From the NCBI GenBank assembly GCA_048617235.1, contig JBMCHT010000002.1, positions 63,899 to 127,898 of the forward strand: a stretch of DNA of 64,000 bases. The letters are read 5' to 3'. Numbering within the stretch: position 1 is the first letter of the stretch; every line of letters begins with the position of its first letter. Below, one piece after another: positions 1 through 64,000 of this stretch. The notes beneath the pieces were generated by a model. The model was not told the DNA's origin. It made no database searches and saw only the letters and a list, made by a program, of their open reading frames with translations. A program made the translations under genes and the position numbers. This DNA comes from Patescibacteria group bacterium. GTDB taxonomy: Bacteria > Patescibacteriota > Minisyncoccia > Phycocordibacterales > XYD1-FULL-46-19.

Positions 1-2466
1 TACCCGTGATGTCTGTTGATATGACGCAGTTGCTACATTTGTTATAAGTTCATCGGCCAGAGCGTTGAGATGTTCACTATTAGTATCTGCCAGAATCTCA
101 TCTATATCACCCTTAAAGAATTCTGGGACTCGATCCCAAGCCTCACGTCTGAGAGAAAGAAACTTCTGTTGAGCAACAGAAACCCATTGTCGCAAAAACA
201 TCGCGGGTGGATAATGATGTTTTTCTTCTTCGGGCAGAATAGATTCTAACAAGGAAATGATTGAATCAGTATCCTCGTGTGAGTTATCAAGTGATGTAGC
301 GAGTGAAATAAAATCTTCTCCACTTCTATCCCAGCGATTCGACATAACTGTATCCACAAACCATCTCCACCTCTCATCCTGCGGCGCTGTTGCTTCTAGG
401 GAAGTGAAATCTTCAATGTAGTACTCGTGCGCCGCAATAGATCTGTAAGCAAGATAATCTGGAGTTCTGTTTATTAAATGTAGTAAATCTCTACTCGCCT
501 CTGTTCCTTGTGTCATGCGTGCCCAACAAAGAATGAGTAGGTTCTCAATCTTGCTGAGTTCATGAATTGATAGATTGTCTTGTTCGTTTTCGAGAAGGTT
601 CCTTATAACCTCTTTTGCCTGCCTCCTTTCTTCTGGAAAATTATTAGCAAGTGGTACAGCAGAAGCATCAATCTGTCCACGGTGAGTAGAACCTATTGAT
701 TCAATAACAGGTATTGCTAAACAAATCCGGCCAGAAACAATAAGTTCTTTCAACGCCTCCATAGCGGCACTTCTCATTTCTTGAACCTCATTAATGTTAC
801 GTAGTGCCCGTTCCCCAAAAGTCATTTTGTTGCCGTACGAGTATCCTGTTTTGTGGGAAGCTCTTAAAACTTCCGAGAGACCATCCGAAATAAGTTTAAG
901 CTCAACTGAATCAGCAGATGCAATCCTATTTCTTAACAGTTGAATACGGGAAGTGATCTTTCTTGGCCCAGAAATTAGTGGGGACATGTAATCTTGCATT
1001 AACTCAAGCGACTTATAGTTATCGTACATACCCACCTTTACTGATACGCTTATACGCAGAATTGCGCTAAAGAGAGACCCTTCTTCATTTTCAAAAGAAA
1101 TTAGACTCTTTAGAAGTGGTCCGAATGAGTCTGTAGACAAATCAAGTTCTTCTCTCTCAACGCGAGAGAGAACTGAAAAGAGAAAATCAAAACAAGTATT
1201 TGCGGCAAAGTGAGAGACTCTCGACAACCAATCAATTCGGTTTTTAATTTCCTGTATCGAAAGTCTGTCAATTTCAGTAATCCATTGTGTAACAATTGCG
1301 TTCATTGCGCCTACAACTTGGGTAGCATCGTTGTCACGATAAGCACTTCCTAGATTCCCGAAAATACGCTCGGGATTGATATTTGTCCACTCTGTAATTA
1401 GACTAGTCACTTGATCTTGAGTGAAGTTGGTCATCCGAAAGGATAGGAAAATGTCACCTATAATATCTGCGTTAAAACGGATTGTTCTACCAACTTGTTT
1501 TAACACACCTGCTCGTATAAGCCGCTTCAAGGAGTCTTCAACTACAGCAACTGAAGAGTTTGTTCTGCTGGCTAATTCCTCAAGAATCCGCGCATCCTGC
1601 TCGTTAAAACCCGAAATCATAGCCAACTGAGTCAAAAGATTTTCAATATCAAGATTGACCCCTCTCATTACTGAACGAGTATCGGACAGCACATCCTGAG
1701 TTATTCGTTCTCTAAAAGCTTGTATGTTTTCAATGGGTTCGTTTTTGAGTTTTTTACCCATTAACACAATGAGGTAAGGATTGGGGTATTCTCCCAAAAT
1801 TACCTCTTCTGCATCAATTGTCTCCAATCCAGATACTCTGTGTAAGAGAGTGCTTAATTCATCCGCTGTCCAAGAAGTAATCTCTATCTTTTCTCCCGCC
1901 GATCTCAATCTTTGTCGTGTAATTGTCTCTTCAACAAAACTCAACCCGGCCGATCTGAAAGCAAAAATGATTTTTACGTTATTTCTGCTTCTATCCCTAT
2001 TCAAAAACTTTAGAAAAGGTAGGAGCTCTTCCTCATTTTTATCAGCAGCATCATCTAAGATAATTAGATATTTTCCTCCTCTACCAATTGCTGACAATAA
2101 ATCCTCTCGCAATGGACTTCCAGGTTTTACGATGAGTATTCTTTGATCTTCCTTAAACCTAAACGACGCTTCTCTTAGTAGGTGAGACTTTCCATGACCA
2201 GCGGGACCGTATATTAAAAGAAAATCTTTATCATCTGAATCTAAAAAACTTTCGATATCAGAAAGATATCCATTGAATCTATCAATTATGGTTACTGACA
2301 AATTAGTTAATTCAGGTTCTGATTCTTTAAAGTATTGTTCTGGTGTGGCAAAAGAAGGATGATGTTTGAAAATGTAGTTAAAAAATTTACCTGTGACCCA
2401 TCCAGGAAAATACGACAACAGGTTAGATACTAGGAAGAAAAGAATTTTTGCTAGCAAGGCTTCCAT
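1..2466 (-). CDS. STAND-like P-loop NTPase, partial; the C-terminus runs off the window and at least 822 aa are visible
   Basis: I translated the reverse strand by hand from the ATG at 2466 down to position 1 and found no stop. The ORF track omits it because it is edge-truncated. It has a Walker A FLLIYGPAGHGKSHLL and a Walker B KYLIILDDAAD (hhhhDD, STAND-type), an N-terminal hydrophobic helix (LLAKILFFLVSNLLSYFPGWV), an HTH-like segment (EQDARILEELASRTNSSVAVVEDSLKRLIRAGVL) and then several hundred aa of helical repeat-like sequence. It starts 5 nt after the res stop on the same strand. Confidence 0.6.
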   Translation of the reverse strand, partial: MEALLAKILFFLVSNLLSYFPGWVTGKFFNYIFKHHPSFATPEQYFKESEPELTNLSVTIIDRFNGYLSDIESFLDSDDKDFLLIYGPAGHGKSHLLREASFRFKEDQRILIVKPGSPLREDLLSAIGRGGKYLIILDDAADKNEEELLPFLKFLNRDRSRNNVKIIFAFRSAGLSFVEETITRQRLRSAGEKIEITSWTADELSTLLHRVSGLETIDAEEVILGEYPNPYLIVLMGKKLKNEPIENIQAFRERITQDVLSDTRSVMRGVNLDIENLLTQLAMISGFNEQDARILEELASRTNSSVAVVEDSLKRLIRAGVLKQVGRTIRFNADIIGDIFLSFRMTNFTQDQVTSLITEWTNINPERIFGNLGSAYRDNDATQVVGAMNAIVTQWITEIDRLSIQEIKNRIDWLSRVSHFAANTCFDFLFSVLSRVEREELDLSTDSFGPLLKSLISFENEEGSLFSAILRISVSVKVGMYDNYKSLELMQDYMSPLISGPRKITSRIQLLRNRIASADSVELKLISDGLSEVLRASHKTGYSYGNKMTFGERALRNINEVQEMRSAAMEALKELIVSGRICLAIPVIESIGSTHRGQIDASAVPLANNFPEERRQAKEVIRNLLENEQDNLSIHELSKIENLLILCWARMTQGTEASRDLLHLINRTPDYLAYRSIAAHEYYIEDFTSLEATAPQDERWRWFVDTVMSNRWDRSGEDFISLATSLDNSHEDTDSIISLLESILPEEEKHHYPPAMFLRQWVSVAQQKFLSLRREAWDRVPEFFKGDIDEILADTNSEHLNALADELITNVATASYQQTSRV

Positions 2467-2471
2467 GGCAT

Positions 2472-4751
2472 CTAGAGTGTTAGTTTCTTACCATCTACCT
2501 TCCAACCATTTGGACCATCTTGCACCACGATACCGCCATCAAAATTCTTTTTGCCTTTTAACCAATCCTTTAGAGCTTGTTTCTTATACTGCATGTCATT
2601 ACTTTCTGCAGTAAAGCCAGCTTTAGTATCGAGAATCCAAATCTTATTTTTTGTCTTTACAATCCAGTCAGGATAAAAGAGTCGCTCACGATTTTCTGTC
2701 TCGTGATAATACGGAATGGAGAAGTATTCACTTCCAGAGTCACCGTTTTTGTACCACCACTCGACCTTGCTTGATGATTCAAGATACTTAATAAACTCTT
2801 TTTCATTTTGGACAGGTTCTTTCTGAATATAGAAAGGTTGCATTGCAGACTTTTTGACTTTCATTTCTTCATAGAGATCGGTGAAAAATAGGTATTCTCT
2901 CGGTATTTCAAGTACTTCGGTTCGACGTGTTCGTTTAGCTTTCTCTTTGACTTCCTTTTCACGAATCGGGCGATACTTTTCTAGTGTCTCACCAAGAATA
3001 GGTCGTAGTACACTATCTGGGCGGAGTAGATCATTTACAATAACTTTGTAATAATCTTCACGAGCGAGATCAAGAAGGTTAGAAAAATATACGTTCAGTG
3101 CGGTTTTCAACTTTCCCCATGAACGTTCTGGTGCAAATTTCTTATTCTCATCTTCTTGCTTGGAAATGATATTGAAACAGAGAAGATTATAGAGACGCTC
3201 CAGATCATTACGTGATATTTCATTTGAAAGCTCTGCTGTACTTTCTCTTAGCTCCTCAACGAAGTTGTCGTAGTTTTCTATCTCAGCATCAACAATAAGA
3301 CTACTTTCTACTTTCACATCAGTGACATCGAGACTTTGTTCTTTAAATTTCTTTTTTATCTGAGCTTTCGTGTCTCCATCTTTAATGCCAAGTTCTTTGT
3401 TAGCAACTTGCCTGAACGTCTTCTGGAATGAATCACCCAGGTCATTGTAGTCAGCACGACTCATGAAAACAGACTCAAGCTCTATCGGCTTAATGTCTTT
3501 CTTGCGTCGACTGATTTGTGTGGCAGGACGATTTTCTCCTTTCTGCTTATCGTACTCAGCAAGGATCTGATTCCGTTCGTAGTTTGTATATAAGTATCCA
3601 ATGTTAAGCTCGGGCATTGGATAATGAATGGCTTCTGGCATACGAAGAATTCTACCGACAGTTTGAATATGAAAGACTGGGCTTTTAATTTCTCGATACA
3701 TCACCAAAATAGCTGCACGAGGACAATCCCATCCAGTCGCGGCTGCCTGTTTGAAAACTAAAAAGTTTATCTCTGAATCACTTTTTTCAATTTCGTCTAA
3801 ATTCTCTTTGTCGTTTGAAAGCCAAACAGCAACATTATGATCTTCTTCTCCTTTATCTTTAAGGAAATCTAAAACAACATCCTTCTTTGATTTATCTAAG
3901 GTTTCCTTACGAGCCTTGTCATCATTAGGGAGCTGAACAAGTACCAGAGGATTAATATCAACACCAAGTTTTTTATAACTCTTCTTAAGCTCTAAACGCT
4001 TTGAGTATGCAAGATCAAGCAAAAGAAGATCTTGATCAATCTCTTTCTTGGCTTCTTTCTCAATATCCTCCTTAGTCTGAGTTATAACTTTTTCCTTAAT
4101 TAGACCTTCCTCTATAACCGCATCACGTTCCACCTCCACAAAACCAACCTTTTTGTTCTTCACATCAGAATATGATGGTTCTTTCTTTGGAGTGGCTGTA
4201 ATTTTAAGGATGATACGAGGATCAATCAGGTTAATAAGCTCTTGAGCCAGATCGGTACTTGCATCACGATGAGCTTCGTCAATAATCAAAACGATTTCCC
4301 GACCATCTGCTTGCGATTTCTGAATAAAAGAGTCAAAAGTAATATCGTTCTCGTTTTCTTTACGTAACTTGCGACCATCTTTTGTTGAAGTTTTAATTTT
4401 TTGCCAATTAATAAAGAAAACGCTGTTCTTTTCTAGTTTTGCGTTTCGAGTAAGGTCATTTAAATCAAGTAGTTCGATTTCTCCGGCTCCGCCATAATAT
4501 TTAAAAAGTTTTTTCTTGCTCTGCTCGTATGATTCTTCGTTGAAAGTGAACCACACAAATGCCTTATCAGCATTAAATTGTGGATCGCCTGTTAAGTCAC
4601 GCAAAAACTGAGCGGTCATTACTGTCTTTCCTGAACCAGTTGGTGATTTAAAAATAAGCTCGAGCCTACGATTTCCAGTACCCCAAAGTTCGAGAAAACT
4701 TTTTCGTAGTTCAGCTATCGCTTTTTCTTGAAAGGTTTTAAGTGTAAACAT
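2472..4751 (-). CDS. res: Type III restriction endonuclease, Res subunit (SF2 helicase plus C-terminal nuclease)
   Basis: 759 aa with helicase motif I SPTGSGKT and motif II IIDEAH, and a C-terminal PD-(D/E)xK-like WILDTK. It sits directly downstream of the mod gene. Confidence 0.85.
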   Translation of the reverse strand: MFTLKTFQEKAIAELRKSFLELWGTGNRRLELIFKSPTGSGKTVMTAQFLRDLTGDPQFNADKAFVWFTFNEESYEQSKKKLFKYYGGAGEIELLDLNDLTRNAKLEKNSVFFINWQKIKTSTKDGRKLRKENENDITFDSFIQKSQADGREIVLIIDEAHRDASTDLAQELINLIDPRIILKITATPKKEPSYSDVKNKKVGFVEVERDAVIEEGLIKEKVITQTKEDIEKEAKKEIDQDLLLLDLAYSKRLELKKSYKKLGVDINPLVLVQLPNDDKARKETLDKSKKDVVLDFLKDKGEEDHNVAVWLSNDKENLDEIEKSDSEINFLVFKQAAATGWDCPRAAILVMYREIKSPVFHIQTVGRILRMPEAIHYPMPELNIGYLYTNYERNQILAEYDKQKGENRPATQISRRKKDIKPIELESVFMSRADYNDLGDSFQKTFRQVANKELGIKDGDTKAQIKKKFKEQSLDVTDVKVESSLIVDAEIENYDNFVEELRESTAELSNEISRNDLERLYNLLCFNIISKQEDENKKFAPERSWGKLKTALNVYFSNLLDLAREDYYKVIVNDLLRPDSVLRPILGETLEKYRPIREKEVKEKAKRTRRTEVLEIPREYLFFTDLYEEMKVKKSAMQPFYIQKEPVQNEKEFIKYLESSSKVEWWYKNGDSGSEYFSIPYYHETENRERLFYPDWIVKTKNKIWILDTKAGFTAESNDMQYKKQALKDWLKGKKNFDGGIVVQDGPNGWKVDGKKLTL

Positions 4752-4753
4752 AA

Positions 4754-6394
4754 TTATTTCTTGTTAATTTCCTTGTATACTTCAAGGATCGGTTCTGGAA
4801 TATCTTCAACTCGAATATTCTTATATTCAGAAAACTCGTTTTTATACTCATTCTTGCCCCAACTAAAGATATATAGAGCTGCACTGTCAGATTTGCTGAT
4901 TTTACCAACAAGCTCGTCAAGCTTTTCTTTATCTTCTTTAAAGTAAATAGCGGTAGTTCTACCTTTCTTGTCGATAAATATCTGCCACCAGTCATTTTTT
5001 TCTCTCTCTGTGAGTGTGTCCTCTCGCAATGCAATCATACGACCTGCCTGATAGGTAAGTTCGATTTTCTTGTGGTCCGAAACATTGTGTACTGACTCAA
5101 CATCTACAAACTCTGTCTTGTAATATCGAAGGTTTGATGGGATGCCTTCTGTATTACCATATCCCTCAATTACATTCTTTATGCGTGGATATGTAATTTC
5201 TCGAGCAATACCGCCTTCATTATTTGTACACAAAATAAATTTGTGGTTCTGATTATATTTTTGATTGATTAAAGCAACAGCATGTCCTGTGGTTTCTGAG
5301 CCAGCAAAAAAATCCAACACTGTAGCGTTTTCTTTATCATAAATCACCGTTTCTAAACATTTAGCTGTTGCAAAAAGTGACTTTGGATAAGGAAACTCTG
5401 ATCCTACAATATTTTTAACCAGCATTGTTCCATACTTACCTGCATCTAATTCACCTCCAGTCCAAACTGTTTTATATCTAGCCGAAACAGCAGTAACATA
5501 CAGCTGGTAATCTCCTTTTCTTTCCTTAACTTCTATTCTCTTTACATGGTTTTCTATAGAATCTATACCAAAGTGCCATCTTCTCTCATCTCCCTTATCA
5601 TCTATTGGCCACACTTCGATCTCTCCATTATCTAAACTTTTACTTCTTTGAGATGGATGAAAATTTACATCTGGAACCTGACCTATACGAACAACTTTTC
5701 CATCTTTAACATAAATAGGAAAGAACATTGTTGGTCGATCAGTTCTATATGAGGCACGTCCAGCACGCCTTAGATTTCTTGTATCAATTTTATCCTCAGG
5801 ATTTTTGCCGATAACAGATTTACCCTTTGGAATCACAAAATGAGCATATTCATGTGATTCTGAAAAATTTCTACTTGGTAAACCTTTAGGGTTATGCTCA
5901 ATTACAATAGTAATTATTTCATGTGTTGGGAATAATTCAGCAAGAAGTATTAGCAGTGTGCCGTTTTCATATTTATCAATTGTGGCAATTAATACACCAT
6001 CATCTTTTAGAAGATTTTTGGCAATCCTAAGACGATTATTCATCATGGATATCCATTTGCTGTGGCGGAATGAGTCATTCTCATCCACGTAGTCATTATT
6101 GTATTTCCAATCCTTAGCACCTGTATTGTAAGGTGGGTCTATATAGATTAAATCTATACTCTTACGATGAGTATAATTTAAAACAGTAAGTGCGTGATAA
6201 TTATCACCCTCGATAAGCAAGTTTGTAGGTTTTTCTAGACTCTTTTCTACAATCTTTTTTTCATCCTCACTAAAAATTGGAATCTTTGTTTTACATTGTT
6301 CAACAACATCTTCTGGTTTATCTTCCCAAACCAAACCGTAAGATTTTCGAGACTCAAGTTTCTTGATCTCCTCAAGCAATTCCTCCTTATTCAT
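4754..6394 (-). CDS. mod: Type III R-M N6-adenine DNA methyltransferase, Mod subunit
   Basis: 546 aa with the DPPY catalytic motif (LIYIDPPYNTG) and a later FFAGSETTGHA SAM-binding-like motif. Its stop is adjacent to the res start. Confidence 0.85.
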   Translation of the reverse strand: MNKEELLEEIKKLESRKSYGLVWEDKPEDVVEQCKTKIPIFSEDEKKIVEKSLEKPTNLLIEGDNYHALTVLNYTHRKSIDLIYIDPPYNTGAKDWKYNNDYVDENDSFRHSKWISMMNNRLRIAKNLLKDDGVLIATIDKYENGTLLILLAELFPTHEIITIVIEHNPKGLPSRNFSESHEYAHFVIPKGKSVIGKNPEDKIDTRNLRRAGRASYRTDRPTMFFPIYVKDGKVVRIGQVPDVNFHPSQRSKSLDNGEIEVWPIDDKGDERRWHFGIDSIENHVKRIEVKERKGDYQLYVTAVSARYKTVWTGGELDAGKYGTMLVKNIVGSEFPYPKSLFATAKCLETVIYDKENATVLDFFAGSETTGHAVALINQKYNQNHKFILCTNNEGGIAREITYPRIKNVIEGYGNTEGIPSNLRYYKTEFVDVESVHNVSDHKKIELTYQAGRMIALREDTLTEREKNDWWQIFIDKKGRTTAIYFKEDKEKLDELVGKISKSDSAALYIFSWGKNEYKNEFSEYKNIRVEDIPEPILEVYKEINKK

Positions 6395-6573
6395 TTTTGA
6401 GTAATCTTTTGATATGTTATTTTAACATTAAATCACATTTAGACTTATTTTTCCATCTTAAATTTATCTCTCCAACCCTAACATTTATTGAGAAATATAA
6501 GTAATAAGTTACCAACTCTATCCTCTCCGGACGCTCTAGACTCCCCCAACCTATTCTGTCATTCCTTAGAGAT

Positions 6574-7611
6574 ATGGAAGAAATAGAGATCAAATATGTC
6601 CTCTGTGCTCGAAAGAGCTCAGAAAGTGATGAAAAACAAGCTCTCTCAATAGAGGCGCAAGTTAAAGAAATGATCCAGATGGCTGAAAGAGAGGATTTGG
6701 AGATAGTAGAGATACGTCGAGAATCTCATTCAGCTAAAGACTCAGGTAAAAGACCAATATTTAATGAACTTCTGAAAGATATTAGAGATGACAGATTCAA
6801 TGGAATAATTGTTTGGCATCCAGATAGATTAAGTAGAAATGCTGGAGATCTTGGTAGTTTAGTAGATTTAATGGATCAGAAGAAACTAGTGGAGATAAAA
6901 ACTTATGGGCAGAAATTTACCAATACTCCTAGTGAAAAGTTTCTCCTCATGATTTTATGTAGCCAAGCAAAACTGGAAAATGACAATAAAAGCGTCAACG
7001 TTAAGAGAGGCTTAAGAATGAGATGTGAGATGGGCTTGTGGCCAGCGCCGACCCCCACAGGATATTTAAATGAAAAGAGGATAGATAGAAAAGGTTATGT
7101 CTATATTGATAAAGAAAGAGGTCCGGTAATAAAAAAGATGTTTGAGAAAGTTGCTTATGAAAAATGGTCAGGTAGGAAGGTATATCATTGGCTTAAGTTT
7201 GATTTGAATTTCAAAAGTTCAACCAGTGGTAAAAACTTAACTTTAAGTAATATATACAGATTACTACAAACCCCTTTCTACTATAGTCGGTTTGAATACC
7301 CCGCTGGTAGTGGTAATTGGTACCAAGGAAGACATGAACCATTAATAACTGAGGAATTGTACCAAAAAGCTCAAGAACACCTTAAAAGAGATAGAATTAC
7401 CCGAGGAGAATCTAAAGAATTTGCTTTCACTAGATTAATACACTGTGGGTTATGCAAATCCGGAGTCTGTGCTGAAGAGAAGTTCAAAAAATTGAAATCC
7501 GGAAAAACCTTAAGGTATGTCTACTATGGGTGTAATAGATCAAAAGACAGATTCTGTAAATGTGGCTACATTCGAGAAGAAAACCTAATCAAAGACTTAT
7601 GGATCAAATAG
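6574..7611 (+). CDS. Large serine recombinase (resolvase/invertase catalytic domain, recombinase domain and zinc ribbon); the C-terminus is truncated by a frameshift
   Basis: The N-terminus YVLCARKSSESDEKQALSIEAQ carries the catalytic Ser context, followed by the recombinase domain and a Cys ribbon (CGLCKSGVC...YYGCNRSKDRFCKCG). The ORF ends at a TAG at 7609. Confidence 0.8.
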   Translation: MEEIEIKYVLCARKSSESDEKQALSIEAQVKEMIQMAEREDLEIVEIRRESHSAKDSGKRPIFNELLKDIRDDRFNGIIVWHPDRLSRNAGDLGSLVDLMDQKKLVEIKTYGQKFTNTPSEKFLLMILCSQAKLENDNKSVNVKRGLRMRCEMGLWPAPTPTGYLNEKRIDRKGYVYIDKERGPVIKKMFEKVAYEKWSGRKVYHWLKFDLNFKSSTSGKNLTLSNIYRLLQTPFYYSRFEYPAGSGNWYQGRHEPLITEELYQKAQEHLKRDRITRGESKEFAFTRLIHCGLCKSGVCAEEKFKKLKSGKTLRYVYYGCNRSKDRFCKCGYIREENLIKDLWIK

Positions 7612-7877
7612 ATGAACTAGATGTTAATGATGTGGCTGTACAGAAGAAGTTCCAAGCTGAATATACTAGAGCCAGTAGATTTCAAAAGAAGTTTTTAGGA
7701 AAAGAAAACAGTAAAGTGAAAGTGGATAATTTAGATATTAAAAGTTATATAAAACATGTGTTGATCGAAGGAACCGTTGAAGAAAAAAGAGAACTATTGG
7801 GAGAGATACAAAATAAATTAATTTTAAAAGAAAGAAAAATTATTTTGGAAAACATAAGTAACGACAGCGGCAATTAA
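7560..7877 (+). pseudogene. C-terminal coiled-coil segment of the same serine recombinase, in the -1 frame
   Basis: The 105-aa K/E-rich helical ORF overlaps the 3' end of the previous ORF in another frame. Together the two pieces are about 435 aa, typical of a large serine recombinase. Confidence 0.55.
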
Positions 7878-8768
7878 AATAATTAATACACCTATAAAAA
7901 TTTTACCGAAAGGTTTTTCATGCCACTCTTTAGATATGTTTAAAGTTTTTTTAAGAGACGTTTTTTTAAAATTATCTCCAACACCAAAATGAATTTGTGA
8001 ATTATTAATAACAGGATCTTGGTCTTTTTCATTTACAATAGCACTATTTTCAATATCATAATTATTATTGGAAACAATAGAAACATTTTTACCTCTAATT
8101 AGTAATCTCATATCCTCACAAAATAAGACATCATTCATCGAATTAACAGCCTTTATCCATTCATTTTTATCACCTTTATATATTTTTATATCCACAAGCC
8201 TCAGAACAACCTTATTTAAGTCATAATCTGAAAGCTCTTTCAAAACACCCAGAACCCAATTCTTTCTTGTAGAACCATCATGTTTTACATTTATCCCAAT
8301 CTCTTGAAAAAATTTAGTTAAATAAAAAGAAGATCTATAGATTGGAAATTTTTCTGCGTTATCTCCACATATAAAATCTGCAATATTTTCCAAAGTCACA
8401 TCATCAATATCACTTAATACGACATCGCTTTTAATAACAGAAAAATAATTATTTAACTTTTCTTTTATAAAATTAAAATCTTTTATAATTTTTACCTCTT
8501 CTTCTTGTTTATGAGAAGTTATATTTTCAATAAGATCAACAAAATCCTGGATTTTATAAACTATATTTTTAATACTTTCTAAATTTAAATTATTTAGATC
8601 AAGACCCTCAAAAGATTCAAGTGCAACATTTAATTTAAATTGCCATTCTCCATTATCACCCACATCAACAGTATCAGATAAATTTTGAAGATTCCTTTGC
8701 ATATCTTCTATTGTGGATATACAAAGTTCGTTTAAAAATATATTTTTAAATACTATGTCATTATTCAT
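7824..8768 (-). CDS. Hypothetical protein with a C-terminal TM helix
   Basis: A 314-aa ORF at about 22% GC against about 40% for the core. I recognise no motif in it. Confidence 0.5.
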   Translation of the reverse strand: MNNDIVFKNIFLNELCISTIEDMQRNLQNLSDTVDVGDNGEWQFKLNVALESFEGLDLNNLNLESIKNIVYKIQDFVDLIENITSHKQEEEVKIIKDFNFIKEKLNNYFSVIKSDVVLSDIDDVTLENIADFICGDNAEKFPIYRSSFYLTKFFQEIGINVKHDGSTRKNWVLGVLKELSDYDLNKVVLRLVDIKIYKGDKNEWIKAVNSMNDVLFCEDMRLLIRGKNVSIVSNNNYDIENSAIVNEKDQDPVINNSQIHFGVGDNFKKTSLKKTLNISKEWHEKPFGKIFIGVLIILIAAVVTYVFQNNFSFF

Positions 8769-8814
8769 AATAATTAGGCATCTCGGTCTTGCGCGATACC
8801 TCTACTTGCTCGTG

Positions 8815-8885
8815 CTGCCCGGCAGGGACTCGAACCCCGATTTCTTGGACCAAAACCAAGCGTCCTGCCATTAGACGACCGGGCA
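8815..8885 (-). tRNA. tRNA-Gln (anticodon TTG)
   Basis: Hand-folded: acceptor TGCCCGG/CCGGGCA, anticodon arm CTTGG-TTTTGGT-CCAAG, T-arm CGGGG-TTCGAGT-CCCTG. No CCA is encoded. Confidence 0.8.
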
Positions 8886-9065
8886 ATATAACTTAAACTA
8901 TACTATACCACAAACGGGTTCGAGTCAGGGACTCGGTCACAACTCTCGCTTCGCTCGGTCGCGACCCCGCCTCACAGTTGTTGTGTCGCTTCGCTCCTTA
9001 CAACATGTTCCGGCTCTGACTCTGGCACGGAAGCCAAGCAGTTGGCTTCCTACTCCGTTTCACTA

Positions 9066-9131
9066 CGTGCCCGGGTCAGCCCCTCTTCTTGGACCAAAAC
9101 CAAGCGTCCTGCCATTAGACGACCGGGCAAT
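9066..9131 (-). repeat. Degenerate partial second copy of tRNA-Gln (pseudo-tRNA or att remnant); 9086..9131 is a 46-bp perfect direct repeat of 8842..8887
   Basis: The 46 nt 'ttcttggaccaaaaccaagcgtcctgccattagacgaccgggcaat' occur identically at both sites. The second copy keeps the acceptor 3' strand 'tgcccgg' but replaces the T-arm with 'gtcagcccctc'. Confidence 0.7.
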
Positions 9132-9161
9132 CTTTCCTATTCTGCCTCAAACCGCTTCATT

Positions 9162-9803
9162 TTACAAGTTTTCCAAACTTAATTCTTCAAATTCATCATC
9201 AAAGTAATAAAGAAAAGGACCTCGAAATTCCTGTAATAAACCTTGGGAATTATAAGGGGAAATAAAGCCAAAACCGTCTTGGTAATCAGACCATTTTAAA
9301 AGTAGAATATCTTCTAAATCTGAAGGTTTAATATTATCCCGATCCAAATCGGTTACAATGTTGGTGGCTATCGGTAATACCGCTTCAGCTTCGGCTTGAG
9401 GTAAATATGTTCTAACAGTTTCATCGGCTAAATCTTCCAAAGAGACAAAATCCGAATACTGATAAGCCAATAGATAATTATCTTGTAATAATTTTTCCTT
9501 CATCTTCGAAGAGACTTCTCTGGCTAAAGCCGGACGACTGGACAAAATAACATCCACGGCACCGGTTTTTAGTAATTGAAATGAATCCATTGAAGAGGCA
9601 GTCCTCACTTCTTCTAATCCATACTGAGATACTAATTGTCCACCGTATTTATCTATATTGGGGCAAAAAGCCAAAGACGGCTTGGAAGCTGTCAATACAG
9701 CTGCCGGAGAATATTTGGTTAAATTATTAAAATTAACAACCAAAAGTAAAACAATAATCAAAAGTATTCCGCCACTTAGCCATAAAATTTTATTTTTTAA
9801 CAT
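9162..9803 (-). CDS. Hypothetical membrane-anchored protein
   Basis: 213 aa with an N-terminal TM (ILWLSGGILLIIVLLLVV). I recognise no catalytic motif. Confidence 0.5.
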   Translation of the reverse strand: MLKNKILWLSGGILLIIVLLLVVNFNNLTKYSPAAVLTASKPSLAFCPNIDKYGGQLVSQYGLEEVRTASSMDSFQLLKTGAVDVILSSRPALAREVSSKMKEKLLQDNYLLAYQYSDFVSLEDLADETVRTYLPQAEAEAVLPIATNIVTDLDRDNIKPSDLEDILLLKWSDYQDGFGFISPYNSQGLLQEFRGPFLYYFDDEFEELSLENL

Positions 9804-9808
9804 AATTA

Positions 9809-10831
9809 TTACTTATTGTCTTGTTCGGCTATTTCCAAAACAACCAATTCCAAAGGTAAACCGGGATCAAATAACCAAGCCTGGTTATCCCAAGCTCGAA
9901 CTAACATTTTTAAGATAGCCGGTAAATATTTTTGACGGGGGTTATTAGCCAAGTTTTTGACCGTCTCCGGCGAAAACCAACGATCATCCGGAATAGTATT
10001 TTTAGTTAAAGAATAAAGGGTGGCTTGTCTTATTAACTGAGTTAATAATTTGGTTAAAAGCCGAATATCTACTTGAGATTGTCTGGCTTGGTTAATTAAA
10101 TCTATAGCTGTGGAAGAATCGTTATCCAATAAAGCTTGAGCCAATTTATTTAAAAGTTCAATCCCCGGAGCTCCGGTTAACTCTTGAATCTCAGCCAGGG
10201 TTATTTTTTTATCCGCCGCTACTTGTTGCAATAAACCCAGAGCATCCCGAAAAGAGCCATTAGCCAACTCAGCGATTAAATCATCAGCTCCGGTGGGTAA
10301 TTTTAATTTCTCGGCTTTGGCTGTTTGGCTGATAACCGTTTTTAATTCCAAAGCAGTTGGCTGGCGAAAGATGTGGGTTTCACAACGGGATTTAACCGTC
10401 TCCGGCATCTTTTCGGCTTCAGTGGTAGCTAAAATAAAAATAACATGAGATGGCGGTTCTTCCAGAGTCTTCAAAAGTGCATTAAAAGCAGACTTAGACA
10501 ACATATGAGCTTCATCTATAATATAAACCTTATAAGAGGAAGCAAAGGGTAAACTATAAATATCTTCTTGAAGGGCTCGGATATCGTCAACACCGGTATT
10601 GGAGGCGGCGTCTATTTCAATTATGTCTTTATCGGCTACTTGTAAGGTTTTGGCTAAAATTCTGGCAATACTGGTTTTACCGGTACCCCGAGAGCCAATA
10701 AATAAATAAGCTTGTCGTGGAGTGCCGGCGGTTACCGCTTGTTTTAAAACCGAAACAATATGGGTTTGCCCCACTACTTGATCAAAAGTTTGCGGTCTAT
10801 ATTTTCGGTACCAAGCTAAATATTCAGTCAT
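9809..10831 (-). CDS. dnaX: DNA polymerase III subunit gamma/tau (short form)
   Basis: The N-terminus WYRKYRPQTFDQVVGQ, a Walker A GSRGTGKTS, a DEAH-like IIDEAHML and the SRC motif are all present. Confidence 0.85.
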   Translation of the reverse strand: MTEYLAWYRKYRPQTFDQVVGQTHIVSVLKQAVTAGTPRQAYLFIGSRGTGKTSIARILAKTLQVADKDIIEIDAASNTGVDDIRALQEDIYSLPFASSYKVYIIDEAHMLSKSAFNALLKTLEEPPSHVIFILATTEAEKMPETVKSRCETHIFRQPTALELKTVISQTAKAEKLKLPTGADDLIAELANGSFRDALGLLQQVAADKKITLAEIQELTGAPGIELLNKLAQALLDNDSSTAIDLINQARQSQVDIRLLTKLLTQLIRQATLYSLTKNTIPDDRWFSPETVKNLANNPRQKYLPAILKMLVRAWDNQAWLFDPGLPLELVVLEIAEQDNK

Positions 10832-10838
10832 AGGCAGA

Positions 10839-11855
10839 TTATAACAAATTATTCTTTATAAATCTTTTTAATAAATCTATGGCTGCTGTGGCCTCAGTCG
10901 TTTCCATTAAAAGATTTCTTAATTCCACCGCTTTGGTAAAATCCGTCACATAAGCCTTAAAATGTTTTTTCATTACGGCATAATTTTTTTGATGACCTTG
11001 AAATTGTTGCTGATTAAATTCGCTTTGACCATAATAACGATCAAATAATTCCAAATGTTCAATCAAGATGGATAATCTGGTTTTTAAATCCGGATCCGGG
11101 CCAGTAAACAACCAAGGGCGACCATAAATTCCTCGGCCAATCATAATTCCATCTAAACCATAGGTTTGAGCTTTTGTTTTGGCCTCTGCCGGAGTTTTAA
11201 CATCTCCGTTACCTAAAAGAAGAATATCGGTACCGGAAAAAATATCTGCCAAAATTTGGGCTTCTTCCCACCGAGCCGGCACTTTGGACATTTCTTTTCT
11301 GGTCCGCAAATGAAAAGTAACTGCCGCCGGACAAGCAGCTATTAAGGCCTCCGGCCAGGCCGGCAATTCTAATTGATTGTAGCCCAAACGAGTTTTAACC
11401 GATATTGGAATACTATAACCGGCTTCAAGCACTCCTTCTTTAGCGGCTATAATTATTTCTTGAGCCAAAGTTGGATTTTTAATTAAAGCAGAACCGGCTT
11501 TTTGTTTTTCTACGGTTTTATCCGGACATCCCATATTAATATCTATCCCGGCCAAACCCCAACCGGCCACCAAAGAAGCAGCTTGTTTCATTTTAGTCGG
11601 ATTACTGCTAAATAATTGAGCCACTATCGGTTGTTCAATTTTCGTATAAAATAATTCTCTTTTTAATTTAGCTTGAGCCTCCGGATGAACCAAACCGTCA
11701 GCGGAAACAAATTCCGTAAAAAAAACGTCCGGCCCGGCCGGTTTGGAATATTTGGCAATTAATTGGCGAAAGACAGCATCCGTGACATCGGCCATGGGCG
11801 CCAAAGCAATTATCGGTCGCGGTAAATTTATCCAAAAATTAGCTTGATTCGACAT
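10839..11855 (-). CDS. dus: tRNA-dihydrouridine synthase
   Basis: ALAPMADVTD ... GIDINMGCP, the FMN-binding TIM-barrel Dus signature. Confidence 0.85.
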   Translation of the reverse strand: MSNQANFWINLPRPIIALAPMADVTDAVFRQLIAKYSKPAGPDVFFTEFVSADGLVHPEAQAKLKRELFYTKIEQPIVAQLFSSNPTKMKQAASLVAGWGLAGIDINMGCPDKTVEKQKAGSALIKNPTLAQEIIIAAKEGVLEAGYSIPISVKTRLGYNQLELPAWPEALIAACPAAVTFHLRTRKEMSKVPARWEEAQILADIFSGTDILLLGNGDVKTPAEAKTKAQTYGLDGIMIGRGIYGRPWLFTGPDPDLKTRLSILIEHLELFDRYYGQSEFNQQQFQGHQKNYAVMKKHFKAYVTDFTKAVELRNLLMETTEATAAIDLLKRFIKNNLL

Positions 11856-11868
11856 ACAATCTCATTCA

Positions 11869-13104
11869 CTAATTAGCCAAAACTCTGCGCGTTCTTTCAC
11901 CTACAACCCCGGTACCTTGAGTTAAGCCAAAAGGCTCTAAAACAAAACTGCGATGTCTTTCTTGAAAAGCAATCACTGCCGCCTGAGTACAAGGACCAAA
12001 ATTACCATTAACCGGACACTCGGCCAAACTCCGACCAGCCGGCGGATAAAAACCCCTAATTTGCAATCTCCTTTGCAATAAATAAACCGCTTGATCATCT
12101 CTTAAACCATATTTAAGATCCCGGCCGATGGAATAATCTGCCAAAGCAGTGGGAGATAAGGCCAGTGATTTAACCGGATCTTCTCCGGCTAAAGAAGCCT
12201 TGGTGGATAAATAGGTATACCAAGCCATTTCTCGACCGGCTAATTCTCGAACCTCCGGTTTTCTAAAAACAGATTCGTAAATATAACCATATTCCAGTAA
12301 AACCGAAGGAATATTAATAGAACCAATAGCTCCGGTGGCAATTAAATCGTCCGACTCTATAATTCCTCGTTTTTCACCCGGAGCAATACTAACCATTAAA
12401 AATTGTTGCAAACCGGCAAAAAGAGATTTAGCCAATTGGCGGCTAATTTTATGATGGTGGTAATCGGCTGCCGGAATAAAAATAGAGAAACCCCGAAAAG
12501 TGCCCGGTATCCTTAAATTATTTCTGGCCTGATCATTAATATGAATGTGTAAAACTAAATCAAAATTTTTTTCCATCGCCCAGTAATTGGTGGCATATAA
12601 TCGATAAGCAATCTCTGAAGTTTTACTATTGCTCCCTAAAGGTTCAAAGCTAATCTTGCCCCGATTAAATAAACTTTGAGTTAATATATGCCCCTTTTGT
12701 CTAAAAGACATTACATCCTCTCGTTTATTTTTTAAAAAATATTCAAAATCTTCTTGGTATTCACCAGTAGTTAAATCTCTGATAATTTCTACTTCAAAAT
12801 TTTCATCTTGATTAAAAAAATCAAATAAAGGTTCGGCGATAGCCAAAACCGCATCAGCTTCTTTTAAATCACCAAAAACGGCTCCGCTGTATTGGTTATC
12901 GTGACCGGGGACTAATAAAACTTTTACCTTTTGCTCCGGATCAGCATAAACATCAGTAATATCCGACCACACCACCGCCGGCGCCCAAGCCGAGCTCAAA
13001 AGATTCCACCACTTTTGACCCAAAGGGTGGAATAAGATAATCAATCCAAAAATGATGGCTAAAATTAAAATCAATAAAGGCCAATTAAAGTATTTTTTAA
13101 GCAT
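11869..13104 (-). CDS. N-acetylmuramoyl-L-alanine amidase (Amidase_3) with a C-terminal peptidoglycan-binding domain
   Basis: An N-terminal TM, then LVPGHDNQYSGA and LHIHIND (Amidase_3 metal ligands), and a C-terminal PG_binding_1-like RDDQAVYLLQRRLQ...TQAAVIAFQ. Confidence 0.7.
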   Translation of the reverse strand: MLKKYFNWPLLILILAIIFGLIILFHPLGQKWWNLLSSAWAPAVVWSDITDVYADPEQKVKVLLVPGHDNQYSGAVFGDLKEADAVLAIAEPLFDFFNQDENFEVEIIRDLTTGEYQEDFEYFLKNKREDVMSFRQKGHILTQSLFNRGKISFEPLGSNSKTSEIAYRLYATNYWAMEKNFDLVLHIHINDQARNNLRIPGTFRGFSIFIPAADYHHHKISRQLAKSLFAGLQQFLMVSIAPGEKRGIIESDDLIATGAIGSINIPSVLLEYGYIYESVFRKPEVRELAGREMAWYTYLSTKASLAGEDPVKSLALSPTALADYSIGRDLKYGLRDDQAVYLLQRRLQIRGFYPPAGRSLAECPVNGNFGPCTQAAVIAFQERHRSFVLEPFGLTQGTGVVGERTRRVLAN

Positions 13105-13125
13105 TAGCAGTTAGTATAACAGAAA

Positions 13126-14175
13126 TTAATCAGTCGCCAAATCCAAAAACGGTGGCTGATAATCTTTGGTTTGAGTAGATAAATGTCCGGTGATACCCTT
13201 AATCGTTTTAGTAGCCGAATCCAAAACTACCTTTAAAACCAAACCTTCCATGGTTTCAGCTGAAAAATATTGATCAAAGATAAAATTACCCAAACTGTAA
13301 ATAATAAAACCATCCTGATACCATTCCGCTTCTTGAATTACATGAGGATGGTGACCAATAACCAAGTCGGCTCCGGCTTCAATCGCTTCCCGAGATAAAG
13401 CTCGTTGTCGCCAAGTGGATCTTTCTTGATACTCCTGACCAAAATGGAAAGATACGATTAAAATATCCGTCTCCGTCGCTCCGTTTTTTATTATATTATT
13501 TCTATCCGGATGATTAGCCCACAACATACCGGCTTCAGTCTCAGTCGGTTGCAACCACCAAGGACCGATATCCGTAAAAGCCAAAAAACCAATCTTGACC
13601 CCTTCAATTTCTAAAATTTTAACTGCTTGAACATCTTCACTTCTACCACCACCAACAGCTAAAATATTTAAAGCTTCTAAGCGATCTAGAGTATCTTCAA
13701 AAGCCTCTCGACCCCAATCTCCCATATGGTTATTAGCCACCGACAAGACATTAAAACCCACTCGAGCTAAAGCTTCAAGAGCCACCGGCTCCATTCGAAA
13801 AGAATAAAGATTACCCAAATTTTGACCTTGATCGGAAACCGGTCCTTCCAAATTACCAAAAACAATATCGGCTGAATTTAAATAACTCAAATTTTGTAAA
13901 AAAAGATCATAATCTCCATCATAATTATTCATAACCGATTGTCGCACCCCTCGATCTAACATAACATCTCCAACAAAATACATTATTATCTCTTGTCCCG
14001 ACGGTTCATCAATTGTCAATTTATCTTTTAGTAAATGCCAATTACCAACTGTTGCTTGGCTAAAATCTGTTTTTAAAAAAGATTGAGTATTATACCAATA
14101 AACTCCTCCAATTACTCCCGCTAACAATAATATTAAAACACTAACTGATAACCACTTGGGTAGAAAAAAATTCAT
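13126..14175 (-). CDS. CapA/PGA_cap family metallophosphatase-like protein
   Basis: MYFVGDVMLDRG, NLEGP and SVANNHMGDWG motifs. Confidence 0.75.
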   Translation of the reverse strand: MNFFLPKWLSVSVLILLLAGVIGGVYWYNTQSFLKTDFSQATVGNWHLLKDKLTIDEPSGQEIIMYFVGDVMLDRGVRQSVMNNYDGDYDLFLQNLSYLNSADIVFGNLEGPVSDQGQNLGNLYSFRMEPVALEALARVGFNVLSVANNHMGDWGREAFEDTLDRLEALNILAVGGGRSEDVQAVKILEIEGVKIGFLAFTDIGPWWLQPTETEAGMLWANHPDRNNIIKNGATETDILIVSFHFGQEYQERSTWRQRALSREAIEAGADLVIGHHPHVIQEAEWYQDGFIIYSLGNFIFDQYFSAETMEGLVLKVVLDSATKTIKGITGHLSTQTKDYQPPFLDLATD

Positions 14176-14178
14176 ATT

Positions 14179-15042
14179 TTATTCTTGATCCAAAAATTTA
14201 TAAAATACTCGATTACCAAAACGAAAATCCAAATACTCCAGGCCACCGGCTTCCTTTAAACCGGTCTGGAATTCCGGCACTTGCATCACCGTTTTAATAT
14301 CGGCGGCTAAATTAGTTAAAGAACGATCAATATTTAAATATAATTTCCATTCCGACCAATTAACTGTTTGTTGGGGTGCTAATATGAAAGCAAAATCTTT
14401 TTCGGATAAATATTCCGCTCCCAGAAGCCAAAAATCTCCCAAACCAGCCTCGGTTAAAACAACCGGTAATTTCTGAGCCATAATTTGCAAATCGGCAAAA
14501 ACAGCCGGTTCCGGTTCAGTCCCCGATCCGGCTAAAAAATGAAATACTACTCCCGAAGAATAAATCGGGGCTGATTTTAAATTGTAACCACTTTTATTTA
14601 TAAAATAACAGTTTTGTCTGTTTTCCCAATTACCGGCACATTTGACCATTGTTGGGTTATCTTCTTTTACTTCTATTACCAACTCTCGCCGCCAAGGTCT
14701 TACACCAATTTTAATATCATTTAAATTGAAATATTTATTTGATAATTCTTTTTTTAATTCTCGTTTTGGTGGCCACCACCAGATATTGTTAGGCCATTTA
14801 GTTATTGACCGTTCACCTTCTAAAACCGTTTGAATTAAATCCGCCATGACCGGCAAAGAACTCTGCCGATTACCACTGATGGCTACCATTTTAATTTCAG
14901 ATAACCGGTGATTGGCAAATTGATGAAGTAAAAAAACAAAACCGCCACCAAAAAGCAAAAGAATCAAAAAAAATATTAATAATTTCTTTTTGTTAAATAA
15001 TCGTCTTAAACCGGAAGAAAAAAACAAACGGCGACGGCGCAT
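14179..15042 (-). CDS. FtsQ/DivIB-like cell-division protein (POTRA)
   Basis: An N-terminal basic segment and TM, then IKMVAISGNRQSSLP ... IGVRPWRRELVIEVKEDNP, matching the FtsQ POTRA pattern. Confidence 0.45.
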   Translation of the reverse strand: MRRRRLFFSSGLRRLFNKKKLLIFFLILLLFGGGFVFLLHQFANHRLSEIKMVAISGNRQSSLPVMADLIQTVLEGERSITKWPNNIWWWPPKRELKKELSNKYFNLNDIKIGVRPWRRELVIEVKEDNPTMVKCAGNWENRQNCYFINKSGYNLKSAPIYSSGVVFHFLAGSGTEPEPAVFADLQIMAQKLPVVLTEAGLGDFWLLGAEYLSEKDFAFILAPQQTVNWSEWKLYLNIDRSLTNLAADIKTVMQVPEFQTGLKEAGGLEYLDFRFGNRVFYKFLDQE

Positions 15043-15054
15043 AACATCTTTGAA

Positions 15055-16314
15055 TTAATTAATAAGGGTTTTCCCTATATAAGGCCTTAAAACTTCAGGT
15101 ACTGTTATTTGACCGGATTCATCTTGATTGTTCTCCAAAATAGCAGCCAATAACCGAGGAGTAGCTGCCATGGTACCATTTAAAGAGTGAGCCAGATGAA
15201 GTTGACCTTTTTCATCACGGTATTTAATATTCAATCGTCTGGTTTGCCAATCATGGAAATAAGAAATGGAATGAGTCTCTCGGTATTTACTCTCAGACGG
15301 CATCCAAGCTTCGATATCATATTTCTTGACCTGCCCCAAACCCAAATCTCCGGCGCAATTAACCACCACTCGATAAGGTAATTGCAAAGCTTGCATTAAT
15401 TTTTCAGCTCTGGCCAACAAAGCTTCATGTTCGGCTACCGAAGCTTCATGGCTGGCCGGACATAAAATCACTTGTTCCACTTTATAAAACTCATGAACGC
15501 GAATAAGACCTTTGGTGTCTTTACCGTAACTACCGGCCTCCCGACGAAAACAAGGCGACCAAGCTCCCACCCTTAAAGGCAATTGATCTTTAGTTAAAAC
15601 TTCATCCATGTGACCGGCCATAACCGCCACTTCCGAAGTGCCGGCCAAAAAATCTCCGTCCTGAGTTTGATACAAATCTTCTTCCCCTTGAGGTAAATAA
15701 CCGGTGCCAAAAAAACCCGGTCGCCTAACTAAAGATGGAGCTAACATTAATTGGAAATTATCTTGACGCAACATATCCAAAGCATATTGCCAAAGAGCCA
15801 TAGATAAAGATAAGCCATCGTTTTTCAAAAAATAACCTCGAAAACCATGAACTTTAACTCCTCGCTCAAAATCTGCTAAATTCAATTTTTCCATTAATTC
15901 TTTATGATCTGCCGGCTTAAAAGACATATCCGGTTTTTGGCCCCAAGTTTTAATCTCTAAATTATCCTCATCACTATCTCCATCGGGTACCGCCACATCT
16001 ATTAGGTTAGGCACTTCCAACATCATTTTTTGCCATTTAGTGGTAATGGTTTTTAGCTCTTCTTCTTTTTCTTTCAATTCAGCTTTTAATGTTTTCATCT
16101 CTCGAATAATGTCCTCTCTGGTTTCAGCCGAAGCGGTGGCCATATTTTTAGTAGCTTCATTTTGTTGGGCTCGCAAAGATTCCACTTCAGCCAAAACCGC
16201 CAATCTTTTATCATCTAAAGAAATTAGAGTTTCTACCGTAATCGGTGCTTTTTTGCGTTCAATAGCTTTGGCAATAATATCGGCATTATCCCGTATAAAT
16301 TTTATATCCAGCAT
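15055..16314 (-). CDS. serS: Seryl-tRNA synthetase
   Basis: An N-terminal coiled-coil arm and class II motifs (FRRE..., GTMAATPRLL). Confidence 0.9.
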   Translation of the reverse strand: MLDIKFIRDNADIIAKAIERKKAPITVETLISLDDKRLAVLAEVESLRAQQNEATKNMATASAETREDIIREMKTLKAELKEKEEELKTITTKWQKMMLEVPNLIDVAVPDGDSDEDNLEIKTWGQKPDMSFKPADHKELMEKLNLADFERGVKVHGFRGYFLKNDGLSLSMALWQYALDMLRQDNFQLMLAPSLVRRPGFFGTGYLPQGEEDLYQTQDGDFLAGTSEVAVMAGHMDEVLTKDQLPLRVGAWSPCFRREAGSYGKDTKGLIRVHEFYKVEQVILCPASHEASVAEHEALLARAEKLMQALQLPYRVVVNCAGDLGLGQVKKYDIEAWMPSESKYRETHSISYFHDWQTRRLNIKYRDEKGQLHLAHSLNGTMAATPRLLAAILENNQDESGQITVPEVLRPYIGKTLIN

Positions 16315-16413
16315 GCTTATTTAATTTTTAATTATTACTAAAATCCTTTATGATATTAATAATAGCAAAAATAAGATATTTACCCAAACAATAAACTTAA
16401 GCTCTTTTATTTT

Positions 16414-17289
16414 ATGTCCACCGTTTTAACCCCCAGTCGTTTATGGCTATCAAAAAACTGGCCGGAGCAATTACAAGAAATGTCTGATCCGCCGACCCAA
16501 TTACATTTAGTCGGTTCTCAACCACCGACAGATTTGGTTTATTTAACAGTTATTGGCAGTCGTCGTCCCAGTTCTTACGGTTTGGACATCTGCCAGCATT
16601 TAATTTCCGGTTTGGCCGGCTATCCTATTGGCATAGTCTCCGGACTGGCTTTAGGAATTGATGCCGCCGCTCATCGAGCGGCTTTAGTGTCTGGTCTTTA
16701 TACGATAGCTTTTCCCGGTTCCGGTTTGGCTAAAAATAAAATAGCTCCCCGAACCAATTATAATCTGGCTGAAAATATTGTTAAAAAAGGTGGTAGTTTA
16801 ATATCCGAATGGCCGGATCAAACTCCGGCCGGTCGTCATACTTTTCCGGCTCGTAATCGCCTAATGGCCGGTTTGGCTCAAGCGATTTTGGTAATAGAAG
16901 CCGGTGACAGATCCGGCACCCTAATAACGGTTCGTTTGGCTTTGGATTATAACCGAGATATTTTGGCTGTTCCCGGCAGTTTATATAATCCTTATTCTGT
17001 CGGTACTAATCGTTTAATTAAAGAAGGAGCCGGGGTGATAACCGCCCCGACAGATATCTTGGAACATTTCAACTTCCAAACCCCGTCAACTTTAAACGAA
17101 AAACCCGAGCCCTCAACTGAAAATCAAAGACAATTATGGCAATTATTAAAAACCGAAAATATTAATTCCAAAACCGCTCTAGCCGAATATTTAAAATGGC
17201 CTCCAGCTAAAATAATTGCCACCTTAACCGCTTTGGAATTGGAAGATTTTATCAAATGTGCCGGTGATCATATTTCTTTTTTGAAATAA
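16414..17289 (+). CDS. dprA: DNA processing protein DprA (Smf)
   Basis: VIGSRRPSSYG...GIVSGLALGIDAAAHRAAL, the DprA Rossmann signature. Confidence 0.85.
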   Translation: MSTVLTPSRLWLSKNWPEQLQEMSDPPTQLHLVGSQPPTDLVYLTVIGSRRPSSYGLDICQHLISGLAGYPIGIVSGLALGIDAAAHRAALVSGLYTIAFPGSGLAKNKIAPRTNYNLAENIVKKGGSLISEWPDQTPAGRHTFPARNRLMAGLAQAILVIEAGDRSGTLITVRLALDYNRDILAVPGSLYNPYSVGTNRLIKEGAGVITAPTDILEHFNFQTPSTLNEKPEPSTENQRQLWQLLKTENINSKTALAEYLKWPPAKIIATLTALELEDFIKCAGDHISFLK

Positions 17290-17330
17290 TTTCTTGCACA
17301 GTTTAAATTTTTATAGTACTACTTAAAAAC

Positions 17331-19511
17331 ATGAAATTAGTTATTGTAGAATCTCCGGCCAAAGCCAAAACCATTAATCGGTATTTGGGTTCGGATTATA
17401 AAGTGACCGCCAGCGTCGGTCATGTTCGAGACTTACCCAAATCCAATAAAAACGCCATAGACATCGCCGGCGGCTTTATTCCACATTACGAATTGTCTAC
17501 CGGTAAAGATAAAGTGGTTAAAGATTTGGTTCAACAATCAAAAAAAGCCGAGACTATTATTTTAGCCACTGACCCCGATCGTGAAGGCGAAGCCATTGCT
17601 TGGCACTTGGCGGAAATTATTAAAGACAAAAATAAAAAAACTCCACCCATTCAACGAGTGGCTTTTAACGAGATAACCGAGACAGCAGTTCAAGCCGCCA
17701 TTGAAAACCCCCGAGCTATAGATCTAGATTTAAAAGAAGCTCAAGAAGCCCGACGAGTACTGGATAGATTGTTTGGTTATGATCTATCCGGTTTAATCTG
17801 GAAAAAATTACGCTATGGTTTATCCGCCGGTCGAGTCCAATCACCGGCTCTGCGTTTATTAGTAGAAAAGGAAAAAGAAATTCAAGCTTTTAAACCGGAG
17901 GCCTATTGGGTCTTGGAGGCCAAAATGGCCGACCCTCATAAAGAAATCATTACTTTCACAGCCGATCATCAACCCACCACCGCCACTGAGGCTGAGAAAA
18001 TTGTTAAAAAAGGTCAAAAAGCCAAGTGGCAAATAACAGACATATCCCAAAGCCAAATGAGCCGAAATCCGAAAGCTCCTTTTACCACCAGTACTCTCCA
18101 ACAAGTCGCCTCCAATCGTTTAGGTTTATCTCCCAGTCAAACTATGGGTTTGGCTCAAAAACTATATGAAGCCGGCCATATCACTTATATGAGAACCGAC
18201 AGTCCTAATCTTTCTCATAAAGCTACTGTCGCTATAGAAAAAGCCGTCATTGCCAATTACGGTCAGGAAAATCTGGAAAAAAGAACCTTTAAAACCAAAA
18301 GTAAAAATGCTCAAGAAGCGCATGAAGCTATCAGGCCGACAAATATTTCTCAATCCACTGCCGGCACCTCTCCGATTATGAAAAAACTTTATGACTTAAT
18401 TTACCGCCGCACCCTGGCCAGTCAAATGAAACCGGCTCAAATGCTTAAAACCAAAATTACCGCTGAAGCTGACAATAAAGAAGTTCCGCCTTTCTTTGCT
18501 CGAGGAGCAGTAATAGTAAATCGCGGTTGGTTATTGGCCGATCCGGCCTCAGCCGGAGATGACAACCCGTTACCAAACTTAAAAATAAAAGATAATCTTG
18601 ATTTGAAAGAATTAGAAGCTATCGGTAAAGAAACTAAACCACCCAATCGTTACACTGAAGCCGGTTTGGTTAAAGAATTGGAAAAAAGAGGTATTGGTCG
18701 CCCCAGCACCTATGCTCCGATTATTAAAACCTTGCAAGATCGCGGTTACACCGAAAAAGAAGGCAAAACTCTCTTTCCTACCGATACCGGTATGGTAGTG
18801 AGTGATTTTTTAGTAGAACATTTTAATAAATATATCAGTGATGATTTCACCGCCAATTTAGAAAATCAGTTGGATGAGATCGCTAATGGCCAAAAAACCT
18901 ACAAAGAAATCTTAACGGATTTTTACGAACCTTTTTCAAAAGAAGTAGACTCCAAAAAAAATCTACCTAAAATATCCGACTTAGGTCAAGCACCGACTGA
19001 TCTCAAATGCCCGGAATGTGGCTCCTCCATGATAATCAAACTGGCTAAAACCGGTCGCTTCTTCAGTTGTAGTCGTTTCCCAGATTGTTTAGGAGCTTTA
19101 GATAAAGACGGTCAACCCCTACCGCCACCTAAAAAATTAGATCGCCAATGCCCGGAATGTAAAAAAGGGCAACTTATGGAAAAATCGGGCCGTTTCGGTC
19201 AATTTATCGCTTGCGATCGTTATCCTCAATGTCGTTATATAGAAGAAAGCCCGGAACAAGCTAATAAAAACAAAACCGGGGTTACTTGTCCTGTCTGTCA
19301 CAAAGGAGAAATGACGGAAAAAAGAGGTCGTTTCGGAGTTTTTTATGGTTGTAGTAATTATCCGGACTGTAAACATATTATAAAAAGTAAACCTACCGGT
19401 AAAAAATGCCCGGACTGTGGCGCTTTAATGATGGAAGGTACCAAAACTATCCCGGAGCGATGTTCAAATAAAAATTGCCCCAACAACAGACCGGATAAAA
19501 AAACAAAATAA
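17331..19511 (+). CDS. topA: DNA topoisomerase I with four C-terminal C4 zinc ribbons
   Basis: A TOPRIM N-terminus (KLVIVESPAKAKTI, DPDREGEAIAWH), the active-site region, and repeated CPECG.../CPVCHKG... ribbons. Confidence 0.95.
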   Translation: MKLVIVESPAKAKTINRYLGSDYKVTASVGHVRDLPKSNKNAIDIAGGFIPHYELSTGKDKVVKDLVQQSKKAETIILATDPDREGEAIAWHLAEIIKDKNKKTPPIQRVAFNEITETAVQAAIENPRAIDLDLKEAQEARRVLDRLFGYDLSGLIWKKLRYGLSAGRVQSPALRLLVEKEKEIQAFKPEAYWVLEAKMADPHKEIITFTADHQPTTATEAEKIVKKGQKAKWQITDISQSQMSRNPKAPFTTSTLQQVASNRLGLSPSQTMGLAQKLYEAGHITYMRTDSPNLSHKATVAIEKAVIANYGQENLEKRTFKTKSKNAQEAHEAIRPTNISQSTAGTSPIMKKLYDLIYRRTLASQMKPAQMLKTKITAEADNKEVPPFFARGAVIVNRGWLLADPASAGDDNPLPNLKIKDNLDLKELEAIGKETKPPNRYTEAGLVKELEKRGIGRPSTYAPIIKTLQDRGYTEKEGKTLFPTDTGMVVSDFLVEHFNKYISDDFTANLENQLDEIANGQKTYKEILTDFYEPFSKEVDSKKNLPKISDLGQAPTDLKCPECGSSMIIKLAKTGRFFSCSRFPDCLGALDKDGQPLPPPKKLDRQCPECKKGQLMEKSGRFGQFIACDRYPQCRYIEESPEQANKNKTGVTCPVCHKGEMTEKRGRFGVFYGCSNYPDCKHIIKSKPTGKKCPDCGALMMEGTKTIPERCSNKNCPNNRPDKKTK

Positions 19512-19553
19512 AAACTATTTGCTTTTTCCGCCATTTGGCTCTAAAGTAAAAAA

Positions 19554-21038
19554 ATGATAAATGCTTTTATTAGAAAAACTCCTCCGGTAACAGACATTTT
19601 AAAAGAGGCCAACGACTTAAATTCTGAAGCCAAAACTCTAATAACCAAGGCTTATGATTATGCCGAAAAAGCTCACCGAAATCAGAAACGAATGTCCGGC
19701 GAACCCTATTTTAATCATGTAGTGGAAACAGCCAAAACTTTGGCCGAATTAAAAGCTGATGCCGATACCATTGCCGCCGGCCTTTTACATGATGTGGTGG
19801 AAGATACTCCGATTACTGAAGAAGAACTAAGTCAAGAATTTAATTCCACTATCTGTAAATTGGTCGCCGGAGTAACTAAATTGGGTACTTTAAAATATCA
19901 AGGCCAAAAACGCCATGTTGAAAGCTTGCGTAAGTTATTTATAGCCATGGCCTCGGATATTCGAGTGATAATGATTAAACTGGCCGACAGACTTCATAAT
20001 GTTAAAACTTTGGAATATGTCAAACCGGAAAAAAGAAAAAGAATTGCTCTGGAAACCATAGAAATATATGCTCCTTTAGCTAATCGTTTAGGTATTGGCC
20101 GACTACGCGGACCATTGGAAGATTATAGTTTTCCTTTTGTTTACCCCGAAGAGTATAAGAAAGTAATGCGTTTGCGTAAAACCAAATCCAAAAATACACT
20201 CAAGCAATTAAAAAAAGTGGCTCGATCTATTCAGGAAAGCATAATTAAAGAAGGAATAACCGATTTTGATATTGATTACCGAGTTAAACATATTTACAGT
20301 CTATATAATAAATTAAAAAGAAAGAATATGGATATAGATCAAATATATGACCTAACCGCTCTTCGAATTATTCTACCCAATCAAACAGACTGTTATCGAG
20401 TTTTAGGTTTAATTCATTCTCTTTGGCGACCGGTACCCGGAAAATTAAAAGACTATATTTCCAATCCTAAACATAACAATTACCGCTCTATTCATACCAC
20501 CGTTTTTACCGGTGACGGCAACATCTCTGAAATTCAAATCCGAGATCGACAAATGCACACTGAAGCCGAATATGGAGTGGCTTCTCATTTATTTTATGAT
20601 GAGACCGGTAAACCCAAAACCGGTGGCCAAGCACCAACCGGTAAATTGAGTTGGATAACTGAATTAGCCAAATGGCAAGAAGTCGCTTCCGAATCCGAAG
20701 AATTTATTAATACTTTGAAATCGGACTTTTTTCAAAATAGAATTTTTACTTTTACTCCCCGTGGCGAAGTAATAGAATTGCCAACCGATGCTATCGCTTT
20801 GGATTTTGCTTATGCCATCCATTCAGATGTTGGTCATCAAGCAGTGGGAGCTACTATTAACGGTAAATATAGTTCCCTGACCACCGTTTTACAAAATAAC
20901 GATATTATTCAAATAGAAACCAAAAAAGATACCCACCCTACCAGAAAATGGCTGGAACAAGTAAAAACCTCTACCGCCAGACGACATATCAAACAATATT
21001 TAACTAAAACCGATCCGGAATTTCAGACTACAAACTAA
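19554..21038 (+). CDS. (p)ppGpp synthetase/hydrolase RelA/SpoT family (short form with HD and synthetase domains, no TGS/ACT)
   Basis: An HD motif (AHRNQKRMSGEPYFNHV...LLHDVVEDT) and the synthetase region (RVKHIYSLYNKL...DLTALRII). Confidence 0.85.
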   Translation: MINAFIRKTPPVTDILKEANDLNSEAKTLITKAYDYAEKAHRNQKRMSGEPYFNHVVETAKTLAELKADADTIAAGLLHDVVEDTPITEEELSQEFNSTICKLVAGVTKLGTLKYQGQKRHVESLRKLFIAMASDIRVIMIKLADRLHNVKTLEYVKPEKRKRIALETIEIYAPLANRLGIGRLRGPLEDYSFPFVYPEEYKKVMRLRKTKSKNTLKQLKKVARSIQESIIKEGITDFDIDYRVKHIYSLYNKLKRKNMDIDQIYDLTALRIILPNQTDCYRVLGLIHSLWRPVPGKLKDYISNPKHNNYRSIHTTVFTGDGNISEIQIRDRQMHTEAEYGVASHLFYDETGKPKTGGQAPTGKLSWITELAKWQEVASESEEFINTLKSDFFQNRIFTFTPRGEVIELPTDAIALDFAYAIHSDVGHQAVGATINGKYSSLTTVLQNNDIIQIETKKDTHPTRKWLEQVKTSTARRHIKQYLTKTDPEFQTTN

Positions 21039-22002
21039 ACCGACTAATAGCATAAAGATCATCATCAGTTTGAGCCGGTGGCTCAAATAATTCTTTTGGT
21101 AATTGACTGGTAAATAATTCTCCGGGCAAAATTGTTACTTTTTTTTCTTCCATTTGCTCCCCTTTGGCTTTTATTTTACCGGCCGCCATCAAAGTTAAAA
21201 TTTTTTCCAAATCCTCTTCAGAAAAGAAATCAATTGTTACTTTTCCTCCGGCCTCTTTCTTCTCCACTCGAACTCGGGTGCCAAATTTATCAGATAATTT
21301 TTCTTCCATTTCCAAAATTTCCGGTGGAATCATAATTTCTTTTTTTCTAACTCTTTCAGTGGCTATCCGCTTGGAAATATTTTCCGCTTCTCGAACAGTC
21401 ATTTTTTTTATCATTATCTCCTTAAATAAAGTCATTTGTTCTTCCGGTCTTTCACTTAACATTAATATTGGTCGCCCATGACCTTCAGTTATTTTACCGG
21501 TCATTATGGCATCCAATATCTCCTGGGGTAAAACCAGTAGACGAATAGTATTGGAAACATATTCTCGACTACGACCAACCTTTTTGGCTATTTCTCCATG
21601 CTTTAAATTAAATTCTTTCGCCAACTGCTGAAAAGCTTTAGCTCTATCTATGGGATTTAAATCTTCTCTTTGAAGGTTTTCAATAATAGCCATCTCCAAC
21701 TTCATCTTATCCGTTTGTTCTCCGGTTCTAATAATAGCCGGCACATGAGATAAACCGGCTATTCTAGAAGCCCGCCATCTCCTTTCTCCGGCTATTATTT
21801 CATATTCTACCATTAAGCCATCATCTCTTTCTATTTCTTGACGAGTAACTACCAAAGGTTGCAATACTCCATACTGTCTAATAGAATCTGCTAAACTATT
21901 TAAAGCTTCTTGGTTGAATTCTTTTCTAGGTTGGAAAGGATTTGGTTTTATTTTCTCCACCTCTATCCAAAAAACCGAATTATTATAAGCAGGATCATTC
22001 AT
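21028..22002 (-). CDS. parB: ParB/Spo0J chromosome-partitioning protein
   Basis: The ParB box IKPNPFQPRKEF...GVLQPLVV and an HTH (GEIAKKVGRSREYVSNTIRLL). It overlaps the relA/spoT stop convergently. Confidence 0.85.
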   Translation of the reverse strand: MNDPAYNNSVFWIEVEKIKPNPFQPRKEFNQEALNSLADSIRQYGVLQPLVVTRQEIERDDGLMVEYEIIAGERRWRASRIAGLSHVPAIIRTGEQTDKMKLEMAIIENLQREDLNPIDRAKAFQQLAKEFNLKHGEIAKKVGRSREYVSNTIRLLVLPQEILDAIMTGKITEGHGRPILMLSERPEEQMTLFKEIMIKKMTVREAENISKRIATERVRKKEIMIPPEILEMEEKLSDKFGTRVRVEKKEAGGKVTIDFFSEEDLEKILTLMAAGKIKAKGEQMEEKKVTILPGELFTSQLPKELFEPPAQTDDDLYAISRFSL

Positions 22003-22121
22003 AATATTTATTATTATGAATCTATTTTAACATATTTTAATTAAGAACAAAAAACAATCGGCTAAAAACCAAATTTTGGTTCGCGTAATTTTTAATATTA
22101 ATTTCTTTTAGATTTAAATTG

Positions 22122-22203
22122 TGCCGGAGGAGGGACTTGAACCCTCACCTCTTGCGAGACACGATTTTGAGTCGTGCGCGTCTACCAATTCCGCCACTCC
22201 GGC
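22122..22203 (-). tRNA. tRNA-Leu (anticodon CAA), long variable arm
   Basis: Hand-folded: acceptor GCCGGAG/CTCCGGC, anticodon arm CACGA-CTCAAAA-TCGTG. Confidence 0.8.
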
Positions 22204-22284
22204 TATAAAAACTTATAATTAAGTATTTTTCAGTATAGAATCTTTAATAGTAAAAGTAAATAGTTTAAAATTGGTACCTATCCC

Positions 22285-22314
22285 TTGACAACAAGTAGTG
22301 TATTTTGGTAGTAT
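22285..22314 (+). promoter_or_regulatory. Sigma70-like promoter candidate upstream of the transposase (TTGACA, 18 nt, TAGTAT)
   Basis: A perfect -35 hexamer at 22285..22290 and a 4/6 -10 at 22309..22314, 29 nt upstream of the ATG. Confidence 0.25.
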
Positions 22315-22342
22315 GTATGTATAACAAGTTAATTATACCACT

Positions 22343-23146
22343 ATGAAATACACTATTAAAGATTTTAGAAAAGAGTTTCCCAATGATGATGTTTGTTTGG
22401 ACTACATCTTAAATAAGAAATATCCTGACTTAAAGGGCTATTACCGAGTAAAGGAGCGTAAATGTTATGCTAACTCTAAAGGTGGGCAAATTCACCCTGT
22501 TAAAGGCACTATTTTTGAGAAGTCTAGCACCCCTCTAACACTATGGTTTTACGCTATTTTCCTATTCTCTGTCTCTAAAAACGGAGTATCAGCTAAAGAG
22601 TTAGAGCGACAATTAGGTGTAACTTATAAATGTGCTTGGCGTATGGCTCACCAGATTAGAAAGCTAATGGATCAAGACGGTGATTTACTTATTGGTACAG
22701 TAGAAGTAGATGAGACTTATTTTGGTAAAAAAGGAAACCACGAGCAAAAGTTTAAAAACAAAACCGCTTTAATGGGTATGGTAGAGCGACAAGGTAAAGT
22801 TAGGGCTAATACTATTACCGCTCGTGAAGCTCATATCATCCTAAACCAGATTAAAGAAAATATCGGTCTAAACGCCAATATTATGTCTGATGAGTTTTCA
22901 ATTTATAAAAAGCTAAGTAAGTTAGGATATTCAAGTCAAAGAGTAAAACACGGAAAGAAAACCTATGTCCGAGGGAATGTTCACACCAATACTATTGAGG
23001 GCTTTTGGGGACAGTTAAAGCGAGGAATACGAGGGACTTATACTTTCGTATCAGCTACTCATTTACAGGCTTATGTGGACGGGTTTGCTTTTCGGTATAA
23101 TTATCGTCACGCTCCTGTTTTTGCGGAGTTGATTTCTCGTGTTTAA
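22343..23146 (+). mobile_element. IS1595-family (ISXO2-like) DDE transposase
   Basis: The C-terminal signature HTNTIEGFWGQLKRGIRGTYTFVSATHLQAYVDGFAFRYNYRH, the DDE region EVDETYFGKKG...MGMVERQGKV and an N-terminal Cys/His-poor zinc-ribbon-like segment. I could not resolve the terminal inverted repeats by eye. Confidence 0.8.
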
Positions 23147-23203
23147 TTGCTTTGTCTAAAAGTTTTTTAAACTTTGATTTTTGGTTGTTAGACTTATTAT
23201 TCA

Positions 23204-23422
23204 TTATATTTTTTCTAAGCCATCCTGAGAATAGGATTCTATATTACCATCAACATCACGAACGATTACAGCTATAGACTTAAAATCTTCACCGACATAT
23301 TGTGTTTCTCCTATATCCTCAACTATTTTTATCTCTGTTCTACTAATAAGAGAAAAAAGTAGTTTTTTCAAAAGCCCTCTTTTAGGACGTACTATTTCTC
23401 CTTTTTTAAATTTTTTTTCCAT
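23204..23422 (-). CDS. Hypothetical small soluble protein
   Basis: A 72-aa ORF that is the last gene of the minus-strand cassette. Confidence 0.4.
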   Translation of the reverse strand: MEKKFKKGEIVRPKRGLLKKLLFSLISRTEIKIVEDIGETQYVGEDFKSIAVIVRDVDGNIESYSQDGLEKI

Positions 23423-23442
23423 AATATTTAAATATAAACTAA

Positions 23443-23643
23443 TTACTTATTTTCAATTGCTCCAGTTATTAGACCCGCAATTACAGAAATTATAATTACA
23501 AAAACCCAACTAAAGGTTACGGCATCAATTACAAAAGTAATTGCCCATAAAATAAGAGCAATTAAGGGTATCCAAAATATAAGAGAAAATAAAGCGGATA
23601 TAAACATAATTATATATTTATTTTCTACTATTCCTCCAGCCAA
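23443..23643 (-). CDS. Hypothetical 2-TM small membrane protein
   Basis: 66 aa, strongly hydrophobic. It overlaps the upstream ORF by 26 nt. Confidence 0.4.
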   Translation of the reverse strand: MAGGIVENKYIIMFISALFSLIFWIPLIALILWAITFVIDAVTFSWVFVIIISVIAGLITGAIENK

Positions 23644-23815
23644 TAGTATAGAAAATTAGTAAAAACGGAAAAAATAACACAGCAAGAATGGACAGTAAAG
23701 CTAAGCCCGATGATTCTTGTTCAAGTGCCATAAAAAACGGAATTGTAGATACCAAGGTAGCCAAAACACCAAATACCCATAAAACTATAAGTTGTCCTTT
23801 TGAAATTTTATACAT
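23618..23815 (-). CDS. Hypothetical 2-TM small membrane protein
   Basis: 65 aa and hydrophobic. Confidence 0.4.
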   Translation of the reverse strand: MYKISKGQLIVLWVFGVLATLVSTIPFFMALEQESSGLALLSILAVLFFPFLLIFYTIGWRNSRK

Positions 23816-23837
23816 TATTTAAATCTTAACACTTTTA

Positions 23838-24353
23838 TTAACCAATTTCTATTCCTACTACTTTTAGTAAAAATAACCAAATAGCACCACTAGTTAATAC
23901 TGCAGTAATTATTGTAACGACCATATGGGTAAGTGAGGGAAAAACACCTGCTATATACTTCCACCAAAAGTATACAGGACTTAAGATTTCCTCACCTTTG
24001 TCGTAAGATACTTGTATTTTTCTTTGACTAGTATTTATATGATCTATATTTGATTCACAAAAATCTTCATTTTTATCAGCTAAAATAAAGTTATCTTCTA
24101 TGCAAGACTGAAGTACTCTTTTATAATCAGTTATAAAATCAATATCATCTTGATTTCTTTTATATCTTTGAAGTAAATAATTTAATAACTCATTTTCAAA
24201 TATGTAATGATCCCCTTCATTTATCATTATATAAACTTCTTTAAAAGTAGAATTACTGCTTTGTCTCATATGTTCGCTACTATTTTTCATTGACTCCTTA
24301 GAGACGCAATCTAAATCTTTTACAAGTTTTCTTTGTTTAAATAAGTTGGCCAT
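23838..24353 (-). CDS. Hypothetical protein with a C-terminal TM anchor
   Basis: 171 aa with a soluble N-terminal domain and a C-terminal TM (VTIITAVLTSGAIWLFLL). Confidence 0.5.
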   Translation of the reverse strand: MANLFKQRKLVKDLDCVSKESMKNSSEHMRQSSNSTFKEVYIMINEGDHYIFENELLNYLLQRYKRNQDDIDFITDYKRVLQSCIEDNFILADKNEDFCESNIDHINTSQRKIQVSYDKGEEILSPVYFWWKYIAGVFPSLTHMVVTIITAVLTSGAIWLFLLKVVGIEIG

Positions 24354-24404
24354 TCTCTTTATCCTACCAAATATCCCCTTACTTGTCGAGAGGGTATAAG
24401 TACC

Positions 24405-25190
24405 TTAAAATTGGTCTCTTTTTTCCTCACCAACATTTTTTACAAAATTTTCATTATACCAAGATAAAACATCATCTGAAGCTTGATTTAAAAAAGACCT
24501 AACTTCAGTTTGAACTGAAACATCAATTAAATTTTTATGAGAAAACAAATCTTGTGGTTTTTTTTCAAGACCTAAAACCTTACGAATTCGACTATTATAA
24601 ATATCCGGATCGCCTCCTAATCCATAAAAAATGTTTCCCCCAAAAACATTCTCTAATAATTTATCATCTGAAGAGGTAATTAAACTAACAGCAACAATAT
24701 CAAAAGAAATGCCTAAGGACTGCAAAGCTTGAGTTAAAGGCAATAAAGAACTACCCGTAGCTATTGTATCTGTAATTATTAATACCCGCCCATCATCACC
24801 TAAAACATAATCATCTTTTTTCTGCCTTAAAAAATCTTCAATTTCAATTTTCTTTATTTCTCCCCTTCTTTGTTTTTTAATATTTGTTATACCTAAACCA
24901 TCAGGCATTATTAAACCTCCTGAACCAGCTATAAAATGAGTTACCGGATCTTGATAACCTTGACGATTATAAATATCTTTTATAATTCGACGCAAAAACA
25001 TAGTTGGCAACCTACCGGAGATATCATCTCCTATCAACATTTTATATTGTCCTTTTTCTAGCCGTTCTCTAAATTTAGGCTTCTGTAGAATATTTTTAAA
25101 AGAGATGACCATTTCTTTGGCCACGCATTTCAAGGTTTCTTTTTTATTAGCAGATAAAGGTTTATTATCTAAATAAGAAAATTCTTTCAT
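24405..25190 (-). CDS. Phosphoribosyltransferase (type I PRTase)-fold protein of unknown specificity
   Basis: The PRPP-binding loop GRVLIITDTIATGSSLLPLTQALQSLGISFDIVAVSL matches the hhhhD[DT]xxxTG[GS][ST] pattern. It has no ComF-type N-terminal Cys ribbon and sits at about 25% GC. Confidence 0.6.
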   Translation of the reverse strand: MKEFSYLDNKPLSANKKETLKCVAKEMVISFKNILQKPKFRERLEKGQYKMLIGDDISGRLPTMFLRRIIKDIYNRQGYQDPVTHFIAGSGGLIMPDGLGITNIKKQRRGEIKKIEIEDFLRQKKDDYVLGDDGRVLIITDTIATGSSLLPLTQALQSLGISFDIVAVSLITSSDDKLLENVFGGNIFYGLGGDPDIYNSRIRKVLGLEKKPQDLFSHKNLIDVSVQTEVRSFLNQASDDVLSWYNENFVKNVGEEKRDQF

Positions 25191-25251
25191 ATATGGTTAA
25201 TAATTTTATAATCTTATTTACTCTTTGTAAACCTTAAGTTAAAATTAAAAA

Positions 25252-26160
25252 ATGAAAGAAGAGATAAACAACAAAAAACCAATCTTGGTTATAGTCGGAT
25301 CCACATCTACCGGTAAAAGCCAATTGGCAGTAGATTTGGCTTTAAAATTAAATGGGGAAGTAATTTCCGCCGATTCTCGACAAGTTTATAAAGGATTAGA
25401 TTTAGGAACCGGCAAGATTACTCCAACCGAACAACAAGGCATACCCCATCATTTGTTGAATGTAGTCAAACCGGCAGAAACTTTCAGTGCTCACCACTTT
25501 CGTCAATTAGCCGAAATAATACTTATGGATATCTGGCACAGAGAACGCCAACCTTTGGTAGCCGGAGGCACCGGTTGGTACATTAAGAATTTAATAGATA
25601 GACCGAATCTACCAACCGTCCCCCCTAATCCTCAACTAAGATCCGAATTGGAACTTTTATCTACCATTGATCTTTATTCCAAATTGGTCAGTTTAGATAA
25701 AACCAGAGCCGATAATATAGATAAAAATAACAAACCTCGTTTAATCAGGGCTATAGAAATAGCTATGGCTTTAGGCCAATCTCCTACTCTCAAAGATTTA
25801 TCAGGGGCACCTTATCCGGCTATTTATCTGGGCTTGGATTTACCTGATAAAATTCTAAAAGAAAAAATTAACAAACGCCTAGCAGACCGCTTAGACGCCG
25901 GCTTAATTGAAGAAGTACGCTCCTTAAAAAAACAAGGCTTACCGGAGAAAAGACTTTATGATTTAGGTTTGGAATATCGTTATATTAACTGGCATTTAAC
26001 CGGCGAAATGGATTTATTAAATATGATTAAAAAACTCCAAATGGCTATTTGGCACTATGCCAAAAGACAAAGAACTTGGTTCAAAAAACAACCAAATATT
26101 CACTGGTTAGATTCCAATAAAGATTACACGGAACAAAGTTTGGAAATTATTGAAAATTAA
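25252..26160 (+). CDS. miaA: tRNA dimethylallyltransferase
   Basis: A P-loop GSTSTGKS and the SADSRQVYKGLDLGTGK motif. Confidence 0.9.
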   Translation: MKEEINNKKPILVIVGSTSTGKSQLAVDLALKLNGEVISADSRQVYKGLDLGTGKITPTEQQGIPHHLLNVVKPAETFSAHHFRQLAEIILMDIWHRERQPLVAGGTGWYIKNLIDRPNLPTVPPNPQLRSELELLSTIDLYSKLVSLDKTRADNIDKNNKPRLIRAIEIAMALGQSPTLKDLSGAPYPAIYLGLDLPDKILKEKINKRLADRLDAGLIEEVRSLKKQGLPEKRLYDLGLEYRYINWHLTGEMDLLNMIKKLQMAIWHYAKRQRTWFKKQPNIHWLDSNKDYTEQSLEIIEN

Positions 26161-26492
26161 TTATCAATCTCTTTTATTTGTTTTTTTATTTCCTCCACCT
26201 TCTCATCATCTATTTTTTCTAGTTTCTCTTTAATTAATTTTTCTGCCACTTCTTGTTGTTGAACTGCCAACTTTTCCCAATCTTTTTCTTGTTCTGCCTC
26301 AAATTCATCAAAATCTTTCATCATATCATTTAACATCATCCTTTCATTTTCTAAAGACGAAATAATTTGATCTATCGCCACCTCAGACATTTCTTCTAGT
26401 TTTTCCAAAATTAAATTTTTAATGTCGTCTTTAATAGGAGAAAAAGCTAACAATTCACCTAAATAAATTGCCTTGGATTTTGTTAATGCCAT
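26157..26492 (-). CDS. Hypothetical acidic coiled-coil protein
   Basis: 111 aa and E/K-rich. Confidence 0.45.
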   Translation of the reverse strand: MALTKSKAIYLGELLAFSPIKDDIKNLILEKLEEMSEVAIDQIISSLENERMMLNDMMKDFDEFEAEQEKDWEKLAVQQQEVAEKLIKEKLEKIDDEKVEEIKKQIKEIDN

Positions 26493-26512
26493 AATGTTTT
26501 ATTTTTAATTAC

Positions 26513-28009
26513 TTATTTTGACCACCAAGAATTTACACCGGAATCTCGACCGGTTATCTTTGCTGTAACCGAAGCCAAGGAATCTCCAATTCCACCGGCC
26601 ACATATCTTTTATACCACTGTGGATCCAAATTTTTTCTAATTAGAGAATTGAATTTTAATAAACTAATATCCATCTTGGTTGCTCGCATAACTCTCAAAT
26701 AGATTTTTATATCCTGTCTCAATTGATCTAATTTACCTTCCGCTAAAATATTTTCTCCTTGATAATTCTTAGCCGACAAATCTTTATATTCACGAGTTAA
26801 TCTTGCTTTTAATTTACCAATCACGGCTTCAGTTATTTGATCTTCTATTTCACTATTTTGCTTTTCTCTCTCTTTAAATATTTCGGTTTTAATATTTTCT
26901 TTAAAAGAATCAATTTCTTCCTCGGTTAAATCGTCCGGGGTTTTTTCTCTTTCTACACCCTTATCTTCATCATAAATTTTTTCTTTTTCTTCTTCGGGTT
27001 TTTCTTCAGAAAATAATTCTTTAATCATTTCATTTAGCTTGGCATCTACTTCATCGTCTGTTATTTCCCTTTGCTCATCTATAAATAAACTAACTCTTTC
27101 TTTTATTAATTTATCAGCTTCATTGGTTACTTGACGAAATCTTTCAGCTTGGCGAATATTTATTTTATTTAAAGAAAAATAACTTTTAATTTGATTAAAA
27201 CGCCTTTTTAAAGCTTTAGGTTGCAAATTCTCCATTTTTTCTTTTGTCTTTTTAACTAAATCAGCAAAAACGGACTTTTCCATAACCTCATTATCTTCAG
27301 CCGATTCTGATGATTCTTTCTTATCTGCCATTTCTTCTTCTGTATCAGCTACTATTTCTTTTTCCGCCACAAATAATTCCCAAACCTTATTTCTAATACC
27401 ATAGGTTCTGGTGATGGTGTTATTTTGAAAAAGTCCATCCCTTATTTTTTCAGCCGATCTTACATTCTCTATTAAAGTAATAAGATTTGTTGCTGAATAG
27501 ACCCCTGTTGTTCCTTTAATTTTTCCTATTTCTCTTAAAACATCATATAATTCTTCAAAACTTTTAGTTTGGTTTATTTTTTCTGCATTCTCAACCTCAA
27601 TTTGATTTTCTTTTTCTAAATCTTCGGTTGTTTTTGGTTCTGCCGGTTTAAACTCTTCTTCTTTAGATTTAAAATAGGAGATACCTTTTCCTTCTAAAAG
27701 ATCTTTTTTTCTTTCCCACTCCCTGATTTCTTCTTCCAACCGAAGTACATTTTGTTCCTGAAGTGAAGAGCCGGTCTCCCCCATTAATTTATAAGGCGGA
27801 TTATGTTTACCGGATTCCCAATCTTGTAATTCTTGCCTTAAATTATTTATTTTACCTTTTATTTCATCTAAAGATTCAGAAGGGAAATTCTCCGGTGCCA
27901 TTTCTTTTATAACCTCGCCCGCTTTATTGGGATCATAACCATGATTTATTTCTTCTTGATCTTCATCTTCTTGATTATATAAAAAAGAATTTTCAGTATT
28001 AATTTTCAT
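26513..28009 (-). CDS. Hypothetical highly charged (E/K-rich) protein
   Basis: 498 aa at about 30% GC, with a conserved-looking C-terminus YKRYVAGGIGDSLASVTAKITGRDSGVNSWWSK. Confidence 0.5.
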   Translation of the reverse strand: MKINTENSFLYNQEDEDQEEINHGYDPNKAGEVIKEMAPENFPSESLDEIKGKINNLRQELQDWESGKHNPPYKLMGETGSSLQEQNVLRLEEEIREWERKKDLLEGKGISYFKSKEEEFKPAEPKTTEDLEKENQIEVENAEKINQTKSFEELYDVLREIGKIKGTTGVYSATNLITLIENVRSAEKIRDGLFQNNTITRTYGIRNKVWELFVAEKEIVADTEEEMADKKESSESAEDNEVMEKSVFADLVKKTKEKMENLQPKALKRRFNQIKSYFSLNKINIRQAERFRQVTNEADKLIKERVSLFIDEQREITDDEVDAKLNEMIKELFSEEKPEEEKEKIYDEDKGVEREKTPDDLTEEEIDSFKENIKTEIFKEREKQNSEIEDQITEAVIGKLKARLTREYKDLSAKNYQGENILAEGKLDQLRQDIKIYLRVMRATKMDISLLKFNSLIRKNLDPQWYKRYVAGGIGDSLASVTAKITGRDSGVNSWWSK

Positions 28010-28056
28010 AAATATTAGTAATTATACTATATCACATAATAAAGAATCGAAACAGG

Positions 28057-28128
28057 CGGGTCCACGAGGATTCGAACCTCGATCGTCGGTTTTGGAGACC
28101 GAAATTCTAGCCATTGAACTATGGACCC
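28057..28128 (-). tRNA. tRNA-Trp (anticodon CCA)
   Basis: Hand-folded: acceptor GGGTCCA/TGGACCC, anticodon arm TCGGT-CTCCAAA-ACCGA. Confidence 0.8.
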
Positions 28129-28149
28129 AAAGACTTCTGTATTCTATCA

Positions 28150-28193
28150 CGGTTAAAAAATAAAAAGCAAACCCGCCTTTGGTGAAGGCGGGT
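28150..28193 (-). terminator. Rho-independent terminator for the RRM gene
   Basis: On the minus strand, a GC stem cccgcc/ggcggg is followed by a T-run (tttgctttttatttttt). Confidence 0.55.
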
Positions 28194-28217
28194 AGCTTAA
28201 TAAAATAAGGATTAAAC

Positions 28218-28475
28218 TTATCGATTTTCTCGAGGACGAGCTTCGTTGACTACCAAGGTTCTACCACCGAAATCTTTATCATTCCACATTTCGATAGCTT
28301 TGTTGGCTTCATCGGAATTTTCAAATTCCACAAAACCAAAACCTTTAGATCGTCCCGTTTCCCTATCCTTGATGATAATAGCAGAAGCTACAGTACCGGC
28401 TTTAGCAAAAGCCTCTTCTAATTCTCCTTCAGAAGTACTGTAAGGCAATCCGCCTACAAATAATTTAGTCATCAA
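28218..28475 (-). CDS. RRM-type RNA-binding protein
   Basis: RNP2 KLFVGGL and RNP1 KGFGFVEF motifs. Confidence 0.85.
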   Translation of the reverse strand: MMTKLFVGGLPYSTSEGELEEAFAKAGTVASAIIIKDRETGRSKGFGFVEFENSDEANKAIEMWNDKDFGGRTLVVNEARPRENR

Positions 28476-28636
28476 TAGATATTGTTTACTTTGTTAAAAC
28501 ACGTCAAGCGACCAGGTTTCCGGCCTTAGTCATCTGAAGCATCATAAACAAAAAAGAAAACGAGCTTTGGAAACTAAGCACAAAAACACTTTTAACGTGT
28601 CAATACTATAGCAGTAAATAAAAATAAAAGCAATGT

Positions 28637-28795
28637 TTATTTCTTCATCTCTTTATGAGGCTCAGACTGACGACACCATTTGCAGTATTTTTTCAATTCA
28701 ATCTTTCTTTCCACTTTTTTGCGGTTTTTACGAGTCCAATAATTTATACGCTTACATTTCTGACAAGCTAGTTTTATTAGATGATCTTGCGACAT
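28637..28795 (-). CDS. rpmG: 50S ribosomal protein L33
   Basis: I translated it by hand: MSQDHLIKLACQKCKRINYWTRKNRKKVERKIELKKYCKWCRQSEPHKEMKK. It is below the ORF-track size cutoff. Confidence 0.8.
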   Translation of the reverse strand: MSQDHLIKLACQKCKRINYWTRKNRKKVERKIELKKYCKWCRQSEPHKEMKK

Positions 28796-28891
28796 AATAT
28801 ATTATAATTTAATCTTCAATAACCTTGTTACTATAACAGATTTTATAAAAAAAGCCAGGGCTTCTTTAAACCTATCTTCACCTCGTTTGGG

Positions 28892-28973
28892 TGGGCGAGA
28901 GAGGACTCGAACCTCCACGGATTACTCCACTAGTTCCTAAAACTAGCGCGTCTACCAATTCCGCCACTCGCCC
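28892..28973 (-). tRNA. tRNA-Leu (anticodon TAG)
   Basis: Hand-folded: acceptor GGGCGAG/CTCGCCC, anticodon arm CTAGT-TTTAGGA-ACTAG, and a long variable arm. Confidence 0.8.
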
Positions 28974-29112
28974 ATTTTTAGAATTTTATTCTAATACGAT
29001 TTAAATAATAAAACAACAAAAAAATCTCACTAAACCTCAGCCAGCTATTTTGGGTAAGTAGCTCCGACCACCAAAGCACAATTATTCTTTTGTCTGACTG
29101 AGATAAAATAGG

Positions 29113-29196
29113 TGCGCCGGGCAGGATTTGAACCTGCGTAGCCCTAAGGGCGATGGATTTACAGTCCATTGCAATTGACCACTCTGCCACCGACGC
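29113..29196 (-). tRNA. tRNA-Tyr (anticodon GTA)
   Basis: Hand-folded: acceptor GCGTCGG/CCGGCGC, anticodon arm ATGGA-CTGTAAA-TCCAT, and a long variable arm. Confidence 0.75.
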
Positions 29197-29236
29197 TACG
29201 GCTGAATTGTGCCACAAAACAAAACTGATTGCAAAA

Positions 29237-31963
29237 TTAAACAGCTGTTTTTTGAATCTCTCGACCGGCTTGTTTGGTTTTATAACTTTTTTTCAATTCT
29301 ATTTTAGGCTGATTATCTTTAAGAGAAATCTTGACTATACCACCATTTTCCACTTGCCTGGCTATTATAAATTCTGCCACTTTGTTTAAAATTTTACTTT
29401 GCAATAATCTTTTTATCGGTCGCGCTCCGTATTCGGGATTATAACCGGCCTGAGCCAAATGCTCTGTTAATTCTTTGGTTACTTCCAATTTTATACCTTT
29501 AAGAGCCAATCGTTTTTTAATAATATCCATTTGTAGTTCCACAATTTCTGTAATAATAGATTGAGGTAAGGGTTTAAAGACAACTGTCTCATCCAAACGA
29601 TTCAAAAACTCCGGTCGAAAATGGTTTTTGAGAGAATCATTTATTTTTTCTTTAGCCGTTTCAAAATCCGATTCATCCGTCTTTTCCGAAAAACCAACTT
29701 GTTTAAATTGTTTTAAATATTGGCTACCAATATTGGAGGTCATAATAATAATGGTATTTTTAAAATTAACCACTCGTCCTTTATTATCTGTTAGGCGACC
29801 ATTATCTAAAACTTGAAGCAGAATATTAAAAACTTCCGGATGAGCTTTTTCTATTTCATCTAATAATAAAACTGAATATGGTCGGTGACGAATAGTTTCA
29901 GTTAACTTTCCACCTTCATCATAACCGACATAACCTGGAGCCGAGCCGATTAATTTGGAAATTGAATATTTTTCCATATATTCGGACATATCCAAACGAA
30001 CCAAGGCTTTTTCATCATCAAATAAAAATTCAGCCAAAGTTCGAGCTAATTCAGTCTTACCAACCCCAGTCGGACCTAAAAAGATAAAAGAACCAATTGG
30101 CCGATCAGGATCAGCTACTCCGGCTCGAGATCGCCGAACAGCTTCGGTTACTTTTTGAATCGCTTCTTCTTGACCTCTAACCCTTTTACTCAAATGATCT
30201 TCCATTTGAGATAATTTTTCCGATTCGGATTTTAGCATCCGAGTAACCGGCACCCCTGTCCAGCGAGCTACCACTTTGGCTATCTCTTCTTCCCCTACTT
30301 CTTCTTTTAATATTTGTCTGGCACTCTGCAAGCGCTTTAATCTGGCTTCTTTATTTTTTAAATCTTTTTCAGCTTCCGGAATTAAACCATAACGAATTTC
30401 AGCCGCTCTGGTTAAATCCGAACGAACTTCCGCTTGACCGGCTTCTGCTCTCCAAGCTTCCGCTTTTTCTTTTATTTTTCTAATTTCTCCAATTAAAGAT
30501 TTTTCATTTTGCCATTTCAATTCCAACTCTCTGGTTTTTTCATGTAAATTACCAATTTCTCTTTCCACTTCTTTTAATCTACTGCGATTACCGGCATTGC
30601 CTCTTTTGGCTTCTATTTCTTTCTTTAGAGCCGCTTTTTCTACCTCTAATTTCATTATCTCGCGACCGGAATTTTCTAATTCAACCGGCTTGTTTTCCAA
30701 TTCCAATCTTAAAGCCGAAGAGGCTTCATCTACTAAATCTATAGCTTTATCCGGCAAAAATCTATCTGTAATATACCGACGAGACAAATCTACCGCCATG
30801 ATTAAAGCATCATCGGTAATTTTTACCCCATGATGAAGCTCATACCTTTCTTTCAAACCTCGCAAAATAGCCAAAGTATCATCCGGAGAAGGTTCTTCCA
30901 CAAAAATTGGCTGAAAACGACGAGTAAGGGCTTGGTCTTTTTCTATATGTTTTTGATATTCTTTCAAAGTGGTAGCACCAATCACACGCAATCCTCCTCG
31001 AGCCAAAGCCGGTTTTAACATATTAGAGGCATCAATAGCTCCTTCGGCTGAACCGGCTCCCACTACTGTATGCAACTCATCAATAAACATAATAATTCTA
31101 CCCTCAGCTCTTTCTATTTCTTTTAAAATATTTTTTAACCTATCTTCAAATTCACCTCGATACTTAGTCCCGGCCAACAATAAACCCATATCTAAACAAA
31201 CTATATCTTTATCTGCTAATGACTCCGGAGCATCACCTAAAACAATTCTATTAGCTAAACCTTCAGCAATAGCCGTTTTACCGGTACCGGCTTCACCAAT
31301 TAAAATAGGATTATTTTTTGTGCGTCGAGCTAAAATTTCCATAATCCTTCTAATTTCCTTATCCCGACCAATTACCGGATCTAATTTATCTTGCCGAGCC
31401 AAGTCTGTCAGATTTTTAGTGTATCGTTCTATAGCTTTAAATTTTTTGGGCTGATCTTCCATCGAAACATCACCTGATCGTAATTCTTCCACTACCTGCC
31501 AAACCGCTTCTTTGGTTAAACGAAAACGATTCAAAACCTCACGAGCCGGACCGGGTATATCTAATAAAGCCAATAATAAATGTTCAGTAGAGATAAACTC
31601 ATCATTTAAGTGATTAGCGGTTTTACCGGCGGAATCGAATACTCGAACCAATTCCGGTGTTATATATATCTGATAAGAAGGGGCCGACACTGTTCCGGTT
31701 TCTGTAGACTCCATGGTATCTAAAAGATAATCTGTCATCATAATAGAATCCACTTCCAGACGATCTATAATAGACACTACCGTACTTTCTTCAATCAAAA
31801 GTAAAGCCGCCAACAAATGTATGGGATTAACATGGTTTTGACCGCGTTCTATAGCCAGCTCATGAGCTTTACGAATAGCCTCTCTGGCTTTAGCGGTATA
31901 ATTGTGAAAAGGGGGCATTGACATAATACTTTTATTATAAAACAAAAACCTAGTTAGAGTCAA
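29237..31963 (-). CDS. clpB: ATP-dependent chaperone ClpB
   Basis: Two AAA+ modules (GEAGTGKTAI, GPTGVGKTEL), the middle coiled-coil and a Clp N-domain. Confidence 0.95.
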   Translation of the reverse strand: MTLTRFLFYNKSIMSMPPFHNYTAKAREAIRKAHELAIERGQNHVNPIHLLAALLLIEESTVVSIIDRLEVDSIMMTDYLLDTMESTETGTVSAPSYQIYITPELVRVFDSAGKTANHLNDEFISTEHLLLALLDIPGPAREVLNRFRLTKEAVWQVVEELRSGDVSMEDQPKKFKAIERYTKNLTDLARQDKLDPVIGRDKEIRRIMEILARRTKNNPILIGEAGTGKTAIAEGLANRIVLGDAPESLADKDIVCLDMGLLLAGTKYRGEFEDRLKNILKEIERAEGRIIMFIDELHTVVGAGSAEGAIDASNMLKPALARGGLRVIGATTLKEYQKHIEKDQALTRRFQPIFVEEPSPDDTLAILRGLKERYELHHGVKITDDALIMAVDLSRRYITDRFLPDKAIDLVDEASSALRLELENKPVELENSGREIMKLEVEKAALKKEIEAKRGNAGNRSRLKEVEREIGNLHEKTRELELKWQNEKSLIGEIRKIKEKAEAWRAEAGQAEVRSDLTRAAEIRYGLIPEAEKDLKNKEARLKRLQSARQILKEEVGEEEIAKVVARWTGVPVTRMLKSESEKLSQMEDHLSKRVRGQEEAIQKVTEAVRRSRAGVADPDRPIGSFIFLGPTGVGKTELARTLAEFLFDDEKALVRLDMSEYMEKYSISKLIGSAPGYVGYDEGGKLTETIRHRPYSVLLLDEIEKAHPEVFNILLQVLDNGRLTDNKGRVVNFKNTIIIMTSNIGSQYLKQFKQVGFSEKTDESDFETAKEKINDSLKNHFRPEFLNRLDETVVFKPLPQSIITEIVELQMDIIKKRLALKGIKLEVTKELTEHLAQAGYNPEYGARPIKRLLQSKILNKVAEFIIARQVENGGIVKISLKDNQPKIELKKSYKTKQAGREIQKTAV

Positions 31964-32792
31964 CTAAAGTAGTTAAGGCTTCTTGATTAATAGTTAATTG
32001 TTGACCCCAAATCAAACCCAAAATGTCACCTTGAATATTTACAATCGAGCCACCTATATTATTTTCAGTAGCGGCATTGGTTCTGAATCCGCCTCCGGCT
32101 GAAGCCGGACCGGAAGACATTAAAGCGGAAACAATACTGACTGATACTTGATGGCCACTACTGCCGGAACCGATACCAATTACCGTCTGACCAATAACCG
32201 GACTATCATCACTCCACTCCAAAGTAGGTATATCTTCCCACATACTAATTAATTCGTCATCAGATGAATCTAAAAATAAAACAACTATTCCGTTGTCTTT
32301 TTCTGTTTTTACAGGAAAGCGTTGACCGGTTTCCGTCACCGCTTCCAATTTAATTATTTCCTTTTCCAAATCAAAATGCTTACTCACTACCAAATTTTGA
32401 TTATCAATCTTAACTTTAAAAGCAGTATTTGTCCAAATCTCTTTTATCTCTGTTTCTGTCTTATCTGTTTCTTCTTCCTCTTCATCAGGTTCTACTTCAA
32501 TCTCAACTGTAGCCACTAAAGCCATGATTGATGGTGAAACTTTATTAATAGCTTTAACAATTAATTCTTCTTCAGTTACCACCATTGGTACTTCTTGAAC
32601 AACTGTCGTTACTTCTGGCTCCTCAGGCACCACTTTTTCCACTGTCCTTTCTACCACTCGATTAACTGTTTGAGAAACTCCGGTTGGTGCCTGATCCATT
32701 AAAGATACGGTTACAATTCCGGTAGCGATTGAAGTAACAAAACTAATCAATAAGGTTAAAAGAATTATTTGGTTTTTGTTTAGCTCTTCCAT
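31950..32792 (-). CDS. Hypothetical membrane-anchored protein with a degenerate trypsin-like C-terminal region
   Basis: An N-terminal TM; the C-terminal IGIGSGSSGH...NNIGGSIVNIQGDILGLIWG resembles the GDSGGP region of S1 peptidases but lacks the Ser. It overlaps the clpB start by 14 nt. Confidence 0.4.
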   Translation of the reverse strand: MEELNKNQIILLTLLISFVTSIATGIVTVSLMDQAPTGVSQTVNRVVERTVEKVVPEEPEVTTVVQEVPMVVTEEELIVKAINKVSPSIMALVATVEIEVEPDEEEEETDKTETEIKEIWTNTAFKVKIDNQNLVVSKHFDLEKEIIKLEAVTETGQRFPVKTEKDNGIVVLFLDSSDDELISMWEDIPTLEWSDDSPVIGQTVIGIGSGSSGHQVSVSIVSALMSSGPASAGGGFRTNAATENNIGGSIVNIQGDILGLIWGQQLTINQEALTTLVDSN

Positions 32793-32831
32793 AAGCTAAT
32801 AATATGGTTATTTCGTATTGAATGCAAATTT

Positions 32832-33446
32832 TTAATTTAAATGAATTAAATATATTTCATTAACTTTTTCCCAGTTGACTATCGGCCAAAAAGCATCTAT
32901 ATAATCCGACCGCCGATTACGATATTTAAGATAATAGGCATGTTCCCAAACATCCAAATTAAAAAGCGGTTGCCGACCAACCGTTAAAGGGCAGAATTGA
33001 TTGGCTCCGGTTTCTATCTGTAATTGCCCATCAACTTTTAAAGTAAGCCAAGCCCAGCCGGAACCAAACTGCCCCATAGCCGCTTGACTGAATTTATTTT
33101 TAAATTCTTCAAAAGAACCAAAAGTGGCCTCAATCGCCTGACCTATTTCCCCTGTCGGTTGCTTATTATCTTGACCGGCCGGAGCTAAAATCTGCCAAAA
33201 AAGACTGTGATTATAATGACCGCCCCCGTGATTACCAACAGCTGTTTTAATTGGTTCCGGCCAATCGGCTTTAATTAGTAAATCTTTTATAGACAATTGT
33301 GCCAATTCCGGATAATTTTCCAAAGCTTGGTTTAATTTATCTATATAACTTTGATGATGCTTACCATGATGTAGTCTCATAGTTTCTTCATCAAAATAGG
33401 GTTCTAAATCGGCATAGCCGTAATCTAATGAAGGTAAAGTGTGCAT
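32832..33446 (-). CDS. Fe/Mn superoxide dismutase
   Basis: LPYAYDALEP-like N-terminus (LPSLDYGYADLEPY), HHGKHHQSYI and the C-terminal DVWEHAYY motif. Confidence 0.9.
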   Translation of the reverse strand: MHTLPSLDYGYADLEPYFDEETMRLHHGKHHQSYIDKLNQALENYPELAQLSIKDLLIKADWPEPIKTAVGNHGGGHYNHSLFWQILAPAGQDNKQPTGEIGQAIEATFGSFEEFKNKFSQAAMGQFGSGWAWLTLKVDGQLQIETGANQFCPLTVGRQPLFNLDVWEHAYYLKYRNRRSDYIDAFWPIVNWEKVNEIYLIHLN

Positions 33447-33495
33447 AAAAAATTTTTATTAATTTTATTAAAGAAATTATTATTTTAACATATAA

Positions 33496-34683
33496 TTAAA
33501 ACCAAGTTGAAGCTTTTCTGATCAGATCAACTTGATGTTTTATTTTCTCCGCTCCACAATCTATATCTTCCTTGGAAGTATCTTCACCTAAACTGATTCG
33601 AATAGCCGAACCGGCTCTTTCAGCTCCGGCCACCGCCGTTACAACATAAGAATCTTCTAAACGACCACCGCCGGCCAAACAAGCCGAACCGGCCGAAACC
33701 GCCAACCCTAAAGCATCCAAACCCACCACCAAATCTTCCGACTTAACTTCTTTGAAGGAAATGTTTAAATTATTAGGTAAACGATTTTTTAAATCGCTAT
33801 TAAGATAACAATCAGAAATTTGAGTTTTTAATTTATGCCATAATTGATCACGAAGAGAAGATAAAAAAGTAGCACTTTCCACTCGCTTAGACCAAACCGC
33901 TTCCAAAGCCAAAGCCAAACCAAAAGCTCTAACCGGATCTTCCGTTCCGGCTCTTAAACCAAATTCTTGCTGACCACCACTTATAACAGATTTTAAAGGC
34001 AAACCCTCTTTGATTGTTAATAAACCAGTTCCATGAGGACCGTATATTTTTGAACCGTTTAAACTAACCATATCCACTCCCAATCTTTCGGGTCTAATAT
34101 CTAAAAAACGAGCCCCCTGACAAGCATCAGTATGCAATACTGGATAATAACTACTCGGACGACGACTAGCCACAACCACCCGACTGATAGCTGCCATGTC
34201 TTGAATTGTTCCGATCTCATTATTAGCCAAAGCAATGGAAACCAAAGCAGTTTCTGTTTTAAGTTCTGTTTCTAATTGTTCAATTTTAATACGGCCGGAT
34301 TTATCTACCGGTAAATAAACCACTTGCCAGCCTGCTTCAGCTAAACGAGAAATTGGTTCCAAAACAGACTTATGTTCTATTTCAGTAGTAATAATTTTAC
34401 CTTTATCCTTTGGCCAAGCGGTTGCCATTCCTAAAACAGCCAAATTATTAGCCTCCGTCCCTCCGGAAGTAAAAATAATATCTTTATTTTTTACCTCTAA
34501 TAAGCCGGCTATTTTGTTTCTGGCTTTCTCTAATAATTCTTTGGCTATACGTCCCTCTTGATGTAATGCTGAAGGATTAGCCCAAGCAGAAGAAGAATAT
34601 TGGAGCATAATCTCCAATATTTCCGGCCGGCAAAAAGTGGCCGCTGCCGTATCCCAATAAATTCTTTTATTTTTATTTGTCAT
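33496..34683 (-). CDS. Cysteine desulfurase (class V aminotransferase, IscS/NifS-like)
   Basis: FTSGGTEANN, a PLP-Lys region SLNGSKIYGPHGTGLL and an active-site Cys loop SAGSAC. Confidence 0.85.
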   Translation of the reverse strand: MTNKNKRIYWDTAAATFCRPEILEIMLQYSSSAWANPSALHQEGRIAKELLEKARNKIAGLLEVKNKDIIFTSGGTEANNLAVLGMATAWPKDKGKIITTEIEHKSVLEPISRLAEAGWQVVYLPVDKSGRIKIEQLETELKTETALVSIALANNEIGTIQDMAAISRVVVASRRPSSYYPVLHTDACQGARFLDIRPERLGVDMVSLNGSKIYGPHGTGLLTIKEGLPLKSVISGGQQEFGLRAGTEDPVRAFGLALALEAVWSKRVESATFLSSLRDQLWHKLKTQISDCYLNSDLKNRLPNNLNISFKEVKSEDLVVGLDALGLAVSAGSACLAGGGRLEDSYVVTAVAGAERAGSAIRISLGEDTSKEDIDCGAEKIKHQVDLIRKASTWF

Positions 34684-34790
34684 CTAAATAGTTTAACAGG
34701 GTAAAAAAGCTTTGCAAATATTGAATAAATTCGCTATGATAGAAAAACAACAATTGACAAAGACAATTCTTAATTGTTCATTTTTAAATT

Positions 34791-36329
34791 ATGTCCAAAA
34801 CTTCAGCTAAAAATAAAAACAATCTCCAACCCCGACCACCAATAGTAGTGGTAGCCGGGCATATTGATCATGGCAAGTCCACTTTATTGGATTATATTCG
34901 TCAAAGCAGTATAGTGGCTAAAGAAGCCGGAGGAATTACTCAACATTTGGGCGCTTATGAAGTAAAACATAAAACTCAAGAAGGAAAAGACAGAATGATT
35001 ACTTTTTTAGATACCCCAGGGCACGAAGACTTTGGAACTATTAGAATTAGGGGAGCTAATCTTTCAGATATAGCCATTTTAATTATCTCGGCTGAAGAAG
35101 GAGTTAAGCCTCAAACCATAGAAACAATCAAGGTTTTAAAAGAAACCGAAACTCCTTTCTTGGTAGCTTTTAATAAAATAGACAGACCAACTGCCAATCC
35201 TGAAAAAATAAAACAAGAATTGGCCGAACAAGAGGTTTTAGTGGAAAGCTGGGGTGGCGATATACCCACAGTAGAAATTTCCGCCAAAACCGGTCAAGGA
35301 ATAGATAATCTTTTAGAAGTATTATGCTTAATGGCAGACATGGCCGAGTTAACCACCAACCCCCTTGATGATCTCCAAGCTACAGTTATAGAAACCCATA
35401 TGGATCCACAAACCGGACCAACAATAACAGCTATTATAACAGACGGGACTTTACAGCTGGGGCAATTTATCGGGGCTAATGGTCAAATCGCCAAGATTAA
35501 AAAAATAGAAAACGATAAACAAGAAAGTTTAACCAAAGCTGAAGCCAGTACTCCGGTTAAAATTTTCGGCTTTTCCTGTTTACCGATAGTTGGTTCAAAT
35601 ATTATAGCTCTAAAAGATAAAAAAACAGCCGGAAAATATGCCAAAGACTTTAAAACCGATGAAGATTCTACAACAAGCTGTATGGAAAAAACAGAAAAGA
35701 ATCTAGACATCCCGATTATTATTAAAGCCGATACCGCCGGTTGTTTGGAAGCTATAATTGCTAAAATAAATAAAATCAATCAAGAAACAGACACTCAAGT
35801 TAAGCTAAAAATGGTTTGTTCCGCTTGTGGAAATATCACCGATAACGATATTAAACTACTTTTGGGTTCTAAAGATACCGGATTAGCTACCGGTTTTAAT
35901 GTTAAAATAGAAAAATCAGCTCAAGATATAGCAGATAGATATAATATTAGATTGGCTACTTTTGATATTATCTACGAACTGACCGATTGGCTAAAAGAAC
36001 AAATGAAAAATTTAGACGATACCGCCGGCCAAGAAAAAGTTATGGGTCAGGCTACCATTTTAAAATGTTTTAACTCTAAAGTCGGAAAACAAGTAGCCGG
36101 AGGACAAGTGACAGAAGGAATTATTAGCCGTCGCCTACCTTTAAAAATTAAAAGAGGTGAAGAAATAATCGGGGTTGGGAAAATTTCCAATTTGGAAATA
36201 AACAAAAGCTCAGCCGAAGAAGTATCCGATAAAGATCAATTTGGAATTCAAATAGATACCAAAACAGAGATTCAACCTCAAGATATTATTATATCTTTTA
36301 AACCACCGGTAACCGATGGTCAAAAATAA
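34791..36329 (+). CDS. infB: Translation initiation factor IF-2 (N-terminally short form)
   Basis: G-domain motifs AGHIDHGKST, DTPGHEDF and NKID, followed by beta-barrel domains. Confidence 0.9.
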   Translation: MSKTSAKNKNNLQPRPPIVVVAGHIDHGKSTLLDYIRQSSIVAKEAGGITQHLGAYEVKHKTQEGKDRMITFLDTPGHEDFGTIRIRGANLSDIAILIISAEEGVKPQTIETIKVLKETETPFLVAFNKIDRPTANPEKIKQELAEQEVLVESWGGDIPTVEISAKTGQGIDNLLEVLCLMADMAELTTNPLDDLQATVIETHMDPQTGPTITAIITDGTLQLGQFIGANGQIAKIKKIENDKQESLTKAEASTPVKIFGFSCLPIVGSNIIALKDKKTAGKYAKDFKTDEDSTTSCMEKTEKNLDIPIIIKADTAGCLEAIIAKINKINQETDTQVKLKMVCSACGNITDNDIKLLLGSKDTGLATGFNVKIEKSAQDIADRYNIRLATFDIIYELTDWLKEQMKNLDDTAGQEKVMGQATILKCFNSKVGKQVAGGQVTEGIISRRLPLKIKRGEEIIGVGKISNLEINKSSAEEVSDKDQFGIQIDTKTEIQPQDIIISFKPPVTDGQK

Positions 36330-36355
36330 TCTTCTGTGTAATAATAAAACGGTTT

Positions 36356-36664
36356 ATGAATAATGATGCTTTTTCAAAAAGAAAAAAAAGACTGGAACAT
36401 ATTATTATTCATCGAACAGCTGAGTTCTTAAACAAAGAAGCCGGTCGTCGCAGTTTAATTACCGTAACCGCTTGTCATTTAAATGAAAATATAACTAAAG
36501 CAGTTATCTTCTTATCTGTTTACCCGGTTGAAGATTTGGGATCGGCTCTGGCTTTTGCCAGGCGTAAAGCCAGAGTTATAAACAATTATATCAAAGAAAC
36601 CGGAAATTTAGACAGGGTGCCAAAATTAGAAATTTTACCGACCGAAGATTCTTTAACAAAATAA
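36356..36664 (+). CDS. rbfA: Ribosome-binding factor A
   Basis: A KH-like RbfA pattern (RLEHIIIHRTAEFL...ITVTACHLNENITKAVIFLSV) immediately downstream of infB, as in the canonical operon. Confidence 0.7.
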   Translation: MNNDAFSKRKKRLEHIIIHRTAEFLNKEAGRRSLITVTACHLNENITKAVIFLSVYPVEDLGSALAFARRKARVINNYIKETGNLDRVPKLEILPTEDSLTK

Positions 36665-36669
36665 AAACC

Positions 36670-36744
36670 GGCACGGTGGTGAAGTGGTAACACAGCGGTC
36701 TGCAAAACCGCGATGCGCGGGTTCGATTCCCGCCCGTGCCTCCA
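36670..36744 (+). tRNA. tRNA-Cys (anticodon GCA), CCA encoded
   Basis: Hand-folded: acceptor GGCACGG/CCGTGCC, anticodon arm GCGGT-CTGCAAA-ACCGC. Confidence 0.85.
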
Positions 36745-36789
36745 AACACTTTCCGAATTTATTTTTTTTTGCTAAAGTATATATACCCT

Positions 36790-36871
36790 GCTCGGGTGGC
36801 GGAACTGGTATACGCGCACGACTTAAAATCGTGTGCCGCAAGGCGTGCGGGTTCGATTCCCGCCCCGAGCA
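36790..36871 (+). tRNA. tRNA-Leu (anticodon TAA)
   Basis: Hand-folded: acceptor GCTCGGG/CCCGAGC, anticodon arm CACGA-CTTAAAA-TCGTG, and a long variable arm. Confidence 0.8.
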
Positions 36872-36879
36872 CAAAAAAA

Positions 36880-36905
36880 TCGGCGCTTATTTAAGCGCCG
36901 AGGCA
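36880..36905 (-). terminator. Rho-independent terminator of the 90-aa ORF
   Basis: The minus strand reads cctcGGCGCTTaaatAAGCGCCgattttttt. Confidence 0.55.
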
Positions 36906-37159
36906 AACAGTCGGAAAACGAGGTAACCAAGCATCCCCGCCATCACGACCGTTATGAGTGATTCCAGCAACTCCGGTGCAAACCGGAGTAAGAACCAAAG
37001 AATTCCTAGTCCAACCAACCACGGAGTGGCCCATTGGATAAGAGTCCTCAGCCCCCGGCCAATTCCCGTCGCCACTTCCCGAATCAGGTCGGCTATCAAA
37101 CCGACCCAAAACAAACAAAAACCTCTTAAGATATTCATAGCTTTCTCCTTTCCCTGCAC
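36887..37159 (-). CDS. Small 2-TM membrane protein
   Basis: 90 aa at about 55% GC, followed by its own terminator. An alternative start MNILRG lies at 37138. Confidence 0.45.
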   Translation of the reverse strand: MQGKEKAMNILRGFCLFWVGLIADLIREVATGIGRGLRTLIQWATPWLVGLGILWFLLRFAPELLESLITVVMAGMLGYLVFRLFASALK

Positions 37160-37292
37160 TTTAAGTGCTTTGAATTCTTTTTACAGAAAAACATAGTTAT
37201 ATAAAATTGTCAAATAGTCTGGAATTGATCTTTCTTATCGGTTATAATTAACTAAAGGTCATTTATTTTATTAAATTTAAAATAATTATTTT

Positions 37293-37520
37293 ATGCCGAC
37301 ACTTTTTGCTATTGTTTTTTATCTTTTATTAATAGACAGTTTAGGAGCGGTTTTAGTAGCTTGGTTTGGTTGGGGAGATAATTGGTATTATAAAAATCTA
37401 CCTAGTTTTTCTCGCTTTTTTCCTTTATCCAAAGGTTGGGTTAGTTACTACTTAATCTGGTCCTTGTGGTTGGGAATTGTTTTGTGGTATTTTGAAGTCT
37501 TGCCGTGGCCGGGAATGTAA
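37293..37520 (+). CDS. Small Trp-rich membrane protein
   Basis: 75 aa with two hydrophobic segments, AT-rich. Confidence 0.35.
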   Translation: MPTLFAIVFYLLLIDSLGAVLVAWFGWGDNWYYKNLPSFSRFFPLSKGWVSYYLIWSLWLGIVLWYFEVLPWPGM

Positions 37521-37543
37521 TTTTAATTTAATAATAATTTTAA

Positions 37544-37616
37544 GCCCCGTTAGCTCAGTTGGTAGAGCAGTTGCCTCTTAAGCAAACGGTCGGGGGTTCA
37601 AATCCCTCACGGGGCA
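37544..37616 (+). tRNA. tRNA-Lys (anticodon CTT)
   Basis: Hand-folded: acceptor GCCCCGT/ACGGGGC, anticodon loop CTCTTAA, T-arm GGGGG-TTCAAAT-CCCTC. Confidence 0.75.
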
Positions 37617-37712
37617 CTTTTTTGTTTGACTTTTACCCAAAAAGTTGTATAATTATAAACAGAAACTGGTTGTCGAGCAATAACTGCTCGGCTTTGACAA
37701 AGGAGAAAAAAG

Positions 37713-38744
37713 ATGTGGGAAATTTTTGTGGGAATAATCTTGGCTATCATTCTGACTTCCCCTTTGGAGGTCTGGATTCTGGCTTCTTTCAATCTGGGCT
37801 TTACTTTCATTCGTGAGGGTGAGGCTCGGGCTGTCTTAGTTGGTGACTCATTCCATCGAATCATCATGGCCTACACTGGCCGGGTGATCCTTGAAACCCC
37901 GGTCATGGTGGCTCATTACAAACAAGCCACCGGCCACCAGGAAGCGGATTTGTGGGATATCGTCGAGGCAACAGACGATTTCCCAGAACCGGCTAAAAGC
38001 CGACTGGAGAAATGGTTCGGAATCCGGTGGTACGGCCTGCCACCGTTCCGAAAGATTTTGTCCTACTCCTTCAAGTGGACCGCTCCGGTCCATAATGAGG
38101 GTGAATCCAAAATGCGACCGAGCACAGAAACCCTGTCGCATATCTTCGTCAAAGAGACGTTGTATGCCGACAAGGTTCGGCAGGCGGAGACTTCGGAGGC
38201 ACTCCCAATGGATGTTGAGTACCGGGTTTTGCTTCGGGTCAAAAACCCTTACAAAGCCCTCTTCCAAGTCCATCGCTGGTTGGATGCCACCTTGGATGTG
38301 GTGGGATCAGCCATTAGGGAGTATATTAGTGGAAAAAAATATGAGGATCTCCTGGAGACCTCAGACAAAATTTTTTCAGAGGAAGTACTTAAAAATATCC
38401 CCGAAATCACCAACACCCGCTACGGGGTGGAGGTGCTGAATCTTCGTCTGACAGACATATCGCCGGCCTCAGCCCAAGCCGAAGAATACCGCTTGGCCTC
38501 GACCAAGAAATATGTCGAGGAGCGAGCCGGAGAGGCGGCAGAGGCTCGCGCTAAGGGTGAGTCCGAAGCCATCAAGTTGATGGGTGACGGTGAGGCCAAA
38601 GCCATCAAAGCTAAGGGCCAAGCTCAGGCTGAGGCCTGGCAGGCTCAAGTCAGCCAAGCCGGACCACCTTTGGCCGGTGCCCTCAACCAACTGGTTGAGG
38701 GAATCACCAAGGCAATAATCTCCGTCAGAAAGGGAGGAGAATAG
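37713..38744 (+). CDS. SPFH/band-7 (stomatin/HflK/C-like) membrane protein
   Basis: An N-terminal TM, an SPFH core (EYRVLLRVKNPYKALFQV...) and an Ala/Glu-rich C-terminal coiled coil (EAAEARAKGESEAIKLMGDGEAKAIKAKGQAQAEAW). GC is about 50–60%. Confidence 0.75.
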   Translation: MWEIFVGIILAIILTSPLEVWILASFNLGFTFIREGEARAVLVGDSFHRIIMAYTGRVILETPVMVAHYKQATGHQEADLWDIVEATDDFPEPAKSRLEKWFGIRWYGLPPFRKILSYSFKWTAPVHNEGESKMRPSTETLSHIFVKETLYADKVRQAETSEALPMDVEYRVLLRVKNPYKALFQVHRWLDATLDVVGSAIREYISGKKYEDLLETSDKIFSEEVLKNIPEITNTRYGVEVLNLRLTDISPASAQAEEYRLASTKKYVEERAGEAAEARAKGESEAIKLMGDGEAKAIKAKGQAQAEAWQAQVSQAGPPLAGALNQLVEGITKAIISVRKGGE

Positions 38745-38746
38745 TA

Positions 38747-39577
38747 ATGACTACGCTATTTCTTGTCTTGGGGTGGACAGCCATACTGCTCACTCTGGTT
38801 GGGGTGATTGCCATCAAAAATCGCCCTTCCACCTCCTCCAACCAAACGGAGGAGGTAGCAACCGAAACAACGAACAGTGGTAACTGGCTCGGGAGAGTCT
38901 ATCGCCACCCCGCAACTCCCTTCGTGGTAGCCGGGCTAGTCGGACTGGGGTTGTTTATCGGCTTCTGGCCCAGCGCCACTTGGCCGATAATCAAAACCGG
39001 TGCCTGGTGGCTAGCTTTGGCCACGGTTGGGTTTGTGGTCTTCGGCTATATCAACATCCCCACGGAAGCCGAGACCACCGCTTCTCGGAGGCGAGTGGCC
39101 GGGTGGTTCAGACGCTATGCAGTCTTAGCTGTTATCTTCGGCTTGTTATTCGGCTTGTGGTCCAACCACAGCCCGGTAACAGTTGAAGAGGCAGTGGAGG
39201 CTGTCGGCAACTGGTCACCGCCGACAATTTCTCTTTTTTCTTCCTCTCCTGAGAGAGGAAGAACAAGAGAAAACCGCCCCCCGGCACCTCCTCCACCACC
39301 ACCGGAGCCATTCCGAGTTGATCGGATAACGGCTCCAACCGTCGGCTGGTCCGAGAAAATCGAGTTCAACACTCGACCTTGGACCAGGAGGTTCCAACTG
39401 AAGGCCGAGGTGGCGGCGAAAGATGTACCAGTCTTGATTAAAGCCGGCGGGCGACTGATCAAGACAACCCTTAACAAGCGATCGGAGCAAAAAGAAGATA
39501 TTGGGAATGTTCCCCATCTTCAAATTCGCTCCGAGAGCGGCAGACCGTTAACGATATTGGTCAAACGATATCGTTAA
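38747..39577 (+). CDS. Polytopic membrane protein (4 TM), poly-Pro linker and C-terminal beta-rich domain; possibly an NfeD-like partner of the SPFH protein
   Basis: 276 aa starting 3 nt after the SPFH stop. Four hydrophobic helices, then PPAPPPPPPEP, then a roughly 90-aa soluble tail. Confidence 0.5.
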   Translation: MTTLFLVLGWTAILLTLVGVIAIKNRPSTSSNQTEEVATETTNSGNWLGRVYRHPATPFVVAGLVGLGLFIGFWPSATWPIIKTGAWWLALATVGFVVFGYINIPTEAETTASRRRVAGWFRRYAVLAVIFGLLFGLWSNHSPVTVEEAVEAVGNWSPPTISLFSSSPERGRTRENRPPAPPPPPPEPFRVDRITAPTVGWSEKIEFNTRPWTRRFQLKAEVAAKDVPVLIKAGGRLIKTTLNKRSEQKEDIGNVPHLQIRSESGRPLTILVKRYR

Positions 39578-39602
39578 CATAACATTTTCTCCTTTTTAAC
39601 CC

Positions 39603-39638
39603 AAAACCGCCACCTCCAGATTGGAGAGTGGCGGTTTT
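39603..39638. terminator. Bidirectional rho-independent terminator between the convergent SPFH operon and the pilin array
   Basis: The stem aaaaccgccac(ctcc...ggag)gtggcggtttt carries a T-run on the plus strand and an A-run upstream that serves the minus strand. Confidence 0.6.
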
Positions 39639-39656
39639 ATTTTTTATTTTCTCAAT

Positions 39657-39899
39657 TTAGGAACAACTAAATCCGAAAGTAGCACAAATAGACCACATAA
39701 TTCCAAAAGCACTCAAAGCTATAAACAAACCAATCAAGCCGTAAATTATATGTTGAGAACCGGTTTGTCTTTTTTCAGCATTATCTGACCCCCAGATAAA
39801 CAAAACCACTCCAAACACAAAATAAACCACTCCTACCGCTATCGCCAACATCATTAAGGGATTAATTATATTGGCAATTATGTTATCTATTATTTCCAT
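39657..39899 (-). CDS. VirB2/TrbC-like pilin-family small membrane protein (paralogue 7, shortest)
   Basis: The family core INPLMMLAIAVGVVYFVFGVVLFIWGSDNAEKRQTGSQHIIYGLIGLFIALSAFGIMW. Confidence 0.6.
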   Translation of the reverse strand: MEIIDNIIANIINPLMMLAIAVGVVYFVFGVVLFIWGSDNAEKRQTGSQHIIYGLIGLFIALSAFGIMWSICATFGFSCS

Positions 39900-39931
39900 T
39901 AATTAATCAGTTTTTGATTGAAATTAATTAA

Positions 39932-40309
39932 CTAGCTAGTCTCTTCACCAAAAGAAGGAAGCTCATCTGGGACTCCGGTCTCACCCCCTAGAGTTTCACT
40001 TAAAATGCCAACCAAACCCCAAGCGGCCACCATTACAAACAATACTACAATACCCATTATAATTATATTGATACCCGTACTTCTTTTTTCCGGATCTCCG
40101 GCAGCAGTTAAATAAGTAATTAACCCCCACAAGAAGACCAAGAAACCAAGACCAATTAAAATTGGAACCAAACTATTGACCCAACCCAAGATAGCGCTGA
40201 ACAAACTATCTACATCCGTTATATCACTACCGCCACCATCTTGAGCTAAAGCCACATTGCCTACCAATAAAGCAACTGAAAATAAAGCAACTTTTATTTT
40301 ATTCTTCAT
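39932..40309 (-). CDS. VirB2/TrbC-like pilin-family protein (paralogue 6)
   Basis: A signal peptide ending ...ALAQD, a Gly-rich segment, then the core LVPILIGLGFLVFLWGLITYLTAAGDPEKRSTG...IMGIVVLFVMVAAWGLV. Confidence 0.6.
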   Translation of the reverse strand: MKNKIKVALFSVALLVGNVALAQDGGGSDITDVDSLFSAILGWVNSLVPILIGLGFLVFLWGLITYLTAAGDPEKRSTGINIIIMGIVVLFVMVAAWGLVGILSETLGGETGVPDELPSFGEETS

Positions 40310-40434
40310 ATAATTTTTATTAATTATAAACTTATAATTTTATTAAAGGTTTTTAATAATTAAAACCTATTATTTGGTAATTATAACAATTACCAAATAA
40401 TAAAACAATAATTAATCTTCATACTGTTAATAAC

Positions 40435-40839
40435 TTACATAACCTCACCACCTGACTGGGGAATGGGAACATCGCCCCCACTTAAATTAAAAGTGGTTAT
40501 TAAAACATTAACCAACCCCCAAACAGATAACATCACAAATAAACCAACCAAACCGTAGATTATCATCTGAGAGCCCTTAGACATTTCTTCAGCGTTGCCT
40601 CCGGCTTTAACATACTTGACTACTCCAAACATAAAAACCACTACTGCTATTGCTATAGCTAAAGAAACTAAAGGATTTAAAATATCCGGAATAATCACCC
40701 CTTCTATAAGTTCTTTTAACGACTGACCACCTCCACCTGCAGGATCCTGAGCTTTAGCCGAAGTAGCCAATACCCCAAACACCAAAACCACTGGGATTAT
40801 TGCCATTAATCTAACCGTTATATTTCTTAAAACTATCAT
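40435..40839 (-). CDS. VirB2/TrbC-like pilin-family protein (paralogue 5)
   Basis: A signal peptide ending ...AKAQD, a GGGG segment, then the core NPLVSLAIAIAVVVFMFGVVKYVKAGGNAEEMSKGSQMIIYGLVGLFVMLSVWGLV. Confidence 0.6.
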   Translation of the reverse strand: MIVLRNITVRLMAIIPVVLVFGVLATSAKAQDPAGGGGQSLKELIEGVIIPDILNPLVSLAIAIAVVVFMFGVVKYVKAGGNAEEMSKGSQMIIYGLVGLFVMLSVWGLVNVLITTFNLSGGDVPIPQSGGEVM

Positions 40840-40862
40840 AAATATTGATGTTTACTTTTTAA

Positions 40863-41321
40863 TCATTGTTGTGAACCACCGCTGACATCAGGGGGAGAAA
40901 TAGCAGGGCTACCAAGATTAAAAGTGGTTTCTAAAACTTTCACAAATCCCCAAACAGATAACATTACAAACAAAACCACAATACCATAGACCATCAACCT
41001 GCCACCTTCGCTTACTTTTTCATCATTCCCGCCGGCGGAGACATATTTAACCAAACCCCACAAAAAGATCACGAACCCAACCGCTACCAAAAGAATTACT
41101 AAAGGATTTAAAATTCCATCAATTAAAGTATCCACTAAGTCGGAAAAGCCTGTACCACCACCGGTATCCCAATCAGTTGGATAAGCTCCACCCCCAGCTT
41201 CACCTTCACCTTCACCCTGAGCCAAAACTGAAACCGGATTCCAAATTAAAAAAGATAAAGAAACAATAAACAAAAATACCTTAGTCCAAGTTGGGGATTT
41301 TTTTATATTTTGCATATTCAA
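40863..41321 (-). CDS. VirB2/TrbC-like pilin-family protein (paralogue 4)
   Basis: A signal peptide, a Gly/Glu-rich segment, then the core NPLVILLVAVGFVIFLWGLVKYVSAGGNDEKVSEGGRLMVYGIVVLFVMLSVWGFV. Confidence 0.6.
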   Translation of the reverse strand: MNMQNIKKSPTWTKVFLFIVSLSFLIWNPVSVLAQGEGEGEAGGGAYPTDWDTGGGTGFSDLVDTLIDGILNPLVILLVAVGFVIFLWGLVKYVSAGGNDEKVSEGGRLMVYGIVVLFVMLSVWGFVKVLETTFNLGSPAISPPDVSGGSQQ

Positions 41322-41347
41322 GATATTTATTATTAATATTTATTTCT

Positions 41348-41644
41348 TTAGTATAGAGTTTGTGTTCCCCCGGTTGAACGAGGAATATCAACTTCCTCTG
41401 GAGTGAATCCAAAAGTGGTTTCCAATATCTTCACAAATCCCCAAGCAGATACCATCACAAACAAAACCACAATCCCATAAACCATTAATTTCCCTCCCTC
41501 GGCCAGTTTTTCATCATTCCCGCCGGCGGAGACATATTTAAGCAAACCCCACAAAAAAACTACAAAAGCTAAAGCGACCAATAAAATAATTAAAGGATTT
41601 AAAACACGCTCAATTAAAAACAAAATAAGACCATAAATATCCAT
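41348..41644 (-). CDS. VirB2/TrbC-like pilin-family protein (paralogue 3, lacks an N-terminal signal region)
   Basis: Its core is nearly identical to paralogue 4 (NPLIILLVALAFVVFLWGLLKYVSAGGNDEKLAEGGKLMVYGIVVLFVMVSAWGFV). Confidence 0.55.
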   Translation of the reverse strand: MDIYGLILFLIERVLNPLIILLVALAFVVFLWGLLKYVSAGGNDEKLAEGGKLMVYGIVVLFVMVSAWGFVKILETTFGFTPEEVDIPRSTGGTQTLY

Positions 41645-41688
41645 AAAAATATAATAATTAACTTAATAATGAATAATCATACCACTTT

Positions 41689-42072
41689 TTATAATGTATC
41701 AACAGTGGCTTGAATTAAATTAATAATAGCAAAAGCACCCAAAACCACCCCTGCTCCGGCTAAAGTCCAGATTATAGCGGTCTTGGCTTTGGTTATTTTT
41801 TCTTGATTACCTTGAGCCATTACTAACATCACTCCGGATATTATAATAAACAAAGCCACTACCGGAGCACCTAAGGTTACCACTCCTTCTAAAACCGCTT
41901 CTATTAATTCTACCAAACTCTCCGCAGTTAAAGGATTATTTATCCGGACACTACTGCCACCTTCCACCGCTCTCACTTTAAAAACAGGAATCAGGATTAA
42001 TAATATTGATAAACAGTAACCTTTAAGTATATTTTTTATAGTTGTTTTCTTCATATAATTATTATATACCAA
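41689..42072 (-). CDS. Divergent member of the same small 2-helix membrane protein family (paralogue 2)
   Basis: A signal/TM, then VVALFIIISGVMLVMAQGNQEKITKAKTAIIWTLAGAGVVLGAFAII, the same helix-loop-helix layout. Confidence 0.45.
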   Translation of the reverse strand: MVYNNYMKKTTIKNILKGYCLSILLILIPVFKVRAVEGGSSVRINNPLTAESLVELIEAVLEGVVTLGAPVVALFIIISGVMLVMAQGNQEKITKAKTAIIWTLAGAGVVLGAFAIINLIQATVDTL

Positions 42073-42081
42073 AAAAATAAA

Positions 42082-42471
42082 TTAACCGAATATATCTAAA
42101 ACAGAATTACCCTCTTCCACTAAAAGAGTAACTATAAATTTAACAATCAACCAAGCGGCTAAAGAAATAAACAAACCGGTCAAAGCGGTTTTAATTATAT
42201 TCTTACCCTTATCAATATAAGCAGGATTGGCAGCATTAATAGCCCACATAATTCCACCTATAACTATAGCCAAAGTAGCTACCGGGATAGCAATATAAGT
42301 AGTTAAAAAAGAAACAATATTATCTGCTAAAGTAAATAAATCATTAAAAGTGCAATTTACCCCCTCACAAGGAATTAATTCTCCACTCTCTTGACCTTTG
42401 GTAACAGAAGGCCAAAAAAGAAGAAGTCCAACCGGAATAGTATAAAAAGATTCTTTAATTTTATTAAACAT
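42082..42471 (-). CDS. Divergent member of the same family (paralogue 1), Cys-containing
   Basis: The ORF track runs to 42531, but an internal Met start at 42471 (MFNKIKESF...) removes the 56-nt overlap with the upstream gene. The core reads IAIPVATLAIVIGGIMWAINAANPAYIDKGKNIIKTALTGLFISLAAWLIV. Confidence 0.45.
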   Translation of the reverse strand: MFNKIKESFYTIPVGLLLFWPSVTKGQESGELIPCEGVNCTFNDLFTLADNIVSFLTTYIAIPVATLAIVIGGIMWAINAANPAYIDKGKNIIKTALTGLFISLAAWLIVKFIVTLLVEEGNSVLDIFG

Positions 42472-42475
42472 AATT

Positions 42476-43774
42476 TTAATCAAAAAGATTACTAATTTGA
42501 CGCCTGGCTGTTTCCAAGGCTGCTTCCGCACTCTGACCTCCAGCTGCCACTGTTTCTATCATATTCTGGAAAACACCATTTGTGGTATGAGGATCGGGAT
42601 CTAACCAAGTTCTGGCCAGTAAAGCCGACCGATAAAAAACAGACATAAAAGGATTAGAATGGCCTTGACCTAATCTGGATCGACCGGCACTCGGTAGTCC
42701 TATAGCTTCTTCCCATAAATTACTATAACGATCAGAGGCTAAAATACCAGCAGCCTTAAAAGCGGCTTGCGGATTAACCGAATTAAGATTAACCGCCACT
42801 GCATAAAAACGACCGGCAGTGGCCTTGATCGTAGCCGAACTGTTTTGAGGGAAAAAGTGTACATCCATATTTAAATTGGGATTACCACGACGCAGAGAAT
42901 CCAATTCTGAAGCAAAACCAAAATAATTAGCTAAATTACCGGACAAAAACATCTGTTTATCGTTAGGTAAAGTCCTATTCCAAGAATATTCAAATCTGTT
43001 AGTGTTGGCAAAACGAGAATAAAACTCTAAAGCGGCTCGACCTCGACTATCGGCTTCTCTATTAGTTGACCCGGTAACCAATCTATCTCCCACTTGTAAT
43101 AAAAGAGAAACTACTACATCTTTAGCGTTGGTAATATTACTATATTGCCCCATAGCCACAGCGCTTTGCTTTACCGTTAATCTATCCTCTATTATATTTA
43201 ATCTTTTTAAAACAGACTCAGCTCCGGCCGGACCGTCTATCAATTCCACCCAAGTGGCCGGCGGACCGGCCACTCCCGACTGATTATATATATCTCGATT
43301 ATAAAACATAACCAAAGGATCAACTAGTAAAGGTCGAGCTAGGGATCCTTCCTCGGTTAAAAAAATATCAAAACCATCTGCATAAGTGGTTCTAAAATCT
43401 CGTTCAGAAAAACTGGAATAAGGCAGAATCCAAAAAGTATCTCGGTACCGCCCCAACCAAGTGTCATTAATAATAATTAGATCCGGCCCTCGGCCTTGAA
43501 TTCTCTCTCTGACATAATCTTGTTCTAACTTAGACCCGGTTTTACCAACATAATTAATTTTAACCAGATTATCATTTTGGCTATTAATTACGTGAATCAA
43601 TTCGCTAACTTGAGAAGAAGGCCATGGTCCCCAAACAGTTACACTACCCATAAATTCTGTATCGGCACTTCTACCAATAGGAATCCAACCGGCGAAAACA
43701 GCCACTGCAAAAAGTAGAACACAAGCAAAAAAAACCAAAACTCCAATTTGAAAAGAATTATATTGATCTCCCAT
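42476..43774 (-). CDS. Membrane-anchored extracellular solute-binding-protein-like protein (SBP_bac_1-like)
   Basis: 432 aa with an N-terminal TM anchor, then VTVWGPWPSS...KINYVGKTG...GRGPDLIIINDTW resembling family-1 SBPs. No ABC permease or ATPase genes are adjacent. Confidence 0.4.
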   Translation of the reverse strand: MGDQYNSFQIGVLVFFACVLLFAVAVFAGWIPIGRSADTEFMGSVTVWGPWPSSQVSELIHVINSQNDNLVKINYVGKTGSKLEQDYVRERIQGRGPDLIIINDTWLGRYRDTFWILPYSSFSERDFRTTYADGFDIFLTEEGSLARPLLVDPLVMFYNRDIYNQSGVAGPPATWVELIDGPAGAESVLKRLNIIEDRLTVKQSAVAMGQYSNITNAKDVVVSLLLQVGDRLVTGSTNREADSRGRAALEFYSRFANTNRFEYSWNRTLPNDKQMFLSGNLANYFGFASELDSLRRGNPNLNMDVHFFPQNSSATIKATAGRFYAVAVNLNSVNPQAAFKAAGILASDRYSNLWEEAIGLPSAGRSRLGQGHSNPFMSVFYRSALLARTWLDPDPHTTNGVFQNMIETVAAGGQSAEAALETARRQISNLFD

Positions 43775-43779
43775 AACAA

Positions 43780-44313
43780 TTATTCCGGCTTAGTGCCTAA
43801 TAACCCATAATGATGAGCCCCGGCCATAAAATCTCGATCCAATTCAAACCCGGCTTCAGTCATAATCTCTTCAGCTTTTATTTTATTAACCACTTGTTGT
43901 GATACAGGACCTAGGCCACCAAAAGAATCTTGCCAATCTATTATTAAAATTTTACCGCCGGGTGCTAAAACTCGAAAAGCCTCTCTCATTAAAATATATT
44001 TAGATTCACTTTGAAATAAAACATTAGCCAAAACCACTGCCGTCACCGAAGCCTCAGCCAAACCGGAACCATTGGGTTTATCTAAATTTCCTCTAATTAC
44101 CTCAATATTGGTTAAACCCGACTCCCTAGACTCAGCTTTTAATTTATCTAAAATATCTTTTTGAACATCTACGGCATAAACTCTACCCTCCGACCCAACA
44201 GCCTCAGCTAAAGCCAAAGAATAAGCCCCAACACCACAACCAAAATCCGCCACTTTTTGACCGGAGGTCAAATGTAATTCAGATACATTATTCTGGGGTT
44301 GAGCAAAATCCAT
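43780..44313 (-). CDS. Class I SAM-dependent methyltransferase
   Basis: Motif I VADFGCGVGAYSL and the post-I acidic residue. Confidence 0.7.
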   Translation of the reverse strand: MDFAQPQNNVSELHLTSGQKVADFGCGVGAYSLALAEAVGSEGRVYAVDVQKDILDKLKAESRESGLTNIEVIRGNLDKPNGSGLAEASVTAVVLANVLFQSESKYILMREAFRVLAPGGKILIIDWQDSFGGLGPVSQQVVNKIKAEEIMTEAGFELDRDFMAGAHHYGLLGTKPE

Positions 44314-44373
44314 TACTTTTATTATACCAAAGTAATAACTACAAGGGCAAACTTTAAAGAGGGATAAAAAATA

Positions 44374-46851
44374 TTAGAGAAAAGTTACCGAAGCTAGCTG
44401 ATCTTTGATTTTTAATTTCATTAAGCGCACTCCTTGAGTTTGTCGTCCTTGAACCGGAACTTGATCCAAGCCGACTCTTATTACTTGACCCAAACGAGAA
44501 ATGGCGATTAACTCACTATAGTCTTCCGTTAAAGCTCTAACGGCGATTAAATGGCCGGTTTTATCGGTGGTTTTAAAAGTCTTAATTCCGCCTCCGCCAC
44601 GTTTTTGTATTTTATATTCAACTACTTCGGTCATTTTACCATAACCGGATTGACTGACGGTTATAAAACGAACCGATTCATTTTTTTCCACTCGATCAGC
44701 TCCAACCACATAATCATCTTTACTTAATTTAATACCTCGAACACCGGCAGCCGTTCTACCCATTGATCGTAAATCGGATTCTTTAAACCTTATAGATTGA
44801 CCGGCGATGGTGGCTAAAATAATAGAATCACCTTTTCCAACCAAACGAACCGATAATAATTCATCTTTATCTCCCAAATGAATGGCAATTAAACCACTAC
44901 GACGAACATCTTTAAAATTATCCGCCTGAACCTTTTTAACCACTCCGAATTTGGTCACCATTACCAAAGCCAACTGATTCCATTTGGTATCTTTATCCAA
45001 ACTTAAAACCGAAGTCACTTTTTCATCAGCCTCCAAAGCTAAATAATTAACTATCGACTTACCTCGAGTGGCTCTTTTGCATTCCGGTAAATCATACATT
45101 TTCATTTGATAAACCTTACCTTTATCGGTAAAGAATAATAAATCACTATGTGTATTGGCAGTTAAAAATATTCTAACAAAATCTTCTTCTTTAACATTAA
45201 GATCTATTACTCCGGTGCCTCCCCTTTTTTGTTGTCGAAATTCACTCGGATCAGTTCTTTTTATATAACCACCTTCTGTTAGAACCAAGACATTATCTTT
45301 TTCCGGAACCAAATCTTCGGGATTAATGGTTTTAACTCCACCGGGAATAACTTTGGTTCGGCGGTCATCACCATATTTATCTATCGCCTCTTGTAATTCA
45401 TCTTTAATAATGGTGGTTATTTTTTGAGGACTGGCTAAAATAGCTTTTAATTCTTTAATTAATTGTTGTTTTTCTTTCAATTCTTCTTCTATTTTTTTTC
45501 TTTCCAAACCGGCCAATTTTTGTAATCTCATTTCCAAAATGGCAGTGGCTTGTAAATCGGATAACTTAAATTCTTGCTGTAATCGCTTATGTGCCTCAGC
45601 CGTATCTTTGGATTTTTTAATGGTTTTTATAATGGCATCTATATGATCTAAAGCTTTCTTTAAACCAAGTAAAATATGTTCCCGAGCTTCAGCTTTTTTT
45701 AAATCAAATCGTGTCCGATTAACCACCACTTCCCGACGATGTAGTAAAAATTCTTCCAAAATAACCTTTAGAGGCATTAATTTCGGCACTCCACCTGACA
45801 AAGCCAACATATTATAATGAAAAGTGGTTTCCAAATCCGTATGCTTATAGATGACATTGAGCATTTTTTGCGGTTGAGCTCCATTTTTTAAATCTATAAC
45901 CACTCGAATATCTTTAGTTGATTCATCTCTAATATCTCTAATTCCGTCTATTTTTTTATTTCTAACCAAATCAGCCATTTTTATAATCATATCCGCCTTA
46001 TTAACCTGATAAGGTATAGAGGAAATAATTATCTGATGTCCGCCGGTTTTGGTTTCTATTATCTCGGCCTCTCCCCGAACAGTCACTCCACCTCGACCGG
46101 TAGAATACGCGTGAACTAAATCTTTTTTATTAAACACCAAACCTCCGGTCGGAAAATCCGGACCGGTTATATATTTAGTTAAATCCTCAGCCGCTAAATC
46201 CGGATTATCTGCTAAAACTTTTAAAGCTTCAGCTACTTCTGTTAAATTATGAGGGGGGATTTTAGTAGCCATGCCAACCGCTATACCAAAAGTACCATTT
46301 AATAATAAATTGGGAATAGCTGCCGGTAAAACCGTCGGTTCTTTTAATTCTCCGGAATAATTATCTGCATATTCTACCGTTTCTTTTTCTATATCTTTTA
46401 ACATTTCCGAAGCTAAGCGAGACATTTTAGCTTCAGTATAACGAAAAGCAGCCGCTGAATCTCCATCTATGGAACCAAAGTTACCTTGACCGGCAACCAA
46501 GGGATATCGAGCTGAAAAATCTTGTGCCATTTTTACCATAGCATCATAAACCGAGGAATCACCATGAGGATGGTATTTACCCAAAACATCACCAACCACT
46601 ACTGCCGATTTTTTAAATTTAGACCCGCCATGCAAACCTAAACCGTGCATAGTATATAAAATTCGCCGATGTACCGGCTTTAAACCATCCCTTACATCAG
46701 GCAAAGCTCGAGAGACAATAACAGACATGGAGTAATCCAAGTAAGCATCTTGCATCTCCTTAACAATACCGGCCGGTATCACTTGCCAGCCAACCGGTTT
46801 TTCGGGAATATTTGATTTATTTTTATCCGATTTGTTATTTTTACCAGACAT
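44374..46851 (-). CDS. gyrA: DNA gyrase subunit A
   Basis: The active-site Tyr region ([11 protein letters not shown]), a QRDR-like segment ([10 protein letters not shown]) and C-terminal beta-pinwheel repeats. Confidence 0.95.
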
Positions 46852-46858
46852 AATTATT

Positions 46859-47113
46859 TTATTTATTATCTATTTGACCCCATAAAATCTGCCAACCATT
46901 TTTAACCCTGTTTACAGTTTGAGAAACAATTCCGACAGAAGATTGATGTTCAGCCAAACGATCCTCGTCTGTATAAATCGAAATAAGCCAAGAGTTCGTC
47001 AACCAAATCACTATAATAATAAAAGTAAAAATAGTTGCCAAAAACAAAGATATAACCTGTCGGTTTTTTTTAGGCTGTAAACGCCAACTTTCTAAATGAT
47101 TCCATAAAAACAT
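46859..47113 (-). CDS. Small membrane protein
   Basis: 84 aa with a single TM. Confidence 0.35.
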
Positions 47114-47146
47114 ATATTAAACAAGAAAAATTTTATAATTCTTCCT

Positions 47147-47779
47147 TTATTGAGCAGCTAATATTAACGGTTCAGCTGTTTTATTCTCTATATCTTTCCT
47201 CTTTAAAGATATCTTTTCCAACGGTTTTACTTTATCTCCCCCCAATTCCTTAGCCACTATTTCAAAAGAGTCTTTAGCCTTTTTCTCATCAACCGGAAAA
47301 ACGGGGATTACCAATTTAGCCCCCAAGGAAGCCGCTAACTTGGCTGCCACTTGAGGTTGAACTGAACCCAAACCTCCAGCCGGAACAAATAAAATATCTA
47401 TACTGCCCAAACCTTCCACCACCTCATCCGGTAAAGACTGTTCGGTTAATAAACCTAAATGAACAATATTCATCCCCTCCAATTCTACGGTATAAACCGT
47501 ATTTATAATTCTATCCGGCCCAACTGTTTCAAAACCCTCTATAAATTCTCCTCCTATTTCATACTCTCCCGGCCCATCTATAATCATAGAACCATCAGTA
47601 GACGACCTCAATCCTTCGACTCCATTACAAGCCGGTACATTAGCAGACACCAAAGCAGTATCCGCTCCGAATCTGACCGGTTTTACTTGATTAAAATCTT
47701 TACTAATAGGATTAAAAGCAACCACTTTGTCTCCAAATTGAACCCGAAGACAACCGGCTCCGTAATAATTTATTATCAT
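47147..47779 (-). CDS. UPF0173-like MBL-fold protein lacking the HxHxDH metal motif
   Basis: The N-terminal MIINYYGAGCLRVQFGDKVVAFNP and C-terminal SIDILFVPAGG match the family layout, but no His cluster is present. Confidence 0.4.
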   Translation of the reverse strand: MIINYYGAGCLRVQFGDKVVAFNPISKDFNQVKPVRFGADTALVSANVPACNGVEGLRSSTDGSMIIDGPGEYEIGGEFIEGFETVGPDRIINTVYTVELEGMNIVHLGLLTEQSLPDEVVEGLGSIDILFVPAGGLGSVQPQVAAKLAASLGAKLVIPVFPVDEKKAKDSFEIVAKELGGDKVKPLEKISLKRKDIENKTAEPLILAAQ

Positions 47780-47828
47780 AATAAGTATATATTAACATAT
47801 AAAAATTATTTTATCTAGATTGAAAAAC

Positions 47829-47856
47829 TTGCCAAAATCTAATATTCATCTATACT
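47829..47856 (+). promoter_or_regulatory. Sigma70-like promoter candidate (TTGCCA, 16 nt, TATACT) upstream of the S1-domain gene
   Basis: A near-consensus hexamer pair about 155 nt upstream of the ATG at 48014. Confidence 0.3.
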
Positions 47857-48013
47857 AAAACCTGATTCCCTGCCTGGTATTATAGGCGGAATTTTTATTA
47901 TAAGTCTCGGTCATGAACTCGAACCCCGACATATTTTTAAAACAATAAATCGGGATAATCGTAGCTCAACCGAGGTTCGCTTGAAAAAGCGAGCTAAATT
48001 ACCAATTAAATAA

Positions 48014-49147
48014 ATGATTACAGACACCTCTACACAAAAAGATTCAACCATTGTAGACTCTGAACCGGAATTAATGGACAAACTGGTTCGTCAATCACCC
48101 ATTCCTAAAATAGACAGTGAAGAATTAATAGAAGGCCCGGTTTTAGCTAAAGATAAACAAGCTATATACATTGACTTATCCCCTTTCGGTACCGGTTTAA
48201 TTTTCGGTCGAGAATATCTAAATGCCAGAGATATAATTAAAAAAGTAAAAGTTGGAGATATAGTTACAGCTAAAATAATAAAATGGGAAGGCGAAGATGG
48301 CTATATAGAATTGTCCTTGAAGGAAGCTAAACAAGCCTTGGTTTGGAATGAAGCTGAAAAGTCTACCAAAAATAAAGAAACTTTTGAACTAATGATCAAA
48401 GATGCCAACAAAGGAGGCTTATTAGTTAACTGGAAAGGTATGGATGGTTTTGTGCCGGCTTCTCAATTAAAACCTGAACATTATCCCCGAGTACCAGATG
48501 GTGATAAAGATGAAATTTTAGAAGAATTACAAAAATTGGTTGGTCATCGTTTACGCTTATCCATTATAGGAGCCAATCAAAAAGAAAACAAATTAATCTT
48601 TTCCGAAAAAACTCTCAATCAAGGAGCTAAAAAAGAAATTGTCGGTAAATATGAATTAGGGGACATTATTACCGGGAAAATTACCGGGGCTGTAGATTTT
48701 GGTATTTTTGTGGAAATTGAGGAAGGTTTGGAAGGATTAATCCATATATCCGAAATTAGTTGGAACTTAGTTGAAGATCCTAAAAAAATGTTTGAGGTTG
48801 GAAATGAAATTAAAGCCAAAATTATAGAAATCAAAGATGATAAAATATCTTTATCTATAAAAGCTCTAACTAACAACCCTTGGGAAGAAGCCAAGAAAAA
48901 ATATAAAAAAGGCGACCGAGTTAGCGGAGTAGTTATTAAACACAATAAACACGGTGCTCTAATCAGTATAGAAGAAGGAGTGGCTGGTTTGGTTCATATC
49001 TCCGAATTTAAAGATGAAATGGATTTAAGACAAAAACTGGAATTAGGTAAAACTTATAATGACTTTGTTATAAATCTATTCGAACCCCAAGACCAAAAAA
49101 TGACTTTAATCTATAATCCGGATAAAAAAATAGACGAAAACTCTTAA
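48014..49147 (+). CDS. rpsA: Ribosomal protein S1-like protein (four S1 domains, short form)
   Basis: Repeated S1 OB-fold motifs (GDIVTAKII..., GGLLVNWKGMDGFVPASQL, GDIITGKITGAVDFGIFVEI, GDRVSGVVIKHNKHGALISI). Confidence 0.75.
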   Translation: MITDTSTQKDSTIVDSEPELMDKLVRQSPIPKIDSEELIEGPVLAKDKQAIYIDLSPFGTGLIFGREYLNARDIIKKVKVGDIVTAKIIKWEGEDGYIELSLKEAKQALVWNEAEKSTKNKETFELMIKDANKGGLLVNWKGMDGFVPASQLKPEHYPRVPDGDKDEILEELQKLVGHRLRLSIIGANQKENKLIFSEKTLNQGAKKEIVGKYELGDIITGKITGAVDFGIFVEIEEGLEGLIHISEISWNLVEDPKKMFEVGNEIKAKIIEIKDDKISLSIKALTNNPWEEAKKKYKKGDRVSGVVIKHNKHGALISIEEGVAGLVHISEFKDEMDLRQKLELGKTYNDFVINLFEPQDQKMTLIYNPDKKIDENS

Positions 49148-49734
49148 CAATTACCGGTTATAATTTCTTTTAGTTTTGAATCCGCTTCCGACCAAATTCG
49201 TCCTGGTTCTTGTAATTCAACAGTCGCCGGTCTTAAAACATAATCAGACACGGATTGACCGGCAGGCGGACGCCCAACTCCCAAACGTAAACGAAAAAAA
49301 GAACTACTACCTAAATGTTTAAATATATTCGAAACTCCTTTATGACCACCGGCTCCTCGATCAAAACCACTTCGAACCATTCCCCAATCTAAATCCACAT
49401 CATCATGAACCACTATTAGATTAGCCGGATTTAAGCCATACCGTTTTTTAAAATTAATTACCGCCTTCCCGGAGTTATTCATAAAAACCTCCGGTAATAA
49501 AATATAAATAGACTGACCCCACAATTCCCCTTGAGCCAACAAGCCTTCCAAACGATTATCTAAAGACAACTCCTGCCCTTGCCACTTATCCGATTTATTT
49601 AAATCTTCCAACCATAGCCGACCGGCATTATGTTTAGTCAAAGAATAACGCTTTCCGGGATTACCCAAACCAACCAACAACCAAAAAGAAGAGTCGTCTG
49701 TCTTTTTATTTTTAATAAAAGGCCACCACTTCAT
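49144..49734 (-). CDS. pth: Peptidyl-tRNA hydrolase
   Basis: LLVGLGNPGKRY, HNAG and the IVVHDDVDLDWG motif. Confidence 0.9.
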   Translation of the reverse strand: MKWWPFIKNKKTDDSSFWLLVGLGNPGKRYSLTKHNAGRLWLEDLNKSDKWQGQELSLDNRLEGLLAQGELWGQSIYILLPEVFMNNSGKAVINFKKRYGLNPANLIVVHDDVDLDWGMVRSGFDRGAGGHKGVSNIFKHLGSSSFFRLRLGVGRPPAGQSVSDYVLRPATVELQEPGRIWSEADSKLKEIITGNC

Positions 49735-49831
49735 AATCTTATTATGCTATAATTTTTTTGAAAATGCACTTGCTTATTTTTTCTTGCATTTGTTTATAAG
49801 TTTATAATAAGATAAACTATCTTTTGTTTAT

Positions 49832-50398
49832 ATGAATCAAGAATTAAAACAATCGGTTTTTGAAATAGTTCGTTTTATTTTATTAACCCTGATCATTGTC
49901 ATCCCCATTAGAGCTTATGTGGCTCAACCTTTTATTGTTAGCGGGGTTTCTATGATTCCCACATTTGATAATAATGAATATTTAATTATAGATGAACTGT
50001 CCTATCATTTTAGAGACCCTCAACGTGGCGAAGTAATAGTTTTTCGTTTTCCCAACGATCAAAATAAATTTTTTATAAAAAGAATAATAGGATTACCCAA
50101 AGAAACAATCAATATTCAAAACGGGAAAATATCTGTTACTTCTCCCTCGGGCGACACTTGGGAAATGAATGAACCTTACATCGAAGAAACAGAAATAAAT
50201 AGTCAAAAACAATCTTTTACTTTATCAGAAGATGAATATTTAGTCTTAGGAGACAACCGTCAACATAGTTCAGATTCTCGAGTATGGGGTCCGGTTGTAA
50301 AAAATTTAATTGAAGGTCGAGCTCTTGTTAGATTATTCCCTTTAAGTCATATCAGTTGGCGACCGGGAGATTTCAGTCAACATTACCTTAATAATTAA
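49832..50398 (+). CDS. lepB: Signal peptidase I
   Basis: The catalytic Ser box SGVSMIPTF, the Lys box FIKRIIGLPKE and LVLGDNRQHSSDSR. Confidence 0.9.
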   Translation: MNQELKQSVFEIVRFILLTLIIVIPIRAYVAQPFIVSGVSMIPTFDNNEYLIIDELSYHFRDPQRGEVIVFRFPNDQNKFFIKRIIGLPKETINIQNGKISVTSPSGDTWEMNEPYIEETEINSQKQSFTLSEDEYLVLGDNRQHSSDSRVWGPVVKNLIEGRALVRLFPLSHISWRPGDFSQHYLNN

Positions 50399-50411
50399 TC
50401 AAATCAATAAT

Positions 50412-51716
50412 ATGCCCAGTAAAAAAAATCGTTCTCAATTTGAATTAAAAACTCCTAAAGGTACCCGAGACTTAATTGGAGAAGAAGTTTTTCAACTTTC
50501 CGGATTTGCCGAAAAAGCCTCGGAGATTGCCCGTTATTACGGCTTCCAAGCAATTGAAACTCCGATGATAGAAAAAGAAGAATTATTTAATCGTGGCATT
50601 GGTACCGGTACCGATATTATAGATAAAGAAATTTATAATCTGAAAACCAAAGGAGGTGATCATTTAGCTCTCCGACCGGAAGGTACCGCTCCAATTATTA
50701 GAGCCTATTTTGAACATGGCCTCCAATCTAAACCACAACCGGTAATGTTTTATTATTTTGGGCCTTTCTTTCGCCACGATAAACCTCAAAAAGGTCGCTG
50801 GCGTCAATTTTGGCAATTTGGTTTGGAAATACTAGGATCCAAACACAGTATTTCCGATGCCACTATTATTAGACTTAATTATCTAATTCTAGAAACAATT
50901 GGTTTAAAAAATCCAGTTGTTAATATCAATAGTTTAGGAGATACTGAATGTCGTTTGGCTTTTCAAAAAGATCTAAATGCTTATTACCGCAAAAATGCCA
51001 AAAATATATGTGCCGACTGCCGTCAAAGATTAAAAACAAACCCTTTAAGAGTTTTAGATTGTAAAAGCGATAAATGCCAACCCATTAAAGCTGAAGCTCC
51101 GCAAATACTTAATTACCTCAATCCGGAAAGCAAAAAACACTTTCAAGAAGTTTTAGAATATTTAGATAAAATGAAAATAGATTATGAAATAGATCCTTTA
51201 ATGGTTCGTGGTTTGGATTATTATAATCGAACAGTTTTTGAAATAAAATTACCAATAACCGATGAAGAAGGTAAGACCACAGATTTAGCCGTTAGTGCCG
51301 GTGGACGCTATGATAGTCTTAGTAAAATATTAGGAGAAAAAAAAGAATTACCGGCTGTTGGTTCTTCTATTGGAGTTGATAGATTATTAATGCTTGATGA
51401 AACCAATCACTTAAAACCCAAAGCGATTAAAAATCCTAAAATCTATTTTATACAATTGAGCCAAGAAGCTAAAATGAAAAGCTTTGAAATCATAGAGATT
51501 TTGAGAGCGGCTAAAATTCCCATTACCCACTCTATAGCCAAAAATTCATTATCTGCCCAATTGGGAATAGCCGAGAAATCCAAAGCTTCTTATGTTATTA
51601 TCTTAGGTCAAAAAGAAGCCTTAGATAATACAGTTATTGTCCGCAATCTTAAAAATAGATCTCAGGATACCATAGCTATAGATAAATTATCTCAATACCT
51701 TAAAAAACTTAAGTAA
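50412..51716 (+). CDS. hisS: Histidyl-tRNA synthetase
   Basis: Class II motifs (PKGTRD, LRPEGTAP, FRHDKPQKGRWRQF) and a C-terminal anticodon-binding domain. Confidence 0.9.
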   Translation: MPSKKNRSQFELKTPKGTRDLIGEEVFQLSGFAEKASEIARYYGFQAIETPMIEKEELFNRGIGTGTDIIDKEIYNLKTKGGDHLALRPEGTAPIIRAYFEHGLQSKPQPVMFYYFGPFFRHDKPQKGRWRQFWQFGLEILGSKHSISDATIIRLNYLILETIGLKNPVVNINSLGDTECRLAFQKDLNAYYRKNAKNICADCRQRLKTNPLRVLDCKSDKCQPIKAEAPQILNYLNPESKKHFQEVLEYLDKMKIDYEIDPLMVRGLDYYNRTVFEIKLPITDEEGKTTDLAVSAGGRYDSLSKILGEKKELPAVGSSIGVDRLLMLDETNHLKPKAIKNPKIYFIQLSQEAKMKSFEIIEILRAAKIPITHSIAKNSLSAQLGIAEKSKASYVIILGQKEALDNTVIVRNLKNRSQDTIAIDKLSQYLKKLK

Positions 51717-51743
51717 GAAAAAGCTTGATTTTCTTAAGGAAAA

Positions 51744-51986
51744 ATGGTAAATTCTCAAAGTATGGTAAAAAGTATAGAAGTAACAAAAAACTCAAACGAA
51801 TCTAACGCTAATCTGCTACGGCGTTTTAGTCGTCGAGCCAGAAATTCCGGTTTATTACGCAAAGTCCGTTCTTTACGCTATTACCAAAGAAATCAATCAG
51901 AAGCTAAAAAGAAAGAAAGCGCCCTGAATCGTCTTCACAAATTAGAAGAGATAGAAAGAGATAAAAAACTAGGTAAAATAAAATAA
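51744..51986 (+). CDS. rpsU: 30S ribosomal protein S21
   Basis: LLRRFSRRARNSGLLRKVRSLRYYQ matches the S21 pattern. Confidence 0.75.
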   Translation: MVNSQSMVKSIEVTKNSNESNANLLRRFSRRARNSGLLRKVRSLRYYQRNQSEAKKKESALNRLHKLEEIERDKKLGKIK

Positions 51987-51996
51987 CAAACCGGCA

Positions 51997-52377
51997 ATGT
52001 TAACTATCACCAATTGCACTCAAACCAAAACTCCGAAAAAGTTGCCGCTTACCAAAGCGGCTTCTTTAATTTTGGGAGAAAATTACGATTTAAGTTTAGT
52101 GATTGTCGGTTCAACCAAGATGAAAAGTTTAAATAAACAATATAGACAAAAAGAAACCGCCGCCAATATCTTAAGCTTTCCTTTATCTAAAACCGTCGGA
52201 GAAATTTTTATTAATAAAGATAAAATTAAATCGGAAAGTAAAAAATTTAAACTAACTCCTAATAAATATTTTATCTATTTATTTATCCACGGTTGCTTAC
52301 ATTTGAAAGGAATGACACATAGTAGTAAAATGGAGGAAAAGGAACAGACCATAATGTCTGTGCTTGGATTATTATAA
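51997..52377 (+). CDS. ybeY: rRNA maturation endoribonuclease YbeY
   Basis: The metal motif HGCLHLKGMTH (HxxxHxxxxxH). Confidence 0.85.
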   Translation: MLTITNCTQTKTPKKLPLTKAASLILGENYDLSLVIVGSTKMKSLNKQYRQKETAANILSFPLSKTVGEIFINKDKIKSESKKFKLTPNKYFIYLFIHGCLHLKGMTHSSKMEEKEQTIMSVLGLL

Positions 52378-53537
52378 TGTCTTCCTACATTGCCACCGGT
52401 TTAGATATCGGCACCGCCTCCATCAGAGTGGCGGTGTGCGAAATCAAACCCAATCATAAACCAAAAGTTTTAGCTTTAGCCAGTCGCCCTTCGCGAGGTC
52501 TTCGTCGTGGTTATATCCTCCAATTTGATGAAGCAGTGGAATCTATCAAAGAAACCATTAAAGAAGCCGAGAGACAGTCCGGTTTAAAAATAAAAAAAGT
52601 ATATGCCGGTATTGGTGGTATTAATTTGGAATCAAAAGCAGTGGATGGAAGTATAATTTTACCTCAAGCCGATCAAGAAATTAAAGAAGTAGATATCCGC
52701 AAAGCCATAGAAGCCAGCACTGCCAACCTGCCGGATGCTATTAACAAAACGGTTATTCACCACATCCCCATCGGTTTTAAAGTTGACAGCAAAAAAATTA
52801 TGGGACGACCTGAAGGAATATATGGTAGCAAATTGGAAGCCAAAACCGTTTTAGTTTATTCTTCCAGTCATCATCTAAAAGATTTAATTACCGCCATAGA
52901 AACCGCCGGTTTACAAATAGAAGATATAATAGCTTCTCCTTTGGCCGCCGGTTATGCCGTTTTAAATAAAATTCAAAAAAATGCCGGTTGTGTTTTGGTT
53001 AATATTGGTTCGCAAACAACCTCAATAGTGGTTTTTGAGGAAGGAATCCCCGTTTCTCTTCAAGTATTTCCAATCGGATCAACTGACATTACCAATGATA
53101 TTGCTCTCGGATTTAAGATTCCTTTAGAAGATGCTGAAAGAATAAAATTAGGGGAATCGGATTCAAATTCACCTAAAAAAAAGTTAGAGGAGATTATAGA
53201 AGCCCGTTTATCAGATATTTTTGAATTTATAGAAAATCATTTAAAAAAAATGGGGCGTAACGGTTTATTACCGGCCGGAGTCATAATGACCGGCGGCGGT
53301 TCCGGTATAGACAATATGGAAAAATTGGCTATGCAATATTTCGACCTGCCGGCACAAATCGCTCTACCCACCGTTTCCGCCAATTCTCGGAATCAAATAA
53401 CGGATCCGGCTTGGTCGGTTGCTTATGGTTTATGTCTTTTCAGTCAAGAAGCCGACGGTGAAGAATCTATGGGAATTAAAATAGCCAAAAATACCGGCCT
53501 AAACATTGTTAAATGGTTAAAAGAATTAATGCCTTAA
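52377..53537 (+). CDS. ftsA: Cell division protein FtsA
   Basis: An actin-fold N-terminus (GLDIGTASIRVAV), a later GGGS region, and a TAATG overlap with ybeY. Confidence 0.9.
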   Translation: MSSYIATGLDIGTASIRVAVCEIKPNHKPKVLALASRPSRGLRRGYILQFDEAVESIKETIKEAERQSGLKIKKVYAGIGGINLESKAVDGSIILPQADQEIKEVDIRKAIEASTANLPDAINKTVIHHIPIGFKVDSKKIMGRPEGIYGSKLEAKTVLVYSSSHHLKDLITAIETAGLQIEDIIASPLAAGYAVLNKIQKNAGCVLVNIGSQTTSIVVFEEGIPVSLQVFPIGSTDITNDIALGFKIPLEDAERIKLGESDSNSPKKKLEEIIEARLSDIFEFIENHLKKMGRNGLLPAGVIMTGGGSGIDNMEKLAMQYFDLPAQIALPTVSANSRNQITDPAWSVAYGLCLFSQEADGEESMGIKIAKNTGLNIVKWLKELMP

Positions 53538-53642
53538 AATAACCATTTTTTAATACAGAATAATCAATTTCCACTCCCCTTTATTTTTTTCTCTTAATTT
53601 GCTAGAATTGAGAGCAATAATAATATTAACAGATTCCATTTT

Positions 53643-54830
53643 ATGCCTAAAATACAACCGGAAGTAGAAGCCTTCGCCCGCATTAAAGTTATAGGAGTGG
53701 GTGGTTCAGGCACCAATGCAATTAACCATATGGTTAATTCCAAAGTTAAAGGAGTGGAGTTTATAACTCTCAATACCGATGCTCAACATTTACATAAATC
53801 AATTGCTCAAAAAAAAGTTCACATCGGTAAAAACTTAACCAGAGGCCTAGGTACCGGCATGGATCCGGAGGTCGGTCGCAAAGCGGCTGAAGAATCCCTG
53901 GAAGATATTCAAAATGTAATCAAAGGAGCAGATATGGTTTTCATTTCCGGCGGTATGGGTGGCGGTACCGGTACCGGAGCCGCTCCAGTAATTGCCAGAA
54001 CCGCTAAAGAACAAGGAGCTCTAACTATTGGTGTAATTACCAGACCATTCTTTTTTGAAGGCCCCCGCCGTATGGCTTTGGCCGAACAGGGTATAGCCGA
54101 ACTCCAAAAAGAAGTAGATGCTATCATAATCATCCCTAATGACAGACTATTTGGTATCATTTCTAAAGACACTACCGCCGATTCCGCTTTCGCTATGTGT
54201 GATGAAGTCCTTCGTCAGGCGGTTGAAGGCATTTCCAATATTATTACCATCCCAGGTATTATTAATGTAGACTTTGCAGACATCAGAGCCATTATGCAAA
54301 ATGCCGGCTCAGCTTTGATGGGTATCGGTTCAGCCGCTGGAGAAAACAGGGCGGTAGAATCAGCTCAAATGGCTATTAACTCCCCACTATTGGATTTATC
54401 CGTTGAAGGAGCCAAAGGGGTTCTCTTCACTATTGCCGGTGGACCAGACTTAACCATGTTTGAAATTCAAGAAGCAGCTAAGGCTATAACCGAATCCATA
54501 GATAAAGACGCTAAGGTTATTTTCGGAGCAATCCATGACGATAAATTAAAGAAAAACGAAATTCAAATTACGGTTATTGCTTGTGGTTTTCCTGAAAATT
54601 CCACCAAAAACAATTCTTCAGTAAATGAAGTAACCGAAGATAAAAAAGAGACCACACAACCTCAACAAACTAATTTTGAAGACAATCAAGCAGCTATCAG
54701 AAAAGCCCTGGGGAAAAACAATGACAGATTTCCATCTTCAGCTAATGATCAAAAAACAAATAATCAAGCCGAAACTGACGATGATGACTGGTCATCTATT
54801 CCGGCTTTTCTGCGTCGAGGTAAAAAATAA
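53643..54830 (+). CDS. ftsZ: Cell division GTPase FtsZ
   Basis: GVGGSGTNAINHM and the tubulin signature GGGTGTGAAPVIA. Confidence 0.95.
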   Translation: MPKIQPEVEAFARIKVIGVGGSGTNAINHMVNSKVKGVEFITLNTDAQHLHKSIAQKKVHIGKNLTRGLGTGMDPEVGRKAAEESLEDIQNVIKGADMVFISGGMGGGTGTGAAPVIARTAKEQGALTIGVITRPFFFEGPRRMALAEQGIAELQKEVDAIIIIPNDRLFGIISKDTTADSAFAMCDEVLRQAVEGISNIITIPGIINVDFADIRAIMQNAGSALMGIGSAAGENRAVESAQMAINSPLLDLSVEGAKGVLFTIAGGPDLTMFEIQEAAKAITESIDKDAKVIFGAIHDDKLKKNEIQITVIACGFPENSTKNNSSVNEVTEDKKETTQPQQTNFEDNQAAIRKALGKNNDRFPSSANDQKTNNQAETDDDDWSSIPAFLRRGKK

Positions 54831-54850
54831 AAATTTTTAAAAAATTTATT

Positions 54851-55777
54851 ATGATTTATGATCTTGCCATTATTGGAGGTGGTCCGGCCGGAGTAGCTGC
54901 CGGGGTTTATGCTGCCAGAAAAAAATTAAACACTTTATTTATTACTAAAGATTTTGGGGGTCAATCAATAGTCTCTCCGGCTATTCATAATTGGATTGGA
55001 GAACCAACCATTGCTGGCTCTGAACTGGCTAAAAAATTGGAAAATCATTTAAGGCAATATGAAAATAATTCTTTAAAAATAATTACCGGAGAAACAGCAA
55101 CTTCTGTCACCGGCCAAGCGGGTAATTTTAAAATTGAAACCGAACAAAAAACTTATCAAACTAAAACCGTACTAGTAACTACCGGCAGCAATCGTCGTCG
55201 CCTCCCAGCTACCGGAGCTGATCAATTTGAACATAAAGGTTTAACTTATTGTGCCTCCTGTGATGGCCCCATGTTTGCCGATCAAGATGTAGCGGTTATT
55301 GGCGGTGGCAATGCCGGCTTTGAAACCGCTACCCAATTACTGGCTTATTGTAAAAGTGTTACCTTAATACACCGAAGGTCAGAATTTAAAGCTGACGCTA
55401 TTACTATCGAAAAAGTAAAAGCTAATCCTAAAATGACCATAATTACCGAGGCCGACATCCTCTCGGTGGAAGGCGATAATTTCGTTACCGGTTTAACTTA
55501 TAAAGACAAAAAAACCGGCCAAGAAAAACAACTGGCAGTTACCGGTATTTTTGTAGAAATCGGCTTATTACCGAATACTGAAATGGTTGAAGATTTAATA
55601 GCCCTTAATCAAAATAAAGCTATAATCACCAATCCTAAAAATCAAAAAACTGAAACAGACGGTATTTGGGCCGCTGGTGATTGCACAGACGGTTTATATC
55701 AACAAAACAATATTGCCGCCGGTGATGCTATTAAGGCCTTGGAAGATATTTATACCTATATTAAAATTAATCTCTAG
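54851..55777 (+). CDS. trxB: Thioredoxin-disulfide reductase
   Basis: An FAD motif GGGPAGVAAG, the redox CASCDG and an NADPH motif GGGNAG. Confidence 0.85.
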   Translation: MIYDLAIIGGGPAGVAAGVYAARKKLNTLFITKDFGGQSIVSPAIHNWIGEPTIAGSELAKKLENHLRQYENNSLKIITGETATSVTGQAGNFKIETEQKTYQTKTVLVTTGSNRRRLPATGADQFEHKGLTYCASCDGPMFADQDVAVIGGGNAGFETATQLLAYCKSVTLIHRRSEFKADAITIEKVKANPKMTIITEADILSVEGDNFVTGLTYKDKKTGQEKQLAVTGIFVEIGLLPNTEMVEDLIALNQNKAIITNPKNQKTETDGIWAAGDCTDGLYQQNNIAAGDAIKALEDIYTYIKINL

Positions 55778-55785
55778 AAGATTCA

Positions 55786-55856
55786 GCGAGTATAGTTTAG
55801 TGGTAGAATGTAACCTTCCCAAGGTTGAGACGGGGGTTCGATTCCCCCTACTCGCA
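55786..55856 (+). tRNA. tRNA-Gly (anticodon CCC)
   Basis: Hand-folded: acceptor GCGAGTA/TACTCGC, anticodon arm TAACC-TTCCCAA-GGTTG. Confidence 0.8.
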
Positions 55857-55867
55857 CTTTAAATTTT

Positions 55868-56059
55868 ATGTCTCAACAACTATTTTCAATCTTAAGAAAA
55901 ACCATTGGGATTATTCTTATTGTTCTTGGTATAATCGGCTCACTTATGCCGATCCCTCTTATCCCTTTCTTTTTATTGACAATTGCCGGTCTTGGACTAA
56001 TTGGGATAAAACCGGAAACCATAGATAGAATAAAACAAAAGTTTTTAAATAAAAAATAA
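55868..56059 (+). CDS. Small 2-TM membrane protein
   Basis: 63 aa and hydrophobic, directly after tRNA-Gly. Confidence 0.4.
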   Translation: MSQQLFSILRKTIGIILIVLGIIGSLMPIPLIPFFLLTIAGLGLIGIKPETIDRIKQKFLNKK

Positions 56060-56103
56060 AAAATTATTGCGAAAACATTTTTTTTCGGATATTCTTTGTT
56101 TAC

Positions 56104-57417
56104 ATGAAAAAAACATTAAAAAAAATATTACCAACCAAATTACTGATTGTCTACCATTATTTTTTAGCCAAGATTGCTACCATAATTTACGGCTTCCCGG
56201 CTAAAAAAATGATTATCATTGGAGTTACTGGTACCAAAGGTAAAACCTCCACTATTAATTTCATTCATGCTTGCCTACAAGCCGGAGGTTTAAAAACCGG
56301 CCTCATCAGCACCGCCAATATTCGTATCGGCCAAAAAGAACAATTAAATAAATTTCATATGACCATGCCCGGTCGGTTTACTATTCAAAAATTAATGAAA
56401 CAAATGGTTGATCAAGATTGTCGTTATTGTTTAGTGGAAACTACTTCCGAGGGTTTAAAACAATATCGACATATTGGAGTTTATTATGATATCGCTGTTT
56501 TTACCAACCTAACTCCGGAACACCTCCCCTCTCATAACAATAGTTTTGAAAAATACCGCCAAGCCAAATTAAAGATGTTCAAAACTTTATCAACTCATAA
56601 AAAAATTATAAACAATCAGCCGGTAGAAAAAATAATCATTGCCAATTCCGATAGTGATCAAGTTAATCATTTTCTTAAACCGCAGGCCGACAAAAAAATA
56701 ACTTTCGGTTTAAATAAACCAGCCGACTATACCGCTTTAAATATTCAAACAACTGAAACTGATATTAATTTTTCTGTTAAAAATTCACTCTTTTCTCTTA
56801 GTCTTCCCGGCAGATTTAATATCTACAATGCCCTTCCGGCTATAATAATCGGACACTTAGCCAATTTAAGTGATCAAACAATTAATCAAGGTTTGAAAAA
56901 TTTAACCTTAATTCCCGGCCGTATGGAAATTATTAAACATAATCAAAATTTTAAAGTTTTTGTTGATTACGCTCATGAAAAAGAAAGTTTAACCGGTGTC
57001 TTAACTACCGCCGGTAACCTTAAAAAAGACAATGGTAAAATTATAGTTTTATTGGGAGCCGAAGGTGGTGGTCGAGATAAAGCCAAAAGACCGGCTATGG
57101 GTGAAGTAGCTGCTAAATTAGCTGATTATATTATAGTCAGCAATGTTGACCCTTATGATGATGATCCTCAGGTTATTTTAGAAGATATCGCCAAAGCAAC
57201 CGAAAAATTTGGTAAAACCAGAAATCAAAATTTATTTGTCATAGAAGACAGACGACAAGGAATAAACAAAGCCTTAACTTTAGCTCAGGATGAAGATGTA
57301 GTAATAATCACCGGCAAAGGAGCCGAGCAATCAATGATTATTGGCTCCGAAACAATTCCTTGGGATGATCGAAAAGTGGTTAGAGAAGAGTTAGAGAAAA
57401 TTGAAAAAAATAAATAA
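56104..57417 (+). CDS. Mur ligase family protein (MurE/MurF-like)
   Basis: The ATP-binding motif IIGVTGTKGKTST and a Mur ligase middle/C-terminal domain pattern (VDYAHEKESL). Confidence 0.75.
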   Translation: MKKTLKKILPTKLLIVYHYFLAKIATIIYGFPAKKMIIIGVTGTKGKTSTINFIHACLQAGGLKTGLISTANIRIGQKEQLNKFHMTMPGRFTIQKLMKQMVDQDCRYCLVETTSEGLKQYRHIGVYYDIAVFTNLTPEHLPSHNNSFEKYRQAKLKMFKTLSTHKKIINNQPVEKIIIANSDSDQVNHFLKPQADKKITFGLNKPADYTALNIQTTETDINFSVKNSLFSLSLPGRFNIYNALPAIIIGHLANLSDQTINQGLKNLTLIPGRMEIIKHNQNFKVFVDYAHEKESLTGVLTTAGNLKKDNGKIIVLLGAEGGGRDKAKRPAMGEVAAKLADYIIVSNVDPYDDDPQVILEDIAKATEKFGKTRNQNLFVIEDRRQGINKALTLAQDEDVVIITGKGAEQSMIIGSETIPWDDRKVVREELEKIEKNK

Positions 57418-57423
57418 TTAGAT

Positions 57424-58032
57424 TTAAATATTAAATCTTTTTTTAAAATAACCGGGAGTATAAGAAGAATAATCAAAAACCTCATTGGATTCCTTATTTA
57501 ATTTTTTAATATAATCAAAAAATTGTTGCTGATTAAATATATCTAATTCTAAATCCAAACAAACTTTTTCTATTTCTTTTAACACAGAAACGCTATTAAA
57601 AGAATTAGTCATTTTTTCTGCTTCATAATAATAACTGTGTCCAGGCACTTCAACTAAAGCAAACTCAATTTCTTTATACTTATAAATTTTACTTTTTCTA
57701 ACACACAACATTCCTTTTATGTAACCCAATTCTGCAAACATTTGAACCAAAATATCAAATTCACCCATAGTAAAAACAGAAAGTTCTTTTCGGATATCAG
57801 ATCCTCCCCAATTACCTAATTTAATTATTATTTCCGGTTTACCGTTAGTAACTCTTAATCTTATATCTTTATTTCTATTTTCAATTCCTCCAGTCAAAAA
57901 AGTAGAATAATCTATTAAAATTCTTTCTTTTTCCCCAGAAACCTCAGCTTGGTCTTTAAAAAAATTATTTAATTTTTCAAATTCAGTCTGAGAGAGAGGT
58001 CCTCGTAACTCAACTTCAATATTTTTATCCAT
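57424..58032 (-). CDS. Hypothetical protein, possibly CYTH-like
   Basis: The N-terminal IEVELRG resembles the CYTH ExExK motif. This is a weak call. Confidence 0.3.
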   Translation of the reverse strand: MDKNIEVELRGPLSQTEFEKLNNFFKDQAEVSGEKERILIDYSTFLTGGIENRNKDIRLRVTNGKPEIIIKLGNWGGSDIRKELSVFTMGEFDILVQMFAELGYIKGMLCVRKSKIYKYKEIEFALVEVPGHSYYYEAEKMTNSFNSVSVLKEIEKVCLDLELDIFNQQQFFDYIKKLNKESNEVFDYSSYTPGYFKKRFNI

Positions 58033-58064
58033 AATAAAATTATAAAATCAATTTAAATATATAA

Positions 58065-58532
58065 TTAAACAATCCGCCCACCATGATAACGACCATAATA
58101 AACTAATTTATTATTTAAATAAATATTTTCTTCACCAAAAAAACGATTAATTTCACCGCTAATTTTATTAAGATACAGACTATCCTTTAACATAAATTCT
58201 TTTGGCCCTCTAACCGGTAAAATATCTTCGCAATCTGCCATCAAAGCCGGGCGTAATATTTTATAAGCTTCTCGAGTAGATATTTGAGACTCAATTATAT
58301 AACCACAATAATTCATCCCCCAAATTGGTTGATTATCTTTATAAACAATTTCTTCACCAATAAAATCTCTACTGCCAAAATAAGTATCATGGTAAATTAA
58401 ACCATCTTGTTCATAATGGTAATCCTCTGAAGCCGGCCTTAAAGATTTTGCCTTGGGAGCCAATTGATTAGCATAAGTTGCCTTTTTGGCAATTCCAAGA
58501 AAAATCATCAATTCTTTATCTGAAATTAACAT
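58065..58532 (-). CDS. Hypothetical protein
   Basis: A 155-aa ORF with no recognisable motif. Confidence 0.45.
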   Translation of the reverse strand: MLISDKELMIFLGIAKKATYANQLAPKAKSLRPASEDYHYEQDGLIYHDTYFGSRDFIGEEIVYKDNQPIWGMNYCGYIIESQISTREAYKILRPALMADCEDILPVRGPKEFMLKDSLYLNKISGEINRFFGEENIYLNNKLVYYGRYHGGRIV

Positions 58533-58536
58533 AATT

Positions 58537-58920
58537 TTATTTTATTATATGAACTGAAAAATCTACTTGGTAATCCGGAATACCGATTGAAATGCCATAT
58601 TGCTTCGCTTGGTCGTACTGTTTTTTATCGGAACGATCCGTAATATGAAAGACCTTATTACGGTAAATAATAAAATGATCGGTATCTGTTTTATAATCTG
58701 CATACCAATCATGCTTATCATCCAAAGCCTGACTAAGTTTTTCAGCTATTATTGCACTTTTTTGAGCCGGAATTTCCACATCATGCAATGTCCATTGTTT
58801 AATCCATGGTGTTTTATGCTCTGCCGTAACCAGTTCAACTTTAGTAGAAATTATTTTTACCTCATCGAGAATAGACTTATCCATTAAGCTTTCTTCAATA
58901 ATAACTCCTTTATAATCCAT
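58537..58920 (-). CDS. Hypothetical protein
   Basis: A 127-aa ORF with no recognisable motif. Confidence 0.45.
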   Translation of the reverse strand: MDYKGVIIEESLMDKSILDEVKIISTKVELVTAEHKTPWIKQWTLHDVEIPAQKSAIIAEKLSQALDDKHDWYADYKTDTDHFIIYRNKVFHITDRSDKKQYDQAKQYGISIGIPDYQVDFSVHIIK

Positions 58921-58927
58921 AATGTAT

Positions 58928-59004
58928 TGGTGGGCGATACAGGACTCGAACCTGTGACCTCATCCACGTCAAGGATGCGCTCTAGCCAACTGAGCTAATC
59001 GCCC
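58928..59004 (-). tRNA. tRNA-Val (anticodon GAC), CCA encoded
   Basis: Hand-folded: acceptor GGGCGAT/ATCGCCC, anticodon arm CATCC-TTGACGT-GGATG. Confidence 0.85.
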
Positions 59005-59053
59005 GGTAACTAAACGATACCAAAAATTTAAAAGACAATCAATTTCAAATTAA

Positions 59054-59782
59054 TCACTTTTGTCTTATTTCTTTTTTAACCGAAACCGGCACTTTTTCTA
59101 AAGCATAAGCTAAAACTTGAGAATGCATTTTATCTTTATTTTTCAATATAAAATCCAAAGTTTTCTGGTAATCCCCAACTGTTGCTGCTTTTAGAAGCCA
59201 ACCACAACCTTTACGAACCATTTCTGCTTGATCTTGCCATAATTGCCGAGAGATAACAAAAATAACCGGTAAGTCTTCTTTGTTAATCTTGTATCCCCCA
59301 CTTCCTGATCTAATAAAAGCCACTGTTGCCCCTCGTCTAACCCATCTATTGCTTGATTGTGTCCATTTATTTTTCAATCCGGATTTTAAAATTGGATATT
59401 TATCTATCATTAAAGCTATCACATGAAGACAATAATCATCTATTTTACTCCAATTATCTAAATATTGATCCAACCATTTTTCAAAAATTAAAAAATCTCT
59501 TTGAGTATAAATATCTTTTCTAAAAACAAGCCAAGCGGTAGCTAATGTTGCTTCTTCATTTTTTCCACTTTGAAATAGTTTTTCCACCAAAATAAACAAA
59601 TCTTTTTTGTTTAAATTATCAATCTCTTTTTTATATTGCCGAGACAATTTTCTTACTATCGGTGTCCGGACACCATAACAAACAACCGATTCTTTATAAG
59701 ATCTAGCAACTCCAGCTTTATACTCCTTATCTATATTTTGTCTTAAATCTCGCCGAATATTCTTTAATATCTGAACCGGCAT
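59054..59782 (-). CDS. DNA alkylation repair enzyme (AlkC/AlkD HEAT-like repeat family)
   Basis: A length of 242 aa and helical repeat motifs (WVRRGATVAFI, GCGWLLK) typical of the family. Confidence 0.65.
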   Translation of the reverse strand: MPVQILKNIRRDLRQNIDKEYKAGVARSYKESVVCYGVRTPIVRKLSRQYKKEIDNLNKKDLFILVEKLFQSGKNEEATLATAWLVFRKDIYTQRDFLIFEKWLDQYLDNWSKIDDYCLHVIALMIDKYPILKSGLKNKWTQSSNRWVRRGATVAFIRSGSGGYKINKEDLPVIFVISRQLWQDQAEMVRKGCGWLLKAATVGDYQKTLDFILKNKDKMHSQVLAYALEKVPVSVKKEIRQK

Positions 59783-59792
59783 ATATTAAAAA

Positions 59793-60047
59793 TTATTCTG
59801 TATCCTCCAATTCTTGCGGAGATTGATATCTATCTCCTTTATCTATAGTAATAACAACAGTGGTACCATCCGGCCTCTCTCCTTCAAAAGTAACCGAGTC
59901 CCCGGTAACAGTATCCGGAGTACCTCTTTTAAACCTAAAACCCATTTTGGCCATCAAATCCATAATCTCCGGCAATTTATCTGCATTAAATTCAGCTAAA
60001 AAAGATTGGGGTAATTCTCTTTCTTCTTTTTTGAATTCTTCGGACAT
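59793..60047 (-). CDS. Hypothetical small acidic protein
   Basis: An 84-aa ORF. Confidence 0.4.
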   Translation of the reverse strand: MSEEFKKEERELPQSFLAEFNADKLPEIMDLMAKMGFRFKRGTPDTVTGDSVTFEGERPDGTTVVITIDKGDRYQSPQELEDTE

Positions 60048-60107
60048 AATTTTATTATTTAATTATTAATATCTAAAATTGTAACAAATACCATTTTTTT
60101 TACAATT

Positions 60108-60719
60108 CTAATCCGCTATAACAATTTTAATGGTTTTAGTCCGACTATCTATAGATTTTAAGATAGATAAACCACTTTGATCTAACAAAGGTTGGAGACC
60201 TTTATTCTTATTGTAATCCAAAAAACCCCGAAAATGCTCCCGACCGGCTAAAAATTCGGCCGATCTGTTTCTTAAACCATAAAGACTAAAAGGTTGAGGT
60301 ATGGAATAATCCGCCAGAATAACTTTTTTAGCTAAACGCTTGGCTTCTGTTAAAACCGGCACTCTCAAAACAGGTGGCATTTCGTGAATTACCATGGAAA
60401 TAATGGCATAATCAAAATATTTATCTGTAAATTGCGGTAACTTAGTGGCATCAGTATGGATAAAATCAACATTAGTAATTTCTTTTTCTTTTTGTCGTTT
60501 TTGAGCCAGGGTAATCATTTTTTCAGATAACTCCACTCCGGTTACTTGAGAACATTTAAAAGCTAAAGCTAAAACTAAAGCTCCGGTACCACAGCCAATA
60601 TCCAAGACTTTGGTATTATCTTCTATTTGCTCAATAATTATTTCTCTAATCTCTGAAAAAGCCGGATCAATAAGCATTTCATAAAGCCAACCATCATAAT
60701 AATGTCTTTTATTTTTCAT
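60108..60719 (-). CDS. Class I SAM-dependent methyltransferase
   Basis: Motif I VLDIGCGTGALVLALA. Confidence 0.75.
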   Translation of the reverse strand: MKNKRHYYDGWLYEMLIDPAFSEIREIIIEQIEDNTKVLDIGCGTGALVLALAFKCSQVTGVELSEKMITLAQKRQKEKEITNVDFIHTDATKLPQFTDKYFDYAIISMVIHEMPPVLRVPVLTEAKRLAKKVILADYSIPQPFSLYGLRNRSAEFLAGREHFRGFLDYNKNKGLQPLLDQSGLSILKSIDSRTKTIKIVIAD

Positions 60720-60990
60720 ATTTTATTCCACTCTCTAAATGCCAACCTCCGTCGGGACATTTATCTAAAAATTTTATTTTCACTTCAAAGGGGTTTAAAT
60801 CTGAATCAGTGGCATGGCCAATAGCTATTTCAGTATCAATTCGATGTAAACCACACTGACAATGTTCTATAGAATAATTTAACTTTTTATTTATTTTTAC
60901 ATGTTCTCCGCCACAATGATGAACTTTATGTTCACCTGATGCTTCATGATGAATATGATGAAAAAGGGATAAAATCTCGTTATTTTCCAT
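60709..60990 (-). CDS. His/Cys-rich small protein (putative metal-binding)
   Basis: 93 aa with HHIHHEASGEHKVHHCGGEH and CQCG. It overlaps the methyltransferase start by 11 nt. Confidence 0.4.
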   Translation of the reverse strand: MENNEILSLFHHIHHEASGEHKVHHCGGEHVKINKKLNYSIEHCQCGLHRIDTEIAIGHATDSDLNPFEVKIKFLDKCPDGGWHLESGIKYEK

Positions 60991-61023
60991 AATTTATTTT
61001 TTATAAATAATAATTTTTTAGGG

Positions 61024-61112
61024 CGGAAGAGGAGGGATTCGAACCCTCGGCCCGGTTTAACCCGGACGCCCGATTTCGAATCGGGTGCCTTCGACCTCTC
61101 AGCCACTCTTCC
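61024..61112 (-). tRNA. tRNA-Ser (anticodon CGA)
   Basis: Hand-folded: acceptor GGAAGAG/CTCTTCC, anticodon arm CCCGA-TTCGAAA-TCGGG, and a long variable arm. Confidence 0.75.
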
Positions 61113-61194
61113 TTTGGTTAGATAAACTCAGCCTTAATCCTAGCAATTTTTTGCCTTTTTGACAAAAATCTGTTATATTGTCGCGGTAGATGTA

Positions 61195-61269
61195 GGCCCT
61201 ATCGTCTAGCGGCTAGGACGCCACCCTTTCACGGTGGAAACCGGGGTTCAATTCCCCGTAGGGTCACCA
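61195..61269 (+). tRNA. tRNA-Glu (anticodon TTC), CCA encoded
   Basis: Hand-folded: acceptor GGCCCTA/TAGGGTC, anticodon arm CCACC-CTTTCAC-GGTGG. Confidence 0.8.
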
Positions 61270-61345
61270 ATTAGAGCGTAGTTCGAACGCTCGAGAAGGA
61301 TTAGAGTTTTTAATAACTTCAGGGTTATGTATAATTTTAGTAAAT

Positions 61346-62539
61346 GTGATTAATACTATGATTAAACAGTTCAACAACAATGAATCATTTAAAGAAAAGT
61401 CACCTGAAGATCATGGTGGTGATATAGAAAGTATAAACAGTATTGAAAAAACATCAGGGGGTACAGAGATCCTTCCTCCGCTATCCAATAAATATCAAGA
61501 TAAGTTGAGAAAAATCTTGGAACAGATACCTAAAGAAGAAAAAGACAATGAATTTATTTATCACGGTACTATTATTGGTACCGAAGAAATATGTTACTTG
61601 AAGGAAGTTTTGGAGAAATACTCAGATGTTATAGACAGACCTGAAGCAAACAAAGAAGAAATCTATCAAAATTTTGACGAAAAGGAATATCATCGAGTAT
61701 CATCAGTTAGACGCTGGAAACATTTGAGAGATATTCTTTCTAGGGGTGACTACCCAGGAGATAATACACCGGACAATGGTTTTATAAGTGATAACATAGA
61801 ACCTTATTTCAGTAATGAGTATTTTGACGCCTTGTTCGATTTGATTAATCAAAGACCAGACGGGGTTTTTGCTGTACCCACAGGCGCTATTCAAGCAGAA
61901 ATCATATTAAAAGGGATGATAACTGGTCTAAAATTTGAACTAGAGAAGCAGGGTTGGGACGGGATTAAAGTGCCTTATTTTACTGCCCCTCACTCGACCC
62001 TCCTTACTCGACATGAAAGTCCTCGGACTACATACGATGAGCTAGTCACTGCAACTGAGCCTACAATCATTAATATTTTTAATAAAAGAGAAGATCCAAA
62101 TATAGTGACAATTTCTGTTTTTGACGAATGTAGAAATACCGGAGGAAGTCAAAAGAGGGTCGAGGAACTAATAAGGAAGACGTATTCGGAATTGCAGAAC
62201 AAAGGTCAAATTCCTCAACCTTGTGAATTGCAAATAAATTCTGTTCATGCTGTATACCCCGGCTTGTCCGAAGCATATAGATTTCTCAAAAAAGATGAGA
62301 GATCTCTTGATCGAAGACGAGTTAGTATAAAAGATGGATCAGTTGAATTTCGACGAGAGCGTTTAGCTATTGAATTAACAAAAATATTCGGCTTCTTTAC
62401 GGGTCGACTATACGGAAACATAGTTGCAAATCTAGAAGATGAAAACATAAAAAATAATGTCGGAGGCTACAAGTATAAATACAGATTAGGTTCTAAATAT
62501 TATCATGCAATTAAAAAAGGTTTGAAGAAGAAGTCCTGA
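61346..62539 (+). CDS. Hypothetical protein with a PRTase-like fold (PRPP-loop-like VTISVFDECRNTGGS)
   Basis: 397 aa. VFAVPTGAIQAEII resembles the PRTase hood/loop and VTISVFDECRNTGGSQKRVEEL resembles a PRPP-binding loop carrying DE rather than DD. Confidence 0.45.
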   Translation: MINTMIKQFNNNESFKEKSPEDHGGDIESINSIEKTSGGTEILPPLSNKYQDKLRKILEQIPKEEKDNEFIYHGTIIGTEEICYLKEVLEKYSDVIDRPEANKEEIYQNFDEKEYHRVSSVRRWKHLRDILSRGDYPGDNTPDNGFISDNIEPYFSNEYFDALFDLINQRPDGVFAVPTGAIQAEIILKGMITGLKFELEKQGWDGIKVPYFTAPHSTLLTRHESPRTTYDELVTATEPTIINIFNKREDPNIVTISVFDECRNTGGSQKRVEELIRKTYSELQNKGQIPQPCELQINSVHAVYPGLSEAYRFLKKDERSLDRRRVSIKDGSVEFRRERLAIELTKIFGFFTGRLYGNIVANLEDENIKNNVGGYKYKYRLGSKYYHAIKKGLKKKS

Positions 62540-62756
62540 ATTATATAATCGTTAAAATTATCTACTATTTTTAGGTAAGAAGAAAAATCTATCACTTTCG
62601 TCACATTTTAGCGCTCGAGAAGGGTCAAAACGCAAAAATAAAAAATTATTAAAATAAGCTTTGGGAAACAATAAATCCTTAGACTTCATTACCAAAATAA
62701 AAAACATTCAATCTTTAAAGTTCGCTGAGGGAAGAACTATAAATATTGTATAAAAT

Positions 62757-63281
62757 ATGAAAATTAAAATAAAAACAGCTACCCCGAAAGATGCTTTAGA
62801 TATAATAAGGGTTTTACATAAAACTTGGCTTAATACTTATCCTAATGAAAAATTGAAAATAACCAAAGAGGTTATTAATGAAACTTACAAAAATTCTTAT
62901 AAAGTGGAAAATATAAAAAAATTTCAAGAAAAAATAAGAAACATTCCTGATAATCAAAAAAGATTGGTTGTTCAATCTGACAATAAAATAATTGGCATTG
63001 CTACTGGCATTATTTAAAATGATTTCAATGAACTTACAACAATTTATGTTTTGCCTCAATTTCAAAATAACGGCATAGGTAAAAAATTATATAATGAAAT
63101 ATCAAAATTTTTTAATCCATCCCAAAAAACTATAGTTAAAGTTGCCACATATAACAAAAAAGCGATTGAATTTTATAAAAAATTAGGTTTTATTGATACT
63201 GGAAAAAGATTTACAAATGATAAGATTATAACTAAAAAAGGGGTAAATATTCCAAAAATGGAGATGGTTCTAGAAAAGTAA
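62757..63281 (+). pseudogene. GNAT N-acetyltransferase interrupted by an in-frame TAA at 63015..63017
   Basis: The ORF-track pieces 62757..63017 and 63051..63281 are in the same frame. The sequence reads straight through the stop as ...IGIATGII*NDFNELTTIYVLPQFQNNGIGKKLY, and the segment after the stop is GNAT motif A (Q/RxxGxG). Confidence 0.6.
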
Positions 63282-63366
63282 TTTTAATTTTTTAAAATAT
63301 ATTACATTTAACTCATTTTATATAAAAAACTTTTTAGTATTAAATAAAATATCATAAAATTATCAA

Positions 63367-63846
63367 ATGAAATTAGTTTTTACTTATCTTAAAAATCTTA
63401 ATATAGATTATACTCTTTACGAACACCCGGCGGTTTTTACCGTAGCCGAAGCTGAACAACATCGGCCGAATATTGTTTTTGGGGAAAATAAAAACTTATT
63501 TTTAAGAAATAAAAAAGGTAATAAAAATTATTTAATCACCATCAAAGCCAATAAAAGATTAGATTTAAAAAATCTAACTAAAATTTTAAATGAAGACAGA
63601 TTGAGCTTTGCTACAGAAAACAGATTACAAGAATATTTAAATTTAAGTCCGGGTTCAGTCTCCCCTTTTGGTTTAATCAATGATAAACAATCTCTGGTTG
63701 AATATATTTTGGATGAAGATCTATTACAATATTCTAAATTAGGCTTTCATCCCAATATCAATACTCAGACTGTAATTTTAAACACCATGGATTTTAAAAA
63801 ATTTTTAGAGTCCTTAAATAACAAAATATCTTTTCTGAAATTATAA
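63367..63846 (+). CDS. YbaK/ProX-like aminoacyl-tRNA deacylase domain protein
   Basis: YTLYEHPAVFTVAEAEQ...GSVSPFGL matches the YbaK family. Confidence 0.7.
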   Translation: MKLVFTYLKNLNIDYTLYEHPAVFTVAEAEQHRPNIVFGENKNLFLRNKKGNKNYLITIKANKRLDLKNLTKILNEDRLSFATENRLQEYLNLSPGSVSPFGLINDKQSLVEYILDEDLLQYSKLGFHPNINTQTVILNTMDFKKFLESLNNKISFLKL

Positions 63847-63852
63847 AAATCA

Positions 63853-63925
63853 CCCCCGGCTCAAGGGCCGGGGGTTGCAATTAGAAACGACGGGAAGCCA
63901 GTTTCCTGGCTTCTTTTTTACCGCC
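63853..63925 (+). terminator. Two tandem hairpins after the last gene, the second a canonical rho-independent terminator
   Basis: The first is cccccggc-tcaag-ggccggggg. The second is gaagccag-tttc-ctggcttc followed by tttttta. Confidence 0.55.
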
Positions 63926-64000
63926 CAAGCAGTGGGGCGTAAAACACCCGCAACTTGGACAGTAACTGCGGCCATTAGTTAGCCGCCCATTGTGATGAGT

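Follow-up and report, generated by a model that had tools for sequence, protein, structure and literature searches.

A GC-rich SPFH operon with a rapidly diverging membrane-protein partner at a conserved, tRNA-adjacent locus in Patescibacteria

The window, a 64-kb stretch of DNA from a Patescibacteria group bacterium, includes a two-gene operon for an SPFH protein and a membrane-protein partner, with its own promoter-like site and a terminator shared with a convergent pilin array (Table 1). The tRNA cluster noted in the original prediction (Cys, Leu, Lys) is confirmed by ARAGORN and Rfam, as is the strong bidirectional terminator at the end of the block by its 16-bp stem and predicted stability (dG -26 kcal/mol, z -5.4).

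Table 1. Features of the SPFH operon and its surroundings, by position in the window.
Feature	Position	Strand	Remarks
tRNA-Cys(GCA)	36670..36744	+	ARAGORN; Rfam tRNA, 68 bits; first member of conserved upstream cluster
tRNA-Leu(TAA)	36790..36872	+	ARAGORN, Rfam
ORF90 intrinsic terminator	36880..36901	-	9-bp stem followed by T-run
ORF90, small membrane-protein ORF	36887..37159	-	GC-rich, lineage-specific; GC1/2/3 0.56/0.41/0.57
ORF75, hydrophobic small ORF of doubtful status	37293..37520	+	GC 0.36; AT-rich, host-like
tRNA-Lys(CTT)	37544..37617	+	ARAGORN, Rfam
Sigma-70-like promoter of SPFH operon	37626..37653	+	TTGACT-16-TATAAT, followed by AAAGGAG ribosome-binding site
SPFH/Band-7 protein, stomatin/QmcA-like, 343 aa	37713..38744	+	Pfam Band_7; GC3 0.59
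Partner membrane protein, 276 aa	38747..39577	+	No family match; GC3 0.59
Bidirectional intrinsic terminator	39603..39638	both	16-bp stem; A-run upstream, T-run downstream
Seven T4SS_pilin (PF18895)/TrbC-like small membrane proteins	39657..42531	-	Pfam; host-like GC
SBP_bac_1-like protein, class-I methyltransferase, GyrA	42476..46851	-	Pfam; conserved right-hand anchor

The SPFH protein, the only one encoded in the window, has at the sequence level an N-terminal transmembrane (TM) anchor, an SPFH domain, and an Ala/Glu-rich C-terminal helix. Its assignment, already proposed in the original prediction, is supported by a match to Pfam Band_7 (PF01145; residues 124–283, E 5.2e-12) at 46.6 bits, above the curated cut-off of 23.6, and the N-terminal hydrophobic stretch (residues 4–26) keeps its position in eight homologs. 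Among solved structures, PH1511, QmcA, stomatin, and HflK are nearest: a profile of the eight homologs matches PH1511 stomatin at 1.8e-17, QmcA at 2.8e-10, and HflK at 2.4e-7. A local BLASTP alignment with E. coli QmcA (23% identity over 143 aa) spans the SPFH domain and the Ala/Glu-rich helix. At E ≤1e-10 and clustered at 50% identity, the family numbers at least 500 clusters; among ~15 billion proteins, the best match, at 39% identity, is from Paceibacterota.

The partner gene starts 2 nt past the SPFH stop codon, not 3 nt as originally given; otherwise the predicted content, an SPFH protein followed by a four-TM protein with a poly-Pro linker and a soluble C-terminal domain, agrees with the models. 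Low-confidence AF2 models (pLDDT 58.7 and 64.6) suggest four TM helices joined by a disordered poly-Pro linker to a C-terminal domain of ~85 aa that is all beta, with seven to eight predicted strands of jelly-roll or sandwich type; an OB-fold has five. The modelled layout (TM helices, linker, beta domain, close behind SPFH) is in general NfeD-like, but the partner is 276 aa long vs. ~145 for NfeD, and its linker is Pro-rich. By sequence, the partner is not detectably an NfeD: neither it nor any of 10 homologs matches the Pfam NfeD model (PF01957) at E ≤1, hhalign of the partner family against E. coli YbbJ gives a probability of only 0.3%, and PDB sequence searches, like family searches, found no match. 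From lineage to lineage the partners are barely alignable (11–21% identity), with a weak motif in common (PxGxWSE...PxG...W); judged by these alignments, the partner is very fast-evolving.

ORF90 directly adjoins tRNA-Leu. Its true start is probably the ATG at 37138, with the preceding GGAAAGGAG as a putative Shine-Dalgarno sequence. Searches of Pfam, PHROG, PADLOC, and NCBIfam found no match for it, and a homolog is absent from every related locus examined. ORF75, which stands between the two GC-rich patches, has neither a Pfam match nor a homolog in the related loci. The SPFH operon has strong Shine-Dalgarno sequences, and its promoter-like site, a consensus match only, agrees with the sigma-70 consensus at 11 of 12 positions, the best in the scanned region. 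The bidirectional terminator serves this operon on the plus strand and the pilin array on the minus strand.

In composition, the block stands out at the level of both DNA and codons, as originally noted. Genes in the window have a GC content at third codon positions (GC3) of ~0.28. Three ORFs (SPFH, partner, and ORF90) are at 0.57–0.59, and every remaining ORF of at least 90 aa is at 0.34 or below, including several expected to be well expressed: FtsZ (0.33), SOD (0.29), ClpB (0.26), S1 (0.25), and IF-2 (0.27). The other codon positions are shifted as well: GC1/2/3 is 0.58/0.41/0.59 for SPFH and 0.53/0.52/0.59 for the partner (ORF90 is given in Table 1), against a window mean of 0.46/0.35/0.29, or 0.47/0.35/0.28 without the three outliers. 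By 400-nt windows, GC is 0.50 at 36600–37200 and 0.46–0.57 across 37600–39600, with flanking values typically 0.30–0.41; part of the first peak is due to the two tRNA genes at 36670–36872. Outside the block, all 1-kb bins of the 64 kb are at or below 0.42. GC3 is high throughout the SPFH and partner coding sequences (0.37–0.77 by windows of 30 codons, dipping at 38298 and 39197–39242), and the non-coding pieces around and between the block genes are AT-rich (GC 0.00–0.37). Codons ending in C and in G are both enriched, the split between them being confounded by strand skew and unusable as evidence.

The original prediction read the block as a foreign segment inserted at a tRNA. Comparison with related loci gives a different picture: in a synteny set of at least 14 Patescibacteria lineages (GyrA 49–88% identical, not strictly independent), a homologous pair fills the site in 14 of 14 with enough flanking DNA. 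The same block at the same locus in relatives, named in advance as a sign against transfer, was thus largely found, wherever a related locus extended far enough to tell; loci carrying the pair include L001, L004–L010, L019, and L022–L025. The upstream anchor in related loci is a tRNA-Cys/Leu/Lys/Leu cluster (also upstream of SPFH in L005–L007 and L024), and the downstream anchor is a T4SS_pilin array, an SBP_bac_1 protein, a methyltransferase, and GyrA; in the window, these neighbors are joined by IF-2 and RbfA. SBP, methyltransferase, and GyrA are respectively 33, 48, and 67% identical to those of L001, and 33, 53, and ~70–71% identical to those of L023. The pilin array comes after the partner in all 14 long related loci; GC3-rich pilin paralogs occur sporadically in the same region. 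The block is a Patescibacteria-wide operon of SPFH and a variable membrane partner, at an ancestral chromosomal position.

The GC excess is similarly widespread. Measured against local backgrounds (10–20 kb, not genome-wide) in lineages that are not strictly independent, the mean GC3 offset is +0.10 for SPFH (11 of 14 positive, Wilcoxon p 0.003–0.007) and +0.14 for the partner (13 of 14, p 0.0002). Cassette GC3 is ~0.55–0.68 in most of the 14 lineages, with host GC at 0.37–0.53; total cassette GC is 0.53–0.54 in 8 of the 11 lineages measured (locus GC 0.37–0.52), and 0.58, 0.49, and 0.38 in the remaining three. Low-GC cassettes are found in four lineages (L005, L006, L019, and L024), host-like in the first three. 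The 100 nt upstream of SPFH are intergenic-like in composition at every locus, and background GC3 is at most 0.49 in all sampled members of the window's clade. Because the GC3 excess recurs in most lineages, it is a recurring property of the cassette and not a one-off import; the cassette is conspicuous in the window only because the genome is AT-rich. Nor can it be an old import that has merely not yet drifted to host composition, because the nearest relative by GyrA, L023, has equally extreme offsets (+0.30 and +0.20) with an SPFH only 34% identical.

Divergence of SPFH tracks that of the flanking genes loosely: for pairwise identities, the Spearman correlation is 0.85 between GyrA and SBP, but only 0.38 between GyrA and SPFH, and at ~78% GyrA identity that of SPFH spans 29 to 65%. 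For L006 and L010, SPFH is 58–60% identical at 57% for GyrA and 26% for SBP, to judge from sequence one clear lateral exchange of SPFH. The window SPFH itself is 30–38% identical to its GyrA neighbors at 66–70% GyrA identity, matching the expectation for vertical descent. Since the divergence among GC-rich cassettes (SPFH 17–40% identical) is roughly that among their hosts, no common recent donor pool is visible. The recent transfer from a higher-GC donor originally proposed therefore finds no support in either the recurrence of high GC3 or the divergence of SPFH, which is about what GyrA predicts.

Among known systems, E. coli qmcA-ybbJ (p-stomatin SPFH1 plus short NfeD) is a close parallel: it shares the N-terminal anchor and Ala/Glu-rich C-terminal helix, it is SPFH-first and translationally coupled, its small polytopic partner ends in an all-beta domain, and the QmcA structure (8z5g) is matched by the SPFH family profile. 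Gene order is therefore not reversed here, as had been thought. Unlike YbbJ, the partner lacks an NfeD signature (0 of 11 homologs match), carries long low-complexity stretches rich in Pro and Thr, and differs greatly from lineage to lineage; its beta domain, with seven to eight strands in the low-confidence models, may also differ from the five-stranded NfeD OB-fold (2EXD, 2K14, PH1510-C). Of the solved structures, Pyrococcus horikoshii PH1511 (3bk6) matches the SPFH profile best; its operon with PH1510 (STOPP/NfeD) is described in PMC4208085 as an SPFH protein plus a membrane partner ending in a beta domain. PH1510 however leads its operon and has a ClpP-like serine protease domain and an OB-fold end, none of which is apparent in the window operon. 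HflK/HflC, the FtsH modulators, have the SPFH fold in common, but the window has no second, paired SPFH paralog and no adjacent ftsH; HflK and HflC equivalogs (TIGR01933 and TIGR01932) were rejected at 28.1 vs. 159.4 bits and 12.1 vs. 134.4 bits.

At the level of genome organization, the locus may be likened to O-antigen and capsule clusters, which have a fixed site, conserved flanks, divergent content, and persistently atypical composition. These are however usually GC-poorer than their hosts, consist of sugar-biosynthesis genes, and have demonstrated allele swapping, whereas the two-gene cassette exceeds its host in GC and gives evidence of swapping in one lineage pair only (L006/L010).

By analogy with the SPFH family, the single N-terminal helix could serve as an anchor and the Ala/Glu-rich C-terminal helix could oligomerize, producing a membrane-attached ring or cage that would organize a microdomain. 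The translationally coupled partner, modelled as TM helices, a flexible Pro/Thr-rich segment, and a small beta-sandwich domain, might be a client or adaptor of SPFH, as NfeD is in other SPFH operons. For the locus as a whole, we would give even chances to a module that evolves fast and undergoes recombination or exchange at a fixed position, in the manner of the O-antigen and capsule loci: if Patescibacteria repeatedly recombine or replace it among themselves, and the outcome is GC-biased, its composition would stay away from that of the host. We think it less likely that the block is a tRNA-targeted island or arrived in one recent import from an unrelated donor.

The alternatives differ in how they account for a GC-rich patch beside tRNA genes. 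Position and composition do invite a tRNA-targeted mobile island or an SPFH/NfeD-based anti-phage defense module, as does a weak PHROG match (phrog_200, annotated “lipoprotein,” E 6e-8), but either is very improbable. The only ORFs in 36873–39640 (ORF90, ORF75, SPFH, and partner) include no integrase or recombinase, and none adjoins the block; the three tRNAs account, through their own T-arms, for every tRNA-related repeat, with no attL/attR in or beside the block, and the repeat check agrees with the original observation that the tRNA-Lys 3′ end has no copy near 39600. Of the four genomic-island features checked, atypical composition alone is present, and none of the 14 related lineages with enough flanking DNA has an empty site: the block is at the same place phylum-wide. 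A defense-island context, also originally raised, is not apparent either, since none of the four block proteins matches PADLOC-DB, there is no phage tblastn match and no relative on viral contigs, and the flanks hold housekeeping genes (IF-2, RbfA, tRNAs, GyrA). An assembly chimera, with stretches of a co-occurring GC-richer relative joined at tRNA k-mers, is scarcely credible: the patches begin 15 nt past tRNA-Leu and ~100 nt past tRNA-Lys, but host-like composition resumes at 37160 and 39580, where there is no conserved sequence, synteny is unbroken on both sides, and the GC-rich pattern is repeated in independent NCBI, JGI, ENA, and Logan assemblies.

Recent orthologous replacement in this lineage, a variant of the transfer originally proposed, is unlikely but more credible. 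A Patescibacteria relative of ~53–54% GC would have supplied the cassette, with the conserved tRNAs as homology anchors and ORF90 inserted separately or in mosaic fashion. By the Muto-Osawa and Lawrence-Ochman relations, a genome of ~54% GC gives such GC1/2/3 values as SPFH and ORF90 have; third positions do not lag behind the others, as partial drift toward host composition would have made them do, and C- and G-ending codons are both enriched. An orphan ORF directly beside tRNA-Leu would fit, lateral SPFH exchange does happen in the phylum (L006/L010), and SPFH/NfeD operons have been argued to be often laterally transferred (Hinderhofer et al., 2009; PMC2636767). No donor is seen, however, the best match among ~15 billion proteins being 39% identical; SPFH identities are those predicted by vertical descent; and an excess in most lineages, including L023, would take many independent imports, always from GC-richer donors. 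Background GC3 is nowhere above 0.49 in the sampled members of the clade. Host-like AT-rich DNA also divides the two GC-rich patches. A further case, strict vertical inheritance of both genes with mRNA- or translation-level selection keeping synonymous sites GC-rich (for example because the genes are highly expressed, because the mRNA has to be stable, or because AU-rich signals for cleavage or termination are avoided), we consider doubtful. It would explain why the excess is strongest at third positions and bounded by coding sequences, with promoter, UTR, and intergenic pieces host-like, and why two genes transcribed as one unit both show it in deeply diverged lineages, with SPFH divergence roughly scaling with GyrA; the near-consensus promoter-like site and strong Shine-Dalgarno sequences are also in its favor. 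But usual codon-adaptation effects are far smaller than a +0.30 offset, the window genes expected to be well expressed are not GC3-rich, GC1 and GC2 are shifted too, and ORF90, the L006/L010 exchange, and the four low-GC lineages are left unexplained.

An exchange module at a fixed locus has difficulties of its own. Vertical descent with some persistent force added would account for most of the pattern, and the excess may come either from exchange within Patescibacteria, by recombination or replacement, or from coding-sequence selection. GC-biased gene conversion should lift non-coding GC, but the 100 nt upstream of SPFH stay intergenic-like; pilin genes evolve equally fast and are mostly not GC-rich; four lineages have low-GC cassettes; and ORF90, an orphan of the same composition set apart by AT-rich DNA, fits plain foreign DNA better. 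More tentatively than such a module, the SPFH and beta-sandwich pair may be position-locked phylum-wide and held at ~53% GC (GC3 ~0.6) in hosts of 37–53% despite complete sequence turnover. Such “GC islands without import” would arise from a long-lasting, locus-specific, GC-favoring process, perhaps biased gene conversion at a recombination hotspot by the conserved tRNA genes, or else selection that acts directly on the GC of coding sequence. Rapid divergence of the partner would then suggest that diversifying selection acts on it as a surface determinant, for instance where these episymbionts interact with host cells or phages.

The literature searched yielded no paper about SPFH proteins of the Candidate Phyla Radiation (CPR), which includes Patescibacteria, and the module is not known to have been described before: a Patescibacteria SPFH operon, always beside the T4SS-pilin-like arrays typical of the group, in which NfeD appears from the models to be replaced by a fast-evolving beta-sandwich membrane protein. 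A +0.30 GC3 island by tRNA genes resembles textbook horizontal transfer, yet this one is ancestral, syntenic, and recurring phylum-wide; genome scans using GC and tRNA criteria alone would misclassify such a locus. If there is indeed a GC set-point, the locus could serve to separate biased gene conversion, GC selection, and recurrent exchange in small, AT-drifting genomes.

GC content in 400-nt windows is 0.46-0.57 across 37600-39600 and 0.50 across 36600-37200, against 0.30-0.41 in typical flanks, and GC stays at 0.42 or below in all remaining 1-kb bins. GC at third codon positions (GC3) is 0.34 or lower in all ORFs of at least 90 aa, FtsZ, SOD, ClpB, S1, and IF-2 among them, apart from the SPFH (Band-7) gene, its membrane-protein partner, and ORF90, a small orphan ORF upstream. 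It is raised over the full length of both genes of the two-gene SPFH-partner cassette, and the non-coding pieces are AT-rich (GC 0.00-0.37). Codon usage is moved to C-ending as well as G-ending codons, with fractions of 0.72 vs. 0.15 for TTC, 0.52 vs. 0.14 for ATC, 0.67 vs. 0.21 for GAG, and 0.28 vs. 0.04 for CTG. The compositional anomaly of the original prediction is therefore borne out by both GC windows and codon positions.

Features of the window and related loci, with GC at codon positions 1, 2, and 3
Locus	Feature	Position	Strand	GC1/2/3
Window	Restriction-methylation-recombinase cluster	2472-8768		
Window	Region of tRNA-Leu(caa)	22121-25190		
Window	IS1595/ISXO2-family transposase	22343-23146		
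Window	tRNA-Leu(tag)	28888-28974	-	
Window	ORF90	36887-37159	-	0.56/0.41/0.57
Window	ORF75	37293-37520	+	
Window	Promoter-like site	37626-37653		
Window	SPFH gene	37713-38744	+	0.58/0.41/0.59
Window	Partner gene	38747-39577	+	0.53/0.52/0.59
Window	Terminator hairpin	39603-39638		
Window	T4SS_pilin array	39657-42531		
Window	Mean			0.46/0.35/0.29
L005	T4SS_pilin paralog	13400-13723		GC3 0.64
L006	SPFH gene	9974-11029		
L008	T4SS_pilin paralog	3501-3920		GC3 0.60
L010	Xer-like recombinase ORF	32-583		
L010	SPFH gene	823-1848		
L019	Second SPFH paralog	9742-10695		

Several simple causes were rejected. Codon supply by the adjacent tRNA-Lys(CTT) and tRNA-Leu genes would favor particular codons, and all C-ending and G-ending codons shift; amino acid composition cannot be the sole cause, GC3 itself being offset by +0.30. 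An apparent signature of translational selection for C-ending codons was withdrawn, since the third-position C/G split tracks strand skew; the genes with the highest C/(C+T) are all on the + strand. An assembly chimera was considered and dropped.

The SPFH protein (343 aa) has a Band_7/SPFH domain (E 5e-12). Its family profile is closest to the stomatin PH1511 of Pyrococcus horikoshii (1.8e-17), followed by E. coli QmcA, human stomatin, and HflK; identity as an HflK/C equivalog was rejected. The partner protein of the window matches no family, PDB entry, or NfeD; NfeD was not found in any of 11 partner homologs searched one by one, and profile comparison of the partner with E. coli YbbJ gave a probability of 0.3%. 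Low-confidence AlphaFold models from single-sequence or two-sequence input (pLDDT 58.7 and 64.6) predict four transmembrane helices followed by a disordered poly-Pro linker and then a beta domain of 7-8 strands. The gene content first proposed, an SPFH protein with a polytopic partner, stands. Folds structurally close to the modeled beta domain are of generic jelly-roll or sandwich type, which would set it apart from the OB-fold of NfeD. The NCBI gene calls are N-terminally short (279 vs. 343 aa for SPFH, 208 vs. 276 aa for the partner) and omit the SPFH transmembrane anchor region, which is conserved in homologs. N-terminal conservation, Shine-Dalgarno sites, and the continuing high GC3 indicate that the long forms (37713-39577) are right.

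Among ~15 billion proteins searched, the best non-self match to SPFH is 39% identical, from a Paceibacterota MAG; the family has 939 representatives at E ≤1e-3 and 504 at ≤1e-10. Word-indexed searches returned three matches for SPFH (itself and two others), only itself for the partner, and only P0005 for a partner-family profile. Twenty-five related loci (L001-L025) were taken from genome, metagenome, and Logan assemblies. All those with enough flanking DNA, representing 14 independent lineages, have one layout: SPFH, immediately followed by the transmembrane partner, then a convergent T4SS_pilin (PF18895) array, an SBP_bac_1-like protein, a methyltransferase of 176-180 aa, and GyrA. The exceptions are L010, without the methyltransferase, and L019, with extra ORFs between the partner and pilin genes; L019 also has a second SPFH paralog 3' of the partner gene. 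Upstream, where visible, are IF-2, RbfA, and a tRNA-Cys/Leu(taa)/Lys(ctt)/Leu(tag) cluster. An ORF of 183 aa that resembles Xer tyrosine recombinases directly precedes tRNA-Leu and SPFH in L010; it may extend past the edge of the locus.

This shared layout shows the block to be ancestral and syntenic, and not an insertion at a tRNA as had been proposed. Nor is the gene order reversed: E. coli qmcA-ybbJ has the same one. The suggested defense context also fails, with no PADLOC match and with no relative turning up among viral contigs or GenBank phages. What we have is, robustly, a conserved Patescibacteria SPFH-partner operon, and not an island, a defense system, or an artifact. A better mobile-island candidate in the window is a cluster that combines a 759-aa Type III-like restriction helicase (ResIII) with a 546-aa N6/N4 DNA methylase and a 345-aa large serine recombinase; after it come an orphan ORF that is very AT-rich (GC3 0.16) and tRNA-Gln. 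Elsewhere, an IS1595/ISXO2-family transposase adjoins tRNA-Leu(caa), with two AT-rich orphan ORFs (GC3 0.18) after them.

The window matches its relatives except in the position of tRNA-Leu(tag) and the presence of ORF90 and ORF75. This tRNA gene is directly upstream of SPFH in most related lineages (L001, L005-L008, L024, L025); here it is ~9 kb away on the opposite strand, indicating that the tRNA cluster has been rearranged locally. The three tRNAs originally noted are confirmed, an Rfam scan finding tRNAs only, and the att-like repeats of tRNA-Lys, sought as had been suggested, do not exist. The two small ORFs, which fill the spacer between tRNA-Leu and tRNA-Lys, are lineage-specific: neither matches a known family or has a homolog among the fetched loci. 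ORF90 ends at a separate terminator. SPFH is preceded by a promoter-like site close to the consensus (TTGACT-16-TATAAT), and the terminator that closes the block is indeed strong and bidirectional (dG -26 kcal/mol, z -5.4).

GC3 of SPFH and partner genes minus that of local genes at each locus
Locus	SPFH	Partner
Window	+0.30	+0.30
L023	+0.30	+0.20
L007	+0.23	+0.24
L008	+0.16	+0.13
L004	+0.10	+0.27
L001	+0.10	+0.14
L009	+0.10	+0.08
L010	+0.09	+0.10
L024	+0.08	+0.15
L022	+0.05	+0.11
L025	+0.03	+0.09
L005	0	+0.07
L006	-0.03	+0.03
L019	-0.08	-0.01

The GC excess recurs across lineages: GC3 offsets average +0.10 in SPFH and +0.14 in the partner (Wilcoxon p 0.007 and 0.0002, respectively). Recomputation from pooled codons led to the same conclusion, with far smaller offsets at GC1 and GC2. 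In 8 of 11 lineages the cassette as a whole has a GC content of 0.53-0.54, with locus GC ranging over 0.37-0.52, and the 100 nt 5' of SPFH are intergenic-like in composition at every locus. L023, nearest to the window by GyrA (70% identical), has an equally extreme excess, and its SPFH is merely 34% identical. At this divergence synonymous sites are saturated, so the excess is not that of an ancient import lagging in its drift to host composition; some process maintains or repeatedly creates it. Single T4SS_pilin paralogs in L005 and L008 are also GC3-rich relative to their hosts, a hint that occasional outliers in composition characterize the variable membrane-protein region as a whole.

Pairwise identities of SBP follow those of GyrA closely (Spearman 0.85), and those of SPFH only loosely (0.38): at ~78% GyrA identity, SPFH ranges from 29-34% (L008/L025) to 62-65% (L005/L009). 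L006 and L010, both Patescibacteria from Hainich groundwater, have SPFH proteins 58-60% identical, against 57% for GyrA and 26% for SBP, by these sequence comparisons a clear case of lateral exchange; their partners have no similarity, so the SPFH gene alone would have been exchanged. Partners are hardly alignable between lineages, sharing only a weak PxGxWSE...PxG...W pattern.

Three explanations were weighed for why the cassette is GC-rich. We favor, at roughly even chances, a cassette that is prone to recombination and exchange at a fixed site and that would thereby be kept apart in composition from its host, much as O-antigen and capsule loci are. Strictly vertical inheritance, with the coding sequence under selection, seems rather unlikely: it fits the confinement of the excess to coding sequences, but other presumably well-expressed genes lend it no support. 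The window SPFH is 30-38% identical to those of lineages with GyrA at 66-70%, as expected of vertical descent, and GC-rich cassettes diverge from each other as much as their hosts do, with no recent common donor pool visible among the fetched lineages. Recent replacement from within the phylum, in this lineage only, would account for ORF90 and for the donor-like GC1/2/3 ratios; the recurrence of the excess elsewhere and the failure to find a donor make it improbable. The original prediction was sound as observation, and only partly so as interpretation.

Hinderhofer et al. (PMC2636767) argued for frequent lateral transfer, but detected GC3 deviation in only one of the genes tested. SPFH proteins of CPR/Patescibacteria were the subject of no paper in our literature search. 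What emerges is a variant SPFH operon whose partner has no detectable NfeD similarity and diverges fast between lineages, and whose composition is anomalous. The operon is very probably a functional analog of SPFH-NfeD pairs, a membrane scaffold with a membrane-anchored beta-domain partner. In the window, seven tandem T4SS_pilin (PF18895)/TrbC-like genes converge on it and share its terminator, and since the SPFH-pilin adjacency is conserved phylum-wide, the SPFH scaffold and the pilin system may be functionally linked.

Follow-up and report, generated by a model that had tools for sequence, protein, structure and literature searches.

A conserved operon of T4SS pilin-like genes behind a solute-binding-protein-like gene in a Patescibacteria genome

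The window, that is, the whole stretch of 64,000 nucleotides that was analysed, contains seven consecutive ORFs on the minus strand between positions 39657 and 42531, which encode small VirB2-like membrane proteins (p1 to p7 in the order of transcription). All seven exceed the gathering score (26.6) of the PF18895 T4SS_pilin profile, with 32.3–41.0 bits and E values from 1e-7 to 2e-10. Judged by these scores, the seven above-threshold matches cannot be due to chance and all array proteins belong to the PF18895 family, which bears out the seven tandem genes of a T4SS pilin-like family described in an earlier note on this DNA. The common core read in that note is visible in the alignment (NPL..hydrophobic helix..KYV.AGGN.EK..G...IYG.V.LFVM.S.WG), and its two-helix layout is found in the AF2 (AlphaFold) model of p5, a helical hairpin (H49-78/H83-116, pLDDT ~90). 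The signal peptide, however, which it had assigned to all seven proteins, is present in only five, p3 and p7 being without one.

The first gene, p1 (42082..42471; class A, position 1), encodes 129 aa when read from its ATG (42471), within a maximal ORF that extends to 42531. This ATG, which is also the NCBI call, is most likely the start; it lies 4 nt past the stop of the preceding solute-binding-protein (SBP)-like gene, and thus the two genes do not overlap. Besides its signal peptide and two hydrophobic helices, the product carries a conserved pair of Cys residues (LIPCEGVNCTF); it scores 35.4 bits with PF18895 and 91 bits with its class HMM (cls1). With PF04956 (TrbC/VirB2) it remains below the cut-off (23.6 against 27.9 bits), and p2–p7 show no match in the Pfam search. 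The same profile is matched at E<=0.01 by 29 of the 60 positional orthologues of p1 (best 3.7e-8), and by these matches class A is the one closest to TrbC/VirB2. The second gene, p2 (41689..42072; class B, position 2), has a signal peptide and 127 aa as a maximal ORF (121 aa in the NCBI call, which starts at the ATG of 42054), with 34.5 bits for PF18895 and 106 bits for cls2. Its 37.4 bits with the NCBIfam pilin-like model Mbov_0395, below the cut-off of 40, are the best of the weak matches to this model, found for six of the seven window proteins.

Three copies of class C follow, namely p3 (41348..41644; 98 aa, no signal peptide; PF18895 32.3 bits, cls3 89 bits), p4 (40863..41321; 152 aa, signal peptide; 37.5 and 96 bits) and p5 (40435..40839; 134 aa, signal peptide ..SAKA/QD; 36.1 and 94 bits). 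The linker of p4 is long and Gly/Glu-rich and that of p5 Gly-rich; the length of p4 rests on the TTG start of the maximal ORF, its actual start being uncertain. The penultimate gene, p6 (39932..40309; class D), encodes 125 aa, signal peptide included (..ALA/QD; PF18895 41.0 bits, cls4 103 bits), and the last one, p7 (39657..39899; class E), 80 aa without a signal peptide (33.7 bits, cls5 79 bits). Both p3 and p7 are maximal ORFs which begin right at the first hydrophobic helix, with 44 and 32 nt of room upstream, respectively. The missing signal peptide is typical of class E, and the last-position gene has just two hydrophobic segments in 43 of the 47 five-gene arrays.

The gene preceding the array (42476..43774, minus strand) encodes a 432-aa protein whose N-terminus has a TM helix (residues 7-27) and which matches Pfam SBP_bac_1 (E 3e-11), in agreement with its earlier description as SBP-like. 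Its AF2 model has a pLDDT of 93.8, and the best Foldseek matches in the PDB are oligosaccharide SBPs (E ~1e-20, TM 0.6-0.7). The product is a membrane-anchored, MalE-fold SBP-like protein, and it accompanies the pilin array as a conserved partner. It has the fold and the Pfam families (SBP_bac_1 and SBP_bac_8) of the cluster-B/D oligosaccharide SBPs of ABC importers (MalE, TMBP, Lmo0181), but no ABC permease or ATPase gene was found near it in the operon, it has an N-terminal TM anchor, and it is followed by, and sometimes fused to, pilin genes. The array comes after the SBP-like gene in 78 of the 79 loci, with mostly -4 to +15 nt from the SBP-like stop to the class A start. In two genomes (L007 and L010) the SBP-like gene is fused to the first pilin (class A), and enlarged class-A pilins of relatives carry Fn3-like ectodomains N-terminal of the hairpin. 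This link of a pilin array to an SBP is apparently undescribed so far.

Directly upstream lies a gene for a class I SAM-dependent methyltransferase (43780..44313, minus strand; 177 aa; Pfam Methyltransf_31/25/11 and Ubie_methyltran) without a signal peptide, a gene conserved at the head of the module in most relatives. Of the 86 SBP-bearing loci that were fetched, a set including the window and a few duplicates, 80 have a homologue immediately ahead of the SBP-like gene, and it is missing from the other six (L020, L033, L041, L049, L054 and L059). Among the loci with the methyltransferase is L005, a distant one which has no gyrA next to it. Of 79 non-redundant Paceibacteria loci, 78 keep the order gyrA / SAM-methyltransferase / SBP-like / pilin array, and the last three members are read as one operon.

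Across these ~79 loci, which formed the comparison set, the modal array has five genes (46 loci), while arrays of six (15), seven (10) and eight genes (1) also occur; seven is thus common, and copy number ranges from 2 to 8 between genomes. Among 47 arrays with five pilin domains (a first pilin fused to the SBP included), the best match in other genomes is found at the same position in 90, 90, 70, 80 and 90% of cases for positions 1 to 5, respectively. For the window proteins, the best match is position 1 for p1 in 63 of 64 genomes, position 2 for p2 in 69 of 73 and the last position for p7 in 66 of 75. GyrA is only 58–64% identical between genomes that keep these positional classes. By such best matches, each position is its own deeply conserved orthologous class, and the array is not a freely diversifying set of paralogues. 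The class HMMs assign the window array as A, B, C, C, C, D, E, with a 125-nt gap between the three C genes and D. Seen at the sequence level, the array is an ancient, ordered five-class set in which only the middle class (C) has been duplicated in the window; its three copies in the source genome give the seven genes. The third and fourth genes had been considered near-identical and recent, but p3 and p4 are 67% identical over 90 aa (71.5% nucleotide identity, dS 0.74, dN/dS 0.37), and by these values they are the youngest pair, yet neither near-identical nor recent. Mutual identity of p3, p4 and p5 is 49–67%, classes A and B have just 2–15 bits in common with C–E across genomes, and dN/dS is ~0.25-0.38. 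The alignment shows the extracellular N-terminal linkers and C-terminal tails as the most variable parts.

No T4SS machinery, VirB4, VirB6 and VirD4 included, was found by Pfam among 53 window ORFs, a search that covered all seven pilins and 45 of the other ORFs of at least 120 aa. A tblastn search of the window with the Patescibacteria VirB4, TrbL_3, PrgI and TraC-like set gave no match either, and T4SS machinery was likewise not found in the 10 kb right of the window. The absence reported in the earlier note is therefore real, but the lack of VirB4 within 20 kb is no sign of a missing T4SS: in all six related array-bearing genomes found in Table S1 of PMC12102498, VirB4 is encoded elsewhere in the genome, and none has it within ~8 kb of the array. 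In the same study the pilin gene lies away from virB4 in 813 of 1,948 assemblies. At locus L089, pilins of the PF18895 family form part of a T4SS cluster of the canonical Patescibacteria type (pilins, TrbL_3, PrgI, TraC-like, VirB4); they resemble classes A and B and differ from C, D and E. The window also contains a signal peptidase I gene (49832-50398).

The array, treated as unusual in the earlier note, is of a kind already published: 441 arrays of 2–11 VirB2-like pilin genes are catalogued in 383 Patescibacteria assemblies (Quinonero-Coronel et al. 2025, PMC12102498), and seven genes fall within this range. In Southlakia epibionticum ML1, the pilin series of the T4SS cluster SEML1_0006-0019 is essential (Wang et al. 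2023, PMC10633639; also PMC12857230). The window array shares with those of PMC12102498 and PMC10633639 the PF18895 family, which defined them, the tandem layout, low pairwise identity, a Patescibacteria host, a chromosomal location and a context without relaxase. On the contrary, it differs from published T4SS-cluster arrays in lying by gyrA, after a methyltransferase and an SBP-like gene and outside a T4SS cluster, and its maximum pairwise identity is 67% against the 54% maximum reported. Neither PMC12102498 nor PMC10633639 describes the five-class positional orthology, the coupling and fusion to the SBP or the conserved gap inside the array; the novelty is an ordered five-class set within a conserved operon behind a sugar-binding-protein-like gene. 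Patescibacteria T4SSs have no relaxase and are repurposed (PMC12102498, PMC10633639), which agrees with the earlier opinion that classical conjugation is not involved. The supposition that the family is widespread in CPR holds as well, with 96,188 cluster representatives matching PF18895 and NCBI naming two of the window genes (p1 and p6) "pilin".

Similarly to the VirB2/TrbC/TraA conjugative pilins (PF04956, e.g., TrwL of R388), the window pilins are small, with a signal peptide, two hydrophobic helices and a short charged loop, and class A gives sub-threshold to significant PF04956 matches; no similarity to TrwL was detectable. Those Gram-negative systems have one major pilin beside VirB3/VirB4, whereas here there are five classes, no T4SS gene nearby and a monoderm host. 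Mbov_0395 and MMCAP2_0565 of Mycoplasma ICEs (NF045849) are also comparable, as 80-aa two-helix proteins of monoderm MPF-FATA-type systems, but they are single-copy inside ICE transfer clusters and all window matches are below the 40-bit curated cut-off. The operons of minor pilins and pseudopilins (FimU-PilVWXE, GspH-I-J-K) offer an analogy of ordered, conserved and non-interchangeable pilin-like genes, some with large adhesive domains. Type IV pilins, with one N-terminal helix and a globular domain processed by PilD, are unlike the window pilins in fold, family and assembly machinery.

We favor, with modest confidence, the reading that the region is a heteromeric pilin module of a Patescibacteria-type (monoderm, MPF-FATA-derived) T4SS, placed in this Paceibacteria-like genome beside gyrA and away from the VirB4/VirB6/VirB3 cluster. 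The five classes A–E are best read as non-interchangeable VirB2-like helical-hairpin proteins. The pilins would enter the membrane via Sec, five signal peptides being cleaved by signal peptidase I, while p3 and p7 may insert directly. In the membrane they would form N-out/C-out hairpins with the short Lys/Glu loop toward the cytoplasm, from which the T4SS ATPase complex encoded elsewhere in the genome could extract them and build a heteromeric surface structure resembling a pilus or a stalk. Class A, which is TrbC-like, has the Cys pair and in relatives often bears the Fn3-like ectodomains or is sometimes SBP-fused, would stand nearest the SBP-like module. The latter probably binds a glycan, of a host cell or the environment, in an adhesin or ligand-binding role. 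Against this module count the absence of a TrbC signal from classes C, D and E in the Pfam search, the difference of these three classes from the T4SS-cluster pilins of L089, and the strict linkage to the SBP-like protein and not to T4SS genes, which could indicate a separate function. To our knowledge, a filament has never been seen for this pilin family, which also counts against it.

Such a separate function could be a T4SS-independent membrane complex, in which the SBP-like protein and the five two-helix classes form a fixed envelope assembly with no polymerised pilus, for instance a ring or bundle of hairpins that senses or takes up ligands, having only its ancestry in common with T4SS pilins. 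This is unlikely in our judgement, although the operon is SBP-linked throughout and never found with VirB4/TrbL_3/PrgI in ~79 loci, and the SBP-like protein has an oligosaccharide-SBP fold with no ABC permease or ATPase genes nearby. Single polypeptides with 2–16 tandem hairpin units after one signal peptide exist, for which a bundle in the membrane is easier to picture than a pilus; the lack of a TrbC signal in classes C–E and weak fold matches to ring-forming hairpin subunits (ATP synthase subunit c, for example) point the same way. However, we know of no transporter built from an SBP and hairpin classes, PF18895 and class A are related to TrbC/VirB2, and VirB4 is kept in every checkable relative (6/6). 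Arrays of the family also lie within T4SS clusters of other Patescibacteria, and in Southlakia both such an array and the T4SS are essential (PMC10633639).

The paralogues may instead be interchangeable major-pilin variants, alternative subunits of one homopolymeric pilus serving antigenic or host-range variation. An idea of this kind has been proposed for the VirB2 paralogues of Bartonella and Anaplasma. Here the varying copy number, the duplication of class C in the window lineage and the variable extracellular linkers and tails are consistent with it, and it was suggested both in PMC12102498 and in the earlier note. Nevertheless, we regard it as quite improbable: variants driven by diversity would lose one-to-one orthology and order, and both are kept across genomes as distant as their GyrA indicates. 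The few bits common to A and B versus C–E, the class-specific conserved traits (the Cys pair in A, no signal peptide in E) and a dN/dS with no sign of diversifying selection argue in the same direction. That the proteins are unrelated small membrane proteins (holin-like, immunity or stress) whose hydrophobic hairpins mimic the pilin HMM was already unlikely and is given very little credence. The PF18895 matches are indeed strongly hydrophobic and, with an HMM of 71 positions, short; they come with many weak matches to other TM families, and fold searches do not discriminate between the options. Yet all seven exceed a curated threshold with full-length HMM coverage, the polar loop motif AGGN.EK..G is conserved and no composition effect, the NCBIfam pilin-like signal is independent, and the family sits in bona fide T4SS clusters elsewhere.

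A promoter-like site (44321..44350, minus strand; TTGCCC, an 18-nt spacer and a TG-extended TATAAT, 10/12 matches) lies past the stop of gyrA and ahead of the start of the methyltransferase gene. As a candidate promoter of the operon it has weak evidence, because promoter-like sites of the region are not above chance (30 vs 25.6). In the gap ahead of p6 (40310..40434, minus strand) there are two hairpins, a perfect one of 16 bp (40368-40402) and one of 6 bp (40348-40367), and the RNA fold of the gap has -28.5 kcal/mol (z -3.5). The hairpin itself is not conserved, but the gap is: it occurs at the same position in 73 arrays, with a median of 108 nt against medians of ~7-15 nt for the other gaps, and may serve as a terminator/attenuator or as a promoter region inside the operon.

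Seven ORFs of 80–152 aa follow one another on the minus strand from 39657 to 42531; in order of transcription they are p1 (42082–42531, maximal ORF), p2 (41689–42072), p3 (41348–41644), p4 (40863–41321), p5 (40435–40839), p6 (39932–40309) and p7 (39657–39899). Membership of the T4SS_pilin family (PF18895) was accepted at the gathering threshold of 26.6 bits with near full-length coverage of the HMM. All seven ORFs exceed this threshold, with 32.3–41.0 bits and coverage from HMM positions ~1–8 to 67–71 of 71, in agreement with the earlier note, which had proposed seven tandem members of a pilin family of this kind. The core motif written out there is also visible in the alignment of the seven proteins. 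The family architecture, a pair of hydrophobic helices with a short polar loop between them, is recovered in the hydropathy segments and in the AlphaFold2 model of p5. In detail, this model, built with 100 homologues, starts with a signal-peptide helix, from which a Gly-rich linker without order leads to a helical hairpin (H49–78/H83–116) with a pLDDT of ~90.

The start of p1 is almost certainly the ATG at 42471, 4 nt past the stop of the preceding SBP-like gene, which results in a protein of 129 aa; the same start is annotated by NCBI (P0001) under the name "pilin", and two genes of the array already bear this name there. An NCBI MAG entitled "Patescibacteria group bacterium" encodes identical proteins (locus tags ACOCU8_01580–01605), which places the host within Patescibacteria; they are also found in Logan assemblies of SRR11308339.

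Two details of the earlier note, otherwise right about the existence of the array and its family, have to be amended. A signal peptide had been assigned to all seven proteins and is found in five of them, while p3 (98 aa) and p7 (80 aa) are maximal ORFs which begin at the first hydrophobic helix. Similarly, p3 and p4 had been described as recent duplicates, nearly identical in the core. They share 67% identity over 90 aa and 71.5% at the nucleotide level, with a dS of 0.74 and a dN/dS of 0.37. They are the youngest duplicates of the array, yet not recent ones, and purifying selection acts on both of them. Among p1–p7, pairwise identity averages ~36% (21 local alignments), and p1 and p2 show 22–33% identity to every other member.

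Pilin arrays of Patescibacteria are already published, and the array of the window is an ordinary one for these bacteria. In the survey of Quinonero-Coronel et al. 2025 (PMC12102498), 3,035 Patescibacteria genomes were searched with PF18895 and PF04956 (TrbC/VirB2), and an array was defined as at least two matching genes (i-E<0.001, >50% HMM coverage) in tandem or one gene apart; p1–p7 lie in tandem with gaps of 9–125 nt. VirB2-like pilins were reported in 1,948 VirB4-positive assemblies and near virB4 in only 1,135, and 441 arrays of 2–11 pilin genes each were found in 383 assemblies (identity 25% on average and 54% at most). Adaptation to different hosts was proposed as their role (PMC12102498). 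In Southlakia epibionticum, pilins encoded in a row within the T4SS cluster are essential by Tn-seq (Wang et al. 2023, PMC10633639).

The surroundings of the array proved to be conserved. Three homologue neighbourhoods showed the common order of gyrA (or another gene), a class I SAM-methyltransferase, the SBP-like gene and the pilin array, as in the window, where the methyltransferase (43780–44313) and the SBP-like gene (42476–43774, minus strand) precede p1. Thereafter, 80 species-representative loci were fetched using the alignment of the SBP-like protein, and their pilin ORFs were mapped by an HMM of the window proteins after a single iteration. In 78 of the 79 non-redundant loci (window included), two or more pilin ORFs directly follow the SBP-like gene in the same orientation; three further loci terminate right behind the SBP-like gene and are uninformative on the array. 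Arrays of five pilins predominate (46 loci), followed by those of six (15), seven (10), two to four (6) and eight (1), and thus seven genes are unremarkable and five are the ground state. The syntenic relatives belong to the Nomura-, Yonath-, Taylor- and Zambryskibacteria and their kin, that is, Paceibacteria. Their GyrA proteins are 58–64% identical to that of the window, which makes the locus an old one.

The order of the pilins within the array is also conserved. Among the 47 arrays that contain five pilin domains (a first pilin fused to the SBP counted), the best match across genomes stays at its own position, from 1 to 5, in 90, 90, 70, 80 and 90% of the comparisons. Matches at the same position score 74–86 bits, whereas positions 1 and 2 against positions 3–5 yield 2–15 bits. 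For instance, p1 matches position 1 in 63 of 64 genomes, p2 position 2 in 69 of 73 and p7 the last position in 66 of 75. With HMMs built for the five positional classes (A to E), p1 scores 91 bits with class A, p2 106 with class B, p3, p4 and p5 89–96 with class C, p6 103 with class D and p7 79 with class E; according to these scores, the array of the window reads A-B-C-C-C / D-E.

The classes differ in more than their sequence profiles. Class A has a conserved pair of cysteines, nearly invariant across the position-1 pilins of 60 genomes (alignment A5), which may be joined by a disulfide, closing a loop in the N-terminus, the exposed part. In p1 it is a Cys-x4-Cys pair right behind the signal peptide (C35 and C40 of the 129-aa form; 42352–42369). 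In 43 of the 47 arrays, the class-E pilin has no signal peptide, so that its lack in p7 is a trait of the family and not a truncation. The gap before the penultimate gene is always long (median of 108 nt, IQR 96–131, in 73 related arrays), as opposed to medians of ~7–15 nt for all other intergenic gaps, which may point to two expression units. Its counterpart in the window is the 125-nt gap between p5 and p6 (40310–40434), with promoter-like hexamers; it folds into a perfect 16-bp hairpin (40368–40402, z = −3.5), which is not conserved in the relatives.

The SBP-like protein has 432 aa and an N-terminal TM helix. Its AlphaFold2 model (pLDDT 93.8) shows a MalE-type fold, and the nearest solved structures by Foldseek are oligosaccharide-binding proteins (E ~1e-20, TM 0.6–0.7), namely Tlet_1705, Lmo0181 with cycloalternan, a trehalose/maltose-binding protein, a mannooligosaccharide-binding protein and MalE. 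Neither in the window nor in ~79 relatives are genes for an ABC permease or ATPase found beside it, the neighbours being gyrA, the methyltransferase and the pilins. The distance from its stop to the start of the class-A pilin is −4 to +15 nt in most loci.

In two loci, the SBP and the pilin are encoded by a single ORF. These fusions (L007:7986–9668 and L010:7998–9683) match SBP_bac_1/8 and, below threshold, T4SS_pilin (22–23 bits) in Pfam, with the SBP domain at residues ~63–368 and the pilin hairpin C-terminal at ~481–540; in a third candidate (L048:7986–9506) the fusion is recognised by the family HMM built here only. Six other loci contain enlarged pilins of 445–743 aa (L002:6830–8407, L062:6980–9211, L043:9280–10773, L057:7395–8825, L031:4758–6176 and L066:11216–12685), mostly at array position 1 and, in L031 and L066, at the last position. 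Five of them carry a large Fn3-like, Pur_ac_phosph_N or CHB_HEX_C_1 ectodomain N-terminal to the hairpin, and in the exception, L066, the hairpin itself is N-terminal (residues 29–83). Class-A pilins of other genomes thus have big Fn3-like or carbohydrate-binding-associated ectodomains before the hairpin. Since the SBP or ectodomain precedes a hairpin with an inferred N-out/C-out topology, the extra domain would be extracellular, consistent with its display on the hairpin subunit. An SBP, gyrA or this methyltransferase is mentioned in none of the three key papers, and the combination did not occur in any paper of the library searched. The positional orthology, the fusion of SBP to pilin and the conserved MTase-SBP-(A-B-C / D-E) operon appear to be undescribed.

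The relation of these pilins to conjugative ones was examined through PF04956. The match of p1 (23.1–23.6 bits, E 6e-5 to 9e-5) is below the gathering threshold of 27.9 bits, and p2–p7 have no match at E≤1. Among class-A orthologues, 29 of 60 match at E≤0.01. Judged from these profile scores, class-A pilins are likely related to TrbC/VirB2, with p1–p7 themselves below family membership. No homology to the solved VirB2/TraA pilins could be demonstrated, and this class-A signal is the sole sequence bridge to them. Six of the seven also show weak, sub-threshold matches to the NCBIfam family "Mbov_0395 pilin-like" of Mycoplasma ICEs.

The family is very large, with 96,188 matches at E≤1e-3 in a profile search among 1.84 billion cluster representatives. 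The best-scoring matches of this exhaustive search are "polypilins" (P0361, P0365, P0368 and P0389), in which 2–16 tandem T4SS_pilin hairpin units follow a single signal peptide, e.g., six units in 552 aa or 16 units in 1,775 aa. A distant homologue, P0114, is located within a canonical Patescibacteria T4SS cluster, and therefore the pilin family belongs with T4SS machinery in other lineages. The cluster is a compact one in GCA_028694925.1 (L089:8702–19854), where small membrane ORFs and three T4SS_pilin genes are followed by TrbL_3 (VirB6-like, 887 aa), PrgI (VirB3-like), a TraC-like gene, VirB4 (606 aa) and, further on, a C39-like peptidase. According to the class HMMs, its pilins are closer to classes A and B than to C–E. 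For the VirB4 of this cluster, the database contains 8,000 relatives at E<1e-10; all 120 among the matches listed, Doudnabacteria and Peregrinibacteria included, are at least 54% identical to it, an unusual degree of conservation for a T4SS ATPase.

No such machinery accompanies the array of the window. Pfam was run on 53 ORFs (all pilins of the array, 45 of the remaining ORFs of at least 120 aa, and p7), and no VirB4, VirB6, VirB3, VirD4 or relaxase was found among them, which bears out the absence of nearby VirB4, VirB6 and VirD4 genes already remarked in the earlier note. Searches by tblastn with the genuine Patescibacteria T4SS set of L089 (VirB4, TrbL_3, PrgI and TraC-like) gave nothing in the window (64 kb) or in the adjoining 10 kb on its right, and over the same range the array is not part of a VirB3/VirB4/VirB6 cluster, the setting of TrbC/VirB2 pilins. 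Five ORFs of 280–498 aa (26513–28009, 31950–32792, 7824–8768 and 14179–15042 on the minus strand, and 61346–62539 on the plus strand) have no Pfam family at E≤0.001 and no T4SS likeness by tblastn. Homologues of VirB4, TrbL_3 and PrgI are likewise missing within ~8 kb of the array in ~80 loci. Six array-bearing genomes, five of Nomurabacteria and one of Yonathbacteria, are shared with Table S1 of PMC12102498, where all six are Paceibacteria and are scored "VirB4: Yes". The virB4 of Paceibacteria is placed near dnaA/dnaN (PMC12102498). GC skew drops steadily along the window, so the replication origin would be located outside it, on the right.

What gives the finding its weight is the comparison. 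Across much of Paceibacteria, the pilins compose a fixed, ordered set of five classes rather than loose paralogues, and by gene order this set would be co-transcribed with, and is occasionally fused to, an orphan gene resembling those of oligosaccharide-binding proteins. We lean towards the locus being the part of the Patescibacteria T4SS that supplies its pilins, separated from the ATPase cluster. The subunits would be heteromeric, in five specialised classes, and class A would be the one associated with the ligand-binding module, the SBP-like protein. The main rival, in our judgement an unlikely one, is a membrane assembly independent of the T4SS. It would account for the linkage to the SBP-like gene and never to T4SS genes, for the lack of a TrbC signal in classes C–E and for the existence of single proteins with 2–16 fused hairpins behind one signal peptide; on the other hand, the family belongs with T4SS machinery elsewhere.

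That the pilins are interchangeable variants serving antigenic or host-range variation seems quite improbable, as the fixed order, the one-to-one orthology, the class-specific traits and the purifying selection all argue against it. The comparative result hence counts against the published suggestion of this kind. The hypotheses offered instead are a heteromeric pilus in which each subunit class is specialised, and recognition of the ligand or host by the SBP-like module. As a tentative and somewhat doubtful extension, the Paceibacteria operon would build a heteromeric surface organelle with the MalE-fold sugar-binding module mounted on the VirB2-like subunit of class A, in effect an SBP-tipped T4SS pilus in a monoderm, or else a T4SS-independent hairpin-ring complex, in either case for the recognition of host glycans or the uptake of host-derived molecules. 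Either version, if true, would be an undescribed combination of an SBP with pilin-like subunits and a concrete handle on the function of the essential Patescibacteria T4SS.

The window itself is ordinary chromosome of low GC (~36%), with genes for replication, repair and topology (gyrA, topA, dprA, parB), translation (infB, serS, hisS), division and stress (clpB, ftsA/ftsZ) and signal peptidase I (lepB), as well as 12 tRNA genes. Beside tRNA-Lys (37544–37617), flanked by a cluster of tRNA genes on one side and by the 3′ end of the array on the other, two plus-strand genes (37713–39577) have 52–59% GC and encode an SPFH/Band-7 protein of 343 aa and a membrane protein of 276 aa with a poly-proline tract and no Pfam match. 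Other genes occupy this place in the relatives, and the pair is probably a horizontally acquired insert; an att-like repeat was looked for at it and none was found. Near tRNA-Gln (8814–8885), the region 2472–7611 encodes a ResIII helicase-type restriction subunit (759 aa), an N6/N4 DNA methylase (546 aa) and a large serine recombinase (345 aa), and is probably a mobile restriction-modification island. Near tRNA-Leu (22121–22203), an IS1595-family (ISXO2-like) DDE transposase (E 7e-35) is encoded on the plus strand at 22343–23146.
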